Shown in pieces: positions 1-64,000 of a stretch of DNA of 64,000 nt. The stretch is from Cyanidioschyzon merolae. Taxonomy: Eukaryota. The notes beneath the pieces are model-generated. The model made no database searches. It had not been told where the DNA came from and worked only from the letters and a program-made list of their open reading frames with translations. How positions within the stretch are numbered: the stretch's first letter is position 1; each line of letters starts with the position of its first letter. The DNA lies in NCBI GenBank assembly GCA_000091205.1, contig AP006502.2; one strand, written 5' to 3'. Made by a program: the position numbers and the translations under genes.

Positions 1-359
1 CACTCCTGTCAGGCAAAATTTGCACGATTCCTCTCACGTATCTGGGATATGCACACTAAAGCTTGGACCTCGCTCGTGTCGTCAAAACCAGCCTACGCAA
101 ACTTTTCTGCGACTGCCTCCTTTTCCTCTCTTATCTATACATTTAAATAGGCTGCGCTCTCCGTTCCAGGCAGCTTCGTTGCCTGCAGTCGAAGGATATC
201 AGTGGCAGGGATGAAGTCTCGATCAAGTTTTAACGGACTGTTGCGAATGCATTTCAACCACGGACGGATGTTGCGATCCATGCCTCTCTTGTCATTTCCA
301 TCTTACTTGCGGACAACTTCGGTGCGCCCTTCGCTGATCCGACACTGGGCTGAGGTCAA

Positions 360-1200
360 GTGTGCCCACATGTCTATCGCAACGCCCCCTCCGAGGTGGC
401 ACTGTGGTGCAAAAGCCCTTGCCTCATGGCACGGTGCATGCCCTTGATGGCTACAGAACGCACTCCTCGATGCCCGTCTACGTCTCCGTCTGTTGTGCCG
501 TGCCCGATGACCACGGGCTTGTTCTGAGCGATCCCATATGCGAGTAGGCTGTCCGCTGCGTGGGCAAATACACTCTGTTCCATTCGATTGAGGACTTAGG
601 AAAAGCGGTTTTGTTCATGGCGGAACAATTTCAGGAAGCAGTATCAAGACTGTAAAACGAGTCGAAAAAATTTCCTTCCGCGGACGATCCCTGCGTGCAA
701 AGCGGTAACACACGCACCACGGGAAGGGATCTATGTAAAAACTCAGGCCCTAGTCAAAGAAATGTAACATGCTAATAGAAGAGAAGAAAGGATCGACGAG
801 TGTATCCCGAATGAGATATCGTGCTGGTAGCGATCGCTATTTCGTTGATATCCAAACAAGAAAGCCAGACAAGTCTTTCGAAAGGAATCGATTATTTGAA
901 CGGAGAATTTCGGTGAAGTTCCGGCACCGACTTGTGAACAATTCGCCAAGAGACGACGTCAATTTTTTTCCCCATAAATCCGTTTCCAAGAATAGGCACG
1001 CTCGTGAGTTACCCAGAAACAGAAAGATCGACAATTTGACGCATGCGTTCTTGGAGTATGCAACACTTCAGGAAAGGATACGAGTCGTGGCTTGTACGTA
1101 CGAATTGCATAGAGATACCGTTCGGTTTCCGAGCTCTTGCTCGAGAGTGTCGCGAATCATCTCGATTTCGATATCGTTATGAACTCTAGCGGTAAAGAGT
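360..1200 (+). mobile_element. Degenerate Fanzor/TnpB-like element, copy A. It spans a RuvC-II/helper-like region, a K/E-rich linker, a decayed ZnF/RuvC-III region and a conserved tail.
   Basis: The 362-547 (+) translation AVPDDHGLVLSDPI...TLFHSIEDLG parallels copies B, C and D (HGLVMVDALDKF...TLFHSIKNQWNAML). DNA at 660-800 aligns to the c3/c4 upstream region (gaaaaatttcc...gctagtgatcgagaagaaaaag). DNA at 1020-1180 aligns to the conserved tail of c1 (gatacgagtcg...cgaattg). No intact ORF remains. Confidence 0.4.
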
Positions 1201-1535
1201 CGAGGGGGGCAACGCTGAGAAGACCTCCACCGAGCACATCCTCGATGGACGTATGCGTCCATGCACCCTTTATTGCTGTACATATACGGAAAAATATGAA
1301 AAAATCACACAGCAGCAAGATCGAACACTTCAGCGCTCCACATTCATCGGAGACGCTCCGATGGCGCCACGTGTCTGATACGCAACACGCGGCGCCCTAG
1401 GCTCCGCACGAGTCGGGCGCCCACAACCGTTCGTCCAGCGTTCGATTTGAGCGCTTTGTCGCCGCTGCATTCTGCTATTAGGACGCTACTTGTTCGACTT
1501 TTCGTTTTTGAGACTGCAACGAGCCGGGTTGTTCC

Positions 1536-2696
1536 ATGTTTGCGACGTTCGGGTGCAAAGTGTTGAAATCCGGCTGCTTTCTTCACCTTCGCCTCATAGT
1601 GAGGCCAAGGAGGACCCGGCCTACAACCCGCTTTCGGACTGCAGTGCCAGCCGCTTGCGACGCCCGTTCGGTCCGAACCGTAAGTGTTGCTGGGAAATCA
1701 GACGAAGCACAGCGCTCGAATAAAATCGTACTTGATTATGTTCACGTTCCACCGAAGATCGATCGGGTAAACGAAGCCAACTTGCCGCCGATCATATTTT
1801 TGCATGGATTGCTCGCTAGCTGGAGAACGTACCGTTCTGTCTTGCAACGGCCTGATCTCGCACCTGATCGCAGCATCTATGCACTTGACCTCCGAAATCA
1901 TGGATCGAGTCCGCACAGCGAGGAAATGAGCTACGATTCAATGATCGGCGATTTGTTAGCTTTTATGACGACCCAGAACATTTCGCGCGCCTGTCTGATG
2001 GGACACAGTATGGGCGGCAAGCTGGCGATGGCCGCTGCGCTTGCGCATCCTCATGTCGTGTCAGAGCTCATTGTTATGGATGCAGCACCTGTTGTCTATA
2101 AGGACCACTCTTGGCAAATGGCGGAAGTCTCCGAGGACTCGCCCCAGGCTGTCGTTCAGGCTATTGCGAAACTAAATCCGATCCCAGCCCATATGCGAAC
2201 GCGACGGGATCTGGAGGAGGCACTTCGCAACCTGGGAATTCGCAGCCACGACGTACGACAGTTTGCGCTGACCAACCTGGTTCGAAGAGGCAACGTGGAC
2301 CAAGAAATGGCTTGGCGAGTGAATATTTCCGCAATTGCGCGGAACATGGCAGAGATCATGGGTCTTCCCAAGTGGATGCAGGAGGCGAGCAGGCAACCCA
2401 CAGACACTGCGGGCCATTCCTTCACCCAAAAGGATGCAGAAACTAAGCATGCAGTTGTATACCGCGGCCCAACGTTATTTATTCGCGGTTCGCGTAGCGC
2501 TTATGTCCAAGATGCACACTGGCCTGTCATTCGCCGTCTCTTTCCCAACGCATCGCTCGTAACAATCGATGGCGCGGGCCACTGGTTACAGAGCGAGAAA
2601 CCAGACGAATTCACCCGAATTGTGAACGCGTTTCTGAATCGCAGCACGACCTCTGTACGTGCTTCGGAGTCTCCTGCACATGAGCCAGTCTACTGA
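1536..2696 (+). CDS. ABHD11: Alpha/beta-hydrolase, ABHD11/Imo32-like (probably mitochondrial).
   Basis: ATG confirmed at 1536. Lipase-like core PPIIFLHGLLASW...RNHGSSPH...CLMGHSMGGKLAMAAA (GHSMGG nucleophile elbow) has the same motif order as ABHD11. The N-terminus is basic and presequence-like. Confidence 0.6.
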   Translation: MFATFGCKVLKSGCFLHLRLIVRPRRTRPTTRFRTAVPAACDARSVRTVSVAGKSDEAQRSNKIVLDYVHVPPKIDRVNEANLPPIIFLHGLLASWRTYRSVLQRPDLAPDRSIYALDLRNHGSSPHSEEMSYDSMIGDLLAFMTTQNISRACLMGHSMGGKLAMAAALAHPHVVSELIVMDAAPVVYKDHSWQMAEVSEDSPQAVVQAIAKLNPIPAHMRTRRDLEEALRNLGIRSHDVRQFALTNLVRRGNVDQEMAWRVNISAIARNMAEIMGLPKWMQEASRQPTDTAGHSFTQKDAETKHAVVYRGPTLFIRGSRSAYVQDAHWPVIRRLFPNASLVTIDGAGHWLQSEKPDEFTRIVNAFLNRSTTSVRASESPAHEPVY

Positions 2697-3009
2697 TGTT
2701 CCGGCGTCTGCGTAGCCAGCGACGCTTGAAAGGCGCTTCGCGGTAATTTCATTATCTATGGATGTGCCAGCGCCCATCTCATATAAATAGCACCAATATT
2801 TCGCACTGGATACCGAAAATACCTTTCTCGATACCTTAGCTGAGCGGCATGCGAATCATTGGCACTGACGTTCTCCACGCAGCGATACCGCTTCGTCGAG
2901 CTCGGTGCCACCGGATGCACCAAAGCACCAGTATCGCAACTCTGCTCCCGACTCGCGCCCGGTTCCATTGCAGCCCAGGTGCTGATAGTCGCTTTACACA
3001 TGCTCATGC

Positions 3010-3684
3010 TTATTCGTGAAGTTTCACGTCGTTTTGCAATACTCCAGCATCGTGATCCCGGGCGGGTCGATCGGCAGACACGGTTGCGTCTGCATCCGGC
3101 ACTTTGCCGATGCGTTCCCGCAACCCGTCTAGTGTCGCCTGGACAGCCAAAGCACAGTACAGATCAATAGCTCGTGCGGATTCATCGTTCCCCGGTACTA
3201 TATAGGTGGCCCAGTCCGGGTCGCAATCCGTGTCGATCACAGCGATAGACGGAATATCCACGATTCGTGCTTCCCGCAGCGCAGTTCGGTGCCGATGCGC
3301 GTCGACACAGAATATGAGATCGGGCAAATGGCCCCCAAGCCTCAGTATCTGTCGACTCGCTACGGGATTCGTCAGTGTGCCGCCGACCCAGCGACCCGAC
3401 AGTGTGAAGGCCCCGGCCTGACGAGCGCGCGTTCGTACGATGCTTTCCAGGAAAGGATCCTTGGGGCCCAACCAAAGCTGACGAAGTCCTGCACGACCCG
3501 CGGCTCGGAAAACTTCCAGGGCACGCTTTAAACAAACTGCGCTCTGCTGAAGATCAACGATGTGCATTCCATTTCGCTCGCCATAGATATAGGGGCGCAT
3601 CTTCGGGTTCCACGCTGAAGTCTTATGACCAATATGGACGCCAGCACTGAGAAGCTGACGCAGAGTTGCCTGCGAAGCAGACAT
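3010..3684 (-). CDS. MRPS2: Bacterial-type ribosomal protein uS2 (mitochondrial ribosomal protein S2).
   Basis: ATG confirmed (cat at 3682-3684). LLSAGVHIGHKTSAWNPKMRPYIYGERNGMHIVDLQQS...VDIPSIAVIDTDCDPD matches the bacterial uS2 signature (GVHFGHQTRRWNPKM...IIDL; D-rich C-terminal half). Confidence 0.65.
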   Translation of the reverse strand: MSASQATLRQLLSAGVHIGHKTSAWNPKMRPYIYGERNGMHIVDLQQSAVCLKRALEVFRAAGRAGLRQLWLGPKDPFLESIVRTRARQAGAFTLSGRWVGGTLTNPVASRQILRLGGHLPDLIFCVDAHRHRTALREARIVDIPSIAVIDTDCDPDWATYIVPGNDESARAIDLYCALAVQATLDGLRERIGKVPDADATVSADRPARDHDAGVLQNDVKLHE

Positions 3685-4123
3685 GTCTGACTTTAGAAAA
3701 GCACCTCTTCACCAGAAGAAAAGCGTTTGAGAGGTACTTTGGTACCAGCGAGCGCTGCAGCCAACGCGATGCGGCTACTTTGTGGAATCAGCTGCAATGC
3801 TATAGCGCAAAGCCAGCAGTTATCCCAGAGAAAAGGCCAACTGAAGCACCCTGTTCTCCAATATTACTCTTGCAGCATAGTACAACTTTTTTCTTGAAAC
3901 GAGTTGGAGCAGGAACAGCGAGTTTGTTCACAGTTGCCAAGCACGCCGCCTTTTGAAGAAGGATCGGCGGCACGACACCAACGCCGCGCGTTGCGGCCGA
4001 AGCGCTCGAAGGACAACATGTGCATTTTCGGGGGATTTCTCCTGGAGCGTGTCGTTGTCTGGTGGTGGAACCCTCGTTACACCTTCCGATGCAAAGCGGT
4101 AGGACTTCATTGTCGCAGCAGCA

Positions 4124-5467
4124 ATGCTGCTAACTCGTGCAACACCAGAGATAGCACTGGCGCCTACAGAAAAGGCATCAAGTCTGAGGCTTCCCCCTGA
4201 ACTCAGCGCTGGCTCTTTCGCGTCGCGTCTATGCTGGCTCGGTGCGAAGTGCTTCGTAGCGGCGTCTGGCTCCGAGACGTACGCCCTGCAAGTATCGAGT
4301 AAATTGCAGGGCGTTTCGCAAGTCGCCGACCGTGACTATGAGGCTTTCTCGGAGAGCGCTCAGCGAACCGAGGTTGTGCTCCTTCCAAATAGACAGACGA
4401 GCGCTGTGTGGAGCGTGCTGGCGCAGCCCCGTTTCCGAACGGAGGCCCAGTGCTTGGCTAGCTCACTCGTTGATGGTGATTTGGACGGTGACCGCCAGTG
4501 CTTAGTCGCCTGTGTGGATTCTCTTGGGGCGCTGGCCGTGAGCCGGTTGCACCTGACGGAGTGCTCTAGTGGGACGCAGATTCAGAACCGTTCCAGTTTC
4601 ACTGGGGCGACTGTGGAGCATCCTCGGGTACACCCCGGTCCTTCCTGTTGTGCGCTGGCACGGCCAGGACGCTCCAAGTCTGTTCGGAGCCCGTACATCG
4701 CGGTTGCTGGATACCTGGGCTGTACGGTCTCGGTCTACGAAGGAGAGCTACTTGTACGGCATATGCGCACACTAGAGCACCCAAGCAGCCTCACTTTTGG
4801 GAGCGGGTCGGGGGCATTTGGTGCCCAGTTCCATTCCACGCCTTGTGAACATGAAGAACTGCTTTACTTCACGGAGGGCCCGGCCATTTCGCTATGTGAT
4901 CTACGAGCACCGGGGATGTCATTCCGAAGGAAAATCATTGGCGGGCATGCGTCCATGTCGAGCGGTGCGACCGTATCCTGGTACAGTTGCGACCTAGTTG
5001 GCTACGAAATGGCACTCGTTGGACCGCAACGCTGCGTTCTGGTTGTAGATGTTCGGCGATGGGGTGTCCTTGGCCGCTGGTGGTCATGCCTCAAATACGA
5101 TGCGACGACTGTTATGTGGGCAAGTGCAACATCGCCCTCGCTTGATCGCAGACGTACTCAAGGCATGCTCCTCTATGTCAGTGGGCGTGATAATGAAATG
5201 GCCTGTGGAACGCTTTCCGCAACGGCACCTGAAACGCAGCCGCAGCAAGCAACGCATGAACAAGGGCGACGGCCAAACGCGTTGTCAAGCAGCAGGGAGC
5301 CTGTCTCTGCACCATGTGGATGGCAACAAAAAGGTGAGCGTTTGTTCGGTTTTCGAGCAGAAAACGGTTGGATCGGTGCCGCCCGATATGGCGAATGCGG
5401 CTGGGCTGGCCTCACCGAACGCGGAATACTCTACACGTTACGGACGTGGTCGGGCAAGGAACTCTGA
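4124..5467 (+). CDS. Hypothetical protein, 447 aa, no recognised domain.
   Basis: Long ORF with ATG confirmed at 4124. The only support is ORF length in the intergenic gap between uS2m and the polyQ ORF. Confidence 0.3.
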   Translation: MLLTRATPEIALAPTEKASSLRLPPELSAGSFASRLCWLGAKCFVAASGSETYALQVSSKLQGVSQVADRDYEAFSESAQRTEVVLLPNRQTSAVWSVLAQPRFRTEAQCLASSLVDGDLDGDRQCLVACVDSLGALAVSRLHLTECSSGTQIQNRSSFTGATVEHPRVHPGPSCCALARPGRSKSVRSPYIAVAGYLGCTVSVYEGELLVRHMRTLEHPSSLTFGSGSGAFGAQFHSTPCEHEELLYFTEGPAISLCDLRAPGMSFRRKIIGGHASMSSGATVSWYSCDLVGYEMALVGPQRCVLVVDVRRWGVLGRWWSCLKYDATTVMWASATSPSLDRRRTQGMLLYVSGRDNEMACGTLSATAPETQPQQATHEQGRRPNALSSSREPVSAPCGWQQKGERLFGFRAENGWIGAARYGECGWAGLTERGILYTLRTWSGKEL

Positions 5468-6495
5468 TACAGTGCCGATGTCGCAGGCGATTAGCGGTCC
5501 ATTTCCAGGCGCTCGCTTCGACGTCCCGGTGATCGGGCACTGCCGCCTATCTTCCTCATGATTGAAACTGGTTAACTGAAGCAAAGTCATGCGCGGGACG
5601 TATCGACCTGTCGTTGAGTAGCGCTCTATTGACGGCGGCGACGCAATCGATGACGCTCAGGATTGCACTGGAAAAGCAGCGACGTGCATTTTCACATGCA
5701 TGCACTTGTATGCTCGTCTCGACGCTCTCGCCTGCGGTTCAAACTAGAAACGTTTTCGAGACAGAGTTCGATTTAGAATACGTTGTCGTCCAAGTGCAAG
5801 CATACCAGCGCACTGGGCCGGCAATGTGTCCAAGAACATCAAGAAGAGCTGGTAGTCAGGGCGCCTTCTCATGGGCGAGCGCGTCACCGTCGACGCTGGG
5901 GGATAATCTCCACGGGTACTCTGTGGAGGCAGAACGCTGCTCTGTTCTGGCGCCTCGCTTCGAACTTGAACTCGCTTTCTGGTTCCACAAAGACTTTGTG
6001 AGCCTCGTCCTGACAAAGTCTGTACCGAAACTATACTAGAATGTATCGTTTGCTCGGCTACTCAGATTCTCGACATGTTCGGTCGTTGCTCCGGAAGCAA
6101 ACGTCTTCGAACAAGCTCGACGACAGCGCTCAGGTGCTGTTGCTCCGCGCACGCTCCATGTGTGCGCCCTGGATGACGTGTTGCGACACGGTCAGGGTCA
6201 TAGTCGGGGCATTTGTTTGAACATATGTCGGCTTTTCGAGTCGCATGCCGGGCTGGACGCGGCGGCGGGGCCCTGCATGCTACCTGGAATGCACACACGT
6301 AGGTAAACGATGATATTGAGGCGTCTACTGCGTACCGCGAAGAGAATGGTAACGAGGATATCGGGAATAGGGTTGTCTTAAGTTCAGAGTGCACGGCTGC
6401 GCCGGCTTCTTGGTAAAATGGAACACCTCTGTCCTGTACAAAACGTGTATCGGTTGCTCCAACTCTAACGCAGGCAGGCGGGCCCTCGCAGCGCC

Positions 6496-6712
6496 TTATC
6501 CTTTAGCTTGATTGCCGCTCCAGGCTCGCAGTGTGTAGTGCAGGGATCCGACTAGCCCCAGGAGTAGCAGGAGCATCACGAGCGAGTGCGGCGTGTTGAG
6601 CCCCAGAGCAACGTCGGTGGCCAGCACGACTGTAAGTAGCAGCAACGCGGCGAGCAGTGCGACCCGCTGGACACGCGTAACGAGCGGTGCTTGTGGTGGA
6701 GCTACGTGTTGG

Positions 6713-6746
<34 letters not shown>

Positions 6747-6849
6747 CTCCTGAACCCGGAACGCGCTCTGGCTGATCCTCACTGGACTTATCCAGCTGGG
6801 CAGGAGAAATGGGGCCTGCAATCACCTCACTAGACAAGCGCAAGCGCAT
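6496..6849 (-). CDS. Small hypothetical membrane protein with a polyQ tract and two C-terminal hydrophobic helices.
   Basis: The track ORF 6496-6948 starts on TTG. The first ATG is at 6849. The (CAG)10 tract encodes QQQQQQQQQQHQH. The C-terminus LLAALLLLTVVLATDVALG...LVMLLLLLGLVGSL is hydrophobic. Confidence 0.2.
6713..6744. repeat. (GCT)n/(CAG)n trinucleotide microsatellite, about 10 units.
   Basis: ctgctgctg... run seen directly in the sequence. Confidence 0.85.
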
Positions 6850-7009
6850 GATTATCAGCGTCTCGTCGTGAATAGCTGTGGCTAGTGCATAGAGCTCTGC
6901 GCCCGTCCAGGTGTGTGCGCAAGCGCTCCTGAGCAACGCTCGTGCCAATAGACTGCTTCGCTCACTTGTGGTTGTCTAGAGCGTATGTATGCTCAGTGAA
7001 ACTAAAAAA

Positions 7010-7500
7010 GTCCCACGACCGTGTAGTGTATATATGCATCCCATTGCAGATGCCTCCCGGACTTTTTCGACCGGCCGCCCACTACTGGTTGTAACGTCAT
7101 CCCGTACAATTCGACCCTGAGCGGTTCTCCCACAAAGTCGGCTCGTATCAGCTCCGGGGGTCTCTTGTCCAGCACTGCACATCTCCCGATGTTGATAGCA
7201 GCGTTAAAGTCTCGGTTCGCGAACGCTATGCGTACCCTGCCTCTGGTTGAACTCACCATTGCAAGGATTCCTCGAACTTGTGTCCTCTGTTCTACTACAG
7301 TCTCGACCTCGTCCCGTCAGGCGAGCACCTTTTCTCGTCTACCTGTCCTCTTTTTCTTCGCCGCCGCGCGCTTTCCCTTGCTCGATGAAGGGCGAGAAGA
7401 GGATTTTTTCCTTGTTTTCGGACAGCCGGCAATGAGGCCCTCTAGGATCCGCGACTTCCATCTCTATACCTTAGCCTTTTTACATTTGTAAATGAACGCA
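7010..7500 (-). mobile_element. Fanzor/TnpB-like C-terminal remnant plus conserved tail, copy c1. This is the best-preserved RuvC-III motif.
   Basis: Minus-strand translation ...ILAMVSSTRGRVRIAFANRDFNAAINIGRCAVL carries D-x-NAA-x-NI, the RuvC-III signature of TnpB/Cas12/Fanzor. SSTRG and F.NRD align where TnpB has CxxCG zinc-ribbon motifs. Downstream 7010-7200 is about 75% identical to the tails of c2, c3 and c4. Confidence 0.5.
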
Positions 7501-8678
7501 CTTCGAGAGCATTTGCTCTAAACCACGAAAAAAGCATTAAATGATACGCACTTGGCGCCAGAGCACAGTTGAGGTGAAGTGCTATGACAAGAATCCTGCA
7601 CGTGCCAGGTCCGCAGCACGTCTAACATGCTCGTTGCTTTGCTCAGGGCAGAAGGTTGAGGCGCGAGCCTGATTAGCGTTGACGCGATCTGTGTTCCCAT
7701 GAGCGAAGCTACATTCTGGTGCATCAGGCGCAGTTGAGCGGATATCGGTGAGCTCACAAGTCGCCACAGGGTATGGTGCTGTGTGCTAGCCAGTCACCGC
7801 CCGCCACGTAGAACCCCGATAGCAGGACACGCAGGATACGATTCGGAACGACGAGCAACCGGGGATCGGTGCTGACCTTCTTCAGCGCGTCCAGAGCGGA
7901 GGCGAACCCTGTGCTCTATGTTTTTTCGTTCTCGATAATAGTTCCAAGACGCTCAATAGCTTGCGCACCCGCTTCGTGTCCAGGATCCGTGAGCGTGCTT
8001 CCACCAAGCGCCAGGTGCGGCTGTCGTTCTGGAACGCTACCAGCTGTTGCGAAGCAATCGTCAGCGTCAAGGGTGCAGGCATTTCTCGAATACGGCAGCG
8101 TGGAGTAGCTCTGAAACGCACGTTCGTACTTCAGGGTGCAAATCGCGACCTGGTAGCCGTCGATGTCCGCGATGGTGCGCAGAGAAGATACCAAACGCAC
8201 CTATCCATCCATCTTCCCAACTATGCATGTGTGCATGTGTGCGTAAAAGCAAGCAGGCGGCTATCCATGCGTCTATGTGCACAGGCAACCAGCAAGCAAG
8301 CAATCAAGCAAGTTGCTTTCTCAGGTAGAAGACGATATTGTGACCTGTGCGCCACGGTCTTGTGGCCATTCAGCAGCTACTGGTATAGGCAACGCAGCAG
8401 GTGCAGGAAATGACTGCGGACTCCAGCGAGCGCTGTATCGATATTGGGACACATGTTGTGAGAGCTGAACTGCAGTTTATTGGTGTGCGTGTCCTTCCCT
8501 GCGGGGTTTCCGTCCGTCTGGTATGGGTCTCCCCATGAGCGCGTACGCAATCAGGAAACATCGCTTCGTAACGCTCGCCGGTTCCTTTCGATGACGTTTC
8601 TGCGCTCCATGCGGAGCCTCTACATAGCCGTATCTCGTTCATGATGCTAATGCATGACTTTCCATGATCATGCATACC

Positions 8679-10637
8679 TCAAAAGGTCATGCTGTTGTCT
8701 GTGGTGGTATCCGTTCCTTCCTTCGATACTTTTTCATCGCTCGAACCACCATCCGCAGACAGCACGATCTTCGCCTGCTGCTCGCCAAAGGCTGGATTCT
8801 CCATGGACTCCTCGCCCATCAGCTCCGACAGGCGATTGTACTCCCTGGCACCCTCTGCTCCGAGGCGGATGCGCCGGATGAGATTCGAGAACAGCGTCCG
8901 GTCGTTGTAGTAGACGGGCGCAGCAGCGTACTGCTCGAGCTGCTCCACCTTGGTGATGTAGGAGCGCGCAAGCAGCATCTGAGCGTACTGCTCCAGAGCT
9001 GCAGCGTACTCCTCACGACTGCGGAAGAGGCGAAGGTAGAGCAGGGACCACCAGGAGTAGTGCCCAATCTGAATGCTCTCGAAGGAGGCGGCTGGTGCGG
9101 GCTGTGCACCGAGGCTCTTCGCGAAGCGCGCAGCGTACCGCGCACGCATGGCCAGGAATCGATTCTCCTCGCCTCTGAGACTGACGTTACTATACTCCGG
9201 GACAAATAGGAGAGCAAGGATCAAACCGAAGTATTCGATTCCTGCGTAGATCCACTGGATCTTACGCAGTCCAAGGAGGCCGCTATGGCCGGACTCGTTG
9301 CCATCGGGCGAGAGCGCGCTCCACATGTAAGGAAACACGGTCGTTCCGACAATGCCCCCGACCTTGCCGAGCGCCGATGACCATCCGTAGAGCGTTGCAC
9401 GCACGCGAGTGGGGTACACTTCAGCCGGGACCAGATAGACAGGGATGAACACAAAGTACTGGAAAATGAAAACGAAAGTAGTCCAAATAACGTAGCCTAC
9501 CGCATGCTTTGCAAGCATGAGGTACACGCCAGCCGTAATCAGCTGCGTGGAGGCGAGCCACGCCCATCCGAGGACCTCCGTTTTCCGCCGTCCGAGACGA
9601 TCCACGACCAGAGCAGCCGCAACTGGCCCGAGAGTGAGCACCACGCCCTGGGCGAGACCGATCCAAGCCGTCTTGAAGAGAGATGCCCCGATCACACTCG
9701 ACAGGATCACGCCACCAAACGTGCCTTGGCTGTAATTGATCCAGTCGATGAGAAACCACATGAAGATTGTGCCGATCATCCGTGGGATAAAGTGTCGGAA
9801 AATAACAAACAGGTCCAGTAGATCATAGGACTTGCGTCTTAGATTCTCATCCTTGCGGTACATTTTAGAATCGCGCATGCGAACCCGCAAGAAAAGCACG
9901 ATGATACACGGAATGAGGCCCAGCCCGTAGGAGATTCTCCACACCACCTGAGGCCGGCAATTCGGGAGGCTTACCCCTGTAGACGACGATGAAGTGATGT
10001 AGACGTGGCGGCAAGCTGCCGCAATGAGAATCAACTGGATCAACGTCGGTGTGTTGTTCCCGATGACCTCCATGAACATCACAAGCAACGAAACCCTTCG
10101 TCCGCGCGTTTTCGTGCTGACTTCCTCACTATCCTCAACGATATTCGGAACGTTACAAGTGTACTCGCCGCCCATTCCGAGGCCAACGACAGCGCGTCCG
10201 ACGATAATCATCCAGAACATACCGTCAGTTGTTTTTCCGTTCGCTGCCGTGGACAGGATCGAGCCGAGTATAACGATGCAGGAGCAAGCGATGAGACCGG
10301 CCTTGCGTCCGATGAAATCAGCGATGAATCCAAAGCCGATGAGTCCGAAAAGAACGCCATATAAAACAGAAGTTGAAAGAGCTGACTGCAGAAATGAACT
10401 AGAATACACGGTGTAATACACATCTATGTAGAGTGTAAGGAGCAGCGTACCCACTTGGTACATATAGCCATTTACGAGGAAGCCCAGTGCAGTACCGATT
10501 GCATTGTAGCGAATATAGGATGTATCAGGGGTTTCTGTTACCGCGTAGATTGCTTCCTCATCTTGGCCAGACTTTATCGGCTCCTCGGCATGGAGGAAAA
10601 TTTGGTCAGGCGCAATATCAACGATGTTTTCCGCCAT
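8679..10637 (-). CDS. MFS transporter (sugar/phosphate-permease type) with a long hydrophilic C-terminal tail.
   Basis: ATG confirmed (cat at 10635-10637). Twelve hydrophobic segments are present. Motifs GRKAGL and GRAVVGLGMGGEYT resemble the MFS signature around TM2-TM4 (Pho84-like GGDYP). About 200 aa of coiled/acidic tail follow. Confidence 0.7.
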   Translation of the reverse strand: MAENIVDIAPDQIFLHAEEPIKSGQDEEAIYAVTETPDTSYIRYNAIGTALGFLVNGYMYQVGTLLLTLYIDVYYTVYSSSFLQSALSTSVLYGVLFGLIGFGFIADFIGRKAGLIACSCIVILGSILSTAANGKTTDGMFWMIIVGRAVVGLGMGGEYTCNVPNIVEDSEEVSTKTRGRRVSLLVMFMEVIGNNTPTLIQLILIAAACRHVYITSSSSTGVSLPNCRPQVVWRISYGLGLIPCIIVLFLRVRMRDSKMYRKDENLRRKSYDLLDLFVIFRHFIPRMIGTIFMWFLIDWINYSQGTFGGVILSSVIGASLFKTAWIGLAQGVVLTLGPVAAALVVDRLGRRKTEVLGWAWLASTQLITAGVYLMLAKHAVGYVIWTTFVFIFQYFVFIPVYLVPAEVYPTRVRATLYGWSSALGKVGGIVGTTVFPYMWSALSPDGNESGHSGLLGLRKIQWIYAGIEYFGLILALLFVPEYSNVSLRGEENRFLAMRARYAARFAKSLGAQPAPAASFESIQIGHYSWWSLLYLRLFRSREEYAAALEQYAQMLLARSYITKVEQLEQYAAAPVYYNDRTLFSNLIRRIRLGAEGAREYNRLSELMGEESMENPAFGEQQAKIVLSADGGSSDEKVSKEGTDTTTDNSMTF

Positions 10638-11526
10638 CGTTCTGACCTTTCTTCAACAGCGCACAGTAACGCTTCCAATTATGAGTTGTAGTAAAGAACG
10701 CAAAATCATTTCGAATGAATTGTGCCGTCTATCGCCTGGACGAATCACAGTACTCGAGCAGCCGAGATACAACGGTCGAGATGGAGCACCTTGATCGTCA
10801 TCGGAGATTGATCCAGGAATCACGTTCGGTCGTTCGCCTTTAACTTCAACCAGCGGGTTTCGAATTCCGTTGGACACGCTCATTCCCGTGATTCTGGAGC
10901 CATGGATTCACGAGCGGAATTTCGACGCTGGAGATCAGTGTCGCGACGCGCGCAACACTTTCATAAATTGTCCCTAAATATCCTAAATTCATTCTTATTA
11001 TTTCTACAAATTGCGGTTCTTTTGGTGTTGCTTACCGTGCAAGTGAAAACTTTCACTGCGAGTAGGAGTCTATATTTCGGAGCTTAGACCACAGAGCACC
11101 ACGATAGTTCATTTGAACAGTGAACAAAAAGCAGCTTCAATGCATATAATGGGGAACGAGTTCGGGCAGTACCTGTCAAGGCCCGTACAGCGTCGGCACG
11201 GAAAAGTGAACGACTGAGAACCTGTAGCACATACAAATAAAGCCCACTCTGGCAATGAGAATTTTAAGCTGCCCACTGCAATACGGTACTATACTTCACC
11301 CATCTGTCTCGTATTTTGAATTACTGCAAAGCTTGCAGCCTTGTCTCTGGTATAGCCCGCCGCGCACCTGGCCAGGATTCGCTGGTTATCGCAGCGCCTT
11401 TGTTGTAAAACCGCTTTTCTGGTGCCGCCCCAGGACTCATCGTCTGCAGCATGTCTTGCAGCGGCAGAAGATGCCGCACTAGCTCGTATCGCCGATTCGG
11501 AAGCGCCAACAGCATGGTCCATATTT

Positions 11527-11644
11527 CTTTCTGGACGAGTTCGCTGCAGGAGGTCCCTAAAAGGCTGCCACGCTTCGTGTAGGATTCTTTCTGGACGAGT
11601 TCGCTGCAGGAGGTCCCTAAAAGGCTGCCACGCTTCGTGTAGGA
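11527..11644. repeat. 60-bp tandem duplication (about 2 units).
   Basis: aggattctttctggacgagttcgctgcaggaggtccctaaaaggctgccacgcttcgtgt is repeated exactly at 11581-11640 and 11521-11580. Confidence 0.85.
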
Positions 11645-12340
11645 GCCGCGGTCCATCACCCCTTGCCCGAGCGCTCGCGACTTGGATCTTATACAACTGG
11701 ATATTGTGAGCGGTATCCCCATGCTGAGGCTGTTTCTGCTGTGTTTCGTCGTCGCTGGGACATGGACTGGATCCTGATGCGGTGCCGATCTTGGTGGAAG
11801 CCTTCGCGCGCATCGCGCTCCACTCCTGTCGAGCACTAGAAACGGTCTGCATCGTTACGCCTCAGGCCGCGCACCAGCCCGCAGGCACGGTGCTGATGCA
11901 TGACGGAGCAAGGATGCATCCGTGCACCCATGTACTTATGCATTTACGCGTCTGTGCAGGCTGTCGCGCTTATGGCACGCAAACAGCCAGCGGCTCGAGT
12001 CTGAGCGCCCGCAGGCGCCCGGATTCTCGACACGTGTCCTGCGTGCGCGGTCCCGACGCACCGCATATGCGCAACTCTCCGAGGATAAGAATCGACAGTG
12101 GAATTCAGGGGTAGGTAGAAAGGTGGACGCTTTCCCAAAACGTTCGTACGAATCGCACCATAGGGCATCCCTGGTGAAAACGTTCTGCGAAACCAAAAAC
12201 TTGCGGGCATCTCCAGTTCCCCGTTTAAATCGTGAAGCAGTTAGTCCATCGAAATGAGATTCCTACACGAATATCCACTTATCTTTCCGTCGTCGTGTTA
12301 TTTTGTTAGATATGTTAAAAATCAGTTTCGCTATGCACAC

Positions 12341-13555
12341 CTACTGGTCCCGCAGACGACGAACGTGGAACGGCCACTCACACCGCAGCGTGCCTAGCGT
12401 TGCGAGCGCCGCTTGTGAGACGCTGCGGAGCACACCGTCGCCCGAGAGGCGCTTCCACGCTGCTGGCGAGGCGTCTCTAACAGGGCCGCTCGTGACTTGT
12501 CTGGCCTCTCGTTGCGATTCGTACGCTGCCGCTCCGTCTAAGCAGCGTAGACGAGCGCCCAGCGCTAGGCGCAGCGGCGCACTCTGCATGAGCGTGCGCA
12601 CACCCTCCCGTACAAGGCGGTGCATCTGCAGGCGTGCGACGCGCAAACGCCTTTGAAGCAAACGGCCCTGAGGGGTGTTCGTGGTGAATAGCAGCGGAAC
12701 GTTCCCCAGATAGTCCAGCGGCGAGCGCTCTGGTTCATAGCGAGTGCTATCATCTTCGGCGTCGCCCAGCTCGGGTGCGCTCCAGCAGCGCGCCAGCGCC
12801 GGGCCCGCGCACCGTTCTAGAGTAGCATCTTCTTCGGTATCCTCGTGCAGTGTGCCGGGACCTGATTCAAGCTTAACGACTGCGTATTGTTCCGTCGGGC
12901 TTTCGACTGGTGGCGGGCCCGCTGGAGCGCCCACCAGCGCAACGTTGTCCGTCTGCGGTCCCGCGCCGTCTGCCGCTTCGCGCTCGCTGGATGCTGCCGA
13001 AAGCTCCCGCAGGCGCCGCCACTTGTTCCGCAGGCGCTCCGTTCTCGGTATGGCGGAGCAGCGCGGGTCCACCACCGGTACCCCGTCTGCTGTCTGACGG
13101 GCGCAAACGAGTCGCCGTTGGTCGTAGTCTACCCACTCGTACACAATTCGCCCGAGCAGCTGCGTACGGCTAACGCCCTGTCCTCCACGAGCTGCGTTCC
13201 GCGAAGGACTGGGTGCCGCTGCCGCTTCCATTGCCGTGCTCACTGCGGCGGGTGCCGCCGTCCCGTCACGTCGCTTGCGCGGTACTTGCTCGAACGCCCT
13301 CGAAAACTTTGCAAGCACGTGCGCTCGCGCAAGCTCTACCCATAGTGGAGGGAAGAGCACTCGCCGCGCAACCTGCACCAGCGACCACTGCGGCTGTGTA
13401 GCGGTCGCCTGGAGGCTGCGGCTCGCGCCACGAACCCGCCTGTGCAGTCGTCGTCGTTGCCAGAGGCGAGCGAGAAACAACCCGACGCTGCTGCTGCCCT
13501 CCTTGGGCCCTATAAACACTGTGCTCTGTGCTGTTAAACAACTGTTCCGATTCAT
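12341..13555 (-). CDS. Hypothetical low-complexity Arg/Ala-rich ORF in a very GC-rich zone.
   Basis: ATG at 13553-13555. The ORF is overlapped by many alternative-frame ORFs on both strands. This is typical of GC-rich low-complexity DNA, so a real gene is uncertain. Confidence 0.2.
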   Translation of the reverse strand: MNRNSCLTAQSTVFIGPKEGSSSVGLFLARLWQRRRLHRRVRGASRSLQATATQPQWSLVQVARRVLFPPLWVELARAHVLAKFSRAFEQVPRKRRDGTAAPAAVSTAMEAAAAPSPSRNAARGGQGVSRTQLLGRIVYEWVDYDQRRLVCARQTADGVPVVDPRCSAIPRTERLRNKWRRLRELSAASSEREAADGAGPQTDNVALVGAPAGPPPVESPTEQYAVVKLESGPGTLHEDTEEDATLERCAGPALARCWSAPELGDAEDDSTRYEPERSPLDYLGNVPLLFTTNTPQGRLLQRRLRVARLQMHRLVREGVRTLMQSAPLRLALGARLRCLDGAAAYESQREARQVTSGPVRDASPAAWKRLSGDGVLRSVSQAALATLGTLRCEWPFHVRRLRDQ

Positions 13556-14563
13556 AACACTCGTTCGTCGTCTCCAGCGCGGCTACTTCCCATAACCGTG
13601 TCCAGTTAAAACCGTATCAGTGCAGCACTGTTCGGACTCGTGCAAGTCAAAGCGCCTCACGGTTCAGTCTTCCAGCAACTCGGTACCAGTGCATACCGTA
13701 TGCATCAGCATCTCGCGCACGGCGTTGCCACTCTAGAAGGTGACCGTTTTTCAGGCGCGCCCTGTGCATTCCGCCGCCATGCGCTGGGATCCGGGAATCG
13801 CAGCGGCCGCCGCCGTTGCCTCAGCACACCGTGCAGCGATGATGGGTGCTCTGGAGGCGCACAACTCCGCAGCTGCTCAAGTTGGTATCTCTTATGATTC
13901 TCCGAGGGCAACGGGCGATATTTAGGTGAACATGAGCTCGAGGCCGTGTTCAGGGGCTTGCAGGGACCTGGATCGAGTAATTGATGGCAATGTGCTGAAC
14001 TTGCACCGGCTTGAACGCCGCGTGCACCTGCAGAGGCTCGTTGCGGAACGTCAGCGTTGGAGCTGGGCAACGCTATCGGATGAGGGCGCGTAGAGTTCCG
14101 TCGCAGAGCGGGCTGTGCAGGTGTTGGGTGTCAGACGCGAGTTCGAAGCGATGTAAGGTAGTATGCTGCTCGTTGTTTGACGCTGGACGGAATCCAACTA
14201 TCATCGTAGTCAGCTGGGAACGCGCGTCGGACACACCAACAGGGAACGCTGCCGCATATGGAAGCACAACTACCGTCGACACCTGCTGCGTATGAAGACT
14301 GGACAAGAGCGCTCCTAGCGTTCGTACGACATTACTTCAAAGTATATTCCTATCGGAGAGCACGCTTGTCGCACAGCGTTCTGTACACGGCACAGCGCTT
14401 CAGAACCTTTCGTACCGTGAGTAAACTGTTTTCGACAATCCTATTTACGACCTAGTGGCTTGGATCGCGATACGAGCGCACTGCATGCTGTTACCTCAAC
14501 AGCTTCGCTAGTCGATATAGACGTCCATTCCGGTCCTCATGGACGATTCGTGCTCGGCTCAAT

Positions 14564-17302
14564 TTATTCAGGGGGCGGTATACTGAAAGGCACGGTCTGC
14601 ATAACATTTTGCTCATTCCGAACGATGTTAGCTACGACCATATTCGCCAACATGGCCAGCTCTGGCGGAACTGCGGCGGATAATGCCAAGCCGCTCAGAA
14701 GCCGATGGACACCAAGGCTCTGCAGGGTTGCCCGGCCAGTTGGCGTAGCGCTCAAATTACACAATGCAGCTAATGCATACTGTTGTGATTCAATATCGAC
14801 GCTCTGGGTCGCATATTGAGCAAAGTAGGTACCAGCACCCAGCTTGAGCAAGTGTGGATGCAAGTCGACGTTGTTGGTCAGTTCAGCGAGAGCCAGCAGC
14901 GCCGCTCGAGCCGTCTCTGGATCCGTTCTTCGCTGCGCAACAGCGGAAGCAAGCACAGGCAGACCGTTGGCCTGAGCGATTCGAATACTGTTCTCGATCT
15001 GTTCTGCGAAAAGAGACAGGGCACGCACGCCATATCGACGCACGCTGGGGTCCGGGTCGGTTGCCAGACGGACGGCTGCTTCGACACCGCCAGCTTGCGC
15101 TGCCATCACCCGGGACAGCCCCCCGGTAGAGACATTAAAGAGTGCTCGTGCCAACTCTCGACGCAACGAGTCGTTGTTTCCAATCACCTCTGCTTGTACC
15201 TGATTACCAGACGCCTGCGCCCAGAGTGTTGGCAGCTTCATCAAGATGCGCAAAGCACCGCGAGATCCCAGCAGATCCAACTTGGCGTTGTCTATGCGCG
15301 AGAGATTGGCTATTGTGTGTACAAGTATCTGTGCTTCATTCGTTGACAGGCTTAAGCGTCCCTGCAAAATGCCATACAACGCTTGACAAAGCCCCTGGTT
15401 TGCTAACAAGTACAACGTATCGCTGTCCTCACTGAGTTGCCCAATGAGGCGCAGGAGCGAGCGGCATGTCGGCGAAGGCACACGAGAGGTCACGCCCTCT
15501 GCATCTGGGACGCAATCCGCTAAGCGCCGCACAAGGAACGATGCATCGCGCGCTATTAGCTGAACTCGTATTCGGGCGGATTGCATCATGACGGCAAAAG
15601 CGTCCAATGCTGCTGCTCCAACCGTGGCATGCGGCGGCCGGAAGCGATCAATCCCCTCGAAGGTTTCAGCTATGCGAAGCAATTCCCGATCAGCGCCATG
15701 GAGGAGGAATGCACGGCTCAGGTGTTCGCCCGGAGCTCCCGGGACTGAACACAGCGCCGCAATTGTTTTGCATGCGGCACGCTGGGGAAGCTCCATCTGG
15801 GCTGCGTCTCGCTCTGGACCTGTGTCGTTGCGACCGCTGAGATTCTCACGGAGCACGTCGAGCAGTGTCTCTGGGATGTGACATTTCTCGAAACGATTCG
15901 CTGCTCGCATATCAATAGCGGACGTCGTGCCAGGGCTCTTCGCGAATGCTGCATCCTGCAGTATGCGGAGCGCCATGGTGCGCAGTCCCGGCTCGTCCGA
16001 TCGTGCGATGACTCGACCAAGTCGCTCCAGTGCCTCCTCGCTGGTCAGGGCGGCCAGCATGGGAGCTTGGTTCGCAAGCGAACGAAGACCAGAAAGCGCG
16101 TACTGTGCAACGCTGGAATCATCTGACTCTAGCGCAGACAAAAGTTCCCGAAGAAAGTTCCGCTTCGGGGTGGCAAAAGCTGCGAGCCTTGAGACGTTCG
16201 CTATGCACAGTATGAGCGCTCTTTCGGTCTCTCGAATTTGCGCTTGTGTTGAAATCAGCATGGTTGTGTTCTTTTGTGCCTCATGAACGCTGGCCAAAGC
16301 ACAAGCGAGCGTCTTCATGAGGCGTGTTTCATCGGCTGAGGTCGCTGTGCTCCAAATGCTTTCACTTAGTGCGAGATTGGCAAGAATCCGTGCAACCTGC
16401 TGAATCAGCGGTGCGTTCAGTTGAGACCAATCTACTGGCTTCCGCTGGCGCCCGAAAAGGAACAAAAAGCCGCTAGTCATTCCGCCACACTGCGCAGCGA
16501 CACCTGCATCCCGGTTGAGGCAATGCAGGAGACTCCGCAACAGCGGTGTATCTCTGAGCTGCGAGTGGGTTTGTTTGTTCCGCACTATTTCCCCCAGAAT
16601 CTCCAGCAACGTCGTGCGCAAGTCAACGTCTATGTCCGGACGTTCCAACGTCTGGGCAAGGACTCCCCCGACTCCACAAGAGGCGAGTTCCACGGCAGTG
16701 CCCTGCTGCACAGCATACTGGAGGATTTCGTTCGCAGCCTCTTTAGCCGCCGCAAGTTCGGAACTTTTCACCACATCCATGAGCTCCCTGATACGTTTCG
16801 TGCAAGTTTCATCTGTTCGTGGGGAGCTCGTACCTGTGGACGCTGCACCACCGGGCCCGGTGTTCACGCCCGCGATCGTGATCGACTCTGAACTCGCGAC
16901 GCCGAGGTTCGCGCTCAGACCTGTCGGAAAGCCATAGAGTGCCACAAACGTGCAAGTTCCTACACTCAGCGCAAACTGCAACAAGCGCTTCGCGGTACCG
17001 TGCAAGCCACCAACAGCTGGACTCTGCGTGAGCGGGCGTGACTGCCACGGGAAAGCAGCACCTTGCCTAGGCCCTAGTCGCGCCGTCGTTTCCGTCCTAA
17101 ACCCTAGCGCTTGCTGCGAACTCTTTCCCAGCAACTTCTGCAGCGGACGCGCGATAGGCAACCGCTGCACAGACTGAAGCCTCCATAAAGTGAGCATGAT
17201 CGCGGGACCATGCAAGCGCAGCCCCAGTTCGCAGCAGAAGCTGCAGCGATGAATAGCGTATGGGAATTGGCTCCGCTTCCGCGCGGAGCAGGGCGTGTGC
17301 AT
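14564..17302 (-). CDS. Armadillo/HEAT-repeat protein, 912 aa.
   Basis: ATG confirmed (cat at 17300-17302). About 40-residue helical repeats rich in L/A with GN...AL.NL motifs recur (LANLALS, IANLSRI, LCNLSAT), as in ARM repeats. Confidence 0.55.
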   Translation of the reverse strand: MHTPCSARKRSQFPYAIHRCSFCCELGLRLHGPAIMLTLWRLQSVQRLPIARPLQKLLGKSSQQALGFRTETTARLGPRQGAAFPWQSRPLTQSPAVGGLHGTAKRLLQFALSVGTCTFVALYGFPTGLSANLGVASSESITIAGVNTGPGGAASTGTSSPRTDETCTKRIRELMDVVKSSELAAAKEAANEILQYAVQQGTAVELASCGVGGVLAQTLERPDIDVDLRTTLLEILGEIVRNKQTHSQLRDTPLLRSLLHCLNRDAGVAAQCGGMTSGFLFLFGRQRKPVDWSQLNAPLIQQVARILANLALSESIWSTATSADETRLMKTLACALASVHEAQKNTTMLISTQAQIRETERALILCIANVSRLAAFATPKRNFLRELLSALESDDSSVAQYALSGLRSLANQAPMLAALTSEEALERLGRVIARSDEPGLRTMALRILQDAAFAKSPGTTSAIDMRAANRFEKCHIPETLLDVLRENLSGRNDTGPERDAAQMELPQRAACKTIAALCSVPGAPGEHLSRAFLLHGADRELLRIAETFEGIDRFRPPHATVGAAALDAFAVMMQSARIRVQLIARDASFLVRRLADCVPDAEGVTSRVPSPTCRSLLRLIGQLSEDSDTLYLLANQGLCQALYGILQGRLSLSTNEAQILVHTIANLSRIDNAKLDLLGSRGALRILMKLPTLWAQASGNQVQAEVIGNNDSLRRELARALFNVSTGGLSRVMAAQAGGVEAAVRLATDPDPSVRRYGVRALSLFAEQIENSIRIAQANGLPVLASAVAQRRTDPETARAALLALAELTNNVDLHPHLLKLGAGTYFAQYATQSVDIESQQYALAALCNLSATPTGRATLQSLGVHRLLSGLALSAAVPPELAMLANMVVANIVRNEQNVMQTVPFSIPPPE

Positions 17303-17399
17303 CCCTCGATCCGCCCCGGGCGAGCGTGCTGCATGTCTTTTACGTACAGAACTGTTCTACCTAGAGCGCATCCCCGGATGATTATCCAGATACCTGTCA

Positions 17400-17900
17400 A
17401 ATAAACAAAAAATGTCCTGGGACCATATAGGATAAATTAATACTCATATGTAGACACCTCTCCGCCCTTTTCGACTCGCAGACTGTTACGCATTCAGTTT
17501 TGTCCAGACAACCTTCGAGCCTGAGAGGATACCCCGCGAAGTTGGATCGCGTCAGCTCCGCGGGTCCCGTCCTCAGCACCAATGATCGCCTGATGTTTAT
17601 GGCAGCATTAAAGTACCGGTTCATGAACTTCGTGTGGGCTCTGGCGCTGGTTGCGCTCATCAATGCAAGAATTGCGGGAACTCTCGTACTCTCTGTACCA
17701 TTTGATACTCGGTCAGCTCTCTGTGCGTTTCGATCGCAAAAGCGCTTCGCGGGCACTTCTCCAGGTCGACCTTCTGAAGTGGAGACCCCAGCTCACCCTT
17801 TTGTTTATTTTAAAACGAGCGAACTTGTTTGTTCGTTTTGGTGAGGACGTTCCCGGAAGCGGGAAAGACTTGCGGATGCAAGACCGGATGTATTCTGGTA
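17400..17900 (-). mobile_element. Fanzor/TnpB-like remnant, copy c2.
   Basis: Minus-strand ORF 17397-17756: ...ILALMSATSARAHTKFMNRYFNAAINIRRSLVLRTGPAELTRSNFAGYPLRLEG. Coding and tail are both alignable to c1 (VLDKRPPELIRADFVGEPLRVE). Confidence 0.45.
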
Positions 17901-18949
17901 TCACTGTGCGCTGAACGCTTAAGCGATTCTACCAATGGAGCGCTCAATAGGCTTAATTAAAGAAAAGCGTCCTTCGATGCGGTTGAACCACGGAACATAC
18001 GGAGGAATGCAAAGCAGTTCTACTCCGATAGAATCGGCAACAGCTCCAACGCAAGGGGAATAGAGAAATGCAACGTTGTCCAATAGAAAAGCGTCGCCAG
18101 ACGTCAGGGGAAAGTCTTCAATGGCTCGACGTAATGGGCGCTGTTGTATGAGTCTTCTCTACGAGCGAAACTGAGGCCGTAAAATGAATTCACCCCAGCT
18201 AGAACAGAAGATGGTGTCGTCATTCTCCGCGAGTTCAACCGTACATTCAGCAGGCGCCCAGATCTGCGAGTACCCATATACGCTCCGACCGTTTCATCCA
18301 AGGCAAGTCTCATCGAATGAAAGAACAGACCGACTTCACTCTGCCTCAGATCGATAGCGACGTTCCTGGAAACTGTCGTTGCGATTTCGATGGAGGACGG
18401 TCGTTCATGGCATTGGACATTTTCGCGACTGTATCCCAGTGTTTTTAGGACCATACGAACTAGCTATTGAGAAACAGATACGCCGTTGGCGGCTACCACT
18501 GTCGCTTTTGCTTTCCGTAAGGTGATCAACTGGTCGTTTGCTGCCATTTAACGCAGTCAGTCTTTAAGAATATCGGACATTGTCGCAGAGCGCATATTCA
18601 GGGTTCTTTCAGTGTTCCTTAGGTATCTGAGTTCTTTTACGTGGATGACCTGATGGAGGAATGCAGTCCTCCTTACACACGTCAGTAAAGAATATATATA
18701 TCCTGCAGGAAATTTTTCTACGATCTATAGAGTACATTGCATATTGACACTGATCTCCTGGTCGTCACCGCGAAAAAACATTCAATGACAAGCAGCAGTG
18801 CTGGAACACAGTGAGTTGAGGACGATCAACGGAATGCTTGCTCGTATAATCTTTCATCTCAAGTGTTTTGCCCCTCTGCTGCGCGTCATCAAATGCTTTT
18901 TCGTGCTTTCTAGCAGACGCGTATGAACTGCGTTTGTTCTCAAAAACAA

Positions 18950-19420
18950 AACATATAAGGAAAAAATTATGGACATAGAATTCGGGGATCCTGGAGGATC
19001 GCCATCCCCGAGTTCCAGAGAGAAACTGAAAAATTTCCCTCTCGCCAACCATCGAGCGAAGAAGAGCTAGTGATCGAGAAGAAAAAGAAAATGAAATGCG
19101 GAGATAGGCGAAAAATCGTGTTTAGCTCACGGGACGGTGACGGGATTGTAGTGGCGCGGAGGGCACAAGTTCGCAGAAGCCTTGTAATGTTGAGTTCGAC
19201 TAAAGCGAATAATCGTGTAGAGTTCATGAACCGAGGACTTAACGCTTCCATCAATATCAGACGATGTGTAGCGCTGAAGGAATTAGCCTACGTACTTCGT
19301 GGGGGAGCCTCTCAGGCTCGAAGTGAACAAGAGAAACTGAAATCGATAGCGGGGAGTTCGTCAAAAAAGGCCGGAAGCGCCTGCTAGTTGATGTGTATAT
19401 GCACTCTGTGGTCGCGAAAC
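18950..19420 (+). mobile_element. Fanzor/TnpB-like remnant, copy c3.
   Basis: ORF 19070-19387 (+): IEKKKKMKCGDRRK...LVMLSSTKANNRVEFMNRGLNASINIRRCVALKE. Tail 19290-19420 aligns to the c1 tail (cttcgtggggagcctctcaggctcgaagtg...gtcaaaaaaggccgg...tatatgcact). Confidence 0.5.
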
Positions 19421-19499
19421 CGATTTCGTATCATCGTCCATACACGTAACTCGAATGTACTACAAAGTTTAGGTCTTTCCCGTTTTAGCCAGGGCAAGC

Positions 19500-19700
19500 A
19501 TTTGCGGATATTTTTTCCGCGACTACTTCCTTTCCCTCTCTCTGATCTCCGACTTTAAAATGCGTAGGTCTCTCTTTCCCCTCAGCTCTGCTGTTGCGAA
19601 TCGAAGGAGGTTGATGGCATCGTTCAAGTTCGGACGACACAACACTATGCTGTATCCAATGCATTTAATTTACAGGTAAAATTTGCACTCAACGCACCGC
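19500..19700 (-). mobile_element. Short Fanzor-remnant fragment (tail plus RuvC-III-edge), copy c6, tail-to-tail with c3.
   Basis: Plus-strand 19540-19660 (ccgactttaaaatgcgtaggtctctctttcccc...aaggaggttgatggcatcgttcaagttcgg) aligns to c5 (ccgacctcaaatacgcggctctcttctctccc...aaaggatgttgacggcagcgctcaagtccc) and to c1. Confidence 0.35.
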
Positions 19701-19889
19701 TTCCCGGTTCCATCTTCTCGATTGGATGCAGCATCGGTGCGCCCATTGCGGTGGTGATACTAGGCTTTGGTCTGGTCTTCCCGTATGTCCATCCGAATGC
19801 TTCCACTTCCTCATGCTGTGCTGTAGCTCGTAGAAAATTGCTCGACCGCTCGGGACATGTCCTTGAGCGGTAGAGAGGCTCGCCTCAAT

Positions 19890-20750
19890 GCCCTCCTCCG
19901 TTCTCGTATCCGGTGCTGTACTCTGTGATCACGCCCTTATGCTAAGCGATCCCCGCGTCGAGCGCCCTCTCCGCTGCACATGCAAGGACACGCGGTTTCA
20001 TTCGAAAAAGAACTTGTGGAACATGGAATTCCCCATGACGTCAAAAGTAGTCGAACGACAATTCCTACTGGAGACCGACACAAAAAATAAGATATTTCGA
20101 CGCTGTATTTGTGAAAAGCGGCAGCGCTCTCTCCAATGGAAGCCATCCCTGCGATAACGAAAGCCCGAGTTCAAGACCGTTTCCTAAGCGAACGTAATAA
20201 ACTGGAGCATCTCGGAGCAAATAGCGTGAGAGGTAATGCTGCCGTTGAGTTGCATTTATTTTTCGGCCACAAAGGGTGAAGGATTGGCTCATCGAACGGC
20301 ATCGATTATTAGACGTGAGAATTTTTGTGAAATCTACGCACGAGCATGTGAGCAAGTCATCAGGAGGCAACGTCGAGTTTCTTTCCTCGCCCAACGAGAG
20401 GCGCGAATGGCGCACCCTCGAATCGCCTTCAACCAGCATGATTGAAAACCTGAACCATAAGTGATTTGAGTATGTGACTCGTATGGAAAGAAGAAGGGAG
20501 GAGGCTTTTACGAGTGTACTGGACAATTATATCTCTTGTTTACGAAGCATGTTCGATGGCATCGCGTCTCCTATTGAAATCGATGACGTAACGAAGTCCA
20601 GTGGCACAGCGTCAAATGCGCCACTCCAAAGAGCGCGACCTAGAATCCTGAAATTCGTTATGAATCCATGCGCCTTTACTTCAGAACTTTGGATCTCGAG
20701 GCTGTACTTGTAAGAAAGTTCAAGAAAATATTCAAGGCAGGAACAGAACG
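19890..20750 (+). mobile_element. Degenerate Fanzor/TnpB-like element, copy D (RuvC-II/helper-like region through to the tail).
   Basis: 19888-20157 (+): SGAVLCDHALMLSDP...TRFHSKKNLWNMEFPM parallels HGLVLSDP...TLFHSIKNQWNAMLSM of copies A and C. NVEFLSS at about 20370 resembles the RVEFMNRG zinc-ribbon remnant. Tail 20580-20720 is about 80% identical to 25690-25830 (the tail of copy B). Confidence 0.4.
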
Positions 20751-21626
20751 AAGAGTTCAATGTTGCAGGTTCATCTGACATAGGGTAGATGCCGTGGGGC
20801 CCACTCAGTCTCACTGAATAACTTGCAGGCTCGGTTTCGCCACAGCAGATCCTGCACGAAACATTCATATTGGTGAGCTTGCACAAATGGCATTTGGATG
20901 CATTCGGAAAACACGGACCGCTAGCATTGATCCAATGCACACAGTTCCCGTTCCTGGACGCTGGACGGCCGTTCATGTCGGCGGTCGACCAGCTCCACAG
21001 CGTGCAGCTTGCGCATCTGCCTGCGCATCAAGGATGAATGGCGAATCCGAAACAGTGTCGATGCGTTTCCGGATGCCGTTGACGTGCCCCATGAAGCATG
21101 CCGGGCAATCGCATTCGAAGTATAGCCATCGCGAACGCGCTTCTATGGGGTCATCAGGCATCGGGCCGCATTTGTGATCCAACACTTGGTCGTCGTCGAT
21201 CATTCTTGGACCTCTCTGCCCCAAATCCGGTATCCCTATGTGCCTTGTACCCTTCTTCGTTGCATCTAGAGAAGATCACCAGCAAAGACACCTCTGGAGT
21301 GCTTGCGCTCAACAGCGGCATTGATGCCGCCAACGGGGCTTCCCGCGTTTAATGATTCCGCGACACCTGCGCTGCGGCAGGACCAAGGTCAGTAGCAGTT
21401 TTGGGTTTCGTGCGCCGCCCACAGAGGGTACTTCCACGCACGCGCTCTGTGGGTGACTTTTCCAGCCAGTGCAGCTGCTCAGGCTTTCGCGCCAAGCGCG
21501 TATCTGCCTGTAGTGGAGCGTACTCTCGGGGGTGAAACCTGGTCCGGCGCAGGCGCTTTTGCGTCCTGGAAAGAACGCCCACGTGCGTAGCAGCACGCCC
21601 TCTGCCGGGCTGCTTCCAAAGCTCCA

Positions 21627-24104
21627 ATGGACCGGAACGTTCAGGCTAGTTTCCAGTTGGATGATCTTTGGCTCACACTCCAGCCTGGAGGTGCCTCGGA
21701 ATCAGTCTTTCGACGTGTTGAGTTCGTTTTTCAGGCCGTTCTAGAGGGGCGGGAGAGTTTTCGCGGTGTTGGACTCCGCCTCCCTGAGCTTATAGACTGC
21801 ATATTCGGATTCCAGGACAGATCGCGGGGGTCTTGGAGTGAAACTGTGTCTGGTTGGCTCCCAGATTGTGAACGTCGCGCAGCACGTCCCGGGGACGCAG
21901 ACGCGCTTGTTTCGCTATTAGAGCCTCGCGGACCGCTCTTCCAGACACTGCTTTGTCACGACGAACGATACACCTATGATTTTCCGCTACAAAACTTGCC
22001 TCAGCCGCTTTTAGACGAAATCGCTGCGGTGCTCAGTGGCGAAGACGCGAATGTACGCGCTGCTGTGGCAGCGTCGCCACACCCAGATCGGAAACCCGAG
22101 AACCTCCCTACTGGAGAATACTCCCCGTTAGCCTACTATTTGTCAGCACACGTGACCGACCCCACTCACGATACCGTTCGAATTGGCGCTGCCCGATACT
22201 ACCTGCTCTGCTTCCTGGCCTATCCGGTGTATGCTCGCCATCCAACGGTCAATGAGCGCTTCACCTCGGCCTGGGACACCTCCGCTCGTCAGCACATATA
22301 CGAGCGCGTGCTGTTGGCCTTCCTCCAGGAATTCGCGTCACTGCAGCAGCTGCTTCATCAGCATGTATCATTTGAGCGTTCTGCCGCAACTACACTGTCT
22401 GTCGCTGACCTTTTCGTCCACGCATGGGTTGCGTTCTGGTTTCACTGGAATGGAGAGCTTTGGCCCTGGAATGGATGGCACGACGCAGTAGCCAATGACT
22501 GGGGCCAAATGCAGCTCGCTCGCTATCGCGAGCGACACAGCGTTCCATCGCTGCTGACCATGAAATGTCAACGCTTGGCGATGATGCACGTCATGGGGGT
22601 TTTCGAGACCCACGCTGATCAGGTCGAGCGATGGAGTGGATGCCAGCACATCATCAATCAAGATCGCGTGCCCGTGAGACATTCCGAACCATTTGCTGGA
22701 GAGTCTTCGGCATCGCGCGATACGGGCGTCCCGCGGAAAATCCCCTCCGCGGGAACACCATCGCTGCAAGTCTACTTGAATATTCCTCTCGGTTTGCAGC
22801 ATGTTGATGCGAGTTGGCGAGCGTGGCATCCAAACCAACTCGGCTCATCGGGGGCGGCGCAACGGACGAATCCACTCCTCCGTTTCCTTCTGATCGTGTT
22901 TTGCCGCTACTTTTGTCGCACAATACCTCGTATGCAGCAAATGTGCATTGATCTGGATGCGTCGACGAATGTGGCCTTTCTAAAGACCATTTCTGCGTGG
23001 CTTTTCCCCTGGGATCAGGCCACGGAGCTTTCAGCGCTTTTGGAAAAGGCACGGGATCAACGGGGACGTCGCGTTGCCCTGCTCCATGGTCTCGCACTAT
23101 TGCATACGCCTTTTGTGGAAGAACCGCGGAAATCGTCCCAATACAAAACGTCTTGCTGGCGACGTGTACTTGCCCTGCATTTTCCGCTCTACGTGCGGTT
23201 GCTTGTGGACATGCTCAACATTCTCGTCCGCTCGCGCTGTCTGCTGCAGAGCCCTGGTGCCCTTGAATTCTACCTGGATTTGCATCGCAGTGCGCAGTGT
23301 CGTGATTGGCTGGCTGATCTTCAGAAGATTGCGCATTCAACGCGAGCAGTCGAGTCTCGACAACAACCATGCATCGAAGCATGGTCGGAATTCCAACACT
23401 CCAGGTGTTCACCGAATCTGTCGGAACTGGCAGGTCTCGATTGTGATGCGTTTCGACAAACGCTGCGTGAGCTTCGGCTGCAGCTAGAGCGACGCTTGCA
23501 TTCCAGCTGGAACACCTCGGCGGTGTTCTTGAGTCGGTTAGCACGAGACCGAGCGGCGCATCTCGTTGAGCCGTGGATTCAACTCGTTGAACCTGCGGAA
23601 TTCCCTGGATCACCGAAGGCACGCGATCCATTGAGCAACGCATCCGTTCAGGCACTCGATGATACCGATTCTCTGGGTGTGATTCATCGGCGACTTCCAG
23701 CGTTATCGCCAGACCGTAGCGTAACGTCGCCAGGAGGTGCTCCACAACACTCAGCAGCGGCGGCGGGCGCGAGGGAGCCGACCACGCCCCCTTCCATGTC
23801 AACTTCGGCGTCAAGTCGGACAGACTCGGAAATGTTACCTCTTGGAGCTCAGATTGCGCTGGGTCGGAAAAAATGCTCTAACCTGGATATCGTGCCTCGT
23901 GGAGATGCATGGAGATGGCCAAAACAGAGCAATGAGTTCGGTCCAGCGCTTGTTCTGGCCCGGCGTCTCGCTCTAAAACTGGAGCAACTTACTGGAGTGT
24001 CGTGGAATCTGCGCTTTTTGGCATCGTATGTGGTGATCGGCTATCTTGCCGTGGGTTTGACACTCTCGCTACTCTGGTTGATGGTCGTTTCCGGAATTTT
24101 CTAG
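21627..24104 (+). CDS. SMPD4: Sphingomyelin phosphodiesterase 4 (neutral sphingomyelinase-3, SMPD4) homolog, tail-anchored.
   Basis: ATG at 21627. N-terminal blocks ELIDCIFGF...SGWL / LLEPRGPLFQTLL / YTYDFPLQNLPQPL parallel SMPD4 IFPWLVESIFG...VGWNL / FLDPGGPMMKLVY / YKFDFPVSYLPGPV. C-terminal NLRFLASYVVIGYLAVGLTLSLLWL parallels the SMPD4 [23 protein letters not shown] membrane anchor. Confidence 0.6.
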   Translation: MDRNVQASFQLDDLWLTLQPGGASESVFRRVEFVFQAVLEGRESFRGVGLRLPELIDCIFGFQDRSRGSWSETVSGWLPDCERRAARPGDADALVSLLEPRGPLFQTLLCHDERYTYDFPLQNLPQPLLDEIAAVLSGEDANVRAAVAASPHPDRKPENLPTGEYSPLAYYLSAHVTDPTHDTVRIGAARYYLLCFLAYPVYARHPTVNERFTSAWDTSARQHIYERVLLAFLQEFASLQQLLHQHVSFERSAATTLSVADLFVHAWVAFWFHWNGELWPWNGWHDAVANDWGQMQLARYRERHSVPSLLTMKCQRLAMMHVMGVFETHADQVERWSGCQHIINQDRVPVRHSEPFAGESSASRDTGVPRKIPSAGTPSLQVYLNIPLGLQHVDASWRAWHPNQLGSSGAAQRTNPLLRFLLIVFCRYFCRTIPRMQQMCIDLDASTNVAFLKTISAWLFPWDQATELSALLEKARDQRGRRVALLHGLALLHTPFVEEPRKSSQYKTSCWRRVLALHFPLYVRLLVDMLNILVRSRCLLQSPGALEFYLDLHRSAQCRDWLADLQKIAHSTRAVESRQQPCIEAWSEFQHSRCSPNLSELAGLDCDAFRQTLRELRLQLERRLHSSWNTSAVFLSRLARDRAAHLVEPWIQLVEPAEFPGSPKARDPLSNASVQALDDTDSLGVIHRRLPALSPDRSVTSPGGAPQHSAAAAGAREPTTPPSMSTSASSRTDSEMLPLGAQIALGRKKCSNLDIVPRGDAWRWPKQSNEFGPALVLARRLALKLEQLTGVSWNLRFLASYVVIGYLAVGLTLSLLWLMVVSGIF

Positions 24105-24559
24105 TTGCGGCAATGTTTCTTGAGCGTGGCGGGCTTTTGGCAATTTCCGGAATCAGGGATTCGCTTGTAAAAATAGAATGCCACATCTATTCGGGATATG
24201 TGTACATGTTCAGAGCATGCGCCTCACCCGTATTGAGATTGTCCATCGAGAACCTGGTGGGCGGTTTTGGAATCAGAAACCGCCCAGGTGTTTCCATAGC
24301 CCAGGATGACTGGATCGTCTCGCAGCGCTCCGGGATGAAAAGGATCGATGACCGTGAACAACTGCGTACCTTACTGGACTGTACCTGGCGCATGGCGCTC
24401 CTGGGAAGGCCCCTGCTTGCCCAAAGGCGACTGCTGATCAACCAGAGCATGCGGAAGCGCCGAATTCTTTTAAGGCGACGCTTCAACGATCCAACGATAC
24501 GGTTTTGCGCCCCCTACATCCATCGCAACATGAATTGGAACAGTTCCTACAACACGGGC

Positions 24560-24830
24560 GTATGAACTAAAGTTCAGGTCTCTTCCAAGTGTGATTGACA
24601 GCAGCCTTTTTGAGCTCTCTCTACGACGGCTTCCTCATCCCTTCGCCGTCTCCTTTCCGACCTCAAATACGCGGCTCTCTTCTCTCCCTGCACCTCTGCC
24701 CTTAGTAATCAAAGGATGTTGACGGCAGCGCTCAAGTCCCGATTTCGCCGCTTCCGGCTGTTGCCTGCGCATTGCAGGAATAGGTACAATTTGGAATCTA
24801 CGCATGACTTGCTATTTTCATCGTTCTTGT
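24560..24830 (-). mobile_element. Fanzor-remnant fragment, copy c5 (internally deleted), head-to-head with copy B.
   Basis: Plus-strand aaggatgttgacggcagcgctcaagtcccgatttcgc...cattgcaggaatagg aligns to c1 cccgatgttgatagcagcgttaaagtctcggttcgc...cattgcaaggattcc. The upstream tail is conserved with c1 and c6. Confidence 0.4.
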
Positions 24831-24989
24831 ATGTATTGTCGGTGCTCCTTTGGTAGCAGCGCTATTTTTGGTCGTAGACAGGTCATCCAGCATATCCATC
24901 ACACTTACTACTGCGAAAGTCGCCTTGTGGATCGTGAACACAATCCTCATCGCTCGGTTCATGCCCTTGACCGGTACAGAGAGCTCACT

Positions 24990-25830
24990 TTGATGGCCTC
25001 ATTCGTTTTTACATCCAGTGTGGTACTCTATGGTGACGGGCGTGTTGTGAGCCATTCCTTCGGCAAGTACTCAGTTGGCTGCACGTGCAAAGCACATGTT
25101 ATTCCATCCGATTGAGGATTCGTGGAATGCAATGCTGTCCACAATGAAACAAGTGCGGAAAGGAAAATATACCCTTGAGAAGAAGTCGAGAAATCTCGAT
25201 CCATCTCTGCAGCCTTCATACAAAGAGGTGATGCACGCTCCACTGGAAGCGATCACCGCGGGGATTGCATTGCGAATCAAAACCACTACTTTCGTACCAA
25301 GGAAAGAGACGAGAGCATCTGTGATCATATCTCGTGAGAGATACAATTCTGCTATCGAATGGCTTTTCGTGAATTACCGCAACGAGAGGAGTGCTTGTCT
25401 TTAGACCTGCGTTGAGTTTGTTGACCGGAGAAGATCCATGATCTCTAGGCATGGGCTTGTGAAGAACTCATCAAGAGACGACACTGAGGTTCGCTCCTCG
25501 TCAACCAATGGCGCGAATCGCTGCGCCCAGATGTGACAGTGAAACGGAAAGATCGAAAAATGGACGAGTTCGGGATTGGAGCACCCCACACACGTACGGA
25601 AAGGACGTGCGTTGGGTCTTGCACGCACGAATTGGATAATCATATCGGTTATTTTACGTACCCTGGTTTGATTGCGTCGCGAATCATCCCGTTGCCAGTG
25701 GAGTAACGAATTCCAGCGGCACAGCGACGCAGGAACCACTAAGAAACGCCGGCCGAGAATCCTAAAATTACGTATGGATCCGAATTCTCGAATTGCTACG
25801 TTTCGAAGATCTTGGCTGTATACTTAAAAT
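24990..25830 (+). mobile_element. Degenerate Fanzor/TnpB-like element, copy B.
   Basis: 25075-25404 (+): LFHPIEDSWNAMLSTMKQV...LEKKSRN...ERYNSAIEWLF (RuvC-III remnant, compare RGFNAAINI). Tail 25480-25700 aligns to the c1 tail (cagatgtgacagtg; gcacgcacgaattgg). Extreme tail 25690-25830 matches 20580-20720. Confidence 0.45.
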
Positions 25831-26689
25831 CTCTGGAACAATCGAAAAGCATGAACAGAGCGAAGAGTCGAGTGTTTCATATCAATCTGACCGGGATATA
25901 GTTTTTAGCGCTAGTTTTAGGCCATTGTGGTTTCTTCAGCTTGCCGTGCATCGGCAGACATCACCTCTGCTCATTATCTCATTGATTGCTTACGCTTTAG
26001 CTCATAAGAATTACAAGCCCAAGCACATACCTACCCCGTCGAGTCGATGTTTGATGAAAGTGTTTCGCATACACGAGAGATGCTGCGAGATAAATGCGCA
26101 GGCGGGCGCTCTTTCGAAAGCCCTCGGGAAACGAGTGTTCCCTCACAGCCCACAAGTATCTCCTTGAATCCTCGTCTGACAGCATTATGCTTCCGAAATC
26201 GTCGACGCCTTCCAATATCTCCGGGTATTTGAGTCGATTTTCAGCACAGAGGTGTACCGCGAAATTGCTTCTCGCAACGTGACGTCTCGTATGCAATTCG
26301 TGGAAAAGCAGGGACGGTCTTCACCCCTGGCCTTGACGATCATCTACTCACGCTGTCAATCCAGCTCTGTTTCAAACTCGAGTTATGTCCCAAAATATGC
26401 AAACCCTACTCTGTTCGGTCGTCGCCTCCGTGCCCACATAGTTAGCGACGCTTCCGCATCGCTTGGGCATGCGGCTCCGCGGGAACGCGATCGATTTGAT
26501 TGGATCGCGCGCTGGCCCCATGGCCTGGGGTGCTCCCTGGGAATAAAACGATGCTGTATGCAGACTCGGAACCTCGATCGCAGACGGATAAAGTGACAAA
26601 TGCCCGCGTAGGATCAACACGTTAGTACGTTCTTTAACATCCCGTAGCGCGTTTCGTTGCTCGGTTTTTTATTCTTGACTCGCGTGAGC

Positions 26690-27394
26690 ATGGCGACGAC
26701 CGAGGACGAAGCGCGAACGCTTTTGGAACGTTTTCGCACGCACCTTGAAACGTTAAAGAGGGCTTCGCTTCGGGATGCCGTAGAACAGGCACCGGAAAAC
26801 TGTCAAGATAGTTCTCGGAAGGACGTTTCGCGTGATGGCGTCGAGTCGATACCAGCGGTTGCACAGTGGCCTGACGGTGTAAAGTGCGCGCACGAGCTGC
26901 ACATGCTTGCCGTATTGCACCAGCAGCTTGCGGAACACTTCTACTCGAGCCTGAGTCGTCTTAGGGATACTCTAGGCAGAGTTGAGCTGCTCCAGCTTGA
27001 GCGATCCGCACTTGAGTACCAAATAGAGCGCTTCAGGGAGCGGCGGCTGTATGTGGAGAGCCAACGCGCGGCCGCGAAAACCATCCAGATCTTAGGCGGC
27101 AGCGGGGCGAAGCCGGAAAACGCAGCTGTTCTGAAAGAGGAGTTGCAAGCGGAGCTAGCGTCTCGTGAAAAACTGGCGGCCGAGCTCGCGGAGCTTGGTC
27201 TACAGATCGAAGAAGCGAGGAGGCGCCAGATAACTGACGAGCAGCGGATCCAGGCCTGTGTCCCTGCCCATGCGGAACTCGAACGTCTCGTGCAAGCTCT
27301 TTGCAGAAGCCTAACTGCTGAGCATTCCGATGAGGTGGCTGAAATTTCCACTGGAATGGAGCTTGGTTGTGCGAACGAGAAGTCTCAAGGCTAG
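26690..27394 (+). CDS. Hypothetical coiled-coil protein.
   Basis: The track ORF starts on TTG at 26657. The first ATG is at 26690 (MATTEDEARTLLERF...). Heptad-like E/L/R-rich sequence continues to the end. Confidence 0.3.
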   Translation: MATTEDEARTLLERFRTHLETLKRASLRDAVEQAPENCQDSSRKDVSRDGVESIPAVAQWPDGVKCAHELHMLAVLHQQLAEHFYSSLSRLRDTLGRVELLQLERSALEYQIERFRERRLYVESQRAAAKTIQILGGSGAKPENAAVLKEELQAELASREKLAAELAELGLQIEEARRRQITDEQRIQACVPAHAELERLVQALCRSLTAEHSDEVAEISTGMELGCANEKSQG

Positions 27395-28329
27395 ATTCCG
27401 GAACCTGCCGGGGATAGACGGCTTACCCTACTGGACATGCGCTGTCAGTGTGGGTCGGGATTTGCGGCTGCGATGACCTGCAACTGCTGGAGGGTGCATT
27501 TCGACCATGCACGGTCCAAACACAATCGTATTCAGCGGGGCTCTGGATAGCAAACAGTGCCTCGCAAGCAACAGACGTTGTTGGTTCGGGGACGACTCTA
27601 AAGGACCGCTGGCATCTAGACATTGCTGGAATGGACAGGCCCAGCAGTTTTGCTCCGCGTGGCACCAAGCTAATCCTAGCAGCACGTAAGCTTGTGCTCG
27701 AGTCATTTTGGGAGCTTTGACGTGGCAGGACTTGGGAACTCGGCGACGCAGCGTGTTTCGGACTGGGCTCCTGGGCGTCGCCACCGGGAAGCACACAGGC
27801 ACTGCAATCAGAACTTGTGCCGCTTAGCACTGAAGCGATTATTTGTGCGATCAGGGTAGACGCGGTCGCGGGCCCCATACTGCATACGCCAAAGATACAA
27901 GGCCAATCATCGATGTTGAACTCGATGATGAAGCATGCATCTATGCGTATCGAGACACGATGTGCATGCGCCTTTAGCAGCTGCAGACAGCACGCGCTCG
28001 CGATGCGTGCGACGAACATGCGTGCACGCCTCGGAGACACGTGTCCTTCATCTGGAGGTGCCGACGCCGTGCAGCATCACCAGAGCACGTGCCTATGTTG
28101 CGCACCGTTGTCGATGCAAGTGTCGATTGGCGAACAGTACTAGTTGGCCGCGGCTTTGGGAGCAAGCCATTAGGGCGAATGGCACACCCTGAGCGCTCGC
28201 GGCCAAAGCTTTTGGCGGGCTTTAGAACGGAACAAAATGACTGGGACAGAAGCGAAAACCCCGGTGACGGTTTGCATGTCATAGTATACGTGCAGGTGCG
28301 TTGAAACTTAAAAGCTTGCGATAACTCCT

Positions 28330-28698
28330 TTAACTTGGAGTAACCGCCGAATTCTCTTGCATATAGCGTTCGATTTCCATATCGAGTTCCGCTGTTGATT
28401 TGGTGGTTTTCGCTTCTTTCTGTTGACGTTTTCGACCTTTGCGCTCGGAGCGCGGAGTCCCATCCTTGCCGCGCCGTGGTTTCTTTTCTTTCTGAACTTT
28501 TCGTGGCTTTTCGATGACATGGCTTTGGACACCAGCCTTCGACTTGGTCGGACGACGCTTTTTCTTTGCCTTTCTCTTGGAGTCAGCGCTCTGAGAAAAG
28601 CGCTCGTTCAAGCTTGGCGTTACTTTTGCGGGCTGCCTCGGGGATACCGCCCCACTCTTGTTACCCTCCAAAGCGAATTCTGTTCCACGTAAAGGCAT
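28330..28698 (-). CDS. Small Lys/Arg-rich ORF with an Aly/REF-type UAP56-binding-like C-terminal motif (ELDMEIERYM). Tentative.
   Basis: This is the 3' third of track ORF 28330-29124. The 5' two-thirds overlaps MAK16 in antisense and is discounted. An internal ATG (MPLRG...) gives 122 aa, with a KRKAKKKRRPTKSK basic run and a terminal LDxxIxxYM motif. Confidence 0.2.
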   Translation of the reverse strand: MPLRGTEFALEGNKSGAVSPRQPAKVTPSLNERFSQSADSKRKAKKKRRPTKSKAGVQSHVIEKPRKVQKEKKPRRGKDGTPRSERKGRKRQQKEAKTTKSTAELDMEIERYMQENSAVTPS

Positions 28699-28899
28699 GA
28701 CACTCGACCTGAATCCAGCTTCTGCGTTTCCTCCACAGTCGCTCGACTGCTGCCTGTTGAACGCGTCCACAGAGACCTGTCGTTGCAAGTCGCGCGCAGC
28801 ACTCGTAGGCAGTGCAAGCATCTTGCGCGTATCGACGACGACGTGCTTGCGAGCGCTTCCTCGTGTCCAGGTGCGGTCGTTGTGTTGAACGTTGCCGTC

Positions 28900-29946
28900 A
28901 TGCAGAACGATGACGTTATCTGGTCGCTCATTGGTAATAAGAGGTTTTGTCGCTACAAGGTGAAAACGAGGAGACAACAAGAGAACTTCTGCCTGAACGA
29001 GTATAACGTCACCGGCATGTGCAGCCGGCAGTCCTGCCCTTTGGCGAACTCGCGGTACGCCACTATTCGGGAAGCCGCCGACGGCAGACTCTATCTTTTC
29101 ATCAAGACGATCGAGCGGGCGCACATGCCTCGTAAGCTTTGGCAGAAGATTCGTCTATCTGGATCGTATACGAAAGCACTTTCCCAGATAGACGAGCACC
29201 TAGCGATGTGGCCCAAGTTTCTTGTTCATCGTGCGAAACAGCGACTCACGAAGCTCACACAGTATCTCATCCGAAAACAGCGTCTAGAATCCGTAGAGAA
29301 AACACAACTGTTGCCCGTGAAAAAGAAGGTTGAGCGGAGAGAGCGGAAACAAGAGCAGCGCGCTCTTGACGCCGCCAAGCTGAGCCTCACGATAGAGAAC
29401 GAGCTGTTGGCGCGGCTCAAACAGGGCAAGTACGGAGAGATCTTTAACTTTGCACAAAAGGAATTTGAGCACGTCATGGAACAAGAGGCGGAGCCGCTGG
29501 AGCTTGAGCGAGATCTCGACCGTAGCTACTTTGAGCCGCTGTACGAGTCCAGCGATGAGGAGGCGGTGTTCGGTGCAGGCGACGACAGCGACGTGCCGGG
29601 CACCTACGCAAACGCAGCCCCGCCAGACGATGAAGAAGCTTCATGGTCTGATGGTTCCGCAATGGATGACGTTCCCTCTGATTCAGCTGACGAAGACTGG
29701 AGCCCAGCTCCCGATCTGGAAGACCTGCCTCATCCAGCAGATCGAAACGCCTCGACCTTCTACTTCGATGAGGCCTCTGACTCCACAGAAGCTGATGAGC
29801 GATTACCGACAAGACCAACGCCGGTTCAGCGTGCTCGTGTCGCTCAGGAAGCGAGCCGACGAAGAAAGACGAAAGCATCATCGTCTAGGCACCGGAAGCA
29901 ATTCGAGACCGAATTCGAATTTGAGCGAGAACTCGAGCCTCTCTGA
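28900..29946 (+). CDS. MAK16: MAK16 ribosome-biogenesis protein (Mak16/RPL28e-like N-domain plus acidic C-terminal tail).
   Basis: The track ORF starts on TTG at 28783. The first ATG is at 28900, giving MQNDDVIWSLIGNKRFCRYKVKTRRQQENFCLNEYNVTGMCSRQSCPLANSRYATI..., the canonical Mak16 N-terminus with its Cys cluster. The D/E/S-rich tail is typical. Confidence 0.75.
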   Translation: MQNDDVIWSLIGNKRFCRYKVKTRRQQENFCLNEYNVTGMCSRQSCPLANSRYATIREAADGRLYLFIKTIERAHMPRKLWQKIRLSGSYTKALSQIDEHLAMWPKFLVHRAKQRLTKLTQYLIRKQRLESVEKTQLLPVKKKVERRERKQEQRALDAAKLSLTIENELLARLKQGKYGEIFNFAQKEFEHVMEQEAEPLELERDLDRSYFEPLYESSDEEAVFGAGDDSDVPGTYANAAPPDDEEASWSDGSAMDDVPSDSADEDWSPAPDLEDLPHPADRNASTFYFDEASDSTEADERLPTRPTPVQRARVAQEASRRRKTKASSSRHRKQFETEFEFERELEPL

Positions 29947-30866
29947 AGAACGCACGCTAAAACATGCAGTGCTATCAAAAGTATACAGCGCTCGTCTATT
30001 CCAAAGCTATGGAAAAGCAAGCGTTGGTTTTGAATCGCGTGCTGCACAGATCCACCGCAGTCAGAAGGTTCCCGCTAAAAGGAAGCAAAATAACGCGATC
30101 GACAAGGCGATGGACTCAAATCTATCCACGACAACATATGCTTTGGGGGATACTTTGGGAAACTGCCCGACTTGCACCACAGCAACAATGCGTCTGCAAG
30201 GTTCTGCGTCACTCGAACTGCAGACGTCCATTGGTGCTTTGAACGAAGGCGCCGCATCGACGCTAACGCGCCCTCATACAATCCGCAAGAACACGTGCCG
30301 AACGTCTTGGAAAGCACGTGAGACACCAGAACGCGACCATGGTGGCGCTGCACAGGTCGCTATCCGGCGCTAGACGTGAAACCACACCGCATGCAGCGCG
30401 TGGACGAGGCGGGGCCGCACAACGCTCGTCCCTAAAACCGGCTACAGACTTTCCACGTATGACTTGCAGCACATCAAGACTCAAGGAATCAAGTTTTTCA
30501 CATTTTAGAGGGCGCTGAAAACACAGCGGATGTCCCTATGAACTTGCACGAGCTGGCGTGCAGGCACGCAACGAACGTCGTGCATGCACCAAAGCACCCT
30601 CTACTCCAAAAGCGCTCACCGTCTACACGCTCTCATAACTGACCCGACACGCTTCTCCTTCCCGGTGTGGTCAACAGCATCACTCGAGGATGAATGGAAA
30701 GAAAGCGTTCGATCCCAGGAAAAAGGCGCCGTTTTGCCACGAAGCTGCCGCAGCGACCCAGCATGCCATCATTTGACCGATTTTTCCCTCAACGACGGCG
30801 TTGTGGCGCTATTCGCGCGCGAAAACTTTCTGACCCATAGGCTTTGTCATGCGTGCCTCGGTCTGA

Positions 30867-32132
30867 ATGAGTACTTTGGAAAAGTTTCTCGCTGAGCTTG
30901 ATAAAATTTCAGGAACTGCACAGAATTCAATCGTTCCAGATTTTCTCGCTGGTCCAGGACAAGTCGCGCTTGAGAGCGCGCCGGCGCCGCCAGACTCGTC
31001 GTCGTTTGGAGCTGCGCCAGCGCCTGCACCCGAGGCGCCTCTTGGCAGGAACGCGACCTCCGTACGAACAGGTGCTCGAGAACTGGAGCGGTCACTGCTT
31101 CAGTCCGCAGAAAAAACGGAAACTGGTGTGTCTCTCTCGTCGTCCAGCGCTTGCGGTGAGCCGAGTTCGCGCGACGAGGTAGCGCAGGCGTTGCGCGCCC
31201 TTGTGGAACGCCTTCGCCTGAGCGGTACGCTTTCAGAACCGCCGGACAACGGCATCCTGAAGACCCGCACAGCCTCAATAGCACCTACGCAACGAGAGCA
31301 GGTATCCCCTGGAGACAGCGCAGGTGCTGCATCAAGCGCACCGGCGTATATCGCTAGCAACGAGGCTGGGACTTGTCCAAACGATGCGACAACGACGGAG
31401 CAGGACGCGCTGGCTCTTCAGCTTGCAGCTGTACAGCACCAGGCAACGCTTCTGCACAGGGAGTGCGCTTGGGTTCAGCGTTTATGTGACGACCTGAGTC
31501 GGGAGCTATCGGAAGAGCGGCAGCGCCGACTTGTTGCCGAAGAGCGAGCACGTCAGCTTGCCGAACAGCTTGAGGAGCTCTACGACGAAAGCGTTCGACA
31601 AGCCCGTTCACTACGGCTGCAATTCGAGGACGCCCTTGAACAAGAGCGGGAAACCATCCGCACACTCGAGGCTGAACTCGCGGATCACCGGCGACTCGCG
31701 GAGAACGTTGGCGACACCGGGGAGCGCCTCGACCATACGCGGACACAGCCCAGTTCCCGGACCAGCACAGGTGTTGATGCAAGCTCCGTGGCGGCACCAG
31801 AGAAGACAACGGTGATCGTCGCAGAAAAACTCTGCCAAACAGAGCCTGTATGGAAGATGGATGCTGCATGTATGACGGATGAAGCGCAGGCCGAGCTCGC
31901 CGGTAAAGCGATGGCCGTCGACCGACCGCCGTTGAAAGAAGCTTACTATCGGACACAATTGTCGGAACGCTCGGAAGCTGAAAATCCCGCGCAAGAAGAC
32001 GGTCAATCGCTTCGTCAAGCCAACCTCTACGTCGAGTTGTACGAGGCGCTGAAGCAACGCGATTTGTGGATGCGCGAGGCGCAGGCACTGGCTCGCAGCT
32101 TGCGGTTCCTCCGTCAGGCGTTCCACTATTGA
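30867..32132 (+). CDS. Hypothetical coiled-coil protein (421 aa).
   Basis: ATG at 30867. Long heptad-like E/R/L/Q stretch (LHRECAWVQRLCDDLSRELSEERQRRLVAEERARQLAEQLEELYDE...). Confidence 0.35.
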   Translation: MSTLEKFLAELDKISGTAQNSIVPDFLAGPGQVALESAPAPPDSSSFGAAPAPAPEAPLGRNATSVRTGARELERSLLQSAEKTETGVSLSSSSACGEPSSRDEVAQALRALVERLRLSGTLSEPPDNGILKTRTASIAPTQREQVSPGDSAGAASSAPAYIASNEAGTCPNDATTTEQDALALQLAAVQHQATLLHRECAWVQRLCDDLSRELSEERQRRLVAEERARQLAEQLEELYDESVRQARSLRLQFEDALEQERETIRTLEAELADHRRLAENVGDTGERLDHTRTQPSSRTSTGVDASSVAAPEKTTVIVAEKLCQTEPVWKMDAACMTDEAQAELAGKAMAVDRPPLKEAYYRTQLSERSEAENPAQEDGQSLRQANLYVELYEALKQRDLWMREAQALARSLRFLRQAFHY

Positions 32133-33396
32133 CAAAGAGACACGCTACCAGCGTTTGGTGGTCATGGTGATGGTGGTAGTTATGGCGGCAGTGTCATATC
32201 GATGCTGTCGCTCCAACGACTGCTGCTGTTCCAGGAGCACCGTGATACGGTGCTTCTCGACGAGATATGGTACGAACACCGCATCACCGACGGATGTGCG
32301 CTGACGAGGTACTGCTTTTCCATGGGATCTAGCTCAAACGCCGTTTTCTCAACGGATGATGCTCGTCTCTGGTGGAATCGTCAACGCTGGAGCGATGACG
32401 CTACTTGTGTTGCTCCATCGGTGATGCCCGGGAAGTTTTCGACGCTGACCTATCGATTCATTTGTGCACTGAGTGCTCGTTATTCGGCCAGGTGATGACT
32501 GTATTAGCTGTATCTGATGGGGCAATGACCAACTCCTCTGTGAAGACACCGAGAGAATCCCACCCATTGAAGCTGATGGCCGTTGCGGCATTCGGGTTGC
32601 CTCTGAGGCCGTGGACGAGTGCGTCATATCAGCGATTTGTCGCAGAACTTTCCGTTTGCAGAGACGGAGTGATTTATTGGATGGAGGCGGGCTTTAAAAG
32701 GCATGAAGCGACGCGATGGAACTCGTTTCCACGATGATATACGCGATCCTGGCATCGTCGCTCGGTCTCTTTCGATGTAGCATGCGTTCACGACGGTTCC
32801 GAGTTGCCGCCAGCTACAATGCAGTACGCAGCGGGTTTGGATGACGCTGCTTTCTGTGCTGGGCGCTCAGTCCGGCGCAAATCGTTTGCTGTGCAAAATC
32901 AGTAATTTTATCGATTAGGGCGCTTTGGATGCGCGGGTTCTCGTTGTCGCATCAGCCATTCCAGCCGCCGATCATCCGGGTAGCCTCTAATCCCCGTATT
33001 CGATCCTGTAGAGACCCTGAATCGACAGCGATGCACCCACGGGGACACTAGTCCCCATCGAGACCGAGTCTTTCGTGCTGTAGGAGCGCCTGTGTACGAG
33101 TCATTGCCACGCGTTTCTGCATGCCGAACGATAATGCCCCTCATGGGCTCCGAACAAGAGCATCACGACGAATGGGTAGAGCGGTCATGATCAAGAAAAA
33201 TTCTGAGCGCGAGGCCTGCTCAGCAAGATAGCGAAGATACGCTGTACATCTGCGCAGCGTCGTTTCCTATCTCGCAGGCAGATGCCGCCATACCGAAGCA
33301 CTTTGCCTGGGCGAGAATAGGCATTTAACCTGTCGTAATGAGCGTTTGCTCTGGTGCCTTCCGACGACGTCATACCTACTGATTGCTCTGTAGCAT

Positions 33397-34335
33397 TCAA
33401 AAATGAGAACTCCGTTTGCGGCCACTGTATTTGCTGAGGGGGCGCACGGGCTTCCCCTGACGTAACCGTCGAAGACGTTGCTTCTCAATCAAACGACGGA
33501 CCGACTGCACCCTCCTATGAACTGACTTACGGGAAACATTTTGCTGCCTGTTCTTGGGAACTGCAGCGATTGCAGTGTTTCCCGCCGGCGCCCTTGTCTC
33601 ACAGAGCGATGCTTCATCTTCGGACACGTCATCCGTCATTGGTTCCACGAAGCGCCGCGCGACTGCAGGTGATAACGCCTGCTGGCGCATCGTTGTCGCG
33701 CGTTCCGCAGGGCCTGCTTGCAGCACCAAGTAAAACTTCTTTGCACGAGTGCTGTTCGGGTAGTCTACAACGAGCCCGCCATCAAAACCCGCCCGTTTCG
33801 CTTGCGCGAAAATGAAAGCCACCTGGCGTTCGTGGCTCGGGTAGAACTGGAACACTGCCCGCGCACCGCGTCGAAGACATGCATATAATGTCATGAAGAA
33901 GGTAAACAAACGCTTTCGCGGATCCTGGTCGCTTGCGTCAGCATGACAGAGCCACTGGAGCACTGAGATACTCACTGCTCCATCAAAACAGCCGATTTGG
34001 AACGGTAAACCGGCTCCGAGGTCCAGTTGAATGAGGTCACCGTCAACGTCGCGCTCGACGGCGACTGACAGCATGGCAGCGGCGATGTCAAGACCCACCC
34101 ATAGGTGCCCAGCACGGCTCAGGACGTCTCCACTTAGCCCAGTACCGCATCCCAAATCGAGTATGAGTGCAGGGCCCTGCTCTAGTGTCGACGGATCGAG
34201 ATCTAGTAGTTCTAGTGCACGCTCTGCCAAGCGGGTCTGTACCTCGACAGTGTGCGTGTGGTAGATGTACTTGCGTGCTTCCTTCGGGTCGTAGAAGACT
34301 TGCGGCGGTGCCTTGTTCTCGGGGCGCTGCGCCAT
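33397..34335 (-). CDS. BUD23: 18S rRNA (guanine-N7)-methyltransferase Bud23/WBSCR22.
   Basis: The track start is GTG. The first ATG is at 34333-34335 (MAQRPENKAPPQVFYDPKEARKY...). SAM-binding motif LDLGCGTGLSG, the ISISVLQWLCHAD block and the C-terminal GGLVVDYPNS.KAKKFYLVL block are Bud23 family signatures. Confidence 0.75.
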   Translation of the reverse strand: MAQRPENKAPPQVFYDPKEARKYIYHTHTVEVQTRLAERALELLDLDPSTLEQGPALILDLGCGTGLSGDVLSRAGHLWVGLDIAAAMLSVAVERDVDGDLIQLDLGAGLPFQIGCFDGAVSISVLQWLCHADASDQDPRKRLFTFFMTLYACLRRGARAVFQFYPSHERQVAFIFAQAKRAGFDGGLVVDYPNSTRAKKFYLVLQAGPAERATTMRQQALSPAVARRFVEPMTDDVSEDEASLCETRAPAGNTAIAAVPKNRQQNVSRKSVHRRVQSVRRLIEKQRLRRLRQGKPVRPLSKYSGRKRSSHF

Positions 34336-34893
34336 CGACACGCCGTGCTCCGGTTACCAGCACCAGGTCACAGTGACCGGACGAACAATCCCGTCCACTT
34401 TATCGGTGCGCCTTGAGATGCAAGAACGAGAGGTGTGAGCGGCGCGTCAAGTAGAACACCCATACACTGGTATATGGGAAACCACGCGAAAACGCTTGCT
34501 GCCCCTCTTGAGCGACAACGAGCTGAAACTTAGAGTGTCCGGGTCGGCACTTGGGACACAGGTTCCAAAAGCTGGTACAGAGTGCTTTCAGAAGAATGCA
34601 GGCGGTGCCCGTGCTTTCGCCTCTGCACAAAGGTCCCTATGGCTACGGGCTCAAGTGTGAGCTGCTAGTCCACGATTGACGGTTGCGTTTCGCACGGGCG
34701 TCGATGGGAAACGTTGCTGGAATTATTGGGACACATATGTCCATTCGCAAGATCGAACAATATTGTATATCAATACTTATTTCTGTCTTGCCTGTCCATA
34801 AATGGACATGTGCTTTGCACTCCATCGCGCCCTGACCCAGCTCGCTCATCGCTTCGGCCTGCGCTCTAGTCACCAGCTATCACTACTTTCAGA

Positions 34894-35829
34894 ATGGTTC
34901 ACAGGGACCCCGCTGAAGAGCTATGGTGTGAGCTGTGGCAGCCTGGCGTAGACATCACGAGGAAAATGAACGCTATTTTCGGTTTAAAGGAGATCGGTAC
35001 GGAGCGTGCCGTGACGCTGCTCTGCGCAGCGTTACTGGACGCCCGGGAGCGGTCAGTTCTCGTGCGTCACGAAATTGCGTACGTACTCGGCCAGATCCAA
35101 AGTGCAGCTTCTATAAAAACGCTCACTGATAGGTTAATCGATACTGATGAGAACTCAATTGTCCGCCACGAGTGTGGGGAAGCGCTCGGTGCCGTTCGGG
35201 CTTTCGCGGTGCGACCTATCCTGCAGAAACTGTGTGGCGACGCGGTACCCGAAGTTCGCGAGACGTGCGTCCTGGCGCTTGAGCGGTTACGCTGGCTTGA
35301 AGAAAAGTCCACGAACGAGGAGCGCGTGCGAGAAACCTCGGCGAAAGCGTTCAAGCTCTTCGAAACGGTCGATCCAGCGCCGGCTTTTGTTGCACCCGAC
35401 GACCTAGAGGCATCCTGGTCCAACGCTGAGCTCGGTGAACTGCTCTTGAATGAAAACGAACCATTATTTCGAAGGTATCGGGCGCTGTTTACGCTACGTG
35501 ATCGCAATACGGACGATACGGCCGGGGTGATTGCGGCAGCGCTTCGACGGGACACATCGAGTGCCCTGTTCCGGCACGAGGTGGCGTATGTGCTGGGCCA
35601 GATGAGTCGTGCCTGCACGTTACCAGCGTTGGAGTCTGCTCTGGCTGACACACACGAACACGCCATGGTGCGACACGAAGCAGCGGAGGCCATTGGTGCG
35701 ATAGGTAACTCAAGTGCATGCGATATATTGCGGAGATTTCTGCGAGATGCGAATGTCATCGTTCGAGAGAGCTGTCAGGTGGCTCTAGATATAGCTGGAA
35801 TCTCTGACGACTGCCAGTTCATGGACTAG
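34894..35829 (+). CDS. DOHH: Deoxyhypusine hydroxylase (HEAT-repeat di-iron enzyme).
   Basis: ATG at 34894. Four His-Glu motifs in HEAT-like repeats (RHEIAYVLGQ, RHECGEALGA, RHEVAYVLGQ, RHEAAEAIGA) are arranged symmetrically, diagnostic of DOHH. Confidence 0.8.
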   Translation: MVHRDPAEELWCELWQPGVDITRKMNAIFGLKEIGTERAVTLLCAALLDARERSVLVRHEIAYVLGQIQSAASIKTLTDRLIDTDENSIVRHECGEALGAVRAFAVRPILQKLCGDAVPEVRETCVLALERLRWLEEKSTNEERVRETSAKAFKLFETVDPAPAFVAPDDLEASWSNAELGELLLNENEPLFRRYRALFTLRDRNTDDTAGVIAAALRRDTSSALFRHEVAYVLGQMSRACTLPALESALADTHEHAMVRHEAAEAIGAIGNSSACDILRRFLRDANVIVRESCQVALDIAGISDDCQFMD

Positions 35830-36973
35830 ATCATCAGAATTTTTCATATCCGTATCGTGTGCTTGGGCGAGTTGCAATACTCAAGTGTGGCAGCCAACAC
35901 GAACAGGAAATCGCTCTCCGGTACCGAATGGTCTCATGAGCTGCATCGTATTGTCTGTTGATGAGTTGATTGCATTGTCGTGCAGGGAACCTCAGGAGCG
36001 GCTATGGTGATCGGGAATCCCGTTTCAGGCTGGCACCGCTGGACCGAACAAGAATGCACCGTAATCCCTGGATACACAGAGGCGCACTGAACCCATCCAT
36101 GTGAAGCAGGCATGGTGTGAGGCTCCTTCGCAATAAATGGACGCCGCTTGCACCTTGTATGAGGTGCGAATTGTTTGTAGACAATTCGTCGGGAACGTGC
36201 TGATATTCAAGATATCGATGCTGGTGGGTAATTCCGGCAGCAGTGCGCAACTGCGCGCCGAGTCCTTCGAGTGTACTTGCATCCAGTATGGCTTCGCCGC
36301 ATGCCGGCCTCTAAGCCGTGCGAGCAGGGCTTACTCCTTTGCTTTTATCTGTGACAGCCAACACGAGAAGCATACTCGAGTTAGCGCCAACCGATCGTAC
36401 GGGTTCTGAATGTAACCGAGGCACCCAGCAGGCGTGTCGGAACTCTTGTGGATGCATATGCTGGACCGGCGTTCCAGAGCGAACGATTCGAGAAATGGGG
36501 CACTGTTTCGGACTTGTGGGCGCGAGGTCAAGGGCGGCGTAGGTGCGTTCGCAAACGCCGAAGTTGCACGATGCCCCGTTATCGAGGTTTTGTCGATACG
36601 ATTGGGGAGTAAACTCCTGGGTCGATTTTAGCATTCGGTGGCGTCTAGAACGTTCGTTTGGCCCGGATATCGATATGCACGAACTCTCCTGAACGAATGG
36701 CCGGGTCATGTTTAGACACACTCAGTAATATCGAATAATGCAACACCATTCTCGATTGGCAGTCGCCCAGGGATACCATTCCGACTACATAAATACGATG
36801 TTGCAGACTTGTTGTATTCCTGACCATACCATACTACTGAATTGCTCCAGGCGAGAATCAGATGCCGCCTCTCTAATGTCCTTGAATTCGTTTATCAAAG
36901 GTCGTCAGCGATTCAGGGCAATGCCCACGGCCTGTACGCAACGATCCGCTCCGGGGTCCGTTCGATGCAGAGC

Positions 36974-38137
36974 TCATGCGCGTTTCGCTAGCAGAGGCCA
37001 TCTCCGAACGTTGTTCGACAGACGCTCATATCTCGATCCATAAAGGGCCGTCACACGCTTCGACAGGTAAACGCACACAACTGCATGCCGCTCGCTCTCG
37101 TTGCTCGCTGCATCGGACGTTATCTCAGCGTACCGTGCAACATCTCGAGCGTCCGGCTCTGTTTCACGCTCTTCTCCTCTACCGGCATCAGCGCGCAACC
37201 GTGCTCTTGATTTCTGCATATTGTCCTGCATCCATCGATAAGCATCGGAAAGAATCGATTCCTTCGCTCGTTGCACGCTCTCGTAGATGCAGCAGGAATG
37301 CAGCCCGAGCGCGTTCCAGCGCCTCGAGCGGCAGTGCGCTGCCACCGAACAGCACGACGCATCATGCACTATCGGGTTGATGTTCATGTTCATGTTCATG
37401 TTCATGTTCATGTTCATGTTCAAGTCCATGTCCTTGATCAAGTCCTTGAGCGTGTCCACGTCCATGTCCATTTCATGGAAACCGTTGGCCAGTCTGCGCT
37501 TCTTGCCTCCGTGCAGCCGGAGCATCGGCGAGTCCGGTGCGGCTCCATCTAGTGCCTCCATAGATTGTCTGCATGAGCCATTTGGACGCTCATGTGCTCC
37601 GTGAATGCGGCGTTCAGAGAATACCTCAGACCGCTGGATTCGGCGCTCAGAGCGTCAACATGGGTCACGACGCTGTCCTTGCACTCGCTGGTAGACCGCT
37701 GGGCGCCCGCCATGTCGGGCTCCCGTTCATGCCCTTCCCTGCACAAGCTGCGCAGTTGCATTTGCTCGCCCTGAGGATCTCCGGATACATCCCCTCGATG
37801 TAGAGATACTGCATCTGAGATGACGGTTTCCAGCTGCGGATCCGGGTCCGCCGCAATGTTCGTCTCGTCGTCTACCCTGACAGGTTGAAAAAGCTGCTCG
37901 TCGGCTGACGCTGGCCTCGGTTTCATGGAGTCTGTGTTTGTGTGTGTGTGTGTGCGTATGTGTGCAGACGGACAGTCCGTCGGTGCATCGTCCCTGTGCA
38001 TTTCGTCTTGTTTCCTTCGTGTGACAGAGAAACCTTGAACGAGCCTCTGCTCTGCTCTGCTCTGCTCTGCTTGAGGCTGCTCGAGCGATACGTCGCTGCT
38101 CGAAGAGATACCAGACCCTCTTCGCTATCCGCTTCAC
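36974..38137 (-). pseudogene. Hypothetical gene inside duplication copy 1, frameshifted relative to copy 2 by a (TG)n length difference.
   Basis: ORFs 36974-37561, 37549-38001 and 37727-38137 (-) together cover the same protein as copy 2 ORFs 49604-50167 and 50155-50745. The HTHTHTH tract sits at the frame break. Confidence 0.25.
37376..37422. repeat. (ATGTTC)n hexanucleotide microsatellite, about 7 units. Its partner at about 50006-50029 has 4 units.
   Basis: Seen directly. It encodes a (MN)n/(HV)n low-complexity tract in overlapping ORFs. Confidence 0.9.
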
Positions 38138-39339
38138 TGGGATGCCCGGTCATGGTCTGGTTGCTATGCTCTACGTCTGTTTTCCTCCTTGAGAAGCACA
38201 CGGACTGGATGGGCACTGTTACTAAGACTCGCCTTCTCTGTGTATGTATCGGCGCTCTCTCGGACACGTTTTCGTTACCTTCTTGAACGCGAGCGTGTCC
38301 ACGCACTGAAACGTGCCCCTGCGCTCCCTCCTGTGCAAGAGACGCGGCCCAACACGGTAGTTCAGGGCTGGTGGAGGTATCGCAAGCGTCGTCGAAAAAC
38401 TCGAGTGTTACGGACGTGACTGACGCACCACTAGATCCGTGAGCGTCAGAGCGGCTTTTGCCAACAGAAAAGACGCTTTCGACTGGAATGGACCAACGGA
38501 GAGTAGACTGGCAGGAAGCGCAGCTCTACGCAGTCTCAGCTGCATACTCGGTGACTGCTTCTTGTTGTGACGGGAACCGACGTTTTCTAGCAGCAGGACA
38601 GAAGAGCTTGGGAACGAGGTTCCGTGAGCACTTCTTAGAAGATTGAGGTTTTTGAAGGATCCGGGCTGTTCAGCGATCTCGGGGCGACCAGACGTGTTAC
38701 CCGCCGCTAGCTAGGACTGTTGTTGCCGTCGCGCTCGCTTGTCTTGGCTGAACGAACTGCGAATCGCCCCTCTTTAACTACCCGTGCGCAAGTCTACGCG
38801 TTCTCACGAACAAAGTCGCATCGAGTGAGACATGCAGCAGTCTGTCCCACGGTAAGCGATCCCTGAACAATACAAAAGCAAAGCTGAGCTGAGCTGAGCT
38901 GTCCGACACAGGATACGTTCCGGTGGCATCGCGCTTTCTCCCGCGTCCATTGGTGGCCCTTCACCGCTCTTCGTATCATGGGTACGGAAGTTTCAGAAAC
39001 TGTGGCTTTGCCAGTAGAGCTTCATAGCGAACGCTTGGAGACGAATGGAATGACGAGACGACGGTCGTGGAGATCGAGGTCCATAGGTTGCACGTCGGGT
39101 GCACCATGTCCAGACCGAGGACTAGGCAGCGAATGGCCCGTGCATCTGCCCACCGAAGAATGCCTGAATACTACACCTAAGATCCTCTGTCGCATGCTAC
39201 CAGAGACATCATAAAGTCGTCCCGCAACGCTCTTCCAACATGCTGGATACAGTCCATTAGTTGAGTGCCTGCGAGAAAAACAGAGGACGACGATGAAAAC
39301 GGCGTGCTGGTACAGGAGCTCCAGAATGCACTGCTCTGT

Positions 39340-42300
39340 TTATAGGCTCTCGATAGATGCCAAGTACTGGTGTGGGGAGAGCACGCTTGTACCGCCAATT
39401 ACCACGTCAATCTGCAGATGTGTAGCGAGTCCTCGTATCTGCTCCACTTCAAGAGCGGTGACTCCACCAAGTACCACGAACAGGAAGCGATCGTTTCGGT
39501 AACGTTCAGCGGCTCGCTGGAGACGATCCACCAACGCTGCATGCACTCCAGCGTCCTCGGGCAATGTTTCAGTCGCATCTTGCTGCTGCTGCTGCAGTGC
39601 CTCTGTGCCGTCTAAGGCTTCACAAACAGTCGCTTGTGATCGCACGTTCCTTTGTGCACTAGATGGGGGACTTGACGGCGACAGCGCCTCTGCCAGCATG
39701 CCTGCTTCTTCAGCGATACGCAACCTGCTGCGACGTGCACTGCGTTTGACGTCGACATCTGGCGTCGCCCGGTCGACTTGCTGAACGACTCGTGGAGTCG
39801 TTTGCGTGTCGGCTGCCGTTCGCTGTTCGTCGCTTTGATTACATGTTGTCCCTGGACTGTGCATCATATGCGCGTCCTCAGAATGAATACCTTTGCGGGT
39901 GTTCTGGCTGGGCATGGCGTCCAGTTGCATACCGACAGCAGCATCGTGCGTCATATCATGTCCCTGGGTTGCAGGCGTCGTCGTCGTCGTCATCGTCGTC
40001 GTCGCAGCGAGCGGAGCTGTCACGTGAGGCTCGGGCGCTGGCGACGGCGCTCGCGGCTCCACGAGCAACGTAGACAAGAAGAGTTCCGCAGCCGGTGACC
40101 CCAGCGGCTCCTTGTGTTCATGGTCGGACGCAACAGCGCTGTCGTCGTGCCCTTCAGCGACTTCATGTCGTTGTTGAAGATCGAATGCGCCCATATACTG
40201 GAGCAAAATTTGGCTCGCCATCGTCTCCGGTAACAGTAGCGATCCAAGTGACTCGTGTACCAGCACTCGAGCTCGCCGTCTCCGTCGCACGCGGGCGGAG
40301 CGCGTTGCCCACTTGGCGGCACGAAGGCGTTGAAGAAACGCATTCGCCGTTCGTATCAGCGAGTCTTGCGTCTGCAGGTCCAGTCCCGGAATTTTCTGGA
40401 CCAGTTCCCTGACAAGATGTGGGTCCCGGCATCCAAGGAACACCAGCAGTAAGCGCAGCTTGTCGGAGAGCGCATACGTGTCCGCTTCGAGAACCTTTTC
40501 CACGGTACGGCGCATCGTAGCGGAACTGATTCGTGACCCTTGATCCTGCTTGATACCCATGACGATGCACCTTTCCAACGCCGATAAATAGAGTAGATTT
40601 CGTTGTTGCTGTTCTTGGAGACAACGCTCCAGGCTCTTTGCATGCCAGCGCAAAGCGGAAAGCAACTCCAACTGCGCCGGGTCCGCTGCTTGGAGGCTCT
40701 CAAGCGCTCGCTTCAGCGAGGCAAGATCCAGGTCGATACATTCCGCATGAGTCACGCGGTTATCTGAGTCAGGCTCGCTGGATGCGAGGAGCGGCTGCGC
40801 GAGCGCCTGCAGTTTCGCCACAGCGTCCGATAGCGTGTACTGTCGCAGCGCTCGCCAGACCGCATCGTGCTCGGAAGGCCACTGCGGTCGGGCGTTTCCC
40901 GCTGCATCATTCAGTTCCAGAAGCATGCCGCGGTAGGTGTTCACGTGTAGCAGAGGCGTAACGGGGTCCACGGCACGATCCATGAGCAGGAGGTGCAGGG
41001 CACCGCGCCCTGCCACCAAACCTGGACAGAACAGCGGCAAGAGATGCACCGCTGCATACGTCTGAGCCGCCCTGGCAATGCAGGTCGCTTGTTCACTAGC
41101 CGCAGGAGAGGTATGAATCTGAATCCAGGGGGCTTCATTCGCAAAGGTGCCTGCACCCATGCCGTGCAGTAGGGTGCCGATCTGGTGACCGAGTTCCTCC
41201 ATGAGCTGGAACCGCATGGCGCAGGTCTCGGGAGCATCTGCACCGTACAAGAGACCAAATACGTCTTCCCGATTCTCGATACTTACCACTTGTTCCTCGA
41301 TCGGGAAAAAGTCCACATGAATGGGTAGTAAGACGGTGCTTCCGTCAACGTCCGCCCAGGAAATGGCGTGGCGGCGGGGCAGCGGTGCGCTCGGCGAACG
41401 CGTCAACAAGAGCCGCACCGGCACTGGAGCGCTTCGCTTAGCCTCATAGCGCGCCACACTGGTCATCCAGTCGCCCGTTGGAGCCAGAATATAGATTGTT
41501 GGGAGCTCTAGTTCCCGATTTCCGCAACGAGGAAGCTGCTCCAGGAGACATATCCGTGCTGAAGGGAAGCATTCGGCCAAGTTTGGTCCCAGGGCATATT
41601 TCAGGAGCACTGCAGTGCGGGCGTCGAGAACAAGAAGCCAATCTCTTTGCCCAAAGTGCTCCACTTGATCGTGGACAAGGGCGACCAGGAGACGCTGCAC
41701 TCGCTGGACGATGCTGAAAGGTTTTTGAGAATCGTCTATCGACCCGAAGCTCGGCAAACTGAGCATCAAAGGCGACAGGCTGTCCATGGACAGGATCCCC
41801 CCCGGAATACCCCAGCGCGGCTCATTCGCTGCCTCAGACCCGAGACTCGTCGGGCTGAGCGTGCCCTTCTCCGCTGCATCAGCTGCTTGAAATCCGTAGG
41901 CAGCCCCGAAATGCGCTTTTTTCTCGAAGCCAGCTCGTCGCTGCCGTCGTCTGCGCAGAAGGCACCATACCAACAATACACCGAATACCAGAGCGAGTAC
42001 GATCAGCACCGCCACAATGGCAGCTACGGCACCTGTACTGATGCCTTGAGCGGGACCCGCGGTCACAGCGTTGGCCTCGTTTGGATCCTGGACATCAACC
42101 GCGAGCACGTTGTCCGCGCCACAAGATACGGGTCCGAGCGCCGTCAAGTTACTCAAATGGCCCCTGCATACAAAGCGATTCAACGCTGTTTGCCAAGCAT
42201 CTAAAGCACTTGCGCTGATGACGCCCGCATAAGTGGCGATCACTGATCCAGCACGCAGATCGACCAGCACCAGCGGCGGGTCCGACAGAAGCGCTTCGCG

Positions 42301-43329
42301 TATATCCGGATTTCGCAATAGCGCTTCCGTGATATTTTGACTCACGCCAGTGGTAAATTTGCTCAGCATTAATCCCGTAAAATTCAACGGGAAGACTACC
42401 CGACGCGATGATTCTCCCCGGAAGGCAGGGAGTGGCGCGATAGTTGCCTGAGCGCTCCGCACGCCGCTGGCGATCGGGAACGGTAGCGGTGTCGGCACCG
42501 AGTCGCTCCCAGCGCTTTTAGCCGTCACCAGCACATTCGCGTATCGAATACCGGGGCAACGGGCATTGTAGAGGGCCCAGGTACCGCTGGAGAACGTGTT
42601 GTCACTCGTCTCAACAGAGAGCTCTCCGTTAATGAACACTTGAAGGCGGGCGTGATCGCAGCGCACGTGCAGCTCGACAAAGTCTCCGAGCGGGTACGGC
42701 TGCGCGTGCGCCGCTGTCGCAATCGTGTTCCAGCTCCCGTTCGCGACAACCTGCAGCTGCTGAATAGCGCCGCTGGCACGAACTCCCGGCTCTTCCGTGT
42801 TACTCCACACGAAGCGGTAATAGTTATTCGAGTCCTGAATGCGAAACATGACTCCGGCCAGTCCGTTAACTGCGGCATTGATCGCAACATAGATATCGTA
42901 GTTGGTGAGGGTCTCAGAGCCGGCCCCGATGTACTGGAGAAACGTGCCTGCATAGGGGTCGGCGGCGCTATTTGGCGAGAAAATGTTCTTGGTCTGCTCG
43001 AGCACCGCACCGCTCTCGTAACGCATCCCGTTCGCATCCACGTCGGTTTCAATCCAGAAGGAGGGCGCCCCAATCGAGCCCTGGTCCACTGGCTTCCACA
43101 CGCTCGTGTCTATTGGACATATTGGCGCTGTGCAGGAAGAGAAGTCCGTTCCGAAAATGACACCAGACTCGCTCACTCGAAACTTGCTCCAGTCGGGTGA
43201 AGCGCCCCTGACTGATTCGGAAACGCCCAAAAGCGCCAGCACCAGAACAAGCGCGCAGAGCCAGCGGTACCGCCGGGGCCACGGACGCCAGCGCGCACCC
43301 GAGAGCAGCGCGGCAACCGATGCGAACAT
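39340..43329 (-). CDS. Single ORF encoding a signal peptide, a ConA/LamG-like ectodomain, a TM helix and a complete Sec1/Munc18 (SM) domain. Apparent fusion protein.
   Basis: The track ORF starts on TTG at 43371. The first ATG is at 43329 (MFASVAALLSG...). The hydrophobic signal-like segment LCALVLVLALLGVSESVRG and the TM helix AVAAIVAVLIVLALVFGVLLVWCLL followed by RRRRQRR lie at about 41955-42035. Downstream come SM motifs: WLLVLDARTAVLL...LPTIYILAPT; LLMDRAVDPVTPLLHVNTYRGMLLEL; C-terminal FLFVVLGGVTALEVEQIRGLA...IDVVIGGTSVLSPHQYL. No in-frame stop lies between the modules. Confidence 0.5.
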   Translation of the reverse strand: MFASVAALLSGARWRPWPRRYRWLCALVLVLALLGVSESVRGASPDWSKFRVSESGVIFGTDFSSCTAPICPIDTSVWKPVDQGSIGAPSFWIETDVDANGMRYESGAVLEQTKNIFSPNSAADPYAGTFLQYIGAGSETLTNYDIYVAINAAVNGLAGVMFRIQDSNNYYRFVWSNTEEPGVRASGAIQQLQVVANGSWNTIATAAHAQPYPLGDFVELHVRCDHARLQVFINGELSVETSDNTFSSGTWALYNARCPGIRYANVLVTAKSAGSDSVPTPLPFPIASGVRSAQATIAPLPAFRGESSRRVVFPLNFTGLMLSKFTTGVSQNITEALLRNPDIREALLSDPPLVLVDLRAGSVIATYAGVISASALDAWQTALNRFVCRGHLSNLTALGPVSCGADNVLAVDVQDPNEANAVTAGPAQGISTGAVAAIVAVLIVLALVFGVLLVWCLLRRRRQRRAGFEKKAHFGAAYGFQAADAAEKGTLSPTSLGSEAANEPRWGIPGGILSMDSLSPLMLSLPSFGSIDDSQKPFSIVQRVQRLLVALVHDQVEHFGQRDWLLVLDARTAVLLKYALGPNLAECFPSARICLLEQLPRCGNRELELPTIYILAPTGDWMTSVARYEAKRSAPVPVRLLLTRSPSAPLPRRHAISWADVDGSTVLLPIHVDFFPIEEQVVSIENREDVFGLLYGADAPETCAMRFQLMEELGHQIGTLLHGMGAGTFANEAPWIQIHTSPAASEQATCIARAAQTYAAVHLLPLFCPGLVAGRGALHLLLMDRAVDPVTPLLHVNTYRGMLLELNDAAGNARPQWPSEHDAVWRALRQYTLSDAVAKLQALAQPLLASSEPDSDNRVTHAECIDLDLASLKRALESLQAADPAQLELLSALRWHAKSLERCLQEQQQRNLLYLSALERCIVMGIKQDQGSRISSATMRRTVEKVLEADTYALSDKLRLLLVFLGCRDPHLVRELVQKIPGLDLQTQDSLIRTANAFLQRLRAAKWATRSARVRRRRRARVLVHESLGSLLLPETMASQILLQYMGAFDLQQRHEVAEGHDDSAVASDHEHKEPLGSPAAELFLSTLLVEPRAPSPAPEPHVTAPLAATTTMTTTTTPATQGHDMTHDAAVGMQLDAMPSQNTRKGIHSEDAHMMHSPGTTCNQSDEQRTAADTQTTPRVVQQVDRATPDVDVKRSARRSRLRIAEEAGMLAEALSPSSPPSSAQRNVRSQATVCEALDGTEALQQQQQDATETLPEDAGVHAALVDRLQRAAERYRNDRFLFVVLGGVTALEVEQIRGLATHLQIDVVIGGTSVLSPHQYLASIESL

Positions 43330-45099
43330 CCACCACGTCCTGTGACGACTCAGTATAAAACCTGTGCCCAACCCTGCGCGTAAAACTCAATGAAAACAAA
43401 GCGCGTGATACCTGGAAGCGCAAGGCGGATCGCAGAACAGAAATCTCTGTTCATTGTAGGAGAAATAGGCATTCGATCGATCCGAGTATGGACGCGTGGC
43501 CTGGGGAGCAAACAGCGCCGGCTGGTGGCGCCTCGAGGGCCGGTGGCGGCACGTGCCGCTTCCGCGCACAGGGCGGCGCTTTTGTTGTGGCCCGGACCTA
43601 GCGGGGAAGCCGACGGAGATGGTTCATATTTGTCTATTAATGAATAAGAATATGAAGCGGCAGCAGGGCAATCGAGGTCTCCGCGCTCTTGCGCGTACCC
43701 CGCTGGACAGGAAAATGCGTACGCGCGCGCGGCTCGCATCCGATGATCGACACCTGTGATCGATACACATGCGATACTGAACTGCTCGTGCTATCCCTGC
43801 GTTGTGACTTGTCGCAAATTGCAGCGTTAAACGGACAACCTAGAGATCAAAAGTGCATGCATAGGAGATTACGGGTGCATATATAGGTATACGATTTTTG
43901 ATCGATTTTGTTCGGAGTGGGTTCTTCGAAGCTTTTGCGCCTGGGATTCGTTACGTTCCCAGAAACAAGATGACTGGGGGCGGCGCCCACAAATAATGAT
44001 TGGGAAAATAACCAATGTCGCGATGCAGCGTATGCGTCCAAGTCTCCGCTATTCTTCTATCGTTACATGTATCATGTTCAAATCACGTATTCTTCGTGGT
44101 TTCGATCGCACTGTTCTGAAGCGAGTCGTGCACGCAGTAATGCACGTCGCCGGATTGGCCACGAAACCAGAGCTCAACGTCGACTCTCGAAGGCGTTTTT
44201 CACATCGAATCATTTGTCTCGTTCGAAACACAAATCCGCCTCTGTTTCGAGGCATCGACCAATCGGCATTCGCCTGGAGCATAATACCTGTCACGGGATA
44301 TGCTCGCAAGGGCCCCTGTCTCTTCTCTTTGCATTCAAAAAAGGGTACTGGACACGAGCTCCAGTTATCGCAACGATCACTTCCCGTGGACCATAAGCGG
44401 ATGGAAAACTCTCGATCTCTCCTCTAACCTGGATTCCGCTTCCGAAACGTGTTCCATCATGACCAAGATCGCGTTTCATAAATCCCGTCTCGAATGGAAC
44501 ACTGCGCGCTTGCGCTCGCGGAGGATACCCTATTTACTGCGTGAATCGCACAGAAAAAACATGTGATCATGCGATACGACGATGTGTGCGAAAATGCAGG
44601 ACGGTACCGAAAGAAGCCTTCCGTAGTGTCCAGGTACATGCGGCAATCGATGAAGCAAGCGTTCAAGCTGCACTAGCCGCCGATAAAAGAGAGGGCACTT
44701 GTTGCGATGGACATCTGGGACGCCTGACCGCTGCCAAGTGTCACTGCTGCGAGGGACGAACCGAGGTCGCGTTCGAAGAACGTGCGTAGATCACAACTTT
44801 TGCCGGTGCATGAATCGCGTGAACAACACCCAGAAGCAGCGAAATCGGCGACTTGGACGCTACGATCAATACCCCTTGACCGGCATTAACAGAGCTGAAC
44901 AGACAGGAGAGATCGACGTAATCTGAGCCTGAGACCATACGGAGGTAAGGCAGGCAGTCGGAGACGAATCCCTCAAAGACTTTTGTTCATGACTGTGGGA
45001 AGCATCCCAAACTTGAGAATGTACGCTCGAGTTAGACCAGTGGACCTGCACCTTTCGATTCTGATATCGCGAGATGCTCGGTCGAGCAAAGAAGCAGAC

Positions 45100-45660
45100 G
45101 TCGACCGGGGGCTGGCGGGTACATCTATTCAGCCAATCCCAGACGCCTTCCAGCCTTTATTAGGCCGGCCGACTGCTAACGGTTTCAGTTTATCCGGGCA
45201 CACTTCGAACCTCAGAGGCAAACCCCACGAAGCTGGATTACGTCAGGCCGTCGTGTCTCGTCTTCAGCACCACACAGCGTCTGATATTGATAGCAGCGTT
45301 GAAGCCCCGGGTCACGAACTCCATGCGTTTGTTGCCTCTGGTCGAACTCACAAGTGCAAGAATTGCTAGAACTCGTGCCCCATCAGAGCCACTACAGTCT
45401 CGACATTGTCCTGTCGGGCAAGCACCGTGTCCCGCACATCTCCGCTCTTCCTCGTCTTTTGCTTCTACATCACTTGCTCTTCTTCGCTCGATCGTCGGCG
45501 AGAAGAGGATTTTTCTGTTTCCTTTCCAGTACCCGGCGATCTCGGGCCCGCCAGGACCCCTGACTTGCACGTCCATATCCGCCCCTTGGGTTTCTTACTT
45601 GTCCAAACGAGCACATGTCGAAAACGTCCAGCATAAACCGCAAAAAAAAGCACTTGACGC
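45100..45660 (-). mobile_element. Fanzor/TnpB-like remnant, copy c4.
   Basis: ORF 45238-45576 (-): ...RRCAGHGACPTGQCRDCSGSDGARVLAILALVSSTRGNKRMEFVTRGFNAAINIRRCVVLK. A cysteine cluster is retained upstream of RuvC-III. Upstream DNA is about 80% identical to c3 (atcgagcgaagaagagc.agtgat). The tail aligns to c1. Confidence 0.5.
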
Positions 45661-45787
45661 AACGCACCTGGAGATGGAACGCAATTCAGATGAAAGTCCA
45701 GAACGCACGCTGCGGCACCGGATCGCCGCAAGATCGCAGGCGCGCAGCGTGCACAGACGGCGCCTTTGCCGCTGAGGGTAGCGTCCG

Positions 45788-46010
45788 TCACGAGAAGCGG
45801 CCTGTGCGCGTCTGTCACGAGAAGCGGCCTGTGCGCGTCTGTCACGAGAAGCGGCCTGTGCGCGTCTGTCACGAGAAGCGGCCTGTGCGCGTCTGTCACG
45901 AGAAGCGGCCTGTGCGCGTCTGTCACGAGAAGCGGCCTGTGCGCGTCTGTCACGAGAAGCGGCCTGTGCGCGTCTGTCACGAGAAGCGGCCTGTGCGCGT
46001 CTGTCACAGC
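45788..46010. repeat. 27-bp minisatellite, about 8.5 perfect units (GTCACGAGAAGCGGCCTGTGCGCGTCT).
   Basis: Seen directly. It translates as (HEKRPVRVC)n or (VTRSGLCAS)n in overlapping ORFs and lies immediately beside remnant c4. Confidence 0.9.
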
Positions 46011-46471
46011 TGGGAACGGCTGCACAGCAGTGCTTCGCGCTCACTTGGCTGTTCCAGGAAAGCACATCTGGGGCTATGTCGACGTCAAGGTTGTGTACAA
46101 GTTTCCGAGCGATTAACGGCCGGGGCTTAGGGACTCTCGTTCCACGGCGAGGGCTGCACCAGACAACAGCGAGAAACCGAGCGACGCACGGCGAACACGA
46201 CGAACACCACGATGTGTACGGGTACCTGCACGCTCCGCACATGTACGACTTGAGTCACGCAAGCAAGTGGAAGTACGGCATTGCGACGTTTACATTTGTT
46301 ACAACAGGGCTGGGATTGCCTTTCTTCATGGTATGGTACTCGCAGAAAAAAGCCGGCATATGGTAAGACGGTTTCGATCAAGGTATTGTTGCTGGGGCTG
46401 TTGGCTGCTTCTTGAGGTTGGCGTCTCGTGTCCAACTTGTAAACACTACTTGTTTCTGAGTAACCCACGTT

Positions 46472-47128
46472 TTAGAGATACCGTTGGGGGAAGGAGAAAA
46501 TAGGTTCCATAAGAGAAGCAGCGCTCGGCAAACCAGACGCAGACGTGAGTACGTCGCGCACAAGCAGCGGCGGTTCAAGGCCCAGCGCCTGGGCACGTTC
46601 CCAGCGCTCGAGGCGACTGATACCTACACAAGGGCCGTATCGCACATCGAGGTCAAACATACGTAAAATATCTTCAGCATTTTCGTATCCCTCTGGACTT
46701 GCTGTCAAAGTGGAGGCACCGCCCCCGACTGTCGCTCCCTGCAATGTCGCTGTCGTCAGCGTTCTTGACGGCCTCGGAGCCTTCGTTGGCGTCTCCGGTG
46801 ATAACGTTCCTGACCTTGGTGCCGCCTCCTCAAACGTGCCAGGCTGGTGCGCTTTGTGTAACACGCGCACAGGTGTCGTCGAACCTGGTACGCTTCGTGC
46901 GGAAGCGGTCTGCGCGGCGCCAGACTTGGAAGCGCCACTTAAGGTCGATTTTCGACTCGTTGCTTCCATACGCAGCGTCTGTCTATCATGCTTTTGGTTT
47001 CGTGCGCTAGCCCTTGGAGAGCTGGCAGCTGCCGCGCCACCGGTCGCCTTCGAGACGCCCTCCGAAGTGACGTGCTGCTTGGCAGCGCGGGACCTGCCTC
47101 CTTGCCTCGTTCGCGTCGACACTGGCAT
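46472..47128 (-). CDS. POLD4: DNA polymerase delta subunit 4 (p12/Cdm1-like), with a long S/T/A-rich N-terminal extension.
   Basis: ATG (cat at 47126-47128). C-terminal ILRMFDLDVRYGPCVGISRLERWERAQALGLEPPLLVRDVL matches the POLD4 family core (FDL..YGPC.GITRL.RW.RA..LGLEPP). Confidence 0.6.
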   Translation of the reverse strand: MPVSTRTRQGGRSRAAKQHVTSEGVSKATGGAAAASSPRASARNQKHDRQTLRMEATSRKSTLSGASKSGAAQTASARSVPGSTTPVRVLHKAHQPGTFEEAAPRSGTLSPETPTKAPRPSRTLTTATLQGATVGGGASTLTASPEGYENAEDILRMFDLDVRYGPCVGISRLERWERAQALGLEPPLLVRDVLTSASGLPSAASLMEPIFSFPQRYL

Positions 47129-47449
47129 CTTCCGATAAAAACCTTAAAATAAATTCACCTGAGAACTTGTTTCCAGTACCAGACTATACCAAATCGAAGG
47201 TTTCATGAAACGCATTCCTCTGAGAAGCTCGCGATCGAACGACAGAGGAAGCGCTGCGGGCGATGTTGTGCTGCACGTCCGGCTGCGGCCGGTAACGCGC
47301 TGGCCGCCCGAACGACGACTTGTCGCGGTTCACGACGCTGTTCAACGCAGATTCGCGCTCTACACGGTACCAGCAACACGTAGTACAAGCAACACGACAC
47401 ACTGTCTTGGGAAGCACGCTTCCAAAAGCCTTGTGAACCGCTTAATTCA

Positions 47450-48196
47450 ATGGCGCTTCGCGTTCAGTTCGAGAACAATAACGATATCGGGTGTTTCGCC
47501 CGACTCACGAACGCTTACTGCCTGGTAGCCGTCGGCGGAAGTGAAGCGTTCTACTCGGCGTTCGAAGCGGAGCTTGCGGATCATATTCCTGTCATTCACG
47601 CTTCTGTCGCTGGTTGCCGCATCATCGGCCGGCTGTGCGTGGGTAATAAGCACGGCCTACTGCTTCCGAGCACCACGAACGATCAGGAGCTTCTACACAT
47701 CCGGAACTCGTTACCCGAGAGTATCGTAGTGCAGCGCGTCGAAGAGCGTTTATCTGCTCTGGGCAACTGCATCGCTTGTAACGACTACGCTGCGCTGGTG
47801 CATACGGACTTGGATCGTGAAACGGAGGAAATCATAGCGGATACTCTGCAGGTGGAGACGTTTCGTCAGACGCTTGCTGGCGAGGCGCTCGTTGGCAGTT
47901 ACTGTTACTTCACGAATCAAGGCGGCGTTGTTCACCCTATGTGTAGAGTGGAGGACCTAGATGAGCTCAGCGGCCTCTTGCAGGTCCCGCTGGTCGCAGG
48001 CACCGTCAACCGAGGCAGTGAAGTGATTGGAGCGGGGATCGTCGCCAACGACTGGCTCGGCTACTGCGGCTTTGCGACGACCGCAACAGAGCTATCTGTT
48101 GTGGAGAGCATTCTCAAGCTACGGACTTGGGCTGATAACAATGCATACGATTCGAGCGGTGCATTCAAGTCGGCGCTTATTGATGCCTTGGCTTGA
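47450..48196 (+). CDS. EIF6: Eukaryotic translation initiation factor 6 (eIF6/Tif6).
   Basis: ATG at 47450. Full-length 248 aa. [32 protein letters not shown]...[23 protein letters not shown]...[43 protein letters not shown] is collinear with eIF6. Confidence 0.9.
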
Positions 48197-49603
48197 GTTG
48201 CTCCTGCAGCGCACGCAGAGCATATTGGGATACTCGTGAAAGCCGGGGACACCTACGCCTCGAGTTGTCTGCAGAGCACTGATGGAACCGTCTGGGCTGG
48301 GAATTGGGCAAGTGCCCATCCAGATGCAATTTGAGGTGCACGAATGCATAGCTAGAAGGATGGCGTCCAAGCGGGTAGCTGCGCTCTCGTGCACCTCGTG
48401 TCTTTGCTTGAGGCGTAACACAAGCGCAGCGCCATCCTGGTATTCCGCGTCTGGGCTACATAGACAATGGTACTGGTGCGGCTCCGGTGTCATCGTTCGT
48501 GTGAAGCCTTTATGAGCAAGACAACGTAGACGCTGCAAGTTGCGTACGATGACTCGATGACAAATAGGCTCTACGCAGAGCACAGCACTCATCACGCTTG
48601 AGATGGTAGCGCTTCGGTGGCACTCCCGTGTGGTTGGCTAGAATACCAACAGCCTCTCAACAAAGATAGTCTGGGACAAGACGATGTCGGCAGCAGGACC
48701 TGTCAGAGGCGATCAGTACTCCCTATATCGTTTCTGGAACAAAGCTGTCGTGAGAGACGCATGATTTCACTGCATTGCACCACTGCTGAGTAATCGAGAT
48801 TTGTATGCATCCGTGCTTCCGGGATTGAACGTAACGCATTTCAAGTCGGTTGGTTGCGTAAGCAAGCAGGCGCTGCTGGCTACGGTGTGCTCGAAAGCGC
48901 GCGCACGTCCACGAGTGAACGTCATGGAAGCGTGCGAATGCGCTCCTCGATCATCTCTTCAACGCTTGCATGTCGCTCGTCTGCGCTTGTGCGGTGCTTT
49001 CCGTTCCGTCTTTCGATACCTTTCAAACTTGGCACCTGGGACTTGTTCAGTTTATGCCCATGACAGCCAAAGTGGATGCAGAGCAACATCGCTTGCGCTT
49101 CATGCTCGCCGGACGCAAACGCATTCGTTCCCACAGAAAACGTCACGCGCAAAACCCCGCTTGTTGGGCGGGCATGCGCAGCAAATCCGGGACCGCTGAC
49201 AAAGGTGTTGCCATTCCTGCTCATCATGGCGTTGTGCTGAGGTCTCGGCTCGTTTGGAGCCGTGTAGCTCATGTGGCTCCATAGCGCGCAAGTATGCACC
49301 GCAGCTTCGCCAGTTGAAATTCGGCAGCCACGTGTGTATTCTGCGAGAAACTCAGTAATATCGAATAATGCAACACCATTCTCGATTGGCAGTCGCCCAG
49401 GGATACCATTCCGACTACATAAATACGATGTTGCAGACTTGTTGTATTCCTGACCATACCATACTACTGAATTGCTCCAGGCGAGAATCAGATGCCGCCT
49501 CTCTAATGTCCTTGAATTCGTTTATCAAAGGTCGTCAGCGATTCAGGGCAATGCCCACGGCCTGTACGCAACGATCCGCTCCGGGGTCCGTTCGATGCAG
49601 AGC

Positions 49604-50745
49604 TCATGCGCGTTTCGCTAGCAGAGGCCATCTCCGAACGTTGTTCGACAGACGCTCATATCTCGATCCATAAAGGGCCGTCACACGCTTCGACAGGTAA
49701 ACGCACACAACTGCATGCCGCTCGCTCTCGTTGCTCGCTGCATCGGACGTTATCTCAGCGTACCGTGCAACATCTCGAGCGTCCGGCTCTGTTTCACGCT
49801 CTTCTCCTCTACCGGCATCAGCGCGCAACCGTGCTCTTGATTTCTGCATATTGTCCTGCATCCATCGATAAGCATCGGAAAGAATCGATTCCTTCGCTCG
49901 TTGCACGCTCTCGTAGACGCAGCAGGAATGCAGCCCGAGCGCGTTCCAGCACCTCGAGCGGCAGTGCGCTGCCACCGAACAGCACGACGCATCATGCACT
50001 ATCGGGTTCATGTTCATGTTCATGTTCAAGTCCATGTCCTTGATCAAGTCCTTGAGCGTGTCCACGTCCATGTCCATTTCATGGAAACCGTTGGCCAGTC
50101 TGCGCTTCTTGCCTCCGTGCAGCCGGAGCATCGGCGAGTCCGGTGCGGCTCCATCTAGTGCCTCCATAGATTGTCTGCATGAGCCATTTGGACGCTCATG
50201 TGCTCCGTGAATGCGGCGTTCAGAGAATACCTCAGACCGCTGGATTCAGCGCTCAGAGCGTCAACATGGGTCACGACGCTGTCCTTGCACTCGCTGGTAG
50301 ACCGCTGGGCGCCCGCCATGTCGGGCTCCCGTTCATGCCCTTCCCTGCACAAGCTGCGCAGTTGCATTTGCTCGCCCTGAGGATCTCCGGATACATCCCC
50401 TCGATGTAGAGATACTGCATCTGAGATGACGGTTTCCAGCTGCGGATCCGGGTCCGCCGCAATGTCCGTCTCATCGTCTACCCTGACAGGTTCAAAAAGC
50501 TGCTCGTCGGCTGACGCTGGCCTCGGTTTCATGGAGTCTGTATTTGTGTGTGTGTGCGTGTGCGTATGTGTGCAGACGGACAGTCCGTCGGTGCATCGTC
50601 CCTGTGCATTTCGTCTTGTTTCCTTCGTGTGACAGAGAAACCTTGAACGAGCCTCTGCTCTGCTCTGCTCTGCTCTGCTTGAGGCTGCTCGAGCGATACG
50701 TCGCTGCTCGAAGAGATACCAGACCCTCTTCGCTATCCGCTTCAC
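49604..50745 (-). CDS. Hypothetical protein encoded in the duplicated segment (two overlapping ORFs, 49604-50167 and 50155-50745, offset by one frame).
   Basis: D/E-rich, HT-repeat and MN-repeat low-complexity ORFs. The frame offset falls at a microsatellite. This could be an unspliced short intron or a frameshift. Confidence 0.25.
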
Positions 50746-51979
50746 TTGGATGCCCGGTCATGGTCTGGTTGCTATGCTCTACGTCTGTTTTCCTCCTTGA
50801 GAAGCACACGGACTGGATGGGCACTGTTACTAAGACTCGCCTTCTCTGTGTATGTATCGACGCTCTCTCGGACACGTTTTCGTTACCTTCTTGAACGCGA
50901 GCGTGTCCACGCACTGAAACGTGCCCCTGCGCTCCCTCCTGTGCAAGAGACGCGGCCCAACACGGTAGTTCAGGGCTGGTGGAGGTATCGCAAGCGTCGT
51001 CGAAAAACTCGAGTGTTACGGACGTGACTGACGCACCGCTAGATCCGTGAGCGTCAGAGCGGCTTTTGACAACAGAAAAGACGCTTTCGACTGGAATGGA
51101 CCAAGGGAGAGTAGACTGGCAGGAAGCGCAGCTCTACGCAGTCTCAGCTGCATACTCGGTGACTGCTTCTTGTTGTGACGGGAACCGACGTTTTCTAGCA
51201 GCAGGACAGAAGAGCTTGGGAACGAGGTTCCATGAGCACTTCTCAGAAGATTGAGGTTTTTGAAGGATCCGGGCTGTTCAGCGATCTCGGGGCGACCAGA
51301 CGTGTTACCCGCCGCTAGCTAGGACTGTTGTTGCCGTCGCGCTCGCTTGTCTTGGCTGAACGAACTGCGAATCGCCCCTCTTTAACTACCCGTGCGCAAG
51401 TCTACGCGTTCTCACGAACAAAGTCGCATCGAGTGAGACATGCAGCAGTCTGTCCCACGGTAAGCGATCCCTGCACAATACAAATGCAAAGCTGAGCTGA
51501 GCTGAGCTGAGCTGAGCTGAGCTGAGCTAAGCTGAGCTGAGCTGTCCGACACAGGATACGTTCCGGTGGCATCGCGCTTTCTCCCGTGTCCATTGGTGGC
51601 CCTTCACCGCTCTTCGTATCATGGGTACGGAAGTTTCAGAAACTGTGGCTTCGACAGTAAAGCTTCATAGCGAACGCTTGGAGACGAATGGAACGACGAG
51701 ACGACGGTCGTGGAGATCGAGGTCCATAGGTTGCACGTCGGGTGCACCATGTCCAGACCGAGGACTAGGCAGCGAATGGCCCGTGCATCTGCCCACCGAA
51801 GAATGCCTGAATACTACACCTAAGATCCTCTGTCGCATGCTACCAGAGACATCACAAAGTCGTCCCGCAACGCTCTTCCAACATGCTGGATACAGTCCAT
51901 TAGTTGAGTGCCTGCGAGAAAAACAGAGGACGACGATGAAAACGGCGTGCTGGTACAGGAGCTCCAGAATGCACTGCTC

Positions 51980-52108
51980 TGTTTATAGGCTCTCGATAGA
52001 TGCCAAGTACTGGTGTGGGGCGAGCACGCTTGTACCGCCAATTACCACGTCAATCTGCAGATGTGTAGCGAGTCCTCGTATCAGCTCCACTTCAAGAGCG
52101 GTGACTCC
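51980..52108 (-). pseudogene. Duplicated 3' fragment (last about 43 codons) of the SM-fusion gene.
   Basis: ORF 51983-52231 (-) ends ...GGVTALEVELIRGLATHLQIDVVIGGTSVLAPHQYLASIESL. This is identical to the SM C-terminus except for two substitutions, and it diverges upstream. Confidence 0.6.
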
Positions 52109-52499
52109 ACCCCAGTAGCCCGGCCTTGCCCGTTCCACATGATCGACGATTCTCAGTCGATATATCCCTCCGATAAAGAGCGTGCCCTTGGCGACGCAAG
52201 AGTGCACTCGCCCGCACGCCGCACCAATCACAGAAATCGCTGCACGAAAAGCGCCGAGTACAAACTATATCGAATGCCAAGGAGTTCTTGTGCCGTAGTG
52301 GGCTCTCTTCGTTTGCGTGTTAGAGTTCTTGCAGCTTACCAAACACAGAAAGTAAGGAGGCGGACTGCCAGATTCACTCCAGGGTGCTTTTAGTGGCCGC
52401 TACTGCCGCTAAGCGCAGGTCGGGAGCGCAGCGCGCGGGCGAGGAACTCGTTTTGGAACGGGCGCGCCTAGTTGGTCGTCGCTTCAGCAAGTGCGCTGC

Positions 52500-55400
52500 A
52501 TGAACACGTCGCCAAGGTTACGAGGTCAGCGTCGATCGGACTATGCTGCGTATGCAGGTCGTCGACGACAGCCTGCATCGTCGTTGTCGTGCGCGGTTGG
52601 CGCTGAACTGAAAGCCGCTGCTCATGCAGAGCCTGTCTCTCCAGGTAACGAGATACCGCGCACCACTGGCGAGGGTGAACGTACCGGTACGGCCGTGCAA
52701 GGTCCGACAACTTCTCGGATTGATGCACTTCTAACGAAGCAGGCGCTTTCGGACGAGTTACTGATGTCAAAGCTTAGCGACCGTCTGCGGGAACTGGCAC
52801 GGAGAGCTGCAGCCTCTCGTGACGAGCACCTTCGTCAGGCGCAGCTCTTGCAAACGCGAGCTGAACGTGAACAGAAACGAAAGCTAGTGCGCAGCCACGG
52901 TGATGTGAGGCCCCTGAAACGAGACGCAGCTGGTTCGAGCGTGCTGCACACAACAGCACCACGGGGAACCGGCGAGCAGGCAAGCCCGCCTCGCTCCACG
53001 TTCCGGGACGCTGGCTCCATGGACTGGAAGTCGAGCGCGGAGGAGCCAGCCCGACTGACTCTAGACGAGCAGGTTTTGCAACATTTAACAAAAGGTCATG
53101 AATCGGGAGGAACCTCCACGTCTGCGGCTTTAGAGAAGCGCTGTCAGGCGTCCATCGAGGCCCTCGATACCACTGTTCTGGGTTTTTCTGATGCTGATGC
53201 TGCGTCGCAGCGCCTAGCGGAGGACCGCATACTGCGTGAAGCCACCGAAATCCAACAGCGCAACCTGGAGCTTGCGAAAGCGCGCCTGCCGAAGCAACCG
53301 GAACCGCCGCGCTCGAAGACACACCACGACTATCTCTGTGAGGCGATGATCTGGCTAGCCACTGATTATCGAGAGCGCTTCAAGTGGCACGCTGCTTTTC
53401 GAGCACGACTCGCTCGCGCTATCCACAGATTTCATGAAGAACGGAAGCAGCGGGACGCACGTGACTCCCAGGCACGAGAGGTCGCGCGTATACGACGAGC
53501 TCGCCTGTTGAGTCGGCACGTTCAAAAGTTCTGGGAGTCACTCTTCCATATGATGATATGGGAACAGCAGGCACAGGACGAGCGCCTTGCAAAGCGCAAA
53601 CGACAACGGGCTTTGGATTCCCTTGTTCACCAGACTGAAGACTACGTCAAGGTCCTGGCAGAAGAACTAGCGACTTGTGACTCGGAACAGATGGTTGTGG
53701 ATGGAGAGCCATATTCTACCGCGGAACTTGCGACAGGAAGGGAATCGGATCGGGCATCGCAAACGCAGCTCCCGGAGATAACCGCAGATACCGCAGCGAA
53801 TGGAACGATACGCGAGTCGGATACGCAGTCTCTGATGCCGCGCGCTACCAACGAAGTGCACTTGTCGACGAGCCGAGCACGAAGGCCACTTCCTGGTTGC
53901 TTGATGAGCAGCGCGGACGCATCAGTTGATGATGTTGGTACTGGCGGTTACGGAACGCAGCGACAAATTGGATCGATGCCAGGGACTGCGGATTCGGTCT
54001 ACTCCAGTGCGCAGCGACTGGGAGACGCCTCGCCCGAAGATCGTGGTGATGGTGATGGCGGTACAGCACTGCTACCAACGAAACCGGAAGTAGCTGCGAA
54101 CATGTCCGAAAGGTTGCCAAATACATCGCTGGGAGCAGCCGCTGCACCCGATGTTGAAGAGCATTCGGGAAACGCAACCCAGACCAGCTGTGCTGCACTG
54201 TCCACGAAAGAGGCACTTGAGCGGCCGGCATCGTTCCGCTCCGTGGACGACGCTTTGCGTATTCTCTTTCGAGGCCGCTTGCGCCCCTATCAACACGCCG
54301 GCCTACAATGGCTCATTGCCTTGAACGAGAAGGGTCTCAATGGTATGCTGGCAGACGACATGGGCCTGGGCAAGACCATCCAGACAATAGCGCTGTTGGC
54401 TTGGCTGGCAACTGCAAAACAGGACTGGGGTCCGCATCTGATCGTGGTACCCACCTCTGTGGTCATGAATTGGAACATTGAATTCAAAAAGTTCGCCCCA
54501 GGCCTCAAGGTGCTTTGTTATTTCGGGACGCCCACCGAACGAGCTGCCAAGCGCCGCGGCTGGACCAAACCCAATGCTTTCCACGTTTGTGTCACGTCTT
54601 ACCACATGGTGGTGCAGGACGCCACCGTCTTTCGTCGACAGCAATGGAGCTATCTCGTGCTCGATGAAGCGCAACACATCAAGAACTTTCAGAGCCAAAA
54701 ATGGCAGACATTGCTCACCTTCCATTCGCGGCATCGTTTACTGCTGACCGGAACGCCGCTGCAGAACTCGCTGATAGAATTGTGGTCGCTGTTACATTTC
54801 CTCATGCCAAATGTTTTCCAAAGCCATAGCGAATTCCGGGAGTGGTTTCAGGAACCTATCGAGACGCTCATTCAAGCCGATGCAAGCGTCCAGGAGAGCA
54901 TGGTTGAACGTCTGCACCGCGTTATTCGTCCCTTTGTGCTTCGACGCCTGAAGCGCGACGTGGAGCGTGAGCTGCCCCCGAAAACCGAGGAAATTGTCTG
55001 GTGTTCACTAAGCAAACGGCAACGAGAGCTCTACGATGACTTTATGAGTCGAGCAGCTACGCGGGAGAAGCTACTCAGCGGAAATTACCTGTCTGTGATG
55101 AATGTGCTCATCCAGCTGCGCAAGGTTTGTAACCATCCGGACTTGTTTGCAGGGCGACCCATCGACGAGCCCTACGCAAGTCAACGACCGCTGACGATCT
55201 TCATTCCGCACATCATACGAGCAGAAGCAGCGTCTGAGACGGCGCAGCGCCGGGCACCCCGCCTCGTCGATGAATCCATGTCTCGCGAGGACGCTGCTCG
55301 GATACGAGCCCTTACCGCCGCCGCGCGAATGCTCGCAGAGACTTCAGCGTGTCCGACGACATGCTCCGATTCGCAGGCCATATCGCGGGCATCGTTTGCG

Positions 55401-58046
55401 AGTCTCCTAGCTCGGATCGACAGAGCCGAGCAAACGGAACGCAACCAGTTGCGTCTGGTATCATGTAGTCGACGCATCGCGGAGCCAGTTATAGGGGCGA
55501 GTATTCGGCAACTCGTGCGGGTGCCTTTGCGCTCAGCACCTGCGCTGCATCCAGTGGCCACGCTGGAGCGCCTTGTTGACCGAGCGTTAGCGCAGGCGTT
55601 GCCGTTTACGCTGGTGGTGCATCGCGCGATCGCACCGGTGCCGCAGCTCGTAAGCAAGGCAGCTTTTCGTTACCAGAGACGAACAGCTTGTGGGACCACA
55701 TCACCGCCTCTAGCGTATTTGTTCGGTTTGTGGCGACCGTTGGCGATTCGTCAGCAACTGCGCTTCCCGGATGCGCGGCTGCTGCAGTGGGACTGCGGGA
55801 AACTCCAGCGCCTTGCTGTCCTGTTGAGAGAACTGGAACAAAAAGGGCATCGAGTGCTCATATTTACTCAAATGGTACGAATGCTCGATATTCTTGAACA
55901 ATTTCTCTGCCTGCATCGCTTTGCCTACATTCGCATGGACGGGAGCACGCCCACGGGTTTGCGTCTACGCCTCTGTGAGCGTTTCAACAACGATCGGCGC
56001 TATCTGGTGTTTCTCTCCACTACGCGTAGCGGAGGTGTCGGCTTGAACCTCACCGGTGCCGATACGGTGCTCTTCTACGACTCGGACTGGAACCCCACGG
56101 TTGATGCGCAGGCCCAAGACCGCTGTCATCGCATCGGACAGGATCGGCCGGTGCGAATCTACCGGCTCGTGACGGAAGGCACCGTGGAGGCTCCGATACT
56201 TCGTCGAGCGCTGCAGAAGCAACGCCTGGAACAACTGGTACTCGCGGATGGTCTCTTCACGACCGAGGTATTGCAGCGGGTCCATCCACTGGAACTGATC
56301 GAGGGAGGTCCGGCGCCGCCTCCTGTGCACCCGAATCCATACGGAGGACTGGAGGCGTGCGGCCTCACCGAGCAGGAGTACATACAGCTAGAGCGCACGA
56401 TACTCGAGGCTGAGGACGACGAGGAGCGACGGATGCGCCAGGCCATGGAGTTGGCAGCGTCTGCTGACGCCAGTCTGGATGCAGTGGACTTTGCCGAAAC
56501 GCCCGCCATGGCCGCTACTCGTACGGACAAGCCCGCTGGGGACACTTCGACCTGGTGGCCTGTTTGGCACACTGCGTGGCGAATCGCGCAGCATCTCGGA
56601 GGACCTGTGGCAGCAGCAGCAGCAGTAGCATGGGATACAAGGCAGGCACCGGAACGTGTTGCCAACACGAACGACTCCAACCTCGACGAAGGTGCTGCAA
56701 ACACATCTTTGAATGATGAAGCCGATCAGAACAGTGCAGCGCTACCTTTGGTGTATCCACCTGTTCCGGATCCGAACAGTTCGGGAACAAAAAACGGATC
56801 CGGGGGTCTCGACTGGCGGCGTACGACTCGCGCGTACCATAGCGAGAAGCGTAGCGGCGACACGGCGGCGGCGCTGGTGATGGTGTACGGGCCGCCCGTC
56901 GAGACCCCCGTTGATTTGATCCTCGACCCCGAGGCTGGCACCGAAGACGCGGCGTTTTTTATTCACTGCTATTGGCGAATGGCGCATTCTGGAGCCCCAA
57001 CTGCGCTCCAGCGCGGACGAGTAAGTGACGTGCAGCAAATCGCTTCGCATCTGCGCAACGACGACGCATTTGTCGATTCATTGACTGCTGGCTTGGGGGC
57101 AGCAGCAGCAACAACAACAACAACAACAACTACGACTACTACACGAGTACCTGTTGCAGAAGCGCGTAACGCTGTCGATCGCATTCGGGCCCCCGAGGCG
57201 ACTGCGACTGCCAAATCCGGAGCTCGTGCCGACTCGAGTACCATGCGGACATTGCCGCTAGGCCCAACACGCCAGGTCTATGTGAACCTACAGGCCTGGT
57301 TACGTCATCGAGTGCAGTGGTCGTTCCAGGAAGATGCCGCGCTGCTCCAGGCGTGGCAGCGCTACGGCTCCAATCCTCGACTGTTGGGGGATATCCTCCA
57401 TGCGCAAGCAAGCGTCCGTCTTGGTCTATTGCACCGTCGTACGGTCAGAGAGATTGAGGAGCGGCTGCAGCTCTTGCTTGCGAAGAAGATTACAGAACCG
57501 AGTGCCTTAGCGCAGTGGCATGAGGCCGTCTCGCAGACGCGAGCGACCTCGATGCGAAAACACCATCGTCGCTCGATTCAGCTGGCCCAGCGTCGCGTGC
57601 TGGGCATGCGAGCTCGCTTGGACACCAAGCGAGTGCTCCGAACGTCACGCGGGGACGCTGGAAACAACGCTTTTCTGGACCCGGACAGGGCACGCGAGGC
57701 ATCCCCGCGAACGGTGACAGCAGACCGCGCAGCAGCGAAACGCGACGCTCTTCCAAAGCGTACGCAAACAAACGAGGGAGCCCGAACCCCCGCTGATGCT
57801 GTTCCTGGAGCGGTGGCACCAGCTCCTGCCCAAGTCATGGATCCGCGAGTGTTGGTTCCACCGCCGGGCACCAGCGGCTGCGGCACTGCAGAGGCAACGG
57901 CCGCTGGGAGCCTTGTCCATCGCCCGGGGGTGAAACTCGAAGAGGAACTTCGTCGGAGGCGTCCTTTTCGTCGCTACATTGCCAGACTGGGTCCGCTGCT
58001 TGGTTTCGAGTTGCGAACCTCGAATCGGGGCCTCGACAACGACTAA
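52500..58046 (+). CDS. SWR1: SWR1/SRCAP-type SNF2 chromatin-remodelling ATPase (HSA domain plus split ATPase with a long insertion).
   Basis: The track ORF starts on GTG at 52491. The ATG is at 52500. HSA-like THHDYLCEAMIWLATDYRERFKWHAAFRARLARAIHRFHEE. Motif I LADDMGLGKTIQTI, DEAQ box LVLDEAQHIKN, and LLLTGTPLQNSL. About 250 aa are inserted before the helicase-C lobe (LIFTQMVRMLDILE...DSDWNPTVDAQAQDRCHRIGQ). (GCA)n/(ACA)n encodes an A/T-rich tract. Confidence 0.8.
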   Translation: MNTSPRLRGQRRSDYAAYAGRRRQPASSLSCAVGAELKAAAHAEPVSPGNEIPRTTGEGERTGTAVQGPTTSRIDALLTKQALSDELLMSKLSDRLRELARRAAASRDEHLRQAQLLQTRAEREQKRKLVRSHGDVRPLKRDAAGSSVLHTTAPRGTGEQASPPRSTFRDAGSMDWKSSAEEPARLTLDEQVLQHLTKGHESGGTSTSAALEKRCQASIEALDTTVLGFSDADAASQRLAEDRILREATEIQQRNLELAKARLPKQPEPPRSKTHHDYLCEAMIWLATDYRERFKWHAAFRARLARAIHRFHEERKQRDARDSQAREVARIRRARLLSRHVQKFWESLFHMMIWEQQAQDERLAKRKRQRALDSLVHQTEDYVKVLAEELATCDSEQMVVDGEPYSTAELATGRESDRASQTQLPEITADTAANGTIRESDTQSLMPRATNEVHLSTSRARRPLPGCLMSSADASVDDVGTGGYGTQRQIGSMPGTADSVYSSAQRLGDASPEDRGDGDGGTALLPTKPEVAANMSERLPNTSLGAAAAPDVEEHSGNATQTSCAALSTKEALERPASFRSVDDALRILFRGRLRPYQHAGLQWLIALNEKGLNGMLADDMGLGKTIQTIALLAWLATAKQDWGPHLIVVPTSVVMNWNIEFKKFAPGLKVLCYFGTPTERAAKRRGWTKPNAFHVCVTSYHMVVQDATVFRRQQWSYLVLDEAQHIKNFQSQKWQTLLTFHSRHRLLLTGTPLQNSLIELWSLLHFLMPNVFQSHSEFREWFQEPIETLIQADASVQESMVERLHRVIRPFVLRRLKRDVERELPPKTEEIVWCSLSKRQRELYDDFMSRAATREKLLSGNYLSVMNVLIQLRKVCNHPDLFAGRPIDEPYASQRPLTIFIPHIIRAEAASETAQRRAPRLVDESMSREDAARIRALTAAARMLAETSACPTTCSDSQAISRASFASLLARIDRAEQTERNQLRLVSCSRRIAEPVIGASIRQLVRVPLRSAPALHPVATLERLVDRALAQALPFTLVVHRAIAPVPQLVSKAAFRYQRRTACGTTSPPLAYLFGLWRPLAIRQQLRFPDARLLQWDCGKLQRLAVLLRELEQKGHRVLIFTQMVRMLDILEQFLCLHRFAYIRMDGSTPTGLRLRLCERFNNDRRYLVFLSTTRSGGVGLNLTGADTVLFYDSDWNPTVDAQAQDRCHRIGQDRPVRIYRLVTEGTVEAPILRRALQKQRLEQLVLADGLFTTEVLQRVHPLELIEGGPAPPPVHPNPYGGLEACGLTEQEYIQLERTILEAEDDEERRMRQAMELAASADASLDAVDFAETPAMAATRTDKPAGDTSTWWPVWHTAWRIAQHLGGPVAAAAAVAWDTRQAPERVANTNDSNLDEGAANTSLNDEADQNSAALPLVYPPVPDPNSSGTKNGSGGLDWRRTTRAYHSEKRSGDTAAALVMVYGPPVETPVDLILDPEAGTEDAAFFIHCYWRMAHSGAPTALQRGRVSDVQQIASHLRNDDAFVDSLTAGLGAAAATTTTTTTTTTTRVPVAEARNAVDRIRAPEATATAKSGARADSSTMRTLPLGPTRQVYVNLQAWLRHRVQWSFQEDAALLQAWQRYGSNPRLLGDILHAQASVRLGLLHRRTVREIEERLQLLLAKKITEPSALAQWHEAVSQTRATSMRKHHRRSIQLAQRRVLGMRARLDTKRVLRTSRGDAGNNAFLDPDRAREASPRTVTADRAAAKRDALPKRTQTNEGARTPADAVPGAVAPAPAQVMDPRVLVPPPGTSGCGTAEATAAGSLVHRPGVKLEEELRRRRPFRRYIARLGPLLGFELRTSNRGLDND
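57100..57140. repeat. (GCA)4(ACA)7 microsatellite encoding AAAATTTTTTTTTTT inside SWR1.
   Basis: Seen directly. Confidence 0.85.
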
Positions 58047-58799
58047 GGTTCTAAATCGCGATGTGTGCAGGTTCTAAGGTGCGTTTCGTTCACGAACGAG
58101 CTCCAGGGAAGCGCAGCTCGGGCATGTAATGGTATTGATGTTAGGTGCGGTGGCGTGGGGTTGCATAGCGACCCGCGCTGCTGACGTCATTGCCGGCTGC
58201 TGGACGGGATGTTGTGGCGCATGCCCCTGAAGCCTTCGCAATGCCTTTCGGTCGTGAAGACGCTGGTCTAGTTTCTCGGGTTCATCTGGGGAGGACAGAG
58301 CGCCTGAATCCCTGGAAACCGGACGTTGAGCATGTGCTCATCGTGGGTGTTGCGGCTATCGGCTGCATGGAGACAGGAAGTGCGGTCGCGGTCGTGTAAT
58401 GTATCGCTGCGAGAACACGTTAGAACACGTGCTGTTTTACCGCGAACAAGCTGCAGTCTCCGTGTTCCGCCGATTATGGATGTTGGTATGGAACCTTGGT
58501 ATCTAGAGTGCGCCCCCGAGTCCCTGTAAGCGGAGGTTTCCGCGGAGGATCGCTAGACCCACGTCAGAATAGAATGGAACAAGTACATGAACACTGGCGT
58601 TCTTGCCAATGTTCTGCATACTCTTCCCACGTTTATCAACAGAAGCATTTGTGGCATTTATCTGCGACTGCTTCCTCGTACTTTCTTTGATCGCCGGCAG
58701 CAAATACGCCGTGTTCTGCTTTCTCTCACGCTTCATTGTCAGCAATTGGAGGGTGTTCATAGCGGCACTGAAGTCCCGGTAACGCTTTTGCGGGCTGAT

Positions 58800-59700
58800 T
58801 TCGACAACATCCATGTAGGCGAGGTTGTAGCGATCTCCGTATCGCTTGCCATTTTCATCTTCCTGCTAGATAACATCGACGCGCAATGCGTAGCGGTGAC
58901 ACGGGCATGTAAGGCCGGTATTCCCGAGTATCCACCACATATTCACCTCCGAAGGCCGGGCAATGACGCTTCAAGACTTGCCTCATTGTTCGGTGCGTGC
59001 GCCGAACGAGTGCAGAAGGCTTCCGCCGATGCCCTCTCGAGTTCGCATGGCGAGTGCAGTACCGCAGGATCACGGGCTTGTCATGGTCGATGCCCTGGAC
59101 AAATTCACCGTCTGCTGCGAGCGCTCCCGTACTCTGTTCCATTCGATCAAGAATCAGTGGAACGCGATGCTGTCCATGGTAGACCAGGTACAGGGAGAAA
59201 ACTCCAGACTAACGAACAAGCCGCGATCATTCGTTCTCTTAACACTCCTCTCCTGCAAATCGATGGTACTCCTCCCAGTGCGTTACGATCGCTGCGATGA
59301 CTCAGGTCCGAGCACGAGACTCTTTTCCATGGAAACCGAAGCAAGGGGAGCCTCTCGGAACACATCCCGTCACAGGTATCATGCTGCTGTGCAAAAGTCG
59401 TTTCATCGATCACCGTAAAACGATTCGGACTTGTGATTCGATTGCATTCGATGATTTGACGTGAAAAGTTGCGTGCACTTTCAGCGTGCGCACGTATGAA
59501 CTTGTCGTCAAAACACGAAATCGAGTTTTCGTTTCCGCGTCAGTCCAGCTGCGCGAATTGCCTCGCCAACGAGCTCAAACATAAAAATAGTCGAAATCTT
59601 GAAGAATGCATGATTGGAGGAGGCTGCATTTTGGGAAACGTAACGAGAGGACCCTTGTTCGTATGATCAGAATTATGATGTCGTCTATTTTACGAACGCT
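58800..59700 (+). mobile_element. Degenerate Fanzor/TnpB-like element, copy C. The longest coding remnant: possible RuvC-I-like, RuvC-II/helper-like, decayed ZnF/RuvC-III.
   Basis: 58587-59300 (+) contains GEVVAISVSLAIFIF (compare the Fanzor/TnpB RuvC-I block vvsIDPGvrtF). 58963-59418 (+): AVPQDHGLVMVDALDKFTV...TLFHSIKNQWNAMLSMVDQV (compare the TnpB RuvC-II ...vvIEdLnvk... and NRSIsDAgWg.f...L.YKA). Then RCDDSG...RHRYHAAVQKS (compare CxxC...FNAAINI). Reverse-strand parallel ORFs 374-583 and 58855-59142 both begin MEQS.... Confidence 0.45.
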
Positions 59701-59753
59701 CGATCTGCTTGTATCCAGGTGATGTCCATCGATACGCCTTGCTTGTCCGATCG

Positions 59754-61148
59754 CTATAACCGACGAGCATCCTCGAAAATTGCCTTGAACATATAGGCTC
59801 GGCTCAGAAGCGTGCTGAGATCCTGTTCTGTCCACGATCGGGTCGGCAGATTCTGAAGAAAGAGTACGAGATCGGGGAATGTCAGGCGCACAAGATCCAA
59901 CGAAAAACGCTCCAAAAGTGCAGCGCATACATACACGTGGAACGCGGCAAATGTGCCGCGTTCACTCAGATACGCATCCCAGAGTCGAAGGGTAATCGGA
60001 AGCGGAAACTCGCGAACCAAGAGACAATTCATCCAACGGAATGCAAACTGCATAAAGGTTACCTGCTCTTTGGCTAAGTGCGCACACAGTGAAGCATCAA
60101 TGCGTTGCATGATGCGTTCGAGTAGCGCCACTCGACGCTGAATACCAGGTTGCCCGAATACATACTGATCTTGCAGTGCTTCGAGAAGTGTGCTCAAGCA
60201 CCAGTAGGTATCCGCTTCAACCTCGCGCAGCAGCGGCTCCGCATCTTCCGGAAGCGTGGTGCGATCGAGTTGGCTAAACTCTGGAGCCTGGTCCGCGTAA
60301 AAGACGTACAACAGTGGTACCAGGATGTCATTGAGGCCTTGTACATAACCGGCGGCGGGATGTCGCACGGACCACAAGTGTAGGATCCGCGTCATTGCCT
60401 GTTGTACGGCTCCGGTGTGGAAGAGCGGAAATTCGGGTGCGGTACGCGGCACGTCGAGGTCGATCTGACGCTTACGAGCCCAGTCTTCTGAGGACAGGCG
60501 ATTACCGAGTCTGGGATCAGTGACTAGCCCGAGTTCAGCAACTGCTTGCCAGTACTGGTCGCGTTTGCGGCTGACGCTCCGGAGAAGACGCGAAGGTTGC
60601 GGCGGGCAGTAGTCCAGCAGCACCTTCCACGCAAGGGCCCGTTGCGCACCAGGCACGCCGCTCCAGGCAAGTTGTTCGAGGAGCCCGCGATCGACAGCGC
60701 TGATCCTGCTCAGTTCTGCAGCATCTCCTCGTCTCCAGGCCTGGCGAATCGCGTCCAGTTGTGTCCAGAGTGTGGTGGAGGCCTTCGAACCCACGCCCTC
60801 AGCGTCTTCGGTTTCCAGCGCGACTGCTGGCGCTGTTGCTGGCTTTGTCACAAGTGCTGCGCTGCCCCTTTTCAAACCAGCGTCTGTGGAAGCTTCTCGT
60901 TTGTTTTCGGCGAGCAACGGACCCTGGCACAAGGCCTGAACCGCCGTGCCGACTCGCGAACAGTGCGTTGTCGGCGCAGCGTCCGCTGAGGTTGCAGTCG
61001 TGTTATGAGGTGCGCTATCAGCGGTGATACCGCCTTGTTGCGCTTCCCATTCGCTGAACTGTGGTACGAGCTCACCTAAGCAGTCACCTGGTGCCCCAGA
61101 GAGCGAGCGAATAGACCACCAAACCGTGTTCAGCGCTCTCGAGTCCAT
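59754..61148 (-). CDS. TBC-domain Rab GTPase-activating protein (Gyp1/TBC1D22-like).
   Basis: The track start is GTG at 61199. The first ATG is at 61146-61148. Arg-finger block RKRQIDLDVPRTAPEF and Gln-finger block YVQGLNDILVPLLYVF are present, along with the TBC helices LDLVRLTFPDLVLFLQNLP. Confidence 0.7.
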   Translation of the reverse strand: MDSRALNTVWWSIRSLSGAPGDCLGELVPQFSEWEAQQGGITADSAPHNTTATSADAAPTTHCSRVGTAVQALCQGPLLAENKREASTDAGLKRGSAALVTKPATAPAVALETEDAEGVGSKASTTLWTQLDAIRQAWRRGDAAELSRISAVDRGLLEQLAWSGVPGAQRALAWKVLLDYCPPQPSRLLRSVSRKRDQYWQAVAELGLVTDPRLGNRLSSEDWARKRQIDLDVPRTAPEFPLFHTGAVQQAMTRILHLWSVRHPAAGYVQGLNDILVPLLYVFYADQAPEFSQLDRTTLPEDAEPLLREVEADTYWCLSTLLEALQDQYVFGQPGIQRRVALLERIMQRIDASLCAHLAKEQVTFMQFAFRWMNCLLVREFPLPITLRLWDAYLSERGTFAAFHVYVCAALLERFSLDLVRLTFPDLVLFLQNLPTRSWTEQDLSTLLSRAYMFKAIFEDARRL

Positions 61149-61486
61149 GCAGTTCGCGGCTGCTCCAGCGTATGTGTCCAAGTTGTCGCTCAGTACCACG
61201 CAGATAACTATGGTATTCGTAACTGTGGCAGCTGCGTCATCGGACGCCTGTCACGCTCTCGTTCAGGTCAGTGGGCAAACAACACCCATATCGAGACCGC
61301 AGCTCTATGCCACGTCCTGGACTAGGGAGAACGCTTCCAGGCTTTGCCTCGGAGCGACGATCGCTGCTGGCGTATGTGTCATTGGCATTGACTTTCTCTA
61401 GGCTTCTGTCGTTGCCGTTGTCGTCGAACAGAGACGATCGTGACCCGCTTATAAGGTGCTCCTGCAACTTTGCGGAAGCTTTCGGC

Positions 61487-61756
61487 ATGCAAGGGAGAAA
61501 ATGTGTGATTAAGTCTGTGGATATGCCAGAAGATCGGCAGCAGTTTGCCGTAGAGACTGCGACAAAGGCCATCGAGAACTATCAGGTGGAGAAGGACGTG
61601 GCGGCAGCTATAAAGAAAGAGTTTGACGCCAAGTACGGACCTACCTGGCACTGTATCGTCGGACGAAACTTTGGCTCGTACGTCACGCATGAAACCGGGT
61701 GTTTCATATACTTTTACCTGGACCAAATCGCGGTGCTTCTTTTCAAGTCCGGGTAG
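61487..61756 (+). CDS. DYNLL1: Dynein light chain LC8.
   Basis: ATG at 61487. The 89-aa product [89 protein letters not shown] is near-identical in pattern to canonical LC8. Confidence 0.85.
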
Positions 61757-62849
61757 TGACGGGAGGGCGCGAGACGTTTGCCCGGGTCGAGCACTTGAAA
61801 GGATAACCCGCTGGTAAACGCTTTTATCAGTGCAAGCCAAACTGTTGCTACATCGTAGGTTCACTCGTAGTTTTTGCAGGGGAAGCGCCAGAAAAATGCC
61901 GATGGGGCAGCTGTAAGGCGCACAAGCACGCTTTTTTTTTGGCGGGAGCGGAGCACTTGACACGATGCAGCTACTGCTGCCGCAGTCTGCCGCAGTCAGC
62001 AACATATCGAAAAAAAGCATGGCGTTGTGCTCTGCCAACCAGGCGTAAGCAGTGTCGGAGAAGGCGCGAAGCGAACAGCGCCTCATCATCCTGGGCTGTA
62101 CACTGAAAGTCGAATAAACACGAGGCTGCTGCGAAGCAGCCTGTATCCCATTTAGGCCAGTATCGTGCGCTTCCCGCATGTTGCGTTTTCGATGCCCAGC
62201 TGCGCTCATCGCTGTCGACTTTCTCGGGAGAAAGGCATACGGTTCGTGTTTCAAAGTGGAGTTTCGATACCGAACGCGGCTCTACGGTCGTCGCCTGAAC
62301 CTAGCTCTAATGTTCCACGTCCTTGTGACGTACACATCGGATAGTCTCGTGGCGATACGCTGTCGCTTGATACACGTCCGTTGACGAAACGGATTCCAGG
62401 AATGCGACGTTTTCAACGCTCCGTGTATTCGTTTCGCATACGCTGTCCGTTACTTCACACCATCCATCTTTTGACAAAGCATGTCGCCAATGCGCGTCAA
62501 CGGAAGGCGGTCGCTTCTACCAGCTTGCTGGGCCATGGTTCAAAGCTTTTGCCTCAAATTGTGTTGGGGTGTTTTCGGCTATCGAGGTTCGATTTAGCGA
62601 ACCAGAAGCTACGGAATGTGCGCACACTGACGCCATCAATGACCAGCGGACAGGCATCTGCTCCTTTGCTGACGCTACGAGGGTCTGCGATCACCAGTTT
62701 CGTACTCCGCTGAGCAGAGGGAGCTTGAGCGAGCGACACGCGTGCAGAGAACCCAAGCCACGGCCCTGCTCATACCTACCTGGACAGCCGCGATATCGAA
62801 GCGTCAGCGTTTACGTAGCGCCCCTGACCTGGAGGGCCCAGATCCATCC

Positions 62850-63620
62850 TCACGGGGGGTCTGCTGCGTCCCTCAATGAACCCCAGTGATGCACCTTGTT
62901 TCCAGTGTCATACAAATGATGAGCGCATCCAGCAGGTCCTGGCTCGATTCGCCAGCAGAAGTTTGCCTCCTTCATGGCCGGATACAGCGGTGGGCAGCGG
63001 TGCCCACTACGCCGCCAACCGTCCCGCCATGGACTCGATGGTATCGAGAACGTTTCCAGCTCCGAAATCTGGAGTGCTTGTGCAAGCGCTCCCGACACCA
63101 CCCCTGGTCGGAACGTACAACCGCGGAGTGGATCGAACTCATCCAAAGGAACGTACACGTCACCGAGACCACGTAGGCGACTCCAGAGACGCCACTCTTC
63201 GGTCAGAGATTCTGATAAAGGCGTTTGCGGTTCTTGCAAGCATTCCATCAATCGCTCATATGCGTCTCGAACAAAAGCGAGTGCTCCACTCGGTAAGCCT
63301 CGTTTATTCTCTAGGTACCTTCGCTTCGCTCGCCAGTGTGCAGGAACTGGTACAGTACCCTGTTCGCTCTTGATGCTCACCAGTGCGAAGGGCTCGGGAG
63401 CGCTGCAGTCCCAGGGCTCCACCACAAACGGGTACGGAACGTGTAGCTTGAGATCGATGACCCGCGGGCGGCAGGCTCGACGCAGTCGCCGACTGGCTCT
63501 CCCAGGGAGTGGTGGTGCGCTCGATCCAGCCTGGTGCTGCGTTGAAGGTTGCTCACGGAACCTTTCTTCTTGCTTATCATAGTGCGGCAGATCTTTCGCC
63601 AGGTCTGAATCTTCCACCAT
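62850..63620 (-). CDS. SF3B2: Compact splicing factor 3B subunit 2 (SF3b145)-like protein with DUF382 and PSP regions, only 256 aa.
   Basis: ATG (cat at 63618-63620). LKLHVPYPFVVEPWD...TVPVPAHWRAKRRYLENKRG parallels SF3B2 DUF382 (LLVHLKAYRNTVPVPRHWCFKRKYLQGKRG). The downstream SSPW...CPPLYPAMK...GCAHHLYDTGN parallels the PSP PPPWL...GPPPSYPNLK...GCSFGYHAGG. Confidence 0.5.
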   Translation of the reverse strand: MVEDSDLAKDLPHYDKQEERFREQPSTQHQAGSSAPPLPGRASRRLRRACRPRVIDLKLHVPYPFVVEPWDCSAPEPFALVSIKSEQGTVPVPAHWRAKRRYLENKRGLPSGALAFVRDAYERLMECLQEPQTPLSESLTEEWRLWSRLRGLGDVYVPLDEFDPLRGCTFRPGVVSGALAQALQISELETFSIPSSPWRDGWRRSGHRCPPLYPAMKEANFCWRIEPGPAGCAHHLYDTGNKVHHWGSLRDAADPP

Positions 63621-64000
63621 TGCAAGTTCCGCAGACAGGGACGAAGCTGCTGCTGTCGGTGCTCGGGTTAACTTACGAGACGGCTTTGGCGTTTCTCCGA
63701 GAGGCTGGTATCACCTTCGCTTGCATTCAAGGGTGCATTGGAACTCACAAAATCCTTTTCTCGATACTTCCCCAAGTTGACAGCAGTGCTGACTGCCCAG
63801 AGCAACACGAGCAACAATAACGAAACAAGAACATGGCTTTTCGCTTGCTGCACCCGATAATCGCTCCGGGCATCCGCGGTCATTACACGTCCTTCGACAA
63901 CGCGTGCGTAGCGTTTACGAACCTTGCCTTCCGCTTTCTATTCGGTGCTGCAGAACGATCTGAGGACTTTTCACAGACTTTTTTGGACTAGACTTTTACT

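Follow-up and report, generated by a model that had tools for sequence, protein, structure and literature searches.

The product of the gene CMT347C of Cyanidioschyzon merolae 10D is probably a single polypeptide that crosses the membrane once, in type I orientation, and carries a Sec1/Munc18 (SM) domain on its cytosolic side; we infer for it a role in SYP1-dependent wall secretion. CMT347C is confirmed as a single real gene, in which an SM regulator, a membrane anchor and an outward-facing, putatively sugar-binding module are joined. SM proteins are universal and essential cofactors of SNAREs, and to our knowledge those described so far are all soluble and recruited to membranes through syntaxin. 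The anchored design of CMT347C seems to have gone undescribed so far, and its departure from the soluble form is the point of novelty. An anchored SM protein with an extracellular module, found in four cyanidiophycean genera, can be regarded as evolution's own experiment on three questions: what share of SM function is due to local concentration at the membrane, whether fusion competence can be coupled to a particular membrane or cargo, and whether the extracellular matrix can communicate directly with the fusion machinery.

A single ancient gene

CMT347C runs from 43329 to 39340 of the window, the 64,000-nucleotide stretch of DNA that was analysed. A preliminary description of this DNA had reported a 1329-codon reading frame open from its first ATG, and a translation check bears this out: the product is identical to XP_005539339.1/BAM83303.1, annotated as "hypothetical protein", and the two other frames contain 34 and 38 stops across the same stretch. 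The strand, which that description did not give, is the minus strand. The features of the gene are listed below, with hydropathy measured on the Kyte-Doolittle (KD) scale in a 19-residue window.

39340..43329, minus strand: complete CDS of CMT347C (first ATG at 43329, stop at 39340-39342, no in-frame stops)
43204..43329, minus strand: predicted signal peptide, aa 1-~42 (Arg-rich n-region, h-region LCALVLVLALLGV, cleavage probably near aa 37-43; KD 1.86)
42478..43170, minus strand: ConA-like / DUF1080 (3-keto-disaccharide-hydrolase-like, CBM66-like) β-sandwich, aa ~54-284 (Pfam, AlphaFold, Foldseek)
42088..42408, minus strand: SEA-like juxtamembrane domain, aa ~308-414 (beta-alpha-beta-beta-alpha-beta), with invariant C388 and C403
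42229..42255, minus strand: invariant motif R-x-G-S-V-x-A-x-[YF] (RAGSVIATY, aa 359-367) at the beta2-beta3 turn (alignment and model)
41956..42033, minus strand: predicted transmembrane (TM) helix, aa ~433-458 (KD 3.31)
41935..41955, minus strand: polybasic stop-transfer / positive-inside cluster RRRRQRR, aa 459-465 (charge count in 9 members)
41725..41934, minus strand: cytosolic linker of ~70 aa, aa 466-535, with the conserved pattern GF.AAD.AEKG..SP.S. and Met515 (three-species alignment)
40165..41724, minus strand: main part of the SM domain, aa 536-1055 (SM domains 1, 2a, 3a, 3b; Pfam)
39535..40164, minus strand: poorly conserved low-complexity insert in an SM loop, aa ~1056-1265, ~210 aa (three-species alignment)
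39343..39534, minus strand: C-terminal piece of the SM domain, aa 1266-1329 (FLFVVLGGVTALEVEQIRGL...VIGGTSVLSPHQYL; alignment)

The preliminary description had left a choice between a novel membrane-anchored SM protein and two adjacent genes, and it is the membrane-anchored protein that stands. Two genes, one for a secreted or membrane lectin and one for a soluble SM protein, could seem fused through loss of a stop or misassembly, and an older Cyanidiococcus annotation (KAF6005292/3) does divide the locus between a 477-aa and a 601-aa model; moreover, the linker is less conserved than any other coding part besides the insert. However, the first of these models breaks within the TM helix, with a frameshifted tail, and the second starts at a Met, residue 718, inside the SM domain, so that the split is a frameshift artefact and not a gene boundary. 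The 90% cluster of CMT347C comprises 31 sequences, and all 15 members listed have 1328-1329 aa, most of them taken from JGI metagenome contigs whose assembly did not depend on the 10D reference. At the DNA level the frame is open in three species despite saturated synonymous sites (pS ~0.7), including the linker, which has no stops, in-frame indels of 4 codons (12 nt), a conserved motif, an unconserved Met515, 27-42% identity and a pN/pS of 0.7-0.8. Gene structure in the relatives points the same way, since both halves are collinear, with the full architecture, in Cyanidiococcus, Cyanidium caldarium (P0033/P0182) and Galdieria partita (g718, P0137) and in P0034, and the same arrangement recurs in a second paralogue group (P0035/P0187/P0188). 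Alignment of CMT347C with g718 covers 974 columns in one HSP (E 4e-33), and gene order with locus L001 is conserved. Given the independent assemblies, the collinear orthologues and the artefactual split, we reject the two-gene or misassembly reading, to which we attach a negligible probability. The fusion, present in four of four sampled cyanidiophycean genera and in at least two paralogue groups, is ancient, and the fused protein is under purifying selection.

Predicted topology and the outward-facing modules

The signal-like N-terminus and the TM helix followed by RRRRQRR had both been noticed earlier, and both hold in the hydropathy profile, where the hydrophobic core of the N-terminus spans aa 24-42. 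Small residues stand at -3/-1 near aa 37-42 of the predicted signal peptide, and the orthologues carry short classical signal peptides. An equivalent of the TM helix is present in every family member (KD 2.4-3.3), and in 9/9 members the 15 aa after the helix contain 5-7 K+R, compared with 0-1 before it. The density of NxS/T sequons across the nine members is six-fold higher on the N-terminal side than on the C-terminal side (2.1 versus 0.34 per 100 aa; Fisher p 4e-18, which is not a true probability because the nine members are kin). Published predictions for the relatives list SP(Sec/SPI) in the SignalP column for the Cyanidium orthologue and for G. partita g1423 and g718, with Phobius giving one TM in the first two and three in g718; for the Cyanidiococcus orthologue there is no signal peptide call and two TM are predicted (PMC13353863). 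CMT347C itself is predicted to have a signal peptide, one TM helix and an N-out/C-in orientation, as in type I single-pass proteins. Together, the positive-inside charge, the six-fold sequon excess and the conserved ectodomain cysteines lead to the prediction that the lectin and SEA-like part faces outward and that the SM domain is cytosolic.

For the β-sandwich, which the preliminary description had recognised as ConA-like, profile, model and structure searches agree. PF06439 matches aa 140-253 with 25.4 bits, just below the cut-off of 26.8 (hmmscan), and is also among the precomputed Pfam matches of CMT347C. AlphaFold models aa ~54-284 with confidence (pLDDT 75-96), and the top Foldseek match is CBM66 (E 6.5e-9), other PDB matches being the thrombospondin C-terminal domain, galectins and VIP36. 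The nearest sequence relatives are bacterial DUF1080 proteins, which are 30-36% identical (for example from Phycisphaerales, E 8e-34). On these relatives and on the fold, the ectodomain belongs to the DUF1080/ConA-like group, with a profile score marginally under the cut-off. Unlike the bacterial DUF1080 and CBM66 modules, it sits outside the cell as the head of a membrane protein in a eukaryote, and a bacterial origin through gene transfer is plausible. The L-type lectin cargo receptors VIP36 and ERGIC-53 resemble CMT347C in combining a ConA-like luminal domain, one TM and a trafficking-linked cytosolic part, but they have coat-binding tails of ~10 aa, whereas the cytosolic part of CMT347C is an 870-aa SM protein.

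A further domain, overlooked in the preliminary description, separates the lectin domain from the TM helix; its order beta-alpha-beta-beta-alpha-beta next to a TM helix is that of the SEA fold. In its motif R, G, S, V and A are unchanged in 7/7 aligned members, and the model places G365-S366 between its strands 58-63 and 67-76, a location that would correspond to the site (G/SVVV) at which classical SEA domains cleave themselves. Three orthologous segments gave no match to Pfam SEA (PF01390) at E<=10 and a sequence search of the PDB with the segment gave none either, so we call the domain SEA-like and not a member of the family, with which it has no sequence match. MUC1, MUC16, TMPRSS6/matriptase-2, dystroglycan and the sarcoglycans likewise have a SEA fold adjoining the TM helix; the G-S-V of CMT347C lies in the beta2-beta3 turn, at which SEA domains cleave themselves, and in Galdieria g718 the domain follows an S/T/P-rich, mucin-like stalk. 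CMT347C, by contrast, shows no sequence similarity to Pfam SEA, its cleavage is putative, and its cytosolic part is an SM domain, not the protease or short tail of the SEA-module proteins.

The SM domain and its linker

The complete SM domain read from the DNA in the preliminary description was recovered by PF00995 with 113.6 bits (cut-off 30.7, E 2e-32). An exhaustive search matched position ~12 of the profile to residue ~12 of ordinary SM proteins of 600-650 aa, and the last 50 aa of the domain can be aligned to the C-terminal ends of Munc18-2 and Vps45, the C-terminal piece being 53-75% identical across species. All three domains of an SM module can therefore be recognised in the sequence. 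In a profile search of the PDB, the SM part found Munc18-2 (E 3.5e-14), Munc18-1 and squid Sec1 (~5e-8) and Vps33 (2e-4), with Munc18c also among the best matches, and its N-terminal part gave no match to Sly1 or Vps45. The closest non-fused relatives are clear members of the Munc18 type, scoring 270-319 bits to Munc18-1 and at most 97 to Vps45 or Sly1. The domain thus appears nearest to exocytic Sec1/Munc18, an assignment made by best hits on a long branch. It is very divergent (50-55 bits to Munc18-2), with only 15 proteins reaching E<=1e-10 in a library of 1.8 billion proteins, and SNARE binding by CMT347C is for this reason an assumption. The main part has a pN/pS of 0.28-0.40. The insert within the SM domain, which the preliminary description had also passed over, shows 11-25% identity, a pN/pS of 0.66-0.78 and many indels, and is open in all species compared.

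Munc18-1/2/3, yeast Sec1p and Arabidopsis KEULE/SEC11 share with CMT347C a full PF00995 domain and, presumably, a SYP1-type syntaxin partner; CMT347C differs from them in its signal peptide, ectodomain of ~390 aa, TM helix, insert and divergent sequence. SM proteins described so far are soluble, free of signal peptide and TM, but here a signal-peptide-like N-terminus and a TM helix are kept in nine members.

It is conceivable that this one gene makes a working SM protein that is soluble, through an internal start (Met515/Met522) or proteolysis in the linker, the membrane form being a precursor or minor isoform. The studied SM proteins are all soluble, the linker evolves fast (pN/pS as given above) and every orthologue has at least one Met in it. 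The Met of the MDSLSP motif, correctly placed at 41787 in the preliminary description, is Met515, but W replaces it in the two other species compared, and ~1.2 Met are expected by chance per 70 aa. The conserved juxtamembrane motif, the polybasic cluster and the collinearity in four genera argue that the linkage itself is selected, and we hold a mainly soluble protein to be quite unlikely, although an additional soluble isoform from an internal start may be made.

A real membrane protein could also carry an SM-like domain that has lost SNARE-chaperone activity and provides a wall or matrix receptor with a scaffold or signalling module in the cytosol, in which case the protein would not regulate fusion. 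The extreme divergence of the domain from all others and its large disordered insert are consistent with this, and 10 SM genes against four canonical families leave room for neofunctionalisation. On the other hand, the SM sub-domains are all kept end to end, including the conserved core motif LLLMDRAVDPVTPLLH, which aligns to LLIMDRAADPVSPLLH of Munc18-2, and purifying selection on the domain equals that on the ectodomain. We regard such a loss of activity as doubtful, and an anchored, working SM protein remains our preferred reading.

Expression and a possible role in wall secretion

In relatives of C. merolae, transcripts of the orthologues are nearly confined to the diploid, cell-walled phase. 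Published supplementary data give 118-128 TPM in 2n versus ~2 in n for Cc. yangmingshanensis, 110-125 versus <0.14 for Cd. caldarium, ~100 versus ~12 for G. partita g1423 and 51-58 versus 2-3 for g718 (PMC13353863). The proteome entry of the Cc. yangmingshanensis orthologue reads "2n only", which does not establish full length, and SYP1 has one paralogue per ploidy phase (PMC13353863). This extreme diploid-specific expression is common to both halves of the gene, which argues against a separate soluble SM protein, and its coincidence with a diploid-specific SYP1 paralogue argues against a domain without chaperone activity. From this correlation, the most likely role of CMT347C would be in building the wall, by promoting secretion that depends on SYP1.

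In the predicted topology, the signal peptide takes the N-terminal ~430 aa into the lumen or out of the cell, one helix crosses the membrane, and the polybasic cluster and the flexible linker hold the SM domain on the cytosolic face. We hypothesise that there it could chaperone or template the assembly of the plasma-membrane Qa-SNARE SYP1, of which the diploid-specific paralogue exists, in the service of secreting wall or matrix material. The covalent anchor would substitute for the syntaxin-mediated recruitment of soluble SM proteins and would limit SM activity to the membrane in which sorting or retention places the ectodomain. The ectodomain may bind glycans of the wall or cargo, and the SEA-like module may self-cleave and serve as a force-sensitive joint.

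An extension of this scheme, which we consider improbable, is a receptor-type SM protein, in which glycan binding or the pull of the wall on the lectin head, acting through the self-cleaving SEA-like joint or breaking it, would switch SNARE templating. Wall-integrity sensors such as yeast Wsc1/Mid2 and the malectin-like receptor kinases of plants (FERONIA) combine a wall-binding module, one TM and a cytosolic effector. By analogy, CMT347C would have an outer wall or glycan module, one TM, a cytosolic effector and walled-phase expression, but its effector would be a SNARE chaperone and not a kinase or GEF-recruiting tail, and there is no homology. If true, exocytosis of wall material would be set off locally by events outside the cell, with no kinase or second messenger involved, and CMT347C would represent both a wall-integrity sensor of a new class and a new way of regulating SM proteins.

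The very small genomes of C. merolae and its relatives, their genetics based on homologous recombination and a haploid/diploid cycle that can now be controlled make the anchor, the ectodomain and the SYP1 pairing directly testable. A "hypothetical protein" thereby gains a function-level hypothesis, as does the unexplained rise to 10 SM genes in the lineage (PMC13353863) from the four canonical families (PMC1810245). The word novel, used in the preliminary description, calls for one caveat: a 2026 paper already counts genes of the CMT347C type as SM genes and gives signal peptide and TM predictions in its supplement, but their architecture passes there without comment or discussion (PMC13353863).

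Gene model and conservation of CMT347C

CMT347C encodes a type I membrane protein whose cytosolic SM domain is held on a tether of about 70 aa; the gene is ancient, under selection and, judged by the expression of its orthologues, diploid-specific. The preliminary description had read it as a single open ORF comprising a signal-like N-terminus, a beta-sandwich, a transmembrane (TM) helix and a complete SM domain, and all of these elements were recovered, together with a SEA-like domain that had been overlooked. The minus-strand frame begins with the ATG at 43329, closes with the stop at 39340-39342 and has 1329 codons free of stops, against 34 and 38 stops over the same stretch in the two other frames, and its translation is identical at every residue to CMT347C (XP_005539339.1/BAM83303.1), which carries the database label "hypothetical protein". 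Its modules are as follows.

aa 24-42, minus strand: hydrophobic core of the signal-like N-terminus (KD 1.86); the -3/-1 positions, around aa 37-42, are occupied by small residues
aa ~54-284, window 42478-43170, minus strand: beta-sandwich, confident in the AlphaFold model
aa ~308-414, minus strand: SEA-like domain
aa ~433-458, minus strand: TM helix (KD 3.31), followed by RRRRQRR
~70 aa, minus strand: linker with the conserved motif GF.AAD.AEKG..SP.S
aa ~536-1329, minus strand: complete SM domain (Pfam Sec1, 113.6 bits)

That two genes, or a misassembly, lie behind this frame had been left as an alternative, which we now consider highly improbable, as six lines of evidence favour one gene. 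The 90%-identity cluster contains 31 sequences, and all 15 of those listed are 1328-1329 aa long, the majority from contigs of JGI metagenomes, which are independent of the 10D reference. In a DNA comparison of three species (the window and the comparison loci L001 and L003), synonymous divergence has reached saturation (pS ~0.65-0.8), yet the frame remains open across the linker, where indels are multiples of three and the motif is conserved. The internal Met515, at which a separate SM gene would begin, lacks conservation, with W in its place in both L001 and L003. A soluble SM isoform, made through internal initiation or released proteolytically from the anchored protein, is quite unlikely.

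A word-indexed search with the full CMT347C protein returned three close orthologue clusters only, and distant members needed an exhaustive profile search. Run with the SM profile over 1.8 billion representatives, the exhaustive HMM search yielded four further proteins of 1084-1228 aa (Cyanidium caldarium P0033/P0182, Galdieria partita g718 or P0137, P0034 and P0035), in which the SM domain begins at residue ~425-560. Signal peptide, ConA-like domain, G-S-V motif, TM helix, basic cluster and SM domain follow in the same order in all proteins with a complete N-terminus. With P0035 comes a second paralogue group, to which P0187 of Cyanidiococcus ("syntaxin binding protein") and P0188 also belong. 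CMT347C aligns with g718 in one collinear HSP over ectodomain, TM helix and SM domain (E 4e-33), and with P0188 both halves align; these alignments point to a fusion of ectodomain and SM domain that probably arose once, before the split of these lineages and paralogues.

The sole split annotation, which would fit two genes, is that of Cyanidiococcus yangmingshanensis (KAF6005292.1/KAF6005293.1, P0019/P0020), with models of 477 aa and 601 aa. However, the divergence falls inside the TM helix, as a frameshift, and the second model restarts at residue 718 within the SM domain, a pattern typical of a frameshifted older assembly. This split is a public annotation error: it loses ~257 aa of the SM domain, and a newer assembly has an intact protein of 1318 aa (KAK4529375.1).

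The second paralogue group (P0035, P0187, P0188) occupies a separate locus (L005/L006:8001-11687), adjoining GOST_TM and Membralin genes, and is laid out as a signal peptide, a heavily glycosylatable ConA-like domain, the G-S-V motif, a TM helix and an SM domain. Since it shares a metagenome with P0003, a CMT347C-type orthologue, the lineage has at least two anchored SM genes.

Ectodomain and membrane topology

An organelle transit peptide, considered for the Arg-rich N-terminus, was ruled out by the strong h-region and by the short, classical signal peptides of the orthologues. The beta-sandwich scores marginally below the cut-off for PF06439 (DUF1080 / 3-keto-disaccharide hydrolase; 25.4 bits, cut-off 26.8), and its model matches CBM66, the thrombospondin C-terminal domain, galectins and VIP36, which identifies the head as a ConA-like fold. 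Its nearest sequence relatives are bacterial DUF1080 proteins (e.g. of Phycisphaerales; E 8e-34, 30-36% identity). The ectodomain search returned bacterial DUF1080 proteins alone and missed its own cluster, which we take to be a candidate-selection effect. Since all the best relatives are bacterial and no eukaryote outside the cyanidiophytes was matched in this search, sequence comparison suggests that the head was gained by horizontal transfer. Horizontal acquisition is already established for other cyanidiophycean genes.

The SEA-like domain gave no Pfam match at E<=10 and no match in a PDB sequence profile search. In a first AlphaFold run, with three eukaryotic rows, its pLDDT was <50; with a seven-member alignment it became confident (pLDDT 82), with a beta-alpha-beta-beta-alpha-beta fold. 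Classical SEA domains self-cleave at G/SVVV in the beta2-beta3 turn, and it is in this turn that the CMT347C family has the invariant motif R-x-G-S-V-x-A-x-[YF].

Across nine family members, the 15 residues flanking the TM helix contain 0-1 K+R before it and 5-7 after it. N-glycosylation sequons, called in nine members, number 79 in 3807 aa on the N-terminal side vs 25 in 7253 aa on the other, a six-fold difference in density (Fisher p 4e-18, which is overstated since the compared members are related), and the N-terminal part of the family has conserved cysteine pairs. In the supplement of a 2026 Plant Cell paper (PMC13353863), the signal-peptide column reads SP(Sec/SPI) for the Cyanidium orthologue and for G. 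partita g1423 and g718, and the Phobius entries are one TM segment in the Cyanidium orthologue and g1423 and three in g718; the Cyanidiococcus orthologue is entered without an SP call and with two TM segments. From charge asymmetry, sequon density, cysteine pairs and these predictions, it follows that the protein exposes its lectin and SEA portion to the lumen or the cell exterior and its SM domain to the cytosol, the sole site where an SM domain could meet SNAREs.

SM domain, diploid expression and possible function

The SM domain is complete at its N-terminus, where residue ~12 of ordinary 600-aa SM proteins aligns with profile position ~12, and its last 50 aa can be aligned to the C-termini of Munc18-2 and Vps45. 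It contains a low-complexity insert of ~210 aa, of low conservation and with the frame open. In PDB searches (profile and single-sequence) the top ranks went to Munc18-2, Munc18-1, squid Sec1 and Munc18c (E 3.5e-14 to 2e-4); Vps33 reached E 2e-4, the Vps45 match was confined to the C-terminal ~75 aa (E 0.0034, single-sequence search), and Sly1 was matched in neither search. The nearest database relatives without the fusion are bona fide Munc18-type proteins. By its best matches, the domain probably belongs, on a long branch, to the exocytic clade; that it has instead become a neofunctionalised SM-like scaffold, no longer acting on SNAREs, is unlikely. Koumandou et al. 2007 (PMC1810245) described the C. 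merolae SM sequences as divergent and assigned one to Sec1, giving neither name nor accession.

Among other SM proteins, the chytrid proteins P0043, P0050 and P0053 carry the NCBI label 'vacuolar sorting protein VPS33/slp1'. The scores of P0043 (319 bits to Munc18-1 vs 30 to Vps33) clearly make it a Munc18/Sec1-type protein, and the source names of this group look wrong. P0053, which has a long N-terminal extension, was rejected as an anchored SM protein, being an unrelated partial gene model without the lectin, SEA or TM pattern.

The Plant Cell paper reports 10 SM genes each in Cz. merolae, Cc. yangmingshanensis and Cd. caldarium and 8 in Galdieria, several of the cyanidiophycean genes being predominantly expressed in the diploid, cell-walled phase, and one paralogue of the syntaxin SYP1 per ploidy phase (PMC13353863). 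The supplementary tables of the paper list the Cyanidiococcus gene with top match CMT347C at 118-128 TPM in the diploid vs ~2 in the haploid, with the proteome entry "2n only"; the corresponding values are 110-125 vs <0.14 TPM for the Cyanidium orthologue, ~100 vs ~12 for G. partita g1423 and 51-58 vs 2-3 for g718. According to the same paper, strain 10D represents the haploid form, which lacks a wall, and this state could help to explain why CMT347C has kept its "hypothetical protein" label.

The authors of that paper propose that diploid-high SM proteins may act with SYP1 to build the nascent wall. We hypothesise that the tethered SM domain of CMT347C would chaperone the assembly of SYP1-type SNAREs for wall or matrix secretion, with the anchor standing in for syntaxin-dependent recruitment and fixing the site of SM action. 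The lectin head could bind glycans of the wall or of cargo, and the SEA-like joint may self-cleave and respond to force.

Databases already contain the gene and its SM domain, and PMC13353863 counts CMT347C among the SM genes, the text of the paper making no mention of an anchor, lectin and SEA architecture. An SM protein that is naturally integral to the membrane, conserved, and equipped with a lectin and SEA-like ectodomain appears to be undescribed so far: we found no precedent for this architecture in the searchable literature, a literature search for naturally membrane-anchored SM proteins found none, and 'CMT347C' was named in no main text.

Locus and neighbouring sequence

The window comes from the nuclear genome of Cyanidioschyzon merolae 10D, a red alga, and tRNA and Rfam scans across all of it gave no matches. 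CMT347C has neighbours of housekeeping type, with DNA polymerase delta subunit 4, eIF-6 and an SNF2 ATPase on one side and a HEAT-repeat protein and a WBS-type methyltransferase on the other; on the cyanidiophyte contig L001 the orthologue is flanked by the identical gene order. Further features of the window are listed below.

45781-46007: tandem repeat, 27 bp x 8.4 copies, 99% matches, unit GCGTCTGTCACGAGAAGCGGCCTGTGC
37376-37475: GTTCAT x9, among short tandem repeats in the 3.5-kb gap downstream of CMT347C
~37.9-38.0 kb: CA-rich tract in the same gap, translated as THTHTH in ORFs
4124-5467 (+), 447 aa; 12341-13555 (-), 404 aa; 21627-24104 (+), 825 aa; 30867-32132 (+), 421 aa: uncharacterised ORFs, no Pfam domain above threshold (E<=0.001)
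28330-30373: three long overlapping ORFs, on both strands or in differing frames

The 27-bp repeat sits in an ORF-poor stretch of ~3 kb that separates the CMT347C start from the gene for DNA polymerase delta subunit 4. Translated on the minus strand, it gives (RDRRAQAAS)n within a 215-codon ORF that has no Pfam match, and it could be a piece of the CMT347C promoter region or a small repeat-containing gene. Among the three overlapping ORFs, the one at 28783-29946 (+) is alone in having domains (Ribosomal_L28e and Mak16) and is thus the Mak16 gene; those at 29450-30373 (+) and 28330-29124 (-) probably represent shadow ORFs in GC-rich sequence.

Follow-up and report, generated by a model that had tools for sequence, protein, structure and literature searches.

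What kind of element left the remnant, here called copy C, that lies between an SWR1-type ATPase gene and a RabGAP-TBC gene of Cyanidioschyzon merolae, and on which strand was it encoded? The DNA analyzed, called the window throughout, is a 64,000-nucleotide stretch of contig AP006502.2 from strain 10D, whose hydrolase ORF at 1536-2696 is identical to BAM83290.1/XP_005539326.1. An earlier note on this DNA placed copy C between the two genes, which is confirmed, and described it as a TnpB/Fanzor-derived, inactivated remnant with three RuvC motifs on the plus strand. The general idea of an inactivated TnpB/Fanzor-derived remnant at this position stands, but the strand, the motifs and the presence of RuvC-I do not. 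The two flanking genes are convergent, and copy C occupies the intergenic gap, with one limit ~50 bp short of the RabGAP-TBC stop codon.

52491-58046, plus strand, SWR1-type ATPase gene, according to its domain content (HSA, SNF2 and Helicase_C)
59754-61199, minus strand, RabGAP-TBC gene, flanking copy C

Copy C belongs to a repeat family. When copy C was used as the nhmmer query, four further copies were found in the window (E 1e-57 to 1e-74), and the window copies share 55-60% pairwise DNA identity. A metagenome scan with the consensus of these five copies gave 29 loci, and together with locus L004 from a protein search they yielded 12 distinct copies, bringing the family to 17 distinct copies. 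An HMM built from the 12 non-window copies only and searched against the window recovers all five window copies with the same ends (E 1e-186 to 1e-226).

2-1354, minus strand, copy A, full length (HMM positions 6-1379, E 3.8e-212)
19447-20780, minus strand, copy E (HMM positions 7-1343, E 1.2e-212)
24520-25891, minus strand, copy B, full length (HMM positions 8-1377, E 4.4e-226)
43762-45067, plus strand, copy D, in the opposite orientation (HMM positions 12-1375, E 1.5e-198)
58557-59700, minus strand, copy C, 5'-truncated (HMM positions 239-1379, E 5.9e-186)

These five copies make up about 10% of the window. Copy C had been taken for the longest of them; it is the shortest, covering positions 239-1379 of 1380, and is the only window copy with a 5' truncation, in which 238 bp are missing on the side of the TBC gene. 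In the 17-copy alignment, conservation rises from a background of ~0.5 to 0.63-0.76 in one block and returns to background on both sides. The flanks of the copies are unrelated, and identity falls to background right outside the element ends. The intergenic regions of the window hold clustered transposable elements, and fragments of CMe-1A, a published Fanzor1 family described below, adjoin copies E and D. A 2.8-kb segmental duplication is also present in the window. An Rfam search of the window gave 0 matches.

The conserved block has a consensus of 1380 bp and ends in 25-bp terminal inverted repeats (TIRs), CACCCGTGTCAGATGAAAATGGAAC and CACCCATGTCAGAATAAAATGGAAC, which match each other at 22/25 positions. 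The 3' TIR of copy C is the sole site in the window with three or fewer mismatches to the consensus TIR pattern CACCCRTGTCAGAWDAAAATGGAAC, with 0 such sites expected by chance. In individual decayed copies, TIR detection mostly failed. The two columns flanking each of the decayed ends contain T in 7/14 and A in 6/14 copies on the 5' side, and T in 10/15 and A in 8/15 copies on the 3' side. We note that this TA enrichment is statistical only and lies at fuzzy ends, and that a target site duplication (TSD) is not provable copy by copy.

In copy C, the coding strand of the element corresponds to the minus strand of the window. On this strand, the majority consensus of the five window copies contains one frame with only 2 stops in 416 codons, and this frame ends with ...TTAQCHRCEG...CPCMKC...RNRDLNAAINILRL. 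The remaining five frames of the same consensus have 5-17 stops each. In the 17-copy consensus, the coding content is divided between two frames. Frame 1, after a 79-bp leader, reads MYSLDIRSAAIRAY...PPLFVAIDETAF...GTCFIMDNIAFHK and contains one in-frame stop before a junction; frame 2 has no stop between the junction and its own stop codon and reads (Y)RMEQRALACAADSVLAEGIAQKKPVIIGYGTGRGNGGGHRGEPSVPVKGMHRAMKQAF...AVDIREHLTTAKCHRCEG...FCLCMKCVDNSRKQRNRDLNAAINILRL...GKRPKL. As described below, frame 1 holds the first ~243 codons of a transposase and frame 2 the last ~165 codons of a Fanzor1 gene, with the two parts fused out of frame. One common junction is found in 17/17 copies, which have 135-145 nt across the 141-nt junction window (139-143 nt in 15/17). 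The breakpoint position is uncertain by about 10-15 nt.

The consensus matches Pfam DDE_3 above the cut-off (E 6e-10, 39.6 bits, cut-off 28.6), with weaker matches to HTH_Tnp_Tc3_2, HTH_33 and HTH_32, and the intact transposases P0041 and L034 (P0042) align to it in tblastn from Met1 (E ~1e-26). Because of the DDE_3 match, the HTH matches and the alignment to these two proteins, the first half can be assigned at the sequence level to a Tc1/mariner (DDE_3) transposase with HTH domains, of which it is a fragment. The first two catalytic residues are kept in the consensus, and the third is absent from the whole family. When Pfam was searched with the eight largest ORFs of copy C (both strands; at least 55 aa), nothing relevant was found; a single copy is too decayed for such a search, and matches came from the consensus alone.

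The second half comes from the C-terminal part of a Fanzor1 protein. The consensus matches Pfam PF07282 (Cas12f1-like_TNB) with E 2.1e-6 and 28.2 bits (cut-off 26.3). We also used a Fanzor1 HMM made from seven sequences, with the query excluded (six from the Bao & Jurka supplement and one from L034), whose 286 positions begin ~20 residues ahead of the RuvC-I DPG motif and run to the C-terminus. This HMM matches the consensus coding frame with E 5.8e-23, at positions 132-281 of 286 only. No frame of the consensus or of any of the five window copies gives a match to positions 1-131, which include the DPG motif at ~25-27.

An alignment of the consensus with six bona fide Fanzor1 tails has invariant columns for the G of GYG, P, the E of vDE, RD, A and RP, and the consensus carries the invariant residue in all of them. 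The TnpB/Fanzor motif has been given as D-X(125,275)-[TS][TS]-X-X-[C4 zinc finger]-X(5,50)-RD (Bao & Jurka, PMC3627910). The consensus contains the [TS][TS]-X-X and C4 parts in its zinc ribbon, TTAKCHRC...CLCMKC, and the RD motif of RuvC-III (RD.NAA.NI) as RNRDLNAAINIL, and it lacks the N-terminal catalytic aspartate (RuvC-I, IDPG/GLDPG). Fanzor proteins have a rearranged RuvC-II, with Gly or Pro at the canonical position and, ~45 residues further on, an alternative Glu (Jiang et al. 2023, PMC10530073), and the corresponding G and E were described as "extremely conserved" in Fanzor1 (PMC3627910). In the consensus, the distance from the G of VIIGYG to the E of DIRE is 45 residues, and both columns are invariant in the alignment with the six tails.

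A profile built from this alignment matches GtFz1 (9cer, 2.4e-9), SpuFz1 (8gkh, 2.6e-9) and ISDra2 TnpB (1.2e-5) in the PDB, in each case at the very C-terminus of the solved Fanzor1/TnpB chain. The profile was required, as phmmer of the consensus alone against PDB sequences gave no match. The family is homologous at the profile level to GtFz1, SpuFz1, PpFz1 (9cf0) and ISDra2 TnpB (8bf8/8exa) in the segment from RuvC-II through the zinc ribbon to RuvC-III (E 2.4e-9 to 1.2e-5). Compared with these solved proteins, it has ~165 residues only, without WED, REC and RuvC-I.

The closest relative with RuvC-I is P0048, a 273-aa fragment of the same Fanzor1 lineage, which is 76% identical to the consensus tail in a protein search and keeps GLDPGRVN at residues 66-73. 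In tblastn, P0048 aligns to the consensus and to copy C from residue 169-172 on only, with residues 172-226 aligned to 59145-58981 (minus strand) of copy C, and residues 1-168 have no counterpart in the consensus, copy C or the rest of the window. The breakpoint of the presumed deletion would therefore be ~100 residues downstream of RuvC-I. No copy of the 1380-bp family has RuvC-I, and this includes the other long copies with which the earlier note proposed to compare copy C. A functional Fanzor combines a complete RuvC triad, an intact ORF and an associated guide RNA (fRNA/omega RNA); this family has only part of the triad, in an ORF that is truncated and broken. The tblastn alignments of the transposases can be drawn out, though weakly, as far as an 'AYSP' motif, which shares sequence with the beginning of the Fanzor-derived part. 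We rejected a transposase frame running through 'AYSP', with a junction ~25 codons later, because the Fanzor1 HMM and P0048 align confidently from 'YRMEQRAL'.

With the two halves defined on the consensus, copy C can be read along its minus strand as follows.

59157-59700, minus strand, Tc1/mariner (DDE_3) transposase remnant by sequence, codons ~52-243
59365-59388, minus strand, SSMIPVTG, just past the position of the first catalytic D (lost in copy C)
59157-59177, minus strand, MDSIAFH, with the second catalytic D
59146-59156, minus strand, out-of-frame junction of transposase and Fanzor1 left by the presumed deletion, as in all 17 copies
58620-59145, minus strand, Fanzor1 C-terminal remnant from RMEQSTGAL to DKRGKS (tblastn of the consensus tail, E 1.3e-27)
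59119-59145, minus strand, RMEQSTGAL, start of the Fanzor-derived part
59059-59088, minus strand, DHDKPVILRY, beta-strand at the RuvC-II position (consensus KKPVIIGYG, with Gly for Glu)
58921-58938, minus strand, VVDTRE, with the alternative catalytic Glu (consensus AVDIRE, 45 residues past the G of GYG; E invariant in the alignment with the six tails)
58803-58907, minus strand, degenerate zinc ribbon (the PF07282 match of the family, obtained on the consensus)
58890-58907, minus strand, CPCHRY, remnant of the first CxxC knuckle
58821-58865, minus strand, zinc-ribbon insert QEDENGKRYGDRYNL
58803-58820, minus strand, AYMDVV, the lost second zinc knuckle (consensus CLCMKC)
58749-58784, minus strand, RuvC-III remnant RYRDFSAAMNTL (consensus RNRDLNAAINIL)
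58556-58580, plus strand, 3' TIR GACCCACGTCAGAATAGAATGGAAC, with TA before it at 58554-58555

The Fanzor1 remnant of copy C is broken by one frameshift (~58910-58918) and by one in-frame stop, and it has lost its terminal stop codon. Folded as RNA, the 244 nt at the 3' end of copy C give an unremarkable z-score of -1.78.

The plus-strand peptides that had been read as RuvC motifs are present at the following positions, together with the motif used for comparison.

58818-58862, plus strand, GEVVAISVSLAIFIF, read as RuvC-I, within ORF 58587-59300
59071-59100, plus strand, HGLVMVDALD, read as RuvC-II, in the frame of ORF 58963-59418
59374-59400, plus strand, RYHAAVQKS, read as RuvC-III
7188-7208, 17592-17612 and 45283-45303, minus strand, FNAAINI, in CMe-1A fragments

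The plus-strand ORF 58587-59300 is real and encodes 237 aa. The reported spacing of ~80 codons between GEVVAISVSLAIFIF and HGLVMVDALD is also correct (84 codons), but the two peptides lie in different plus-strand frames and not in a single one. The assignments themselves fail. GEVVAISVSLAIFIF is the antisense of the zinc-ribbon insert QEDENGKRYGDRYNL, HGLVMVDALD is the antisense of GIDHDKPVIL, which contains the strand at the canonical RuvC-II position, and RYHAAVQKS lies on the strand opposite the transposase segment SSMIPVTG, after the position of the first DDE aspartate. The true RuvC-III remnant of copy C is RYRDFSAAMNTL, and FNAAINI sits in CMe-1A fragments, a family other than that of copy C. 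Thus, all three motifs were assigned on the non-coding strand. A frameshift-aware HMM alignment, which the earlier note had named as its own test, places no RuvC-I at ~58.83 kb, and the best match of the Fanzor1 HMM to the plus frames of copy C has E 6.8 and lies away from the RuvC-I positions. Copy C was further proposed as the best template for reconstructing the ancestral protein. It is 5'-truncated by 238 bp and no less diverged than the other copies, and a multi-copy consensus serves this purpose better.

The copies differ from the consensus by 25-30%. Divergence at codon positions 1, 2 and 3 is 0.287, 0.280 and 0.286 in the transposase part and 0.285, 0.252 and 0.275 in the Fanzor part. 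As divergence is the same at all three codon positions, the copies are relics that decay neutrally. For copy C the value is 33%, a figure raised by non-homologous sequence at the truncated end, and copy C is otherwise like the other copies.

Intact elements with both genes exist. P0041 is an intact transposase that starts with MYSLD..., like the consensus, and a 636-aa PF07282 protein is encoded 93 bp downstream on the same strand of a 3273-bp contig. L034 carries a transposase (81-1001) and a 657-aa Fanzor1 (1033-3006) between 34-nt TIRs (59-92 and 3101-3134), and its Fanzor1 contains SIDPGRVN...VAYGAA...LVDEFRST...NRDLNGALNIRR. The layout of these relatives is TIR-transposase-Fanzor1-TIR (~3.1 kb). 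Their transposases share only ~30% identity with that of the family, and they carry a CMe-1-type Fanzor1 that lacks the C4 zinc ribbon. The search of the 64-kb window and the metagenome matches turned up no full-length parent with the TIRs of the family. Since the relatives are distant and the same-TIR parent was not among these sequences, the architecture of the parent is drawn by analogy.

Published elements have the same organization. Fanzor1 genes are carried by the Mariner/Tc1 elements PUl-1, PUl-2 and PGv-1 (Bao & Jurka 2013, Mob DNA 4:12, PMC3627910), of which PUl-1 is a mariner-Fanzor1 element of 3620 bp with a TA TSD (Bao & Jurka 2013, PMC3627910), and an association of Fanzor1c with Mariner/Tc1 was reported by Jiang et al. 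2023 (PMC10530073). Like PUl-1, PUl-2 and PGv-1, the 1380-bp family has a DDE_3-type transposase followed by Fanzor1 on the same strand and TIRs in the range of ~24-34 bp; a TA target duplication like theirs would be consistent with the data of the family. The GxG at the RuvC-II position, vDE.[TS][TS]xxC, the zinc ribbon and RD.NAA.NI are shared with mariner-Fanzor1 elements. Unlike the PUl-1 type, the family consists of an internally deleted derivative only, all copies are dead, and RuvC-I, the N-terminal ~75% of Fanzor1 and the third catalytic residue of the transposase are missing.

The same host genome contains another family that encodes Fanzor1. CMe-1A has ~150 copies in C. merolae, a 3169-bp consensus and a 734-aa Fanzor1, has no TIRs and is unclassified (PMC3627910). 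With the CMe-1 sequence from the supplement of that paper, tblastn on the window matches other loci and not copy C.

7029-7307, 17442-17794, 19157-19375 and 45223-45378, CMe-1A fragments in the window, the source of FNAAINI

The FNAAINI-bearing fragments are 40-64% identical to the C-terminus of CMe-1. Against the 1380-bp consensus, tblastn of CMe-1 aligns only 63 residues around RD.NAAINI (E 0.008), and at the DNA level CMe-1A and the 1380-bp family have no similarity except 29 nt at the RD.NAAINI codons. The two families share the host and the protein family, but the C4 zinc ribbon is kept in the 1380-bp tail and missing from CMe-1, and the TIRs and transposase half of the 1380-bp family are both absent from CMe-1A. 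The 5' and 3' ends of CMe-1A were checked for a hidden transposase and for similarity to the 1380-bp family, and showed neither. A systematic position of CMe-1A 3' ends beside the family's 3' TIR was also considered; it is seen at window copies E and D only and in 0/12 metagenome copies, and was dismissed as coincidence.

Internally deleted, non-autonomous DNA transposons are classic derivatives of Tc1/mariner, P and Ac/Ds elements. Like them, the 1380-bp family retains both termini and partial coding sequence, has a single common breakpoint, and was amplified without coding capacity; unlike them, its deletion spans two genes and leaves a transposase/Fanzor chimera. We believe that copy C is, very probably, the dead relic of a non-autonomous deletion derivative of a Tc1/mariner (IS630-Tc1-mariner) element carrying Fanzor1. 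By analogy with the intact relatives, the parent would have been ~3.1-3.6 kb long, with a TIR, a DDE transposase (~307 aa), a Fanzor1 (~640-660 aa) and a second TIR. A single internal deletion of ~1.8 kb would have taken out ~60 codons at the end of the transposase gene, the spacer between the genes, and, with RuvC-I, the initial ~490-530 codons of Fanzor1. Adding ~1.8 kb to the 1380 bp gives ~3.2 kb, in line with the sizes of the relatives.

The resulting chimera starts with the 25-bp TIR, the 79-bp leader and transposase codons 1 to ~243, which cover the HTH domains as well as the first two catalytic aspartates. The out-of-frame junction, the last ~165 Fanzor1 codons, a trailer of ~55 bp and the second 25-bp TIR follow. 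The Fanzor1 tail of the chimera keeps the Gly at the RuvC-II position, the alternative Glu, the C4 zinc ribbon and the RD of RuvC-III. Both catalytic triads are incomplete, and such a chimera could be moved only by a transposase supplied in trans. We infer that the family originated by deletion and was mobilized in this way, the latter on the grounds that the TIRs match, the flanks are enriched in TA, and the scattered copies all share the same boundaries. Afterwards, the copies decayed neutrally to ~25-30% from the consensus, and copy C also lost its 5' 238 bp.

Three other explanations were weighed against this deletion derivative. In the plus-strand pseudogene of the earlier note, RuvC-I, RuvC-II and RuvC-III would lie at 58.83, 59.08 and 59.38 kb. 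The peptides are indeed on that strand, and the 237-aa plus-strand ORF covers part of the region; the peptides are even loosely conserved elsewhere, yet only through the conserved DNA. Neither the plus frames of copy C nor the matching strand of the consensus gives a Pfam or Fanzor1-HMM signal, and it is the opposite strand that has above-threshold DDE_3 and TNB matches and the Fanzor1 HMM match (E 6e-23). The order of the motifs on the true strand runs the opposite way along the window, and the supposed RuvC-I is antisense to the zinc-ribbon insert. This pseudogene has virtually no chance of being the correct reading. It is very unlikely, too, that mariner and Fanzor fragments came together by chance and were spread by segmental duplication instead of transposition as a unit. 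Clustering of transposable elements, such as CMe-1A beside copies E and D, and the 2.8-kb segmental duplication would make such an event conceivable, but 17 distinct copies with unrelated flanks have the identical two end positions, these ends are inverted repeats of each other (22/25), and flank identity is at background immediately beyond them.

The unit might also encode, or once have encoded, a functional transposase-Fanzor fusion or a domesticated gene, given that both halves are on the same strand, that the consensus has long open stretches, and that gene callers annotated copies as "hypothetical proteins" (P0001, P0026-P0049). However, the halves are in different frames of the consensus with a stop in the transposase frame, neither catalytic triad is complete even in the consensus, divergence is equal among codon positions, and every window copy examined contains stops and frameshifts. 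We regard such a fusion gene as extremely improbable. A variant of the deletion derivative concerns the role of its tail. The deletion derivative keeps its right-hand part, from the 3' end of Fanzor1 through the trailer to the TIR, and in Fanzor systems this part encodes the guide RNA (fRNA), which overlaps the TIR (PMC10530073). The family could be a putative "guide-RNA-only" satellite that relied on its parent for both the transposase and the RNA-guided Fanzor1, supplied in trans and serving, for example, homing or the retention of copies, so that the Fanzor tail would have been selected and not accidental. We consider this idea very improbable.

Fanzor1 in C. merolae and mariner-Fanzor1 elements were already described in 2013 (PMC3627910), and no description of the 1380-bp family was found in the papers searched. 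The finding is an ordinary one, and its significance outside correct annotation is small. It also carries a caution about short, catalytic-looking motifs found by eye, as GC-rich DNA derived from coding sequence gives long antisense ORFs. The consensus tail, with its zinc ribbon, alternative Glu and RD, could aid the rebuilding of an extinct red-algal Fanzor1, whose N-terminal three quarters would need another source, such as L035/P0048-like relatives. For the organism, the 1380-bp repeat, read as a mariner-Fanzor1 deletion derivative, is distinct from the published CMe-1A. The host therefore once had two or more Fanzor1 lineages, and a Tc1/mariner element carried at least one of these.

The 237-aa, stop-free ORF 58587-59300 (+), which the earlier note had read as a nuclease remnant with a possible RuvC-I block, lies antisense to the relic in copy C of the 1380-bp element, and homologues of this ORF were not found. 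Long antisense ORFs of this kind are typical of GC-rich, coding-derived DNA, and this one misled the earlier reading. RuvC-I-region homology is found in the window only in two relics, one in each copy of a 2.8-kb direct duplication with 97% identity (36720-39468 and 49350-52111). CMe-1, used for comparison, is the 734-aa protein of the published Fanzor1 family CMe-1A.

Fanzor1-like relics in the 2.8-kb duplicates, both badly decayed
37084-37866, minus strand: in the first duplicate, similar to CMe-1 residues 423-652
49714-50472, minus strand: in the second duplicate, similar to CMe-1 residues 423-652

The CMe-1-matching part of both relics contains the RuvC-I region (AADPDP), and a simple repeat translated as 'T*T*T*' breaks up both. 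The first duplicate overlaps the 5' end of a Sec1-family ORF (39340-43371). Tandem repeats are also present in the window: a perfect 60-bp duplication at 11525-11644, and a repeat with a 54-bp period and 98-99% identity at 45781-46007, within ORF 45595-46242 (-), for which Pfam gave no hit.

A less decayed fragment of the element's own Fanzor1 lineage is located at 5001-6120 of the metagenome locus L035 (JGI 3300031217, Ga0307940_1001143), with 88% identity over KKPVIIGYGTG...VPVK. The fragment contains one frameshift and keeps RuvC-I (GLDPGRVN), zinc knuckles with a long insert between them (CHRCE...CEHC), and NRDFNAAINIL. It is flanked by a Peptidase_M16 gene and another gene, and no transposase was found upstream.

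Five CMe-1A fragments and a decayed transposase were also found in the window.

CMe-1A Fanzor1 fragments and transposase
7029-7307, minus strand: fragment, similar to CMe-1
7463-7532, minus strand: fragment, similar to CMe-1A
17442-17794, minus strand: fragment, similar to CMe-1
17871-18743, minus strand: mariner-type transposase, decayed, nearly full-length, aligned to residues 6-293 of the L034 transposase
19157-19375, plus strand: fragment, similar to CMe-1
45223-45378, minus strand: fragment, similar to CMe-1

The fragments share 40-64% identity with CMe-1 residues ~612-734, and three contain RDFNAAINI-type motifs. In the 7029-7532 piece, CMe-1A nt 840-910 is fused to the last ~96 codons, so this is an internal-deletion copy too. 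The fragments at 19157-19375 and 45223-45378 are CMe-1A 3' ends lying tail-to-tail with copies E and D, 72 and 156 bp, respectively, from the 3' end of the element's nhmmer match. No such neighbour was found at 12 metagenome copies of the element (nearest, 1216 bp); the adjacency is therefore probably due to transposon clustering in permissive intergenic DNA.

The transposase alignment includes LLDNVAF and PPYVPWFNRIEG, and the CMe-1-like Fanzor1 C-terminus (17442-17794) lies ~77 bp downstream. L034 combines a CMe-1-like Fanzor1 with an intact transposase, with TIRs on both sides. This architecture and the 17442-18743 arrangement hint that CMe-1-type Fanzor1, too, was mariner-borne; CMe-1A was unclassified in Bao & Jurka (PMC3627910).

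In JGI, ENA and Logan metagenome assemblies, decayed copies of the 1380-bp element carry many gene-caller 'hypothetical proteins' of 110-360 aa (P0001, P0026-P0040 and P0043-P0049). Pseudogene translations of these copies swell protein databases.
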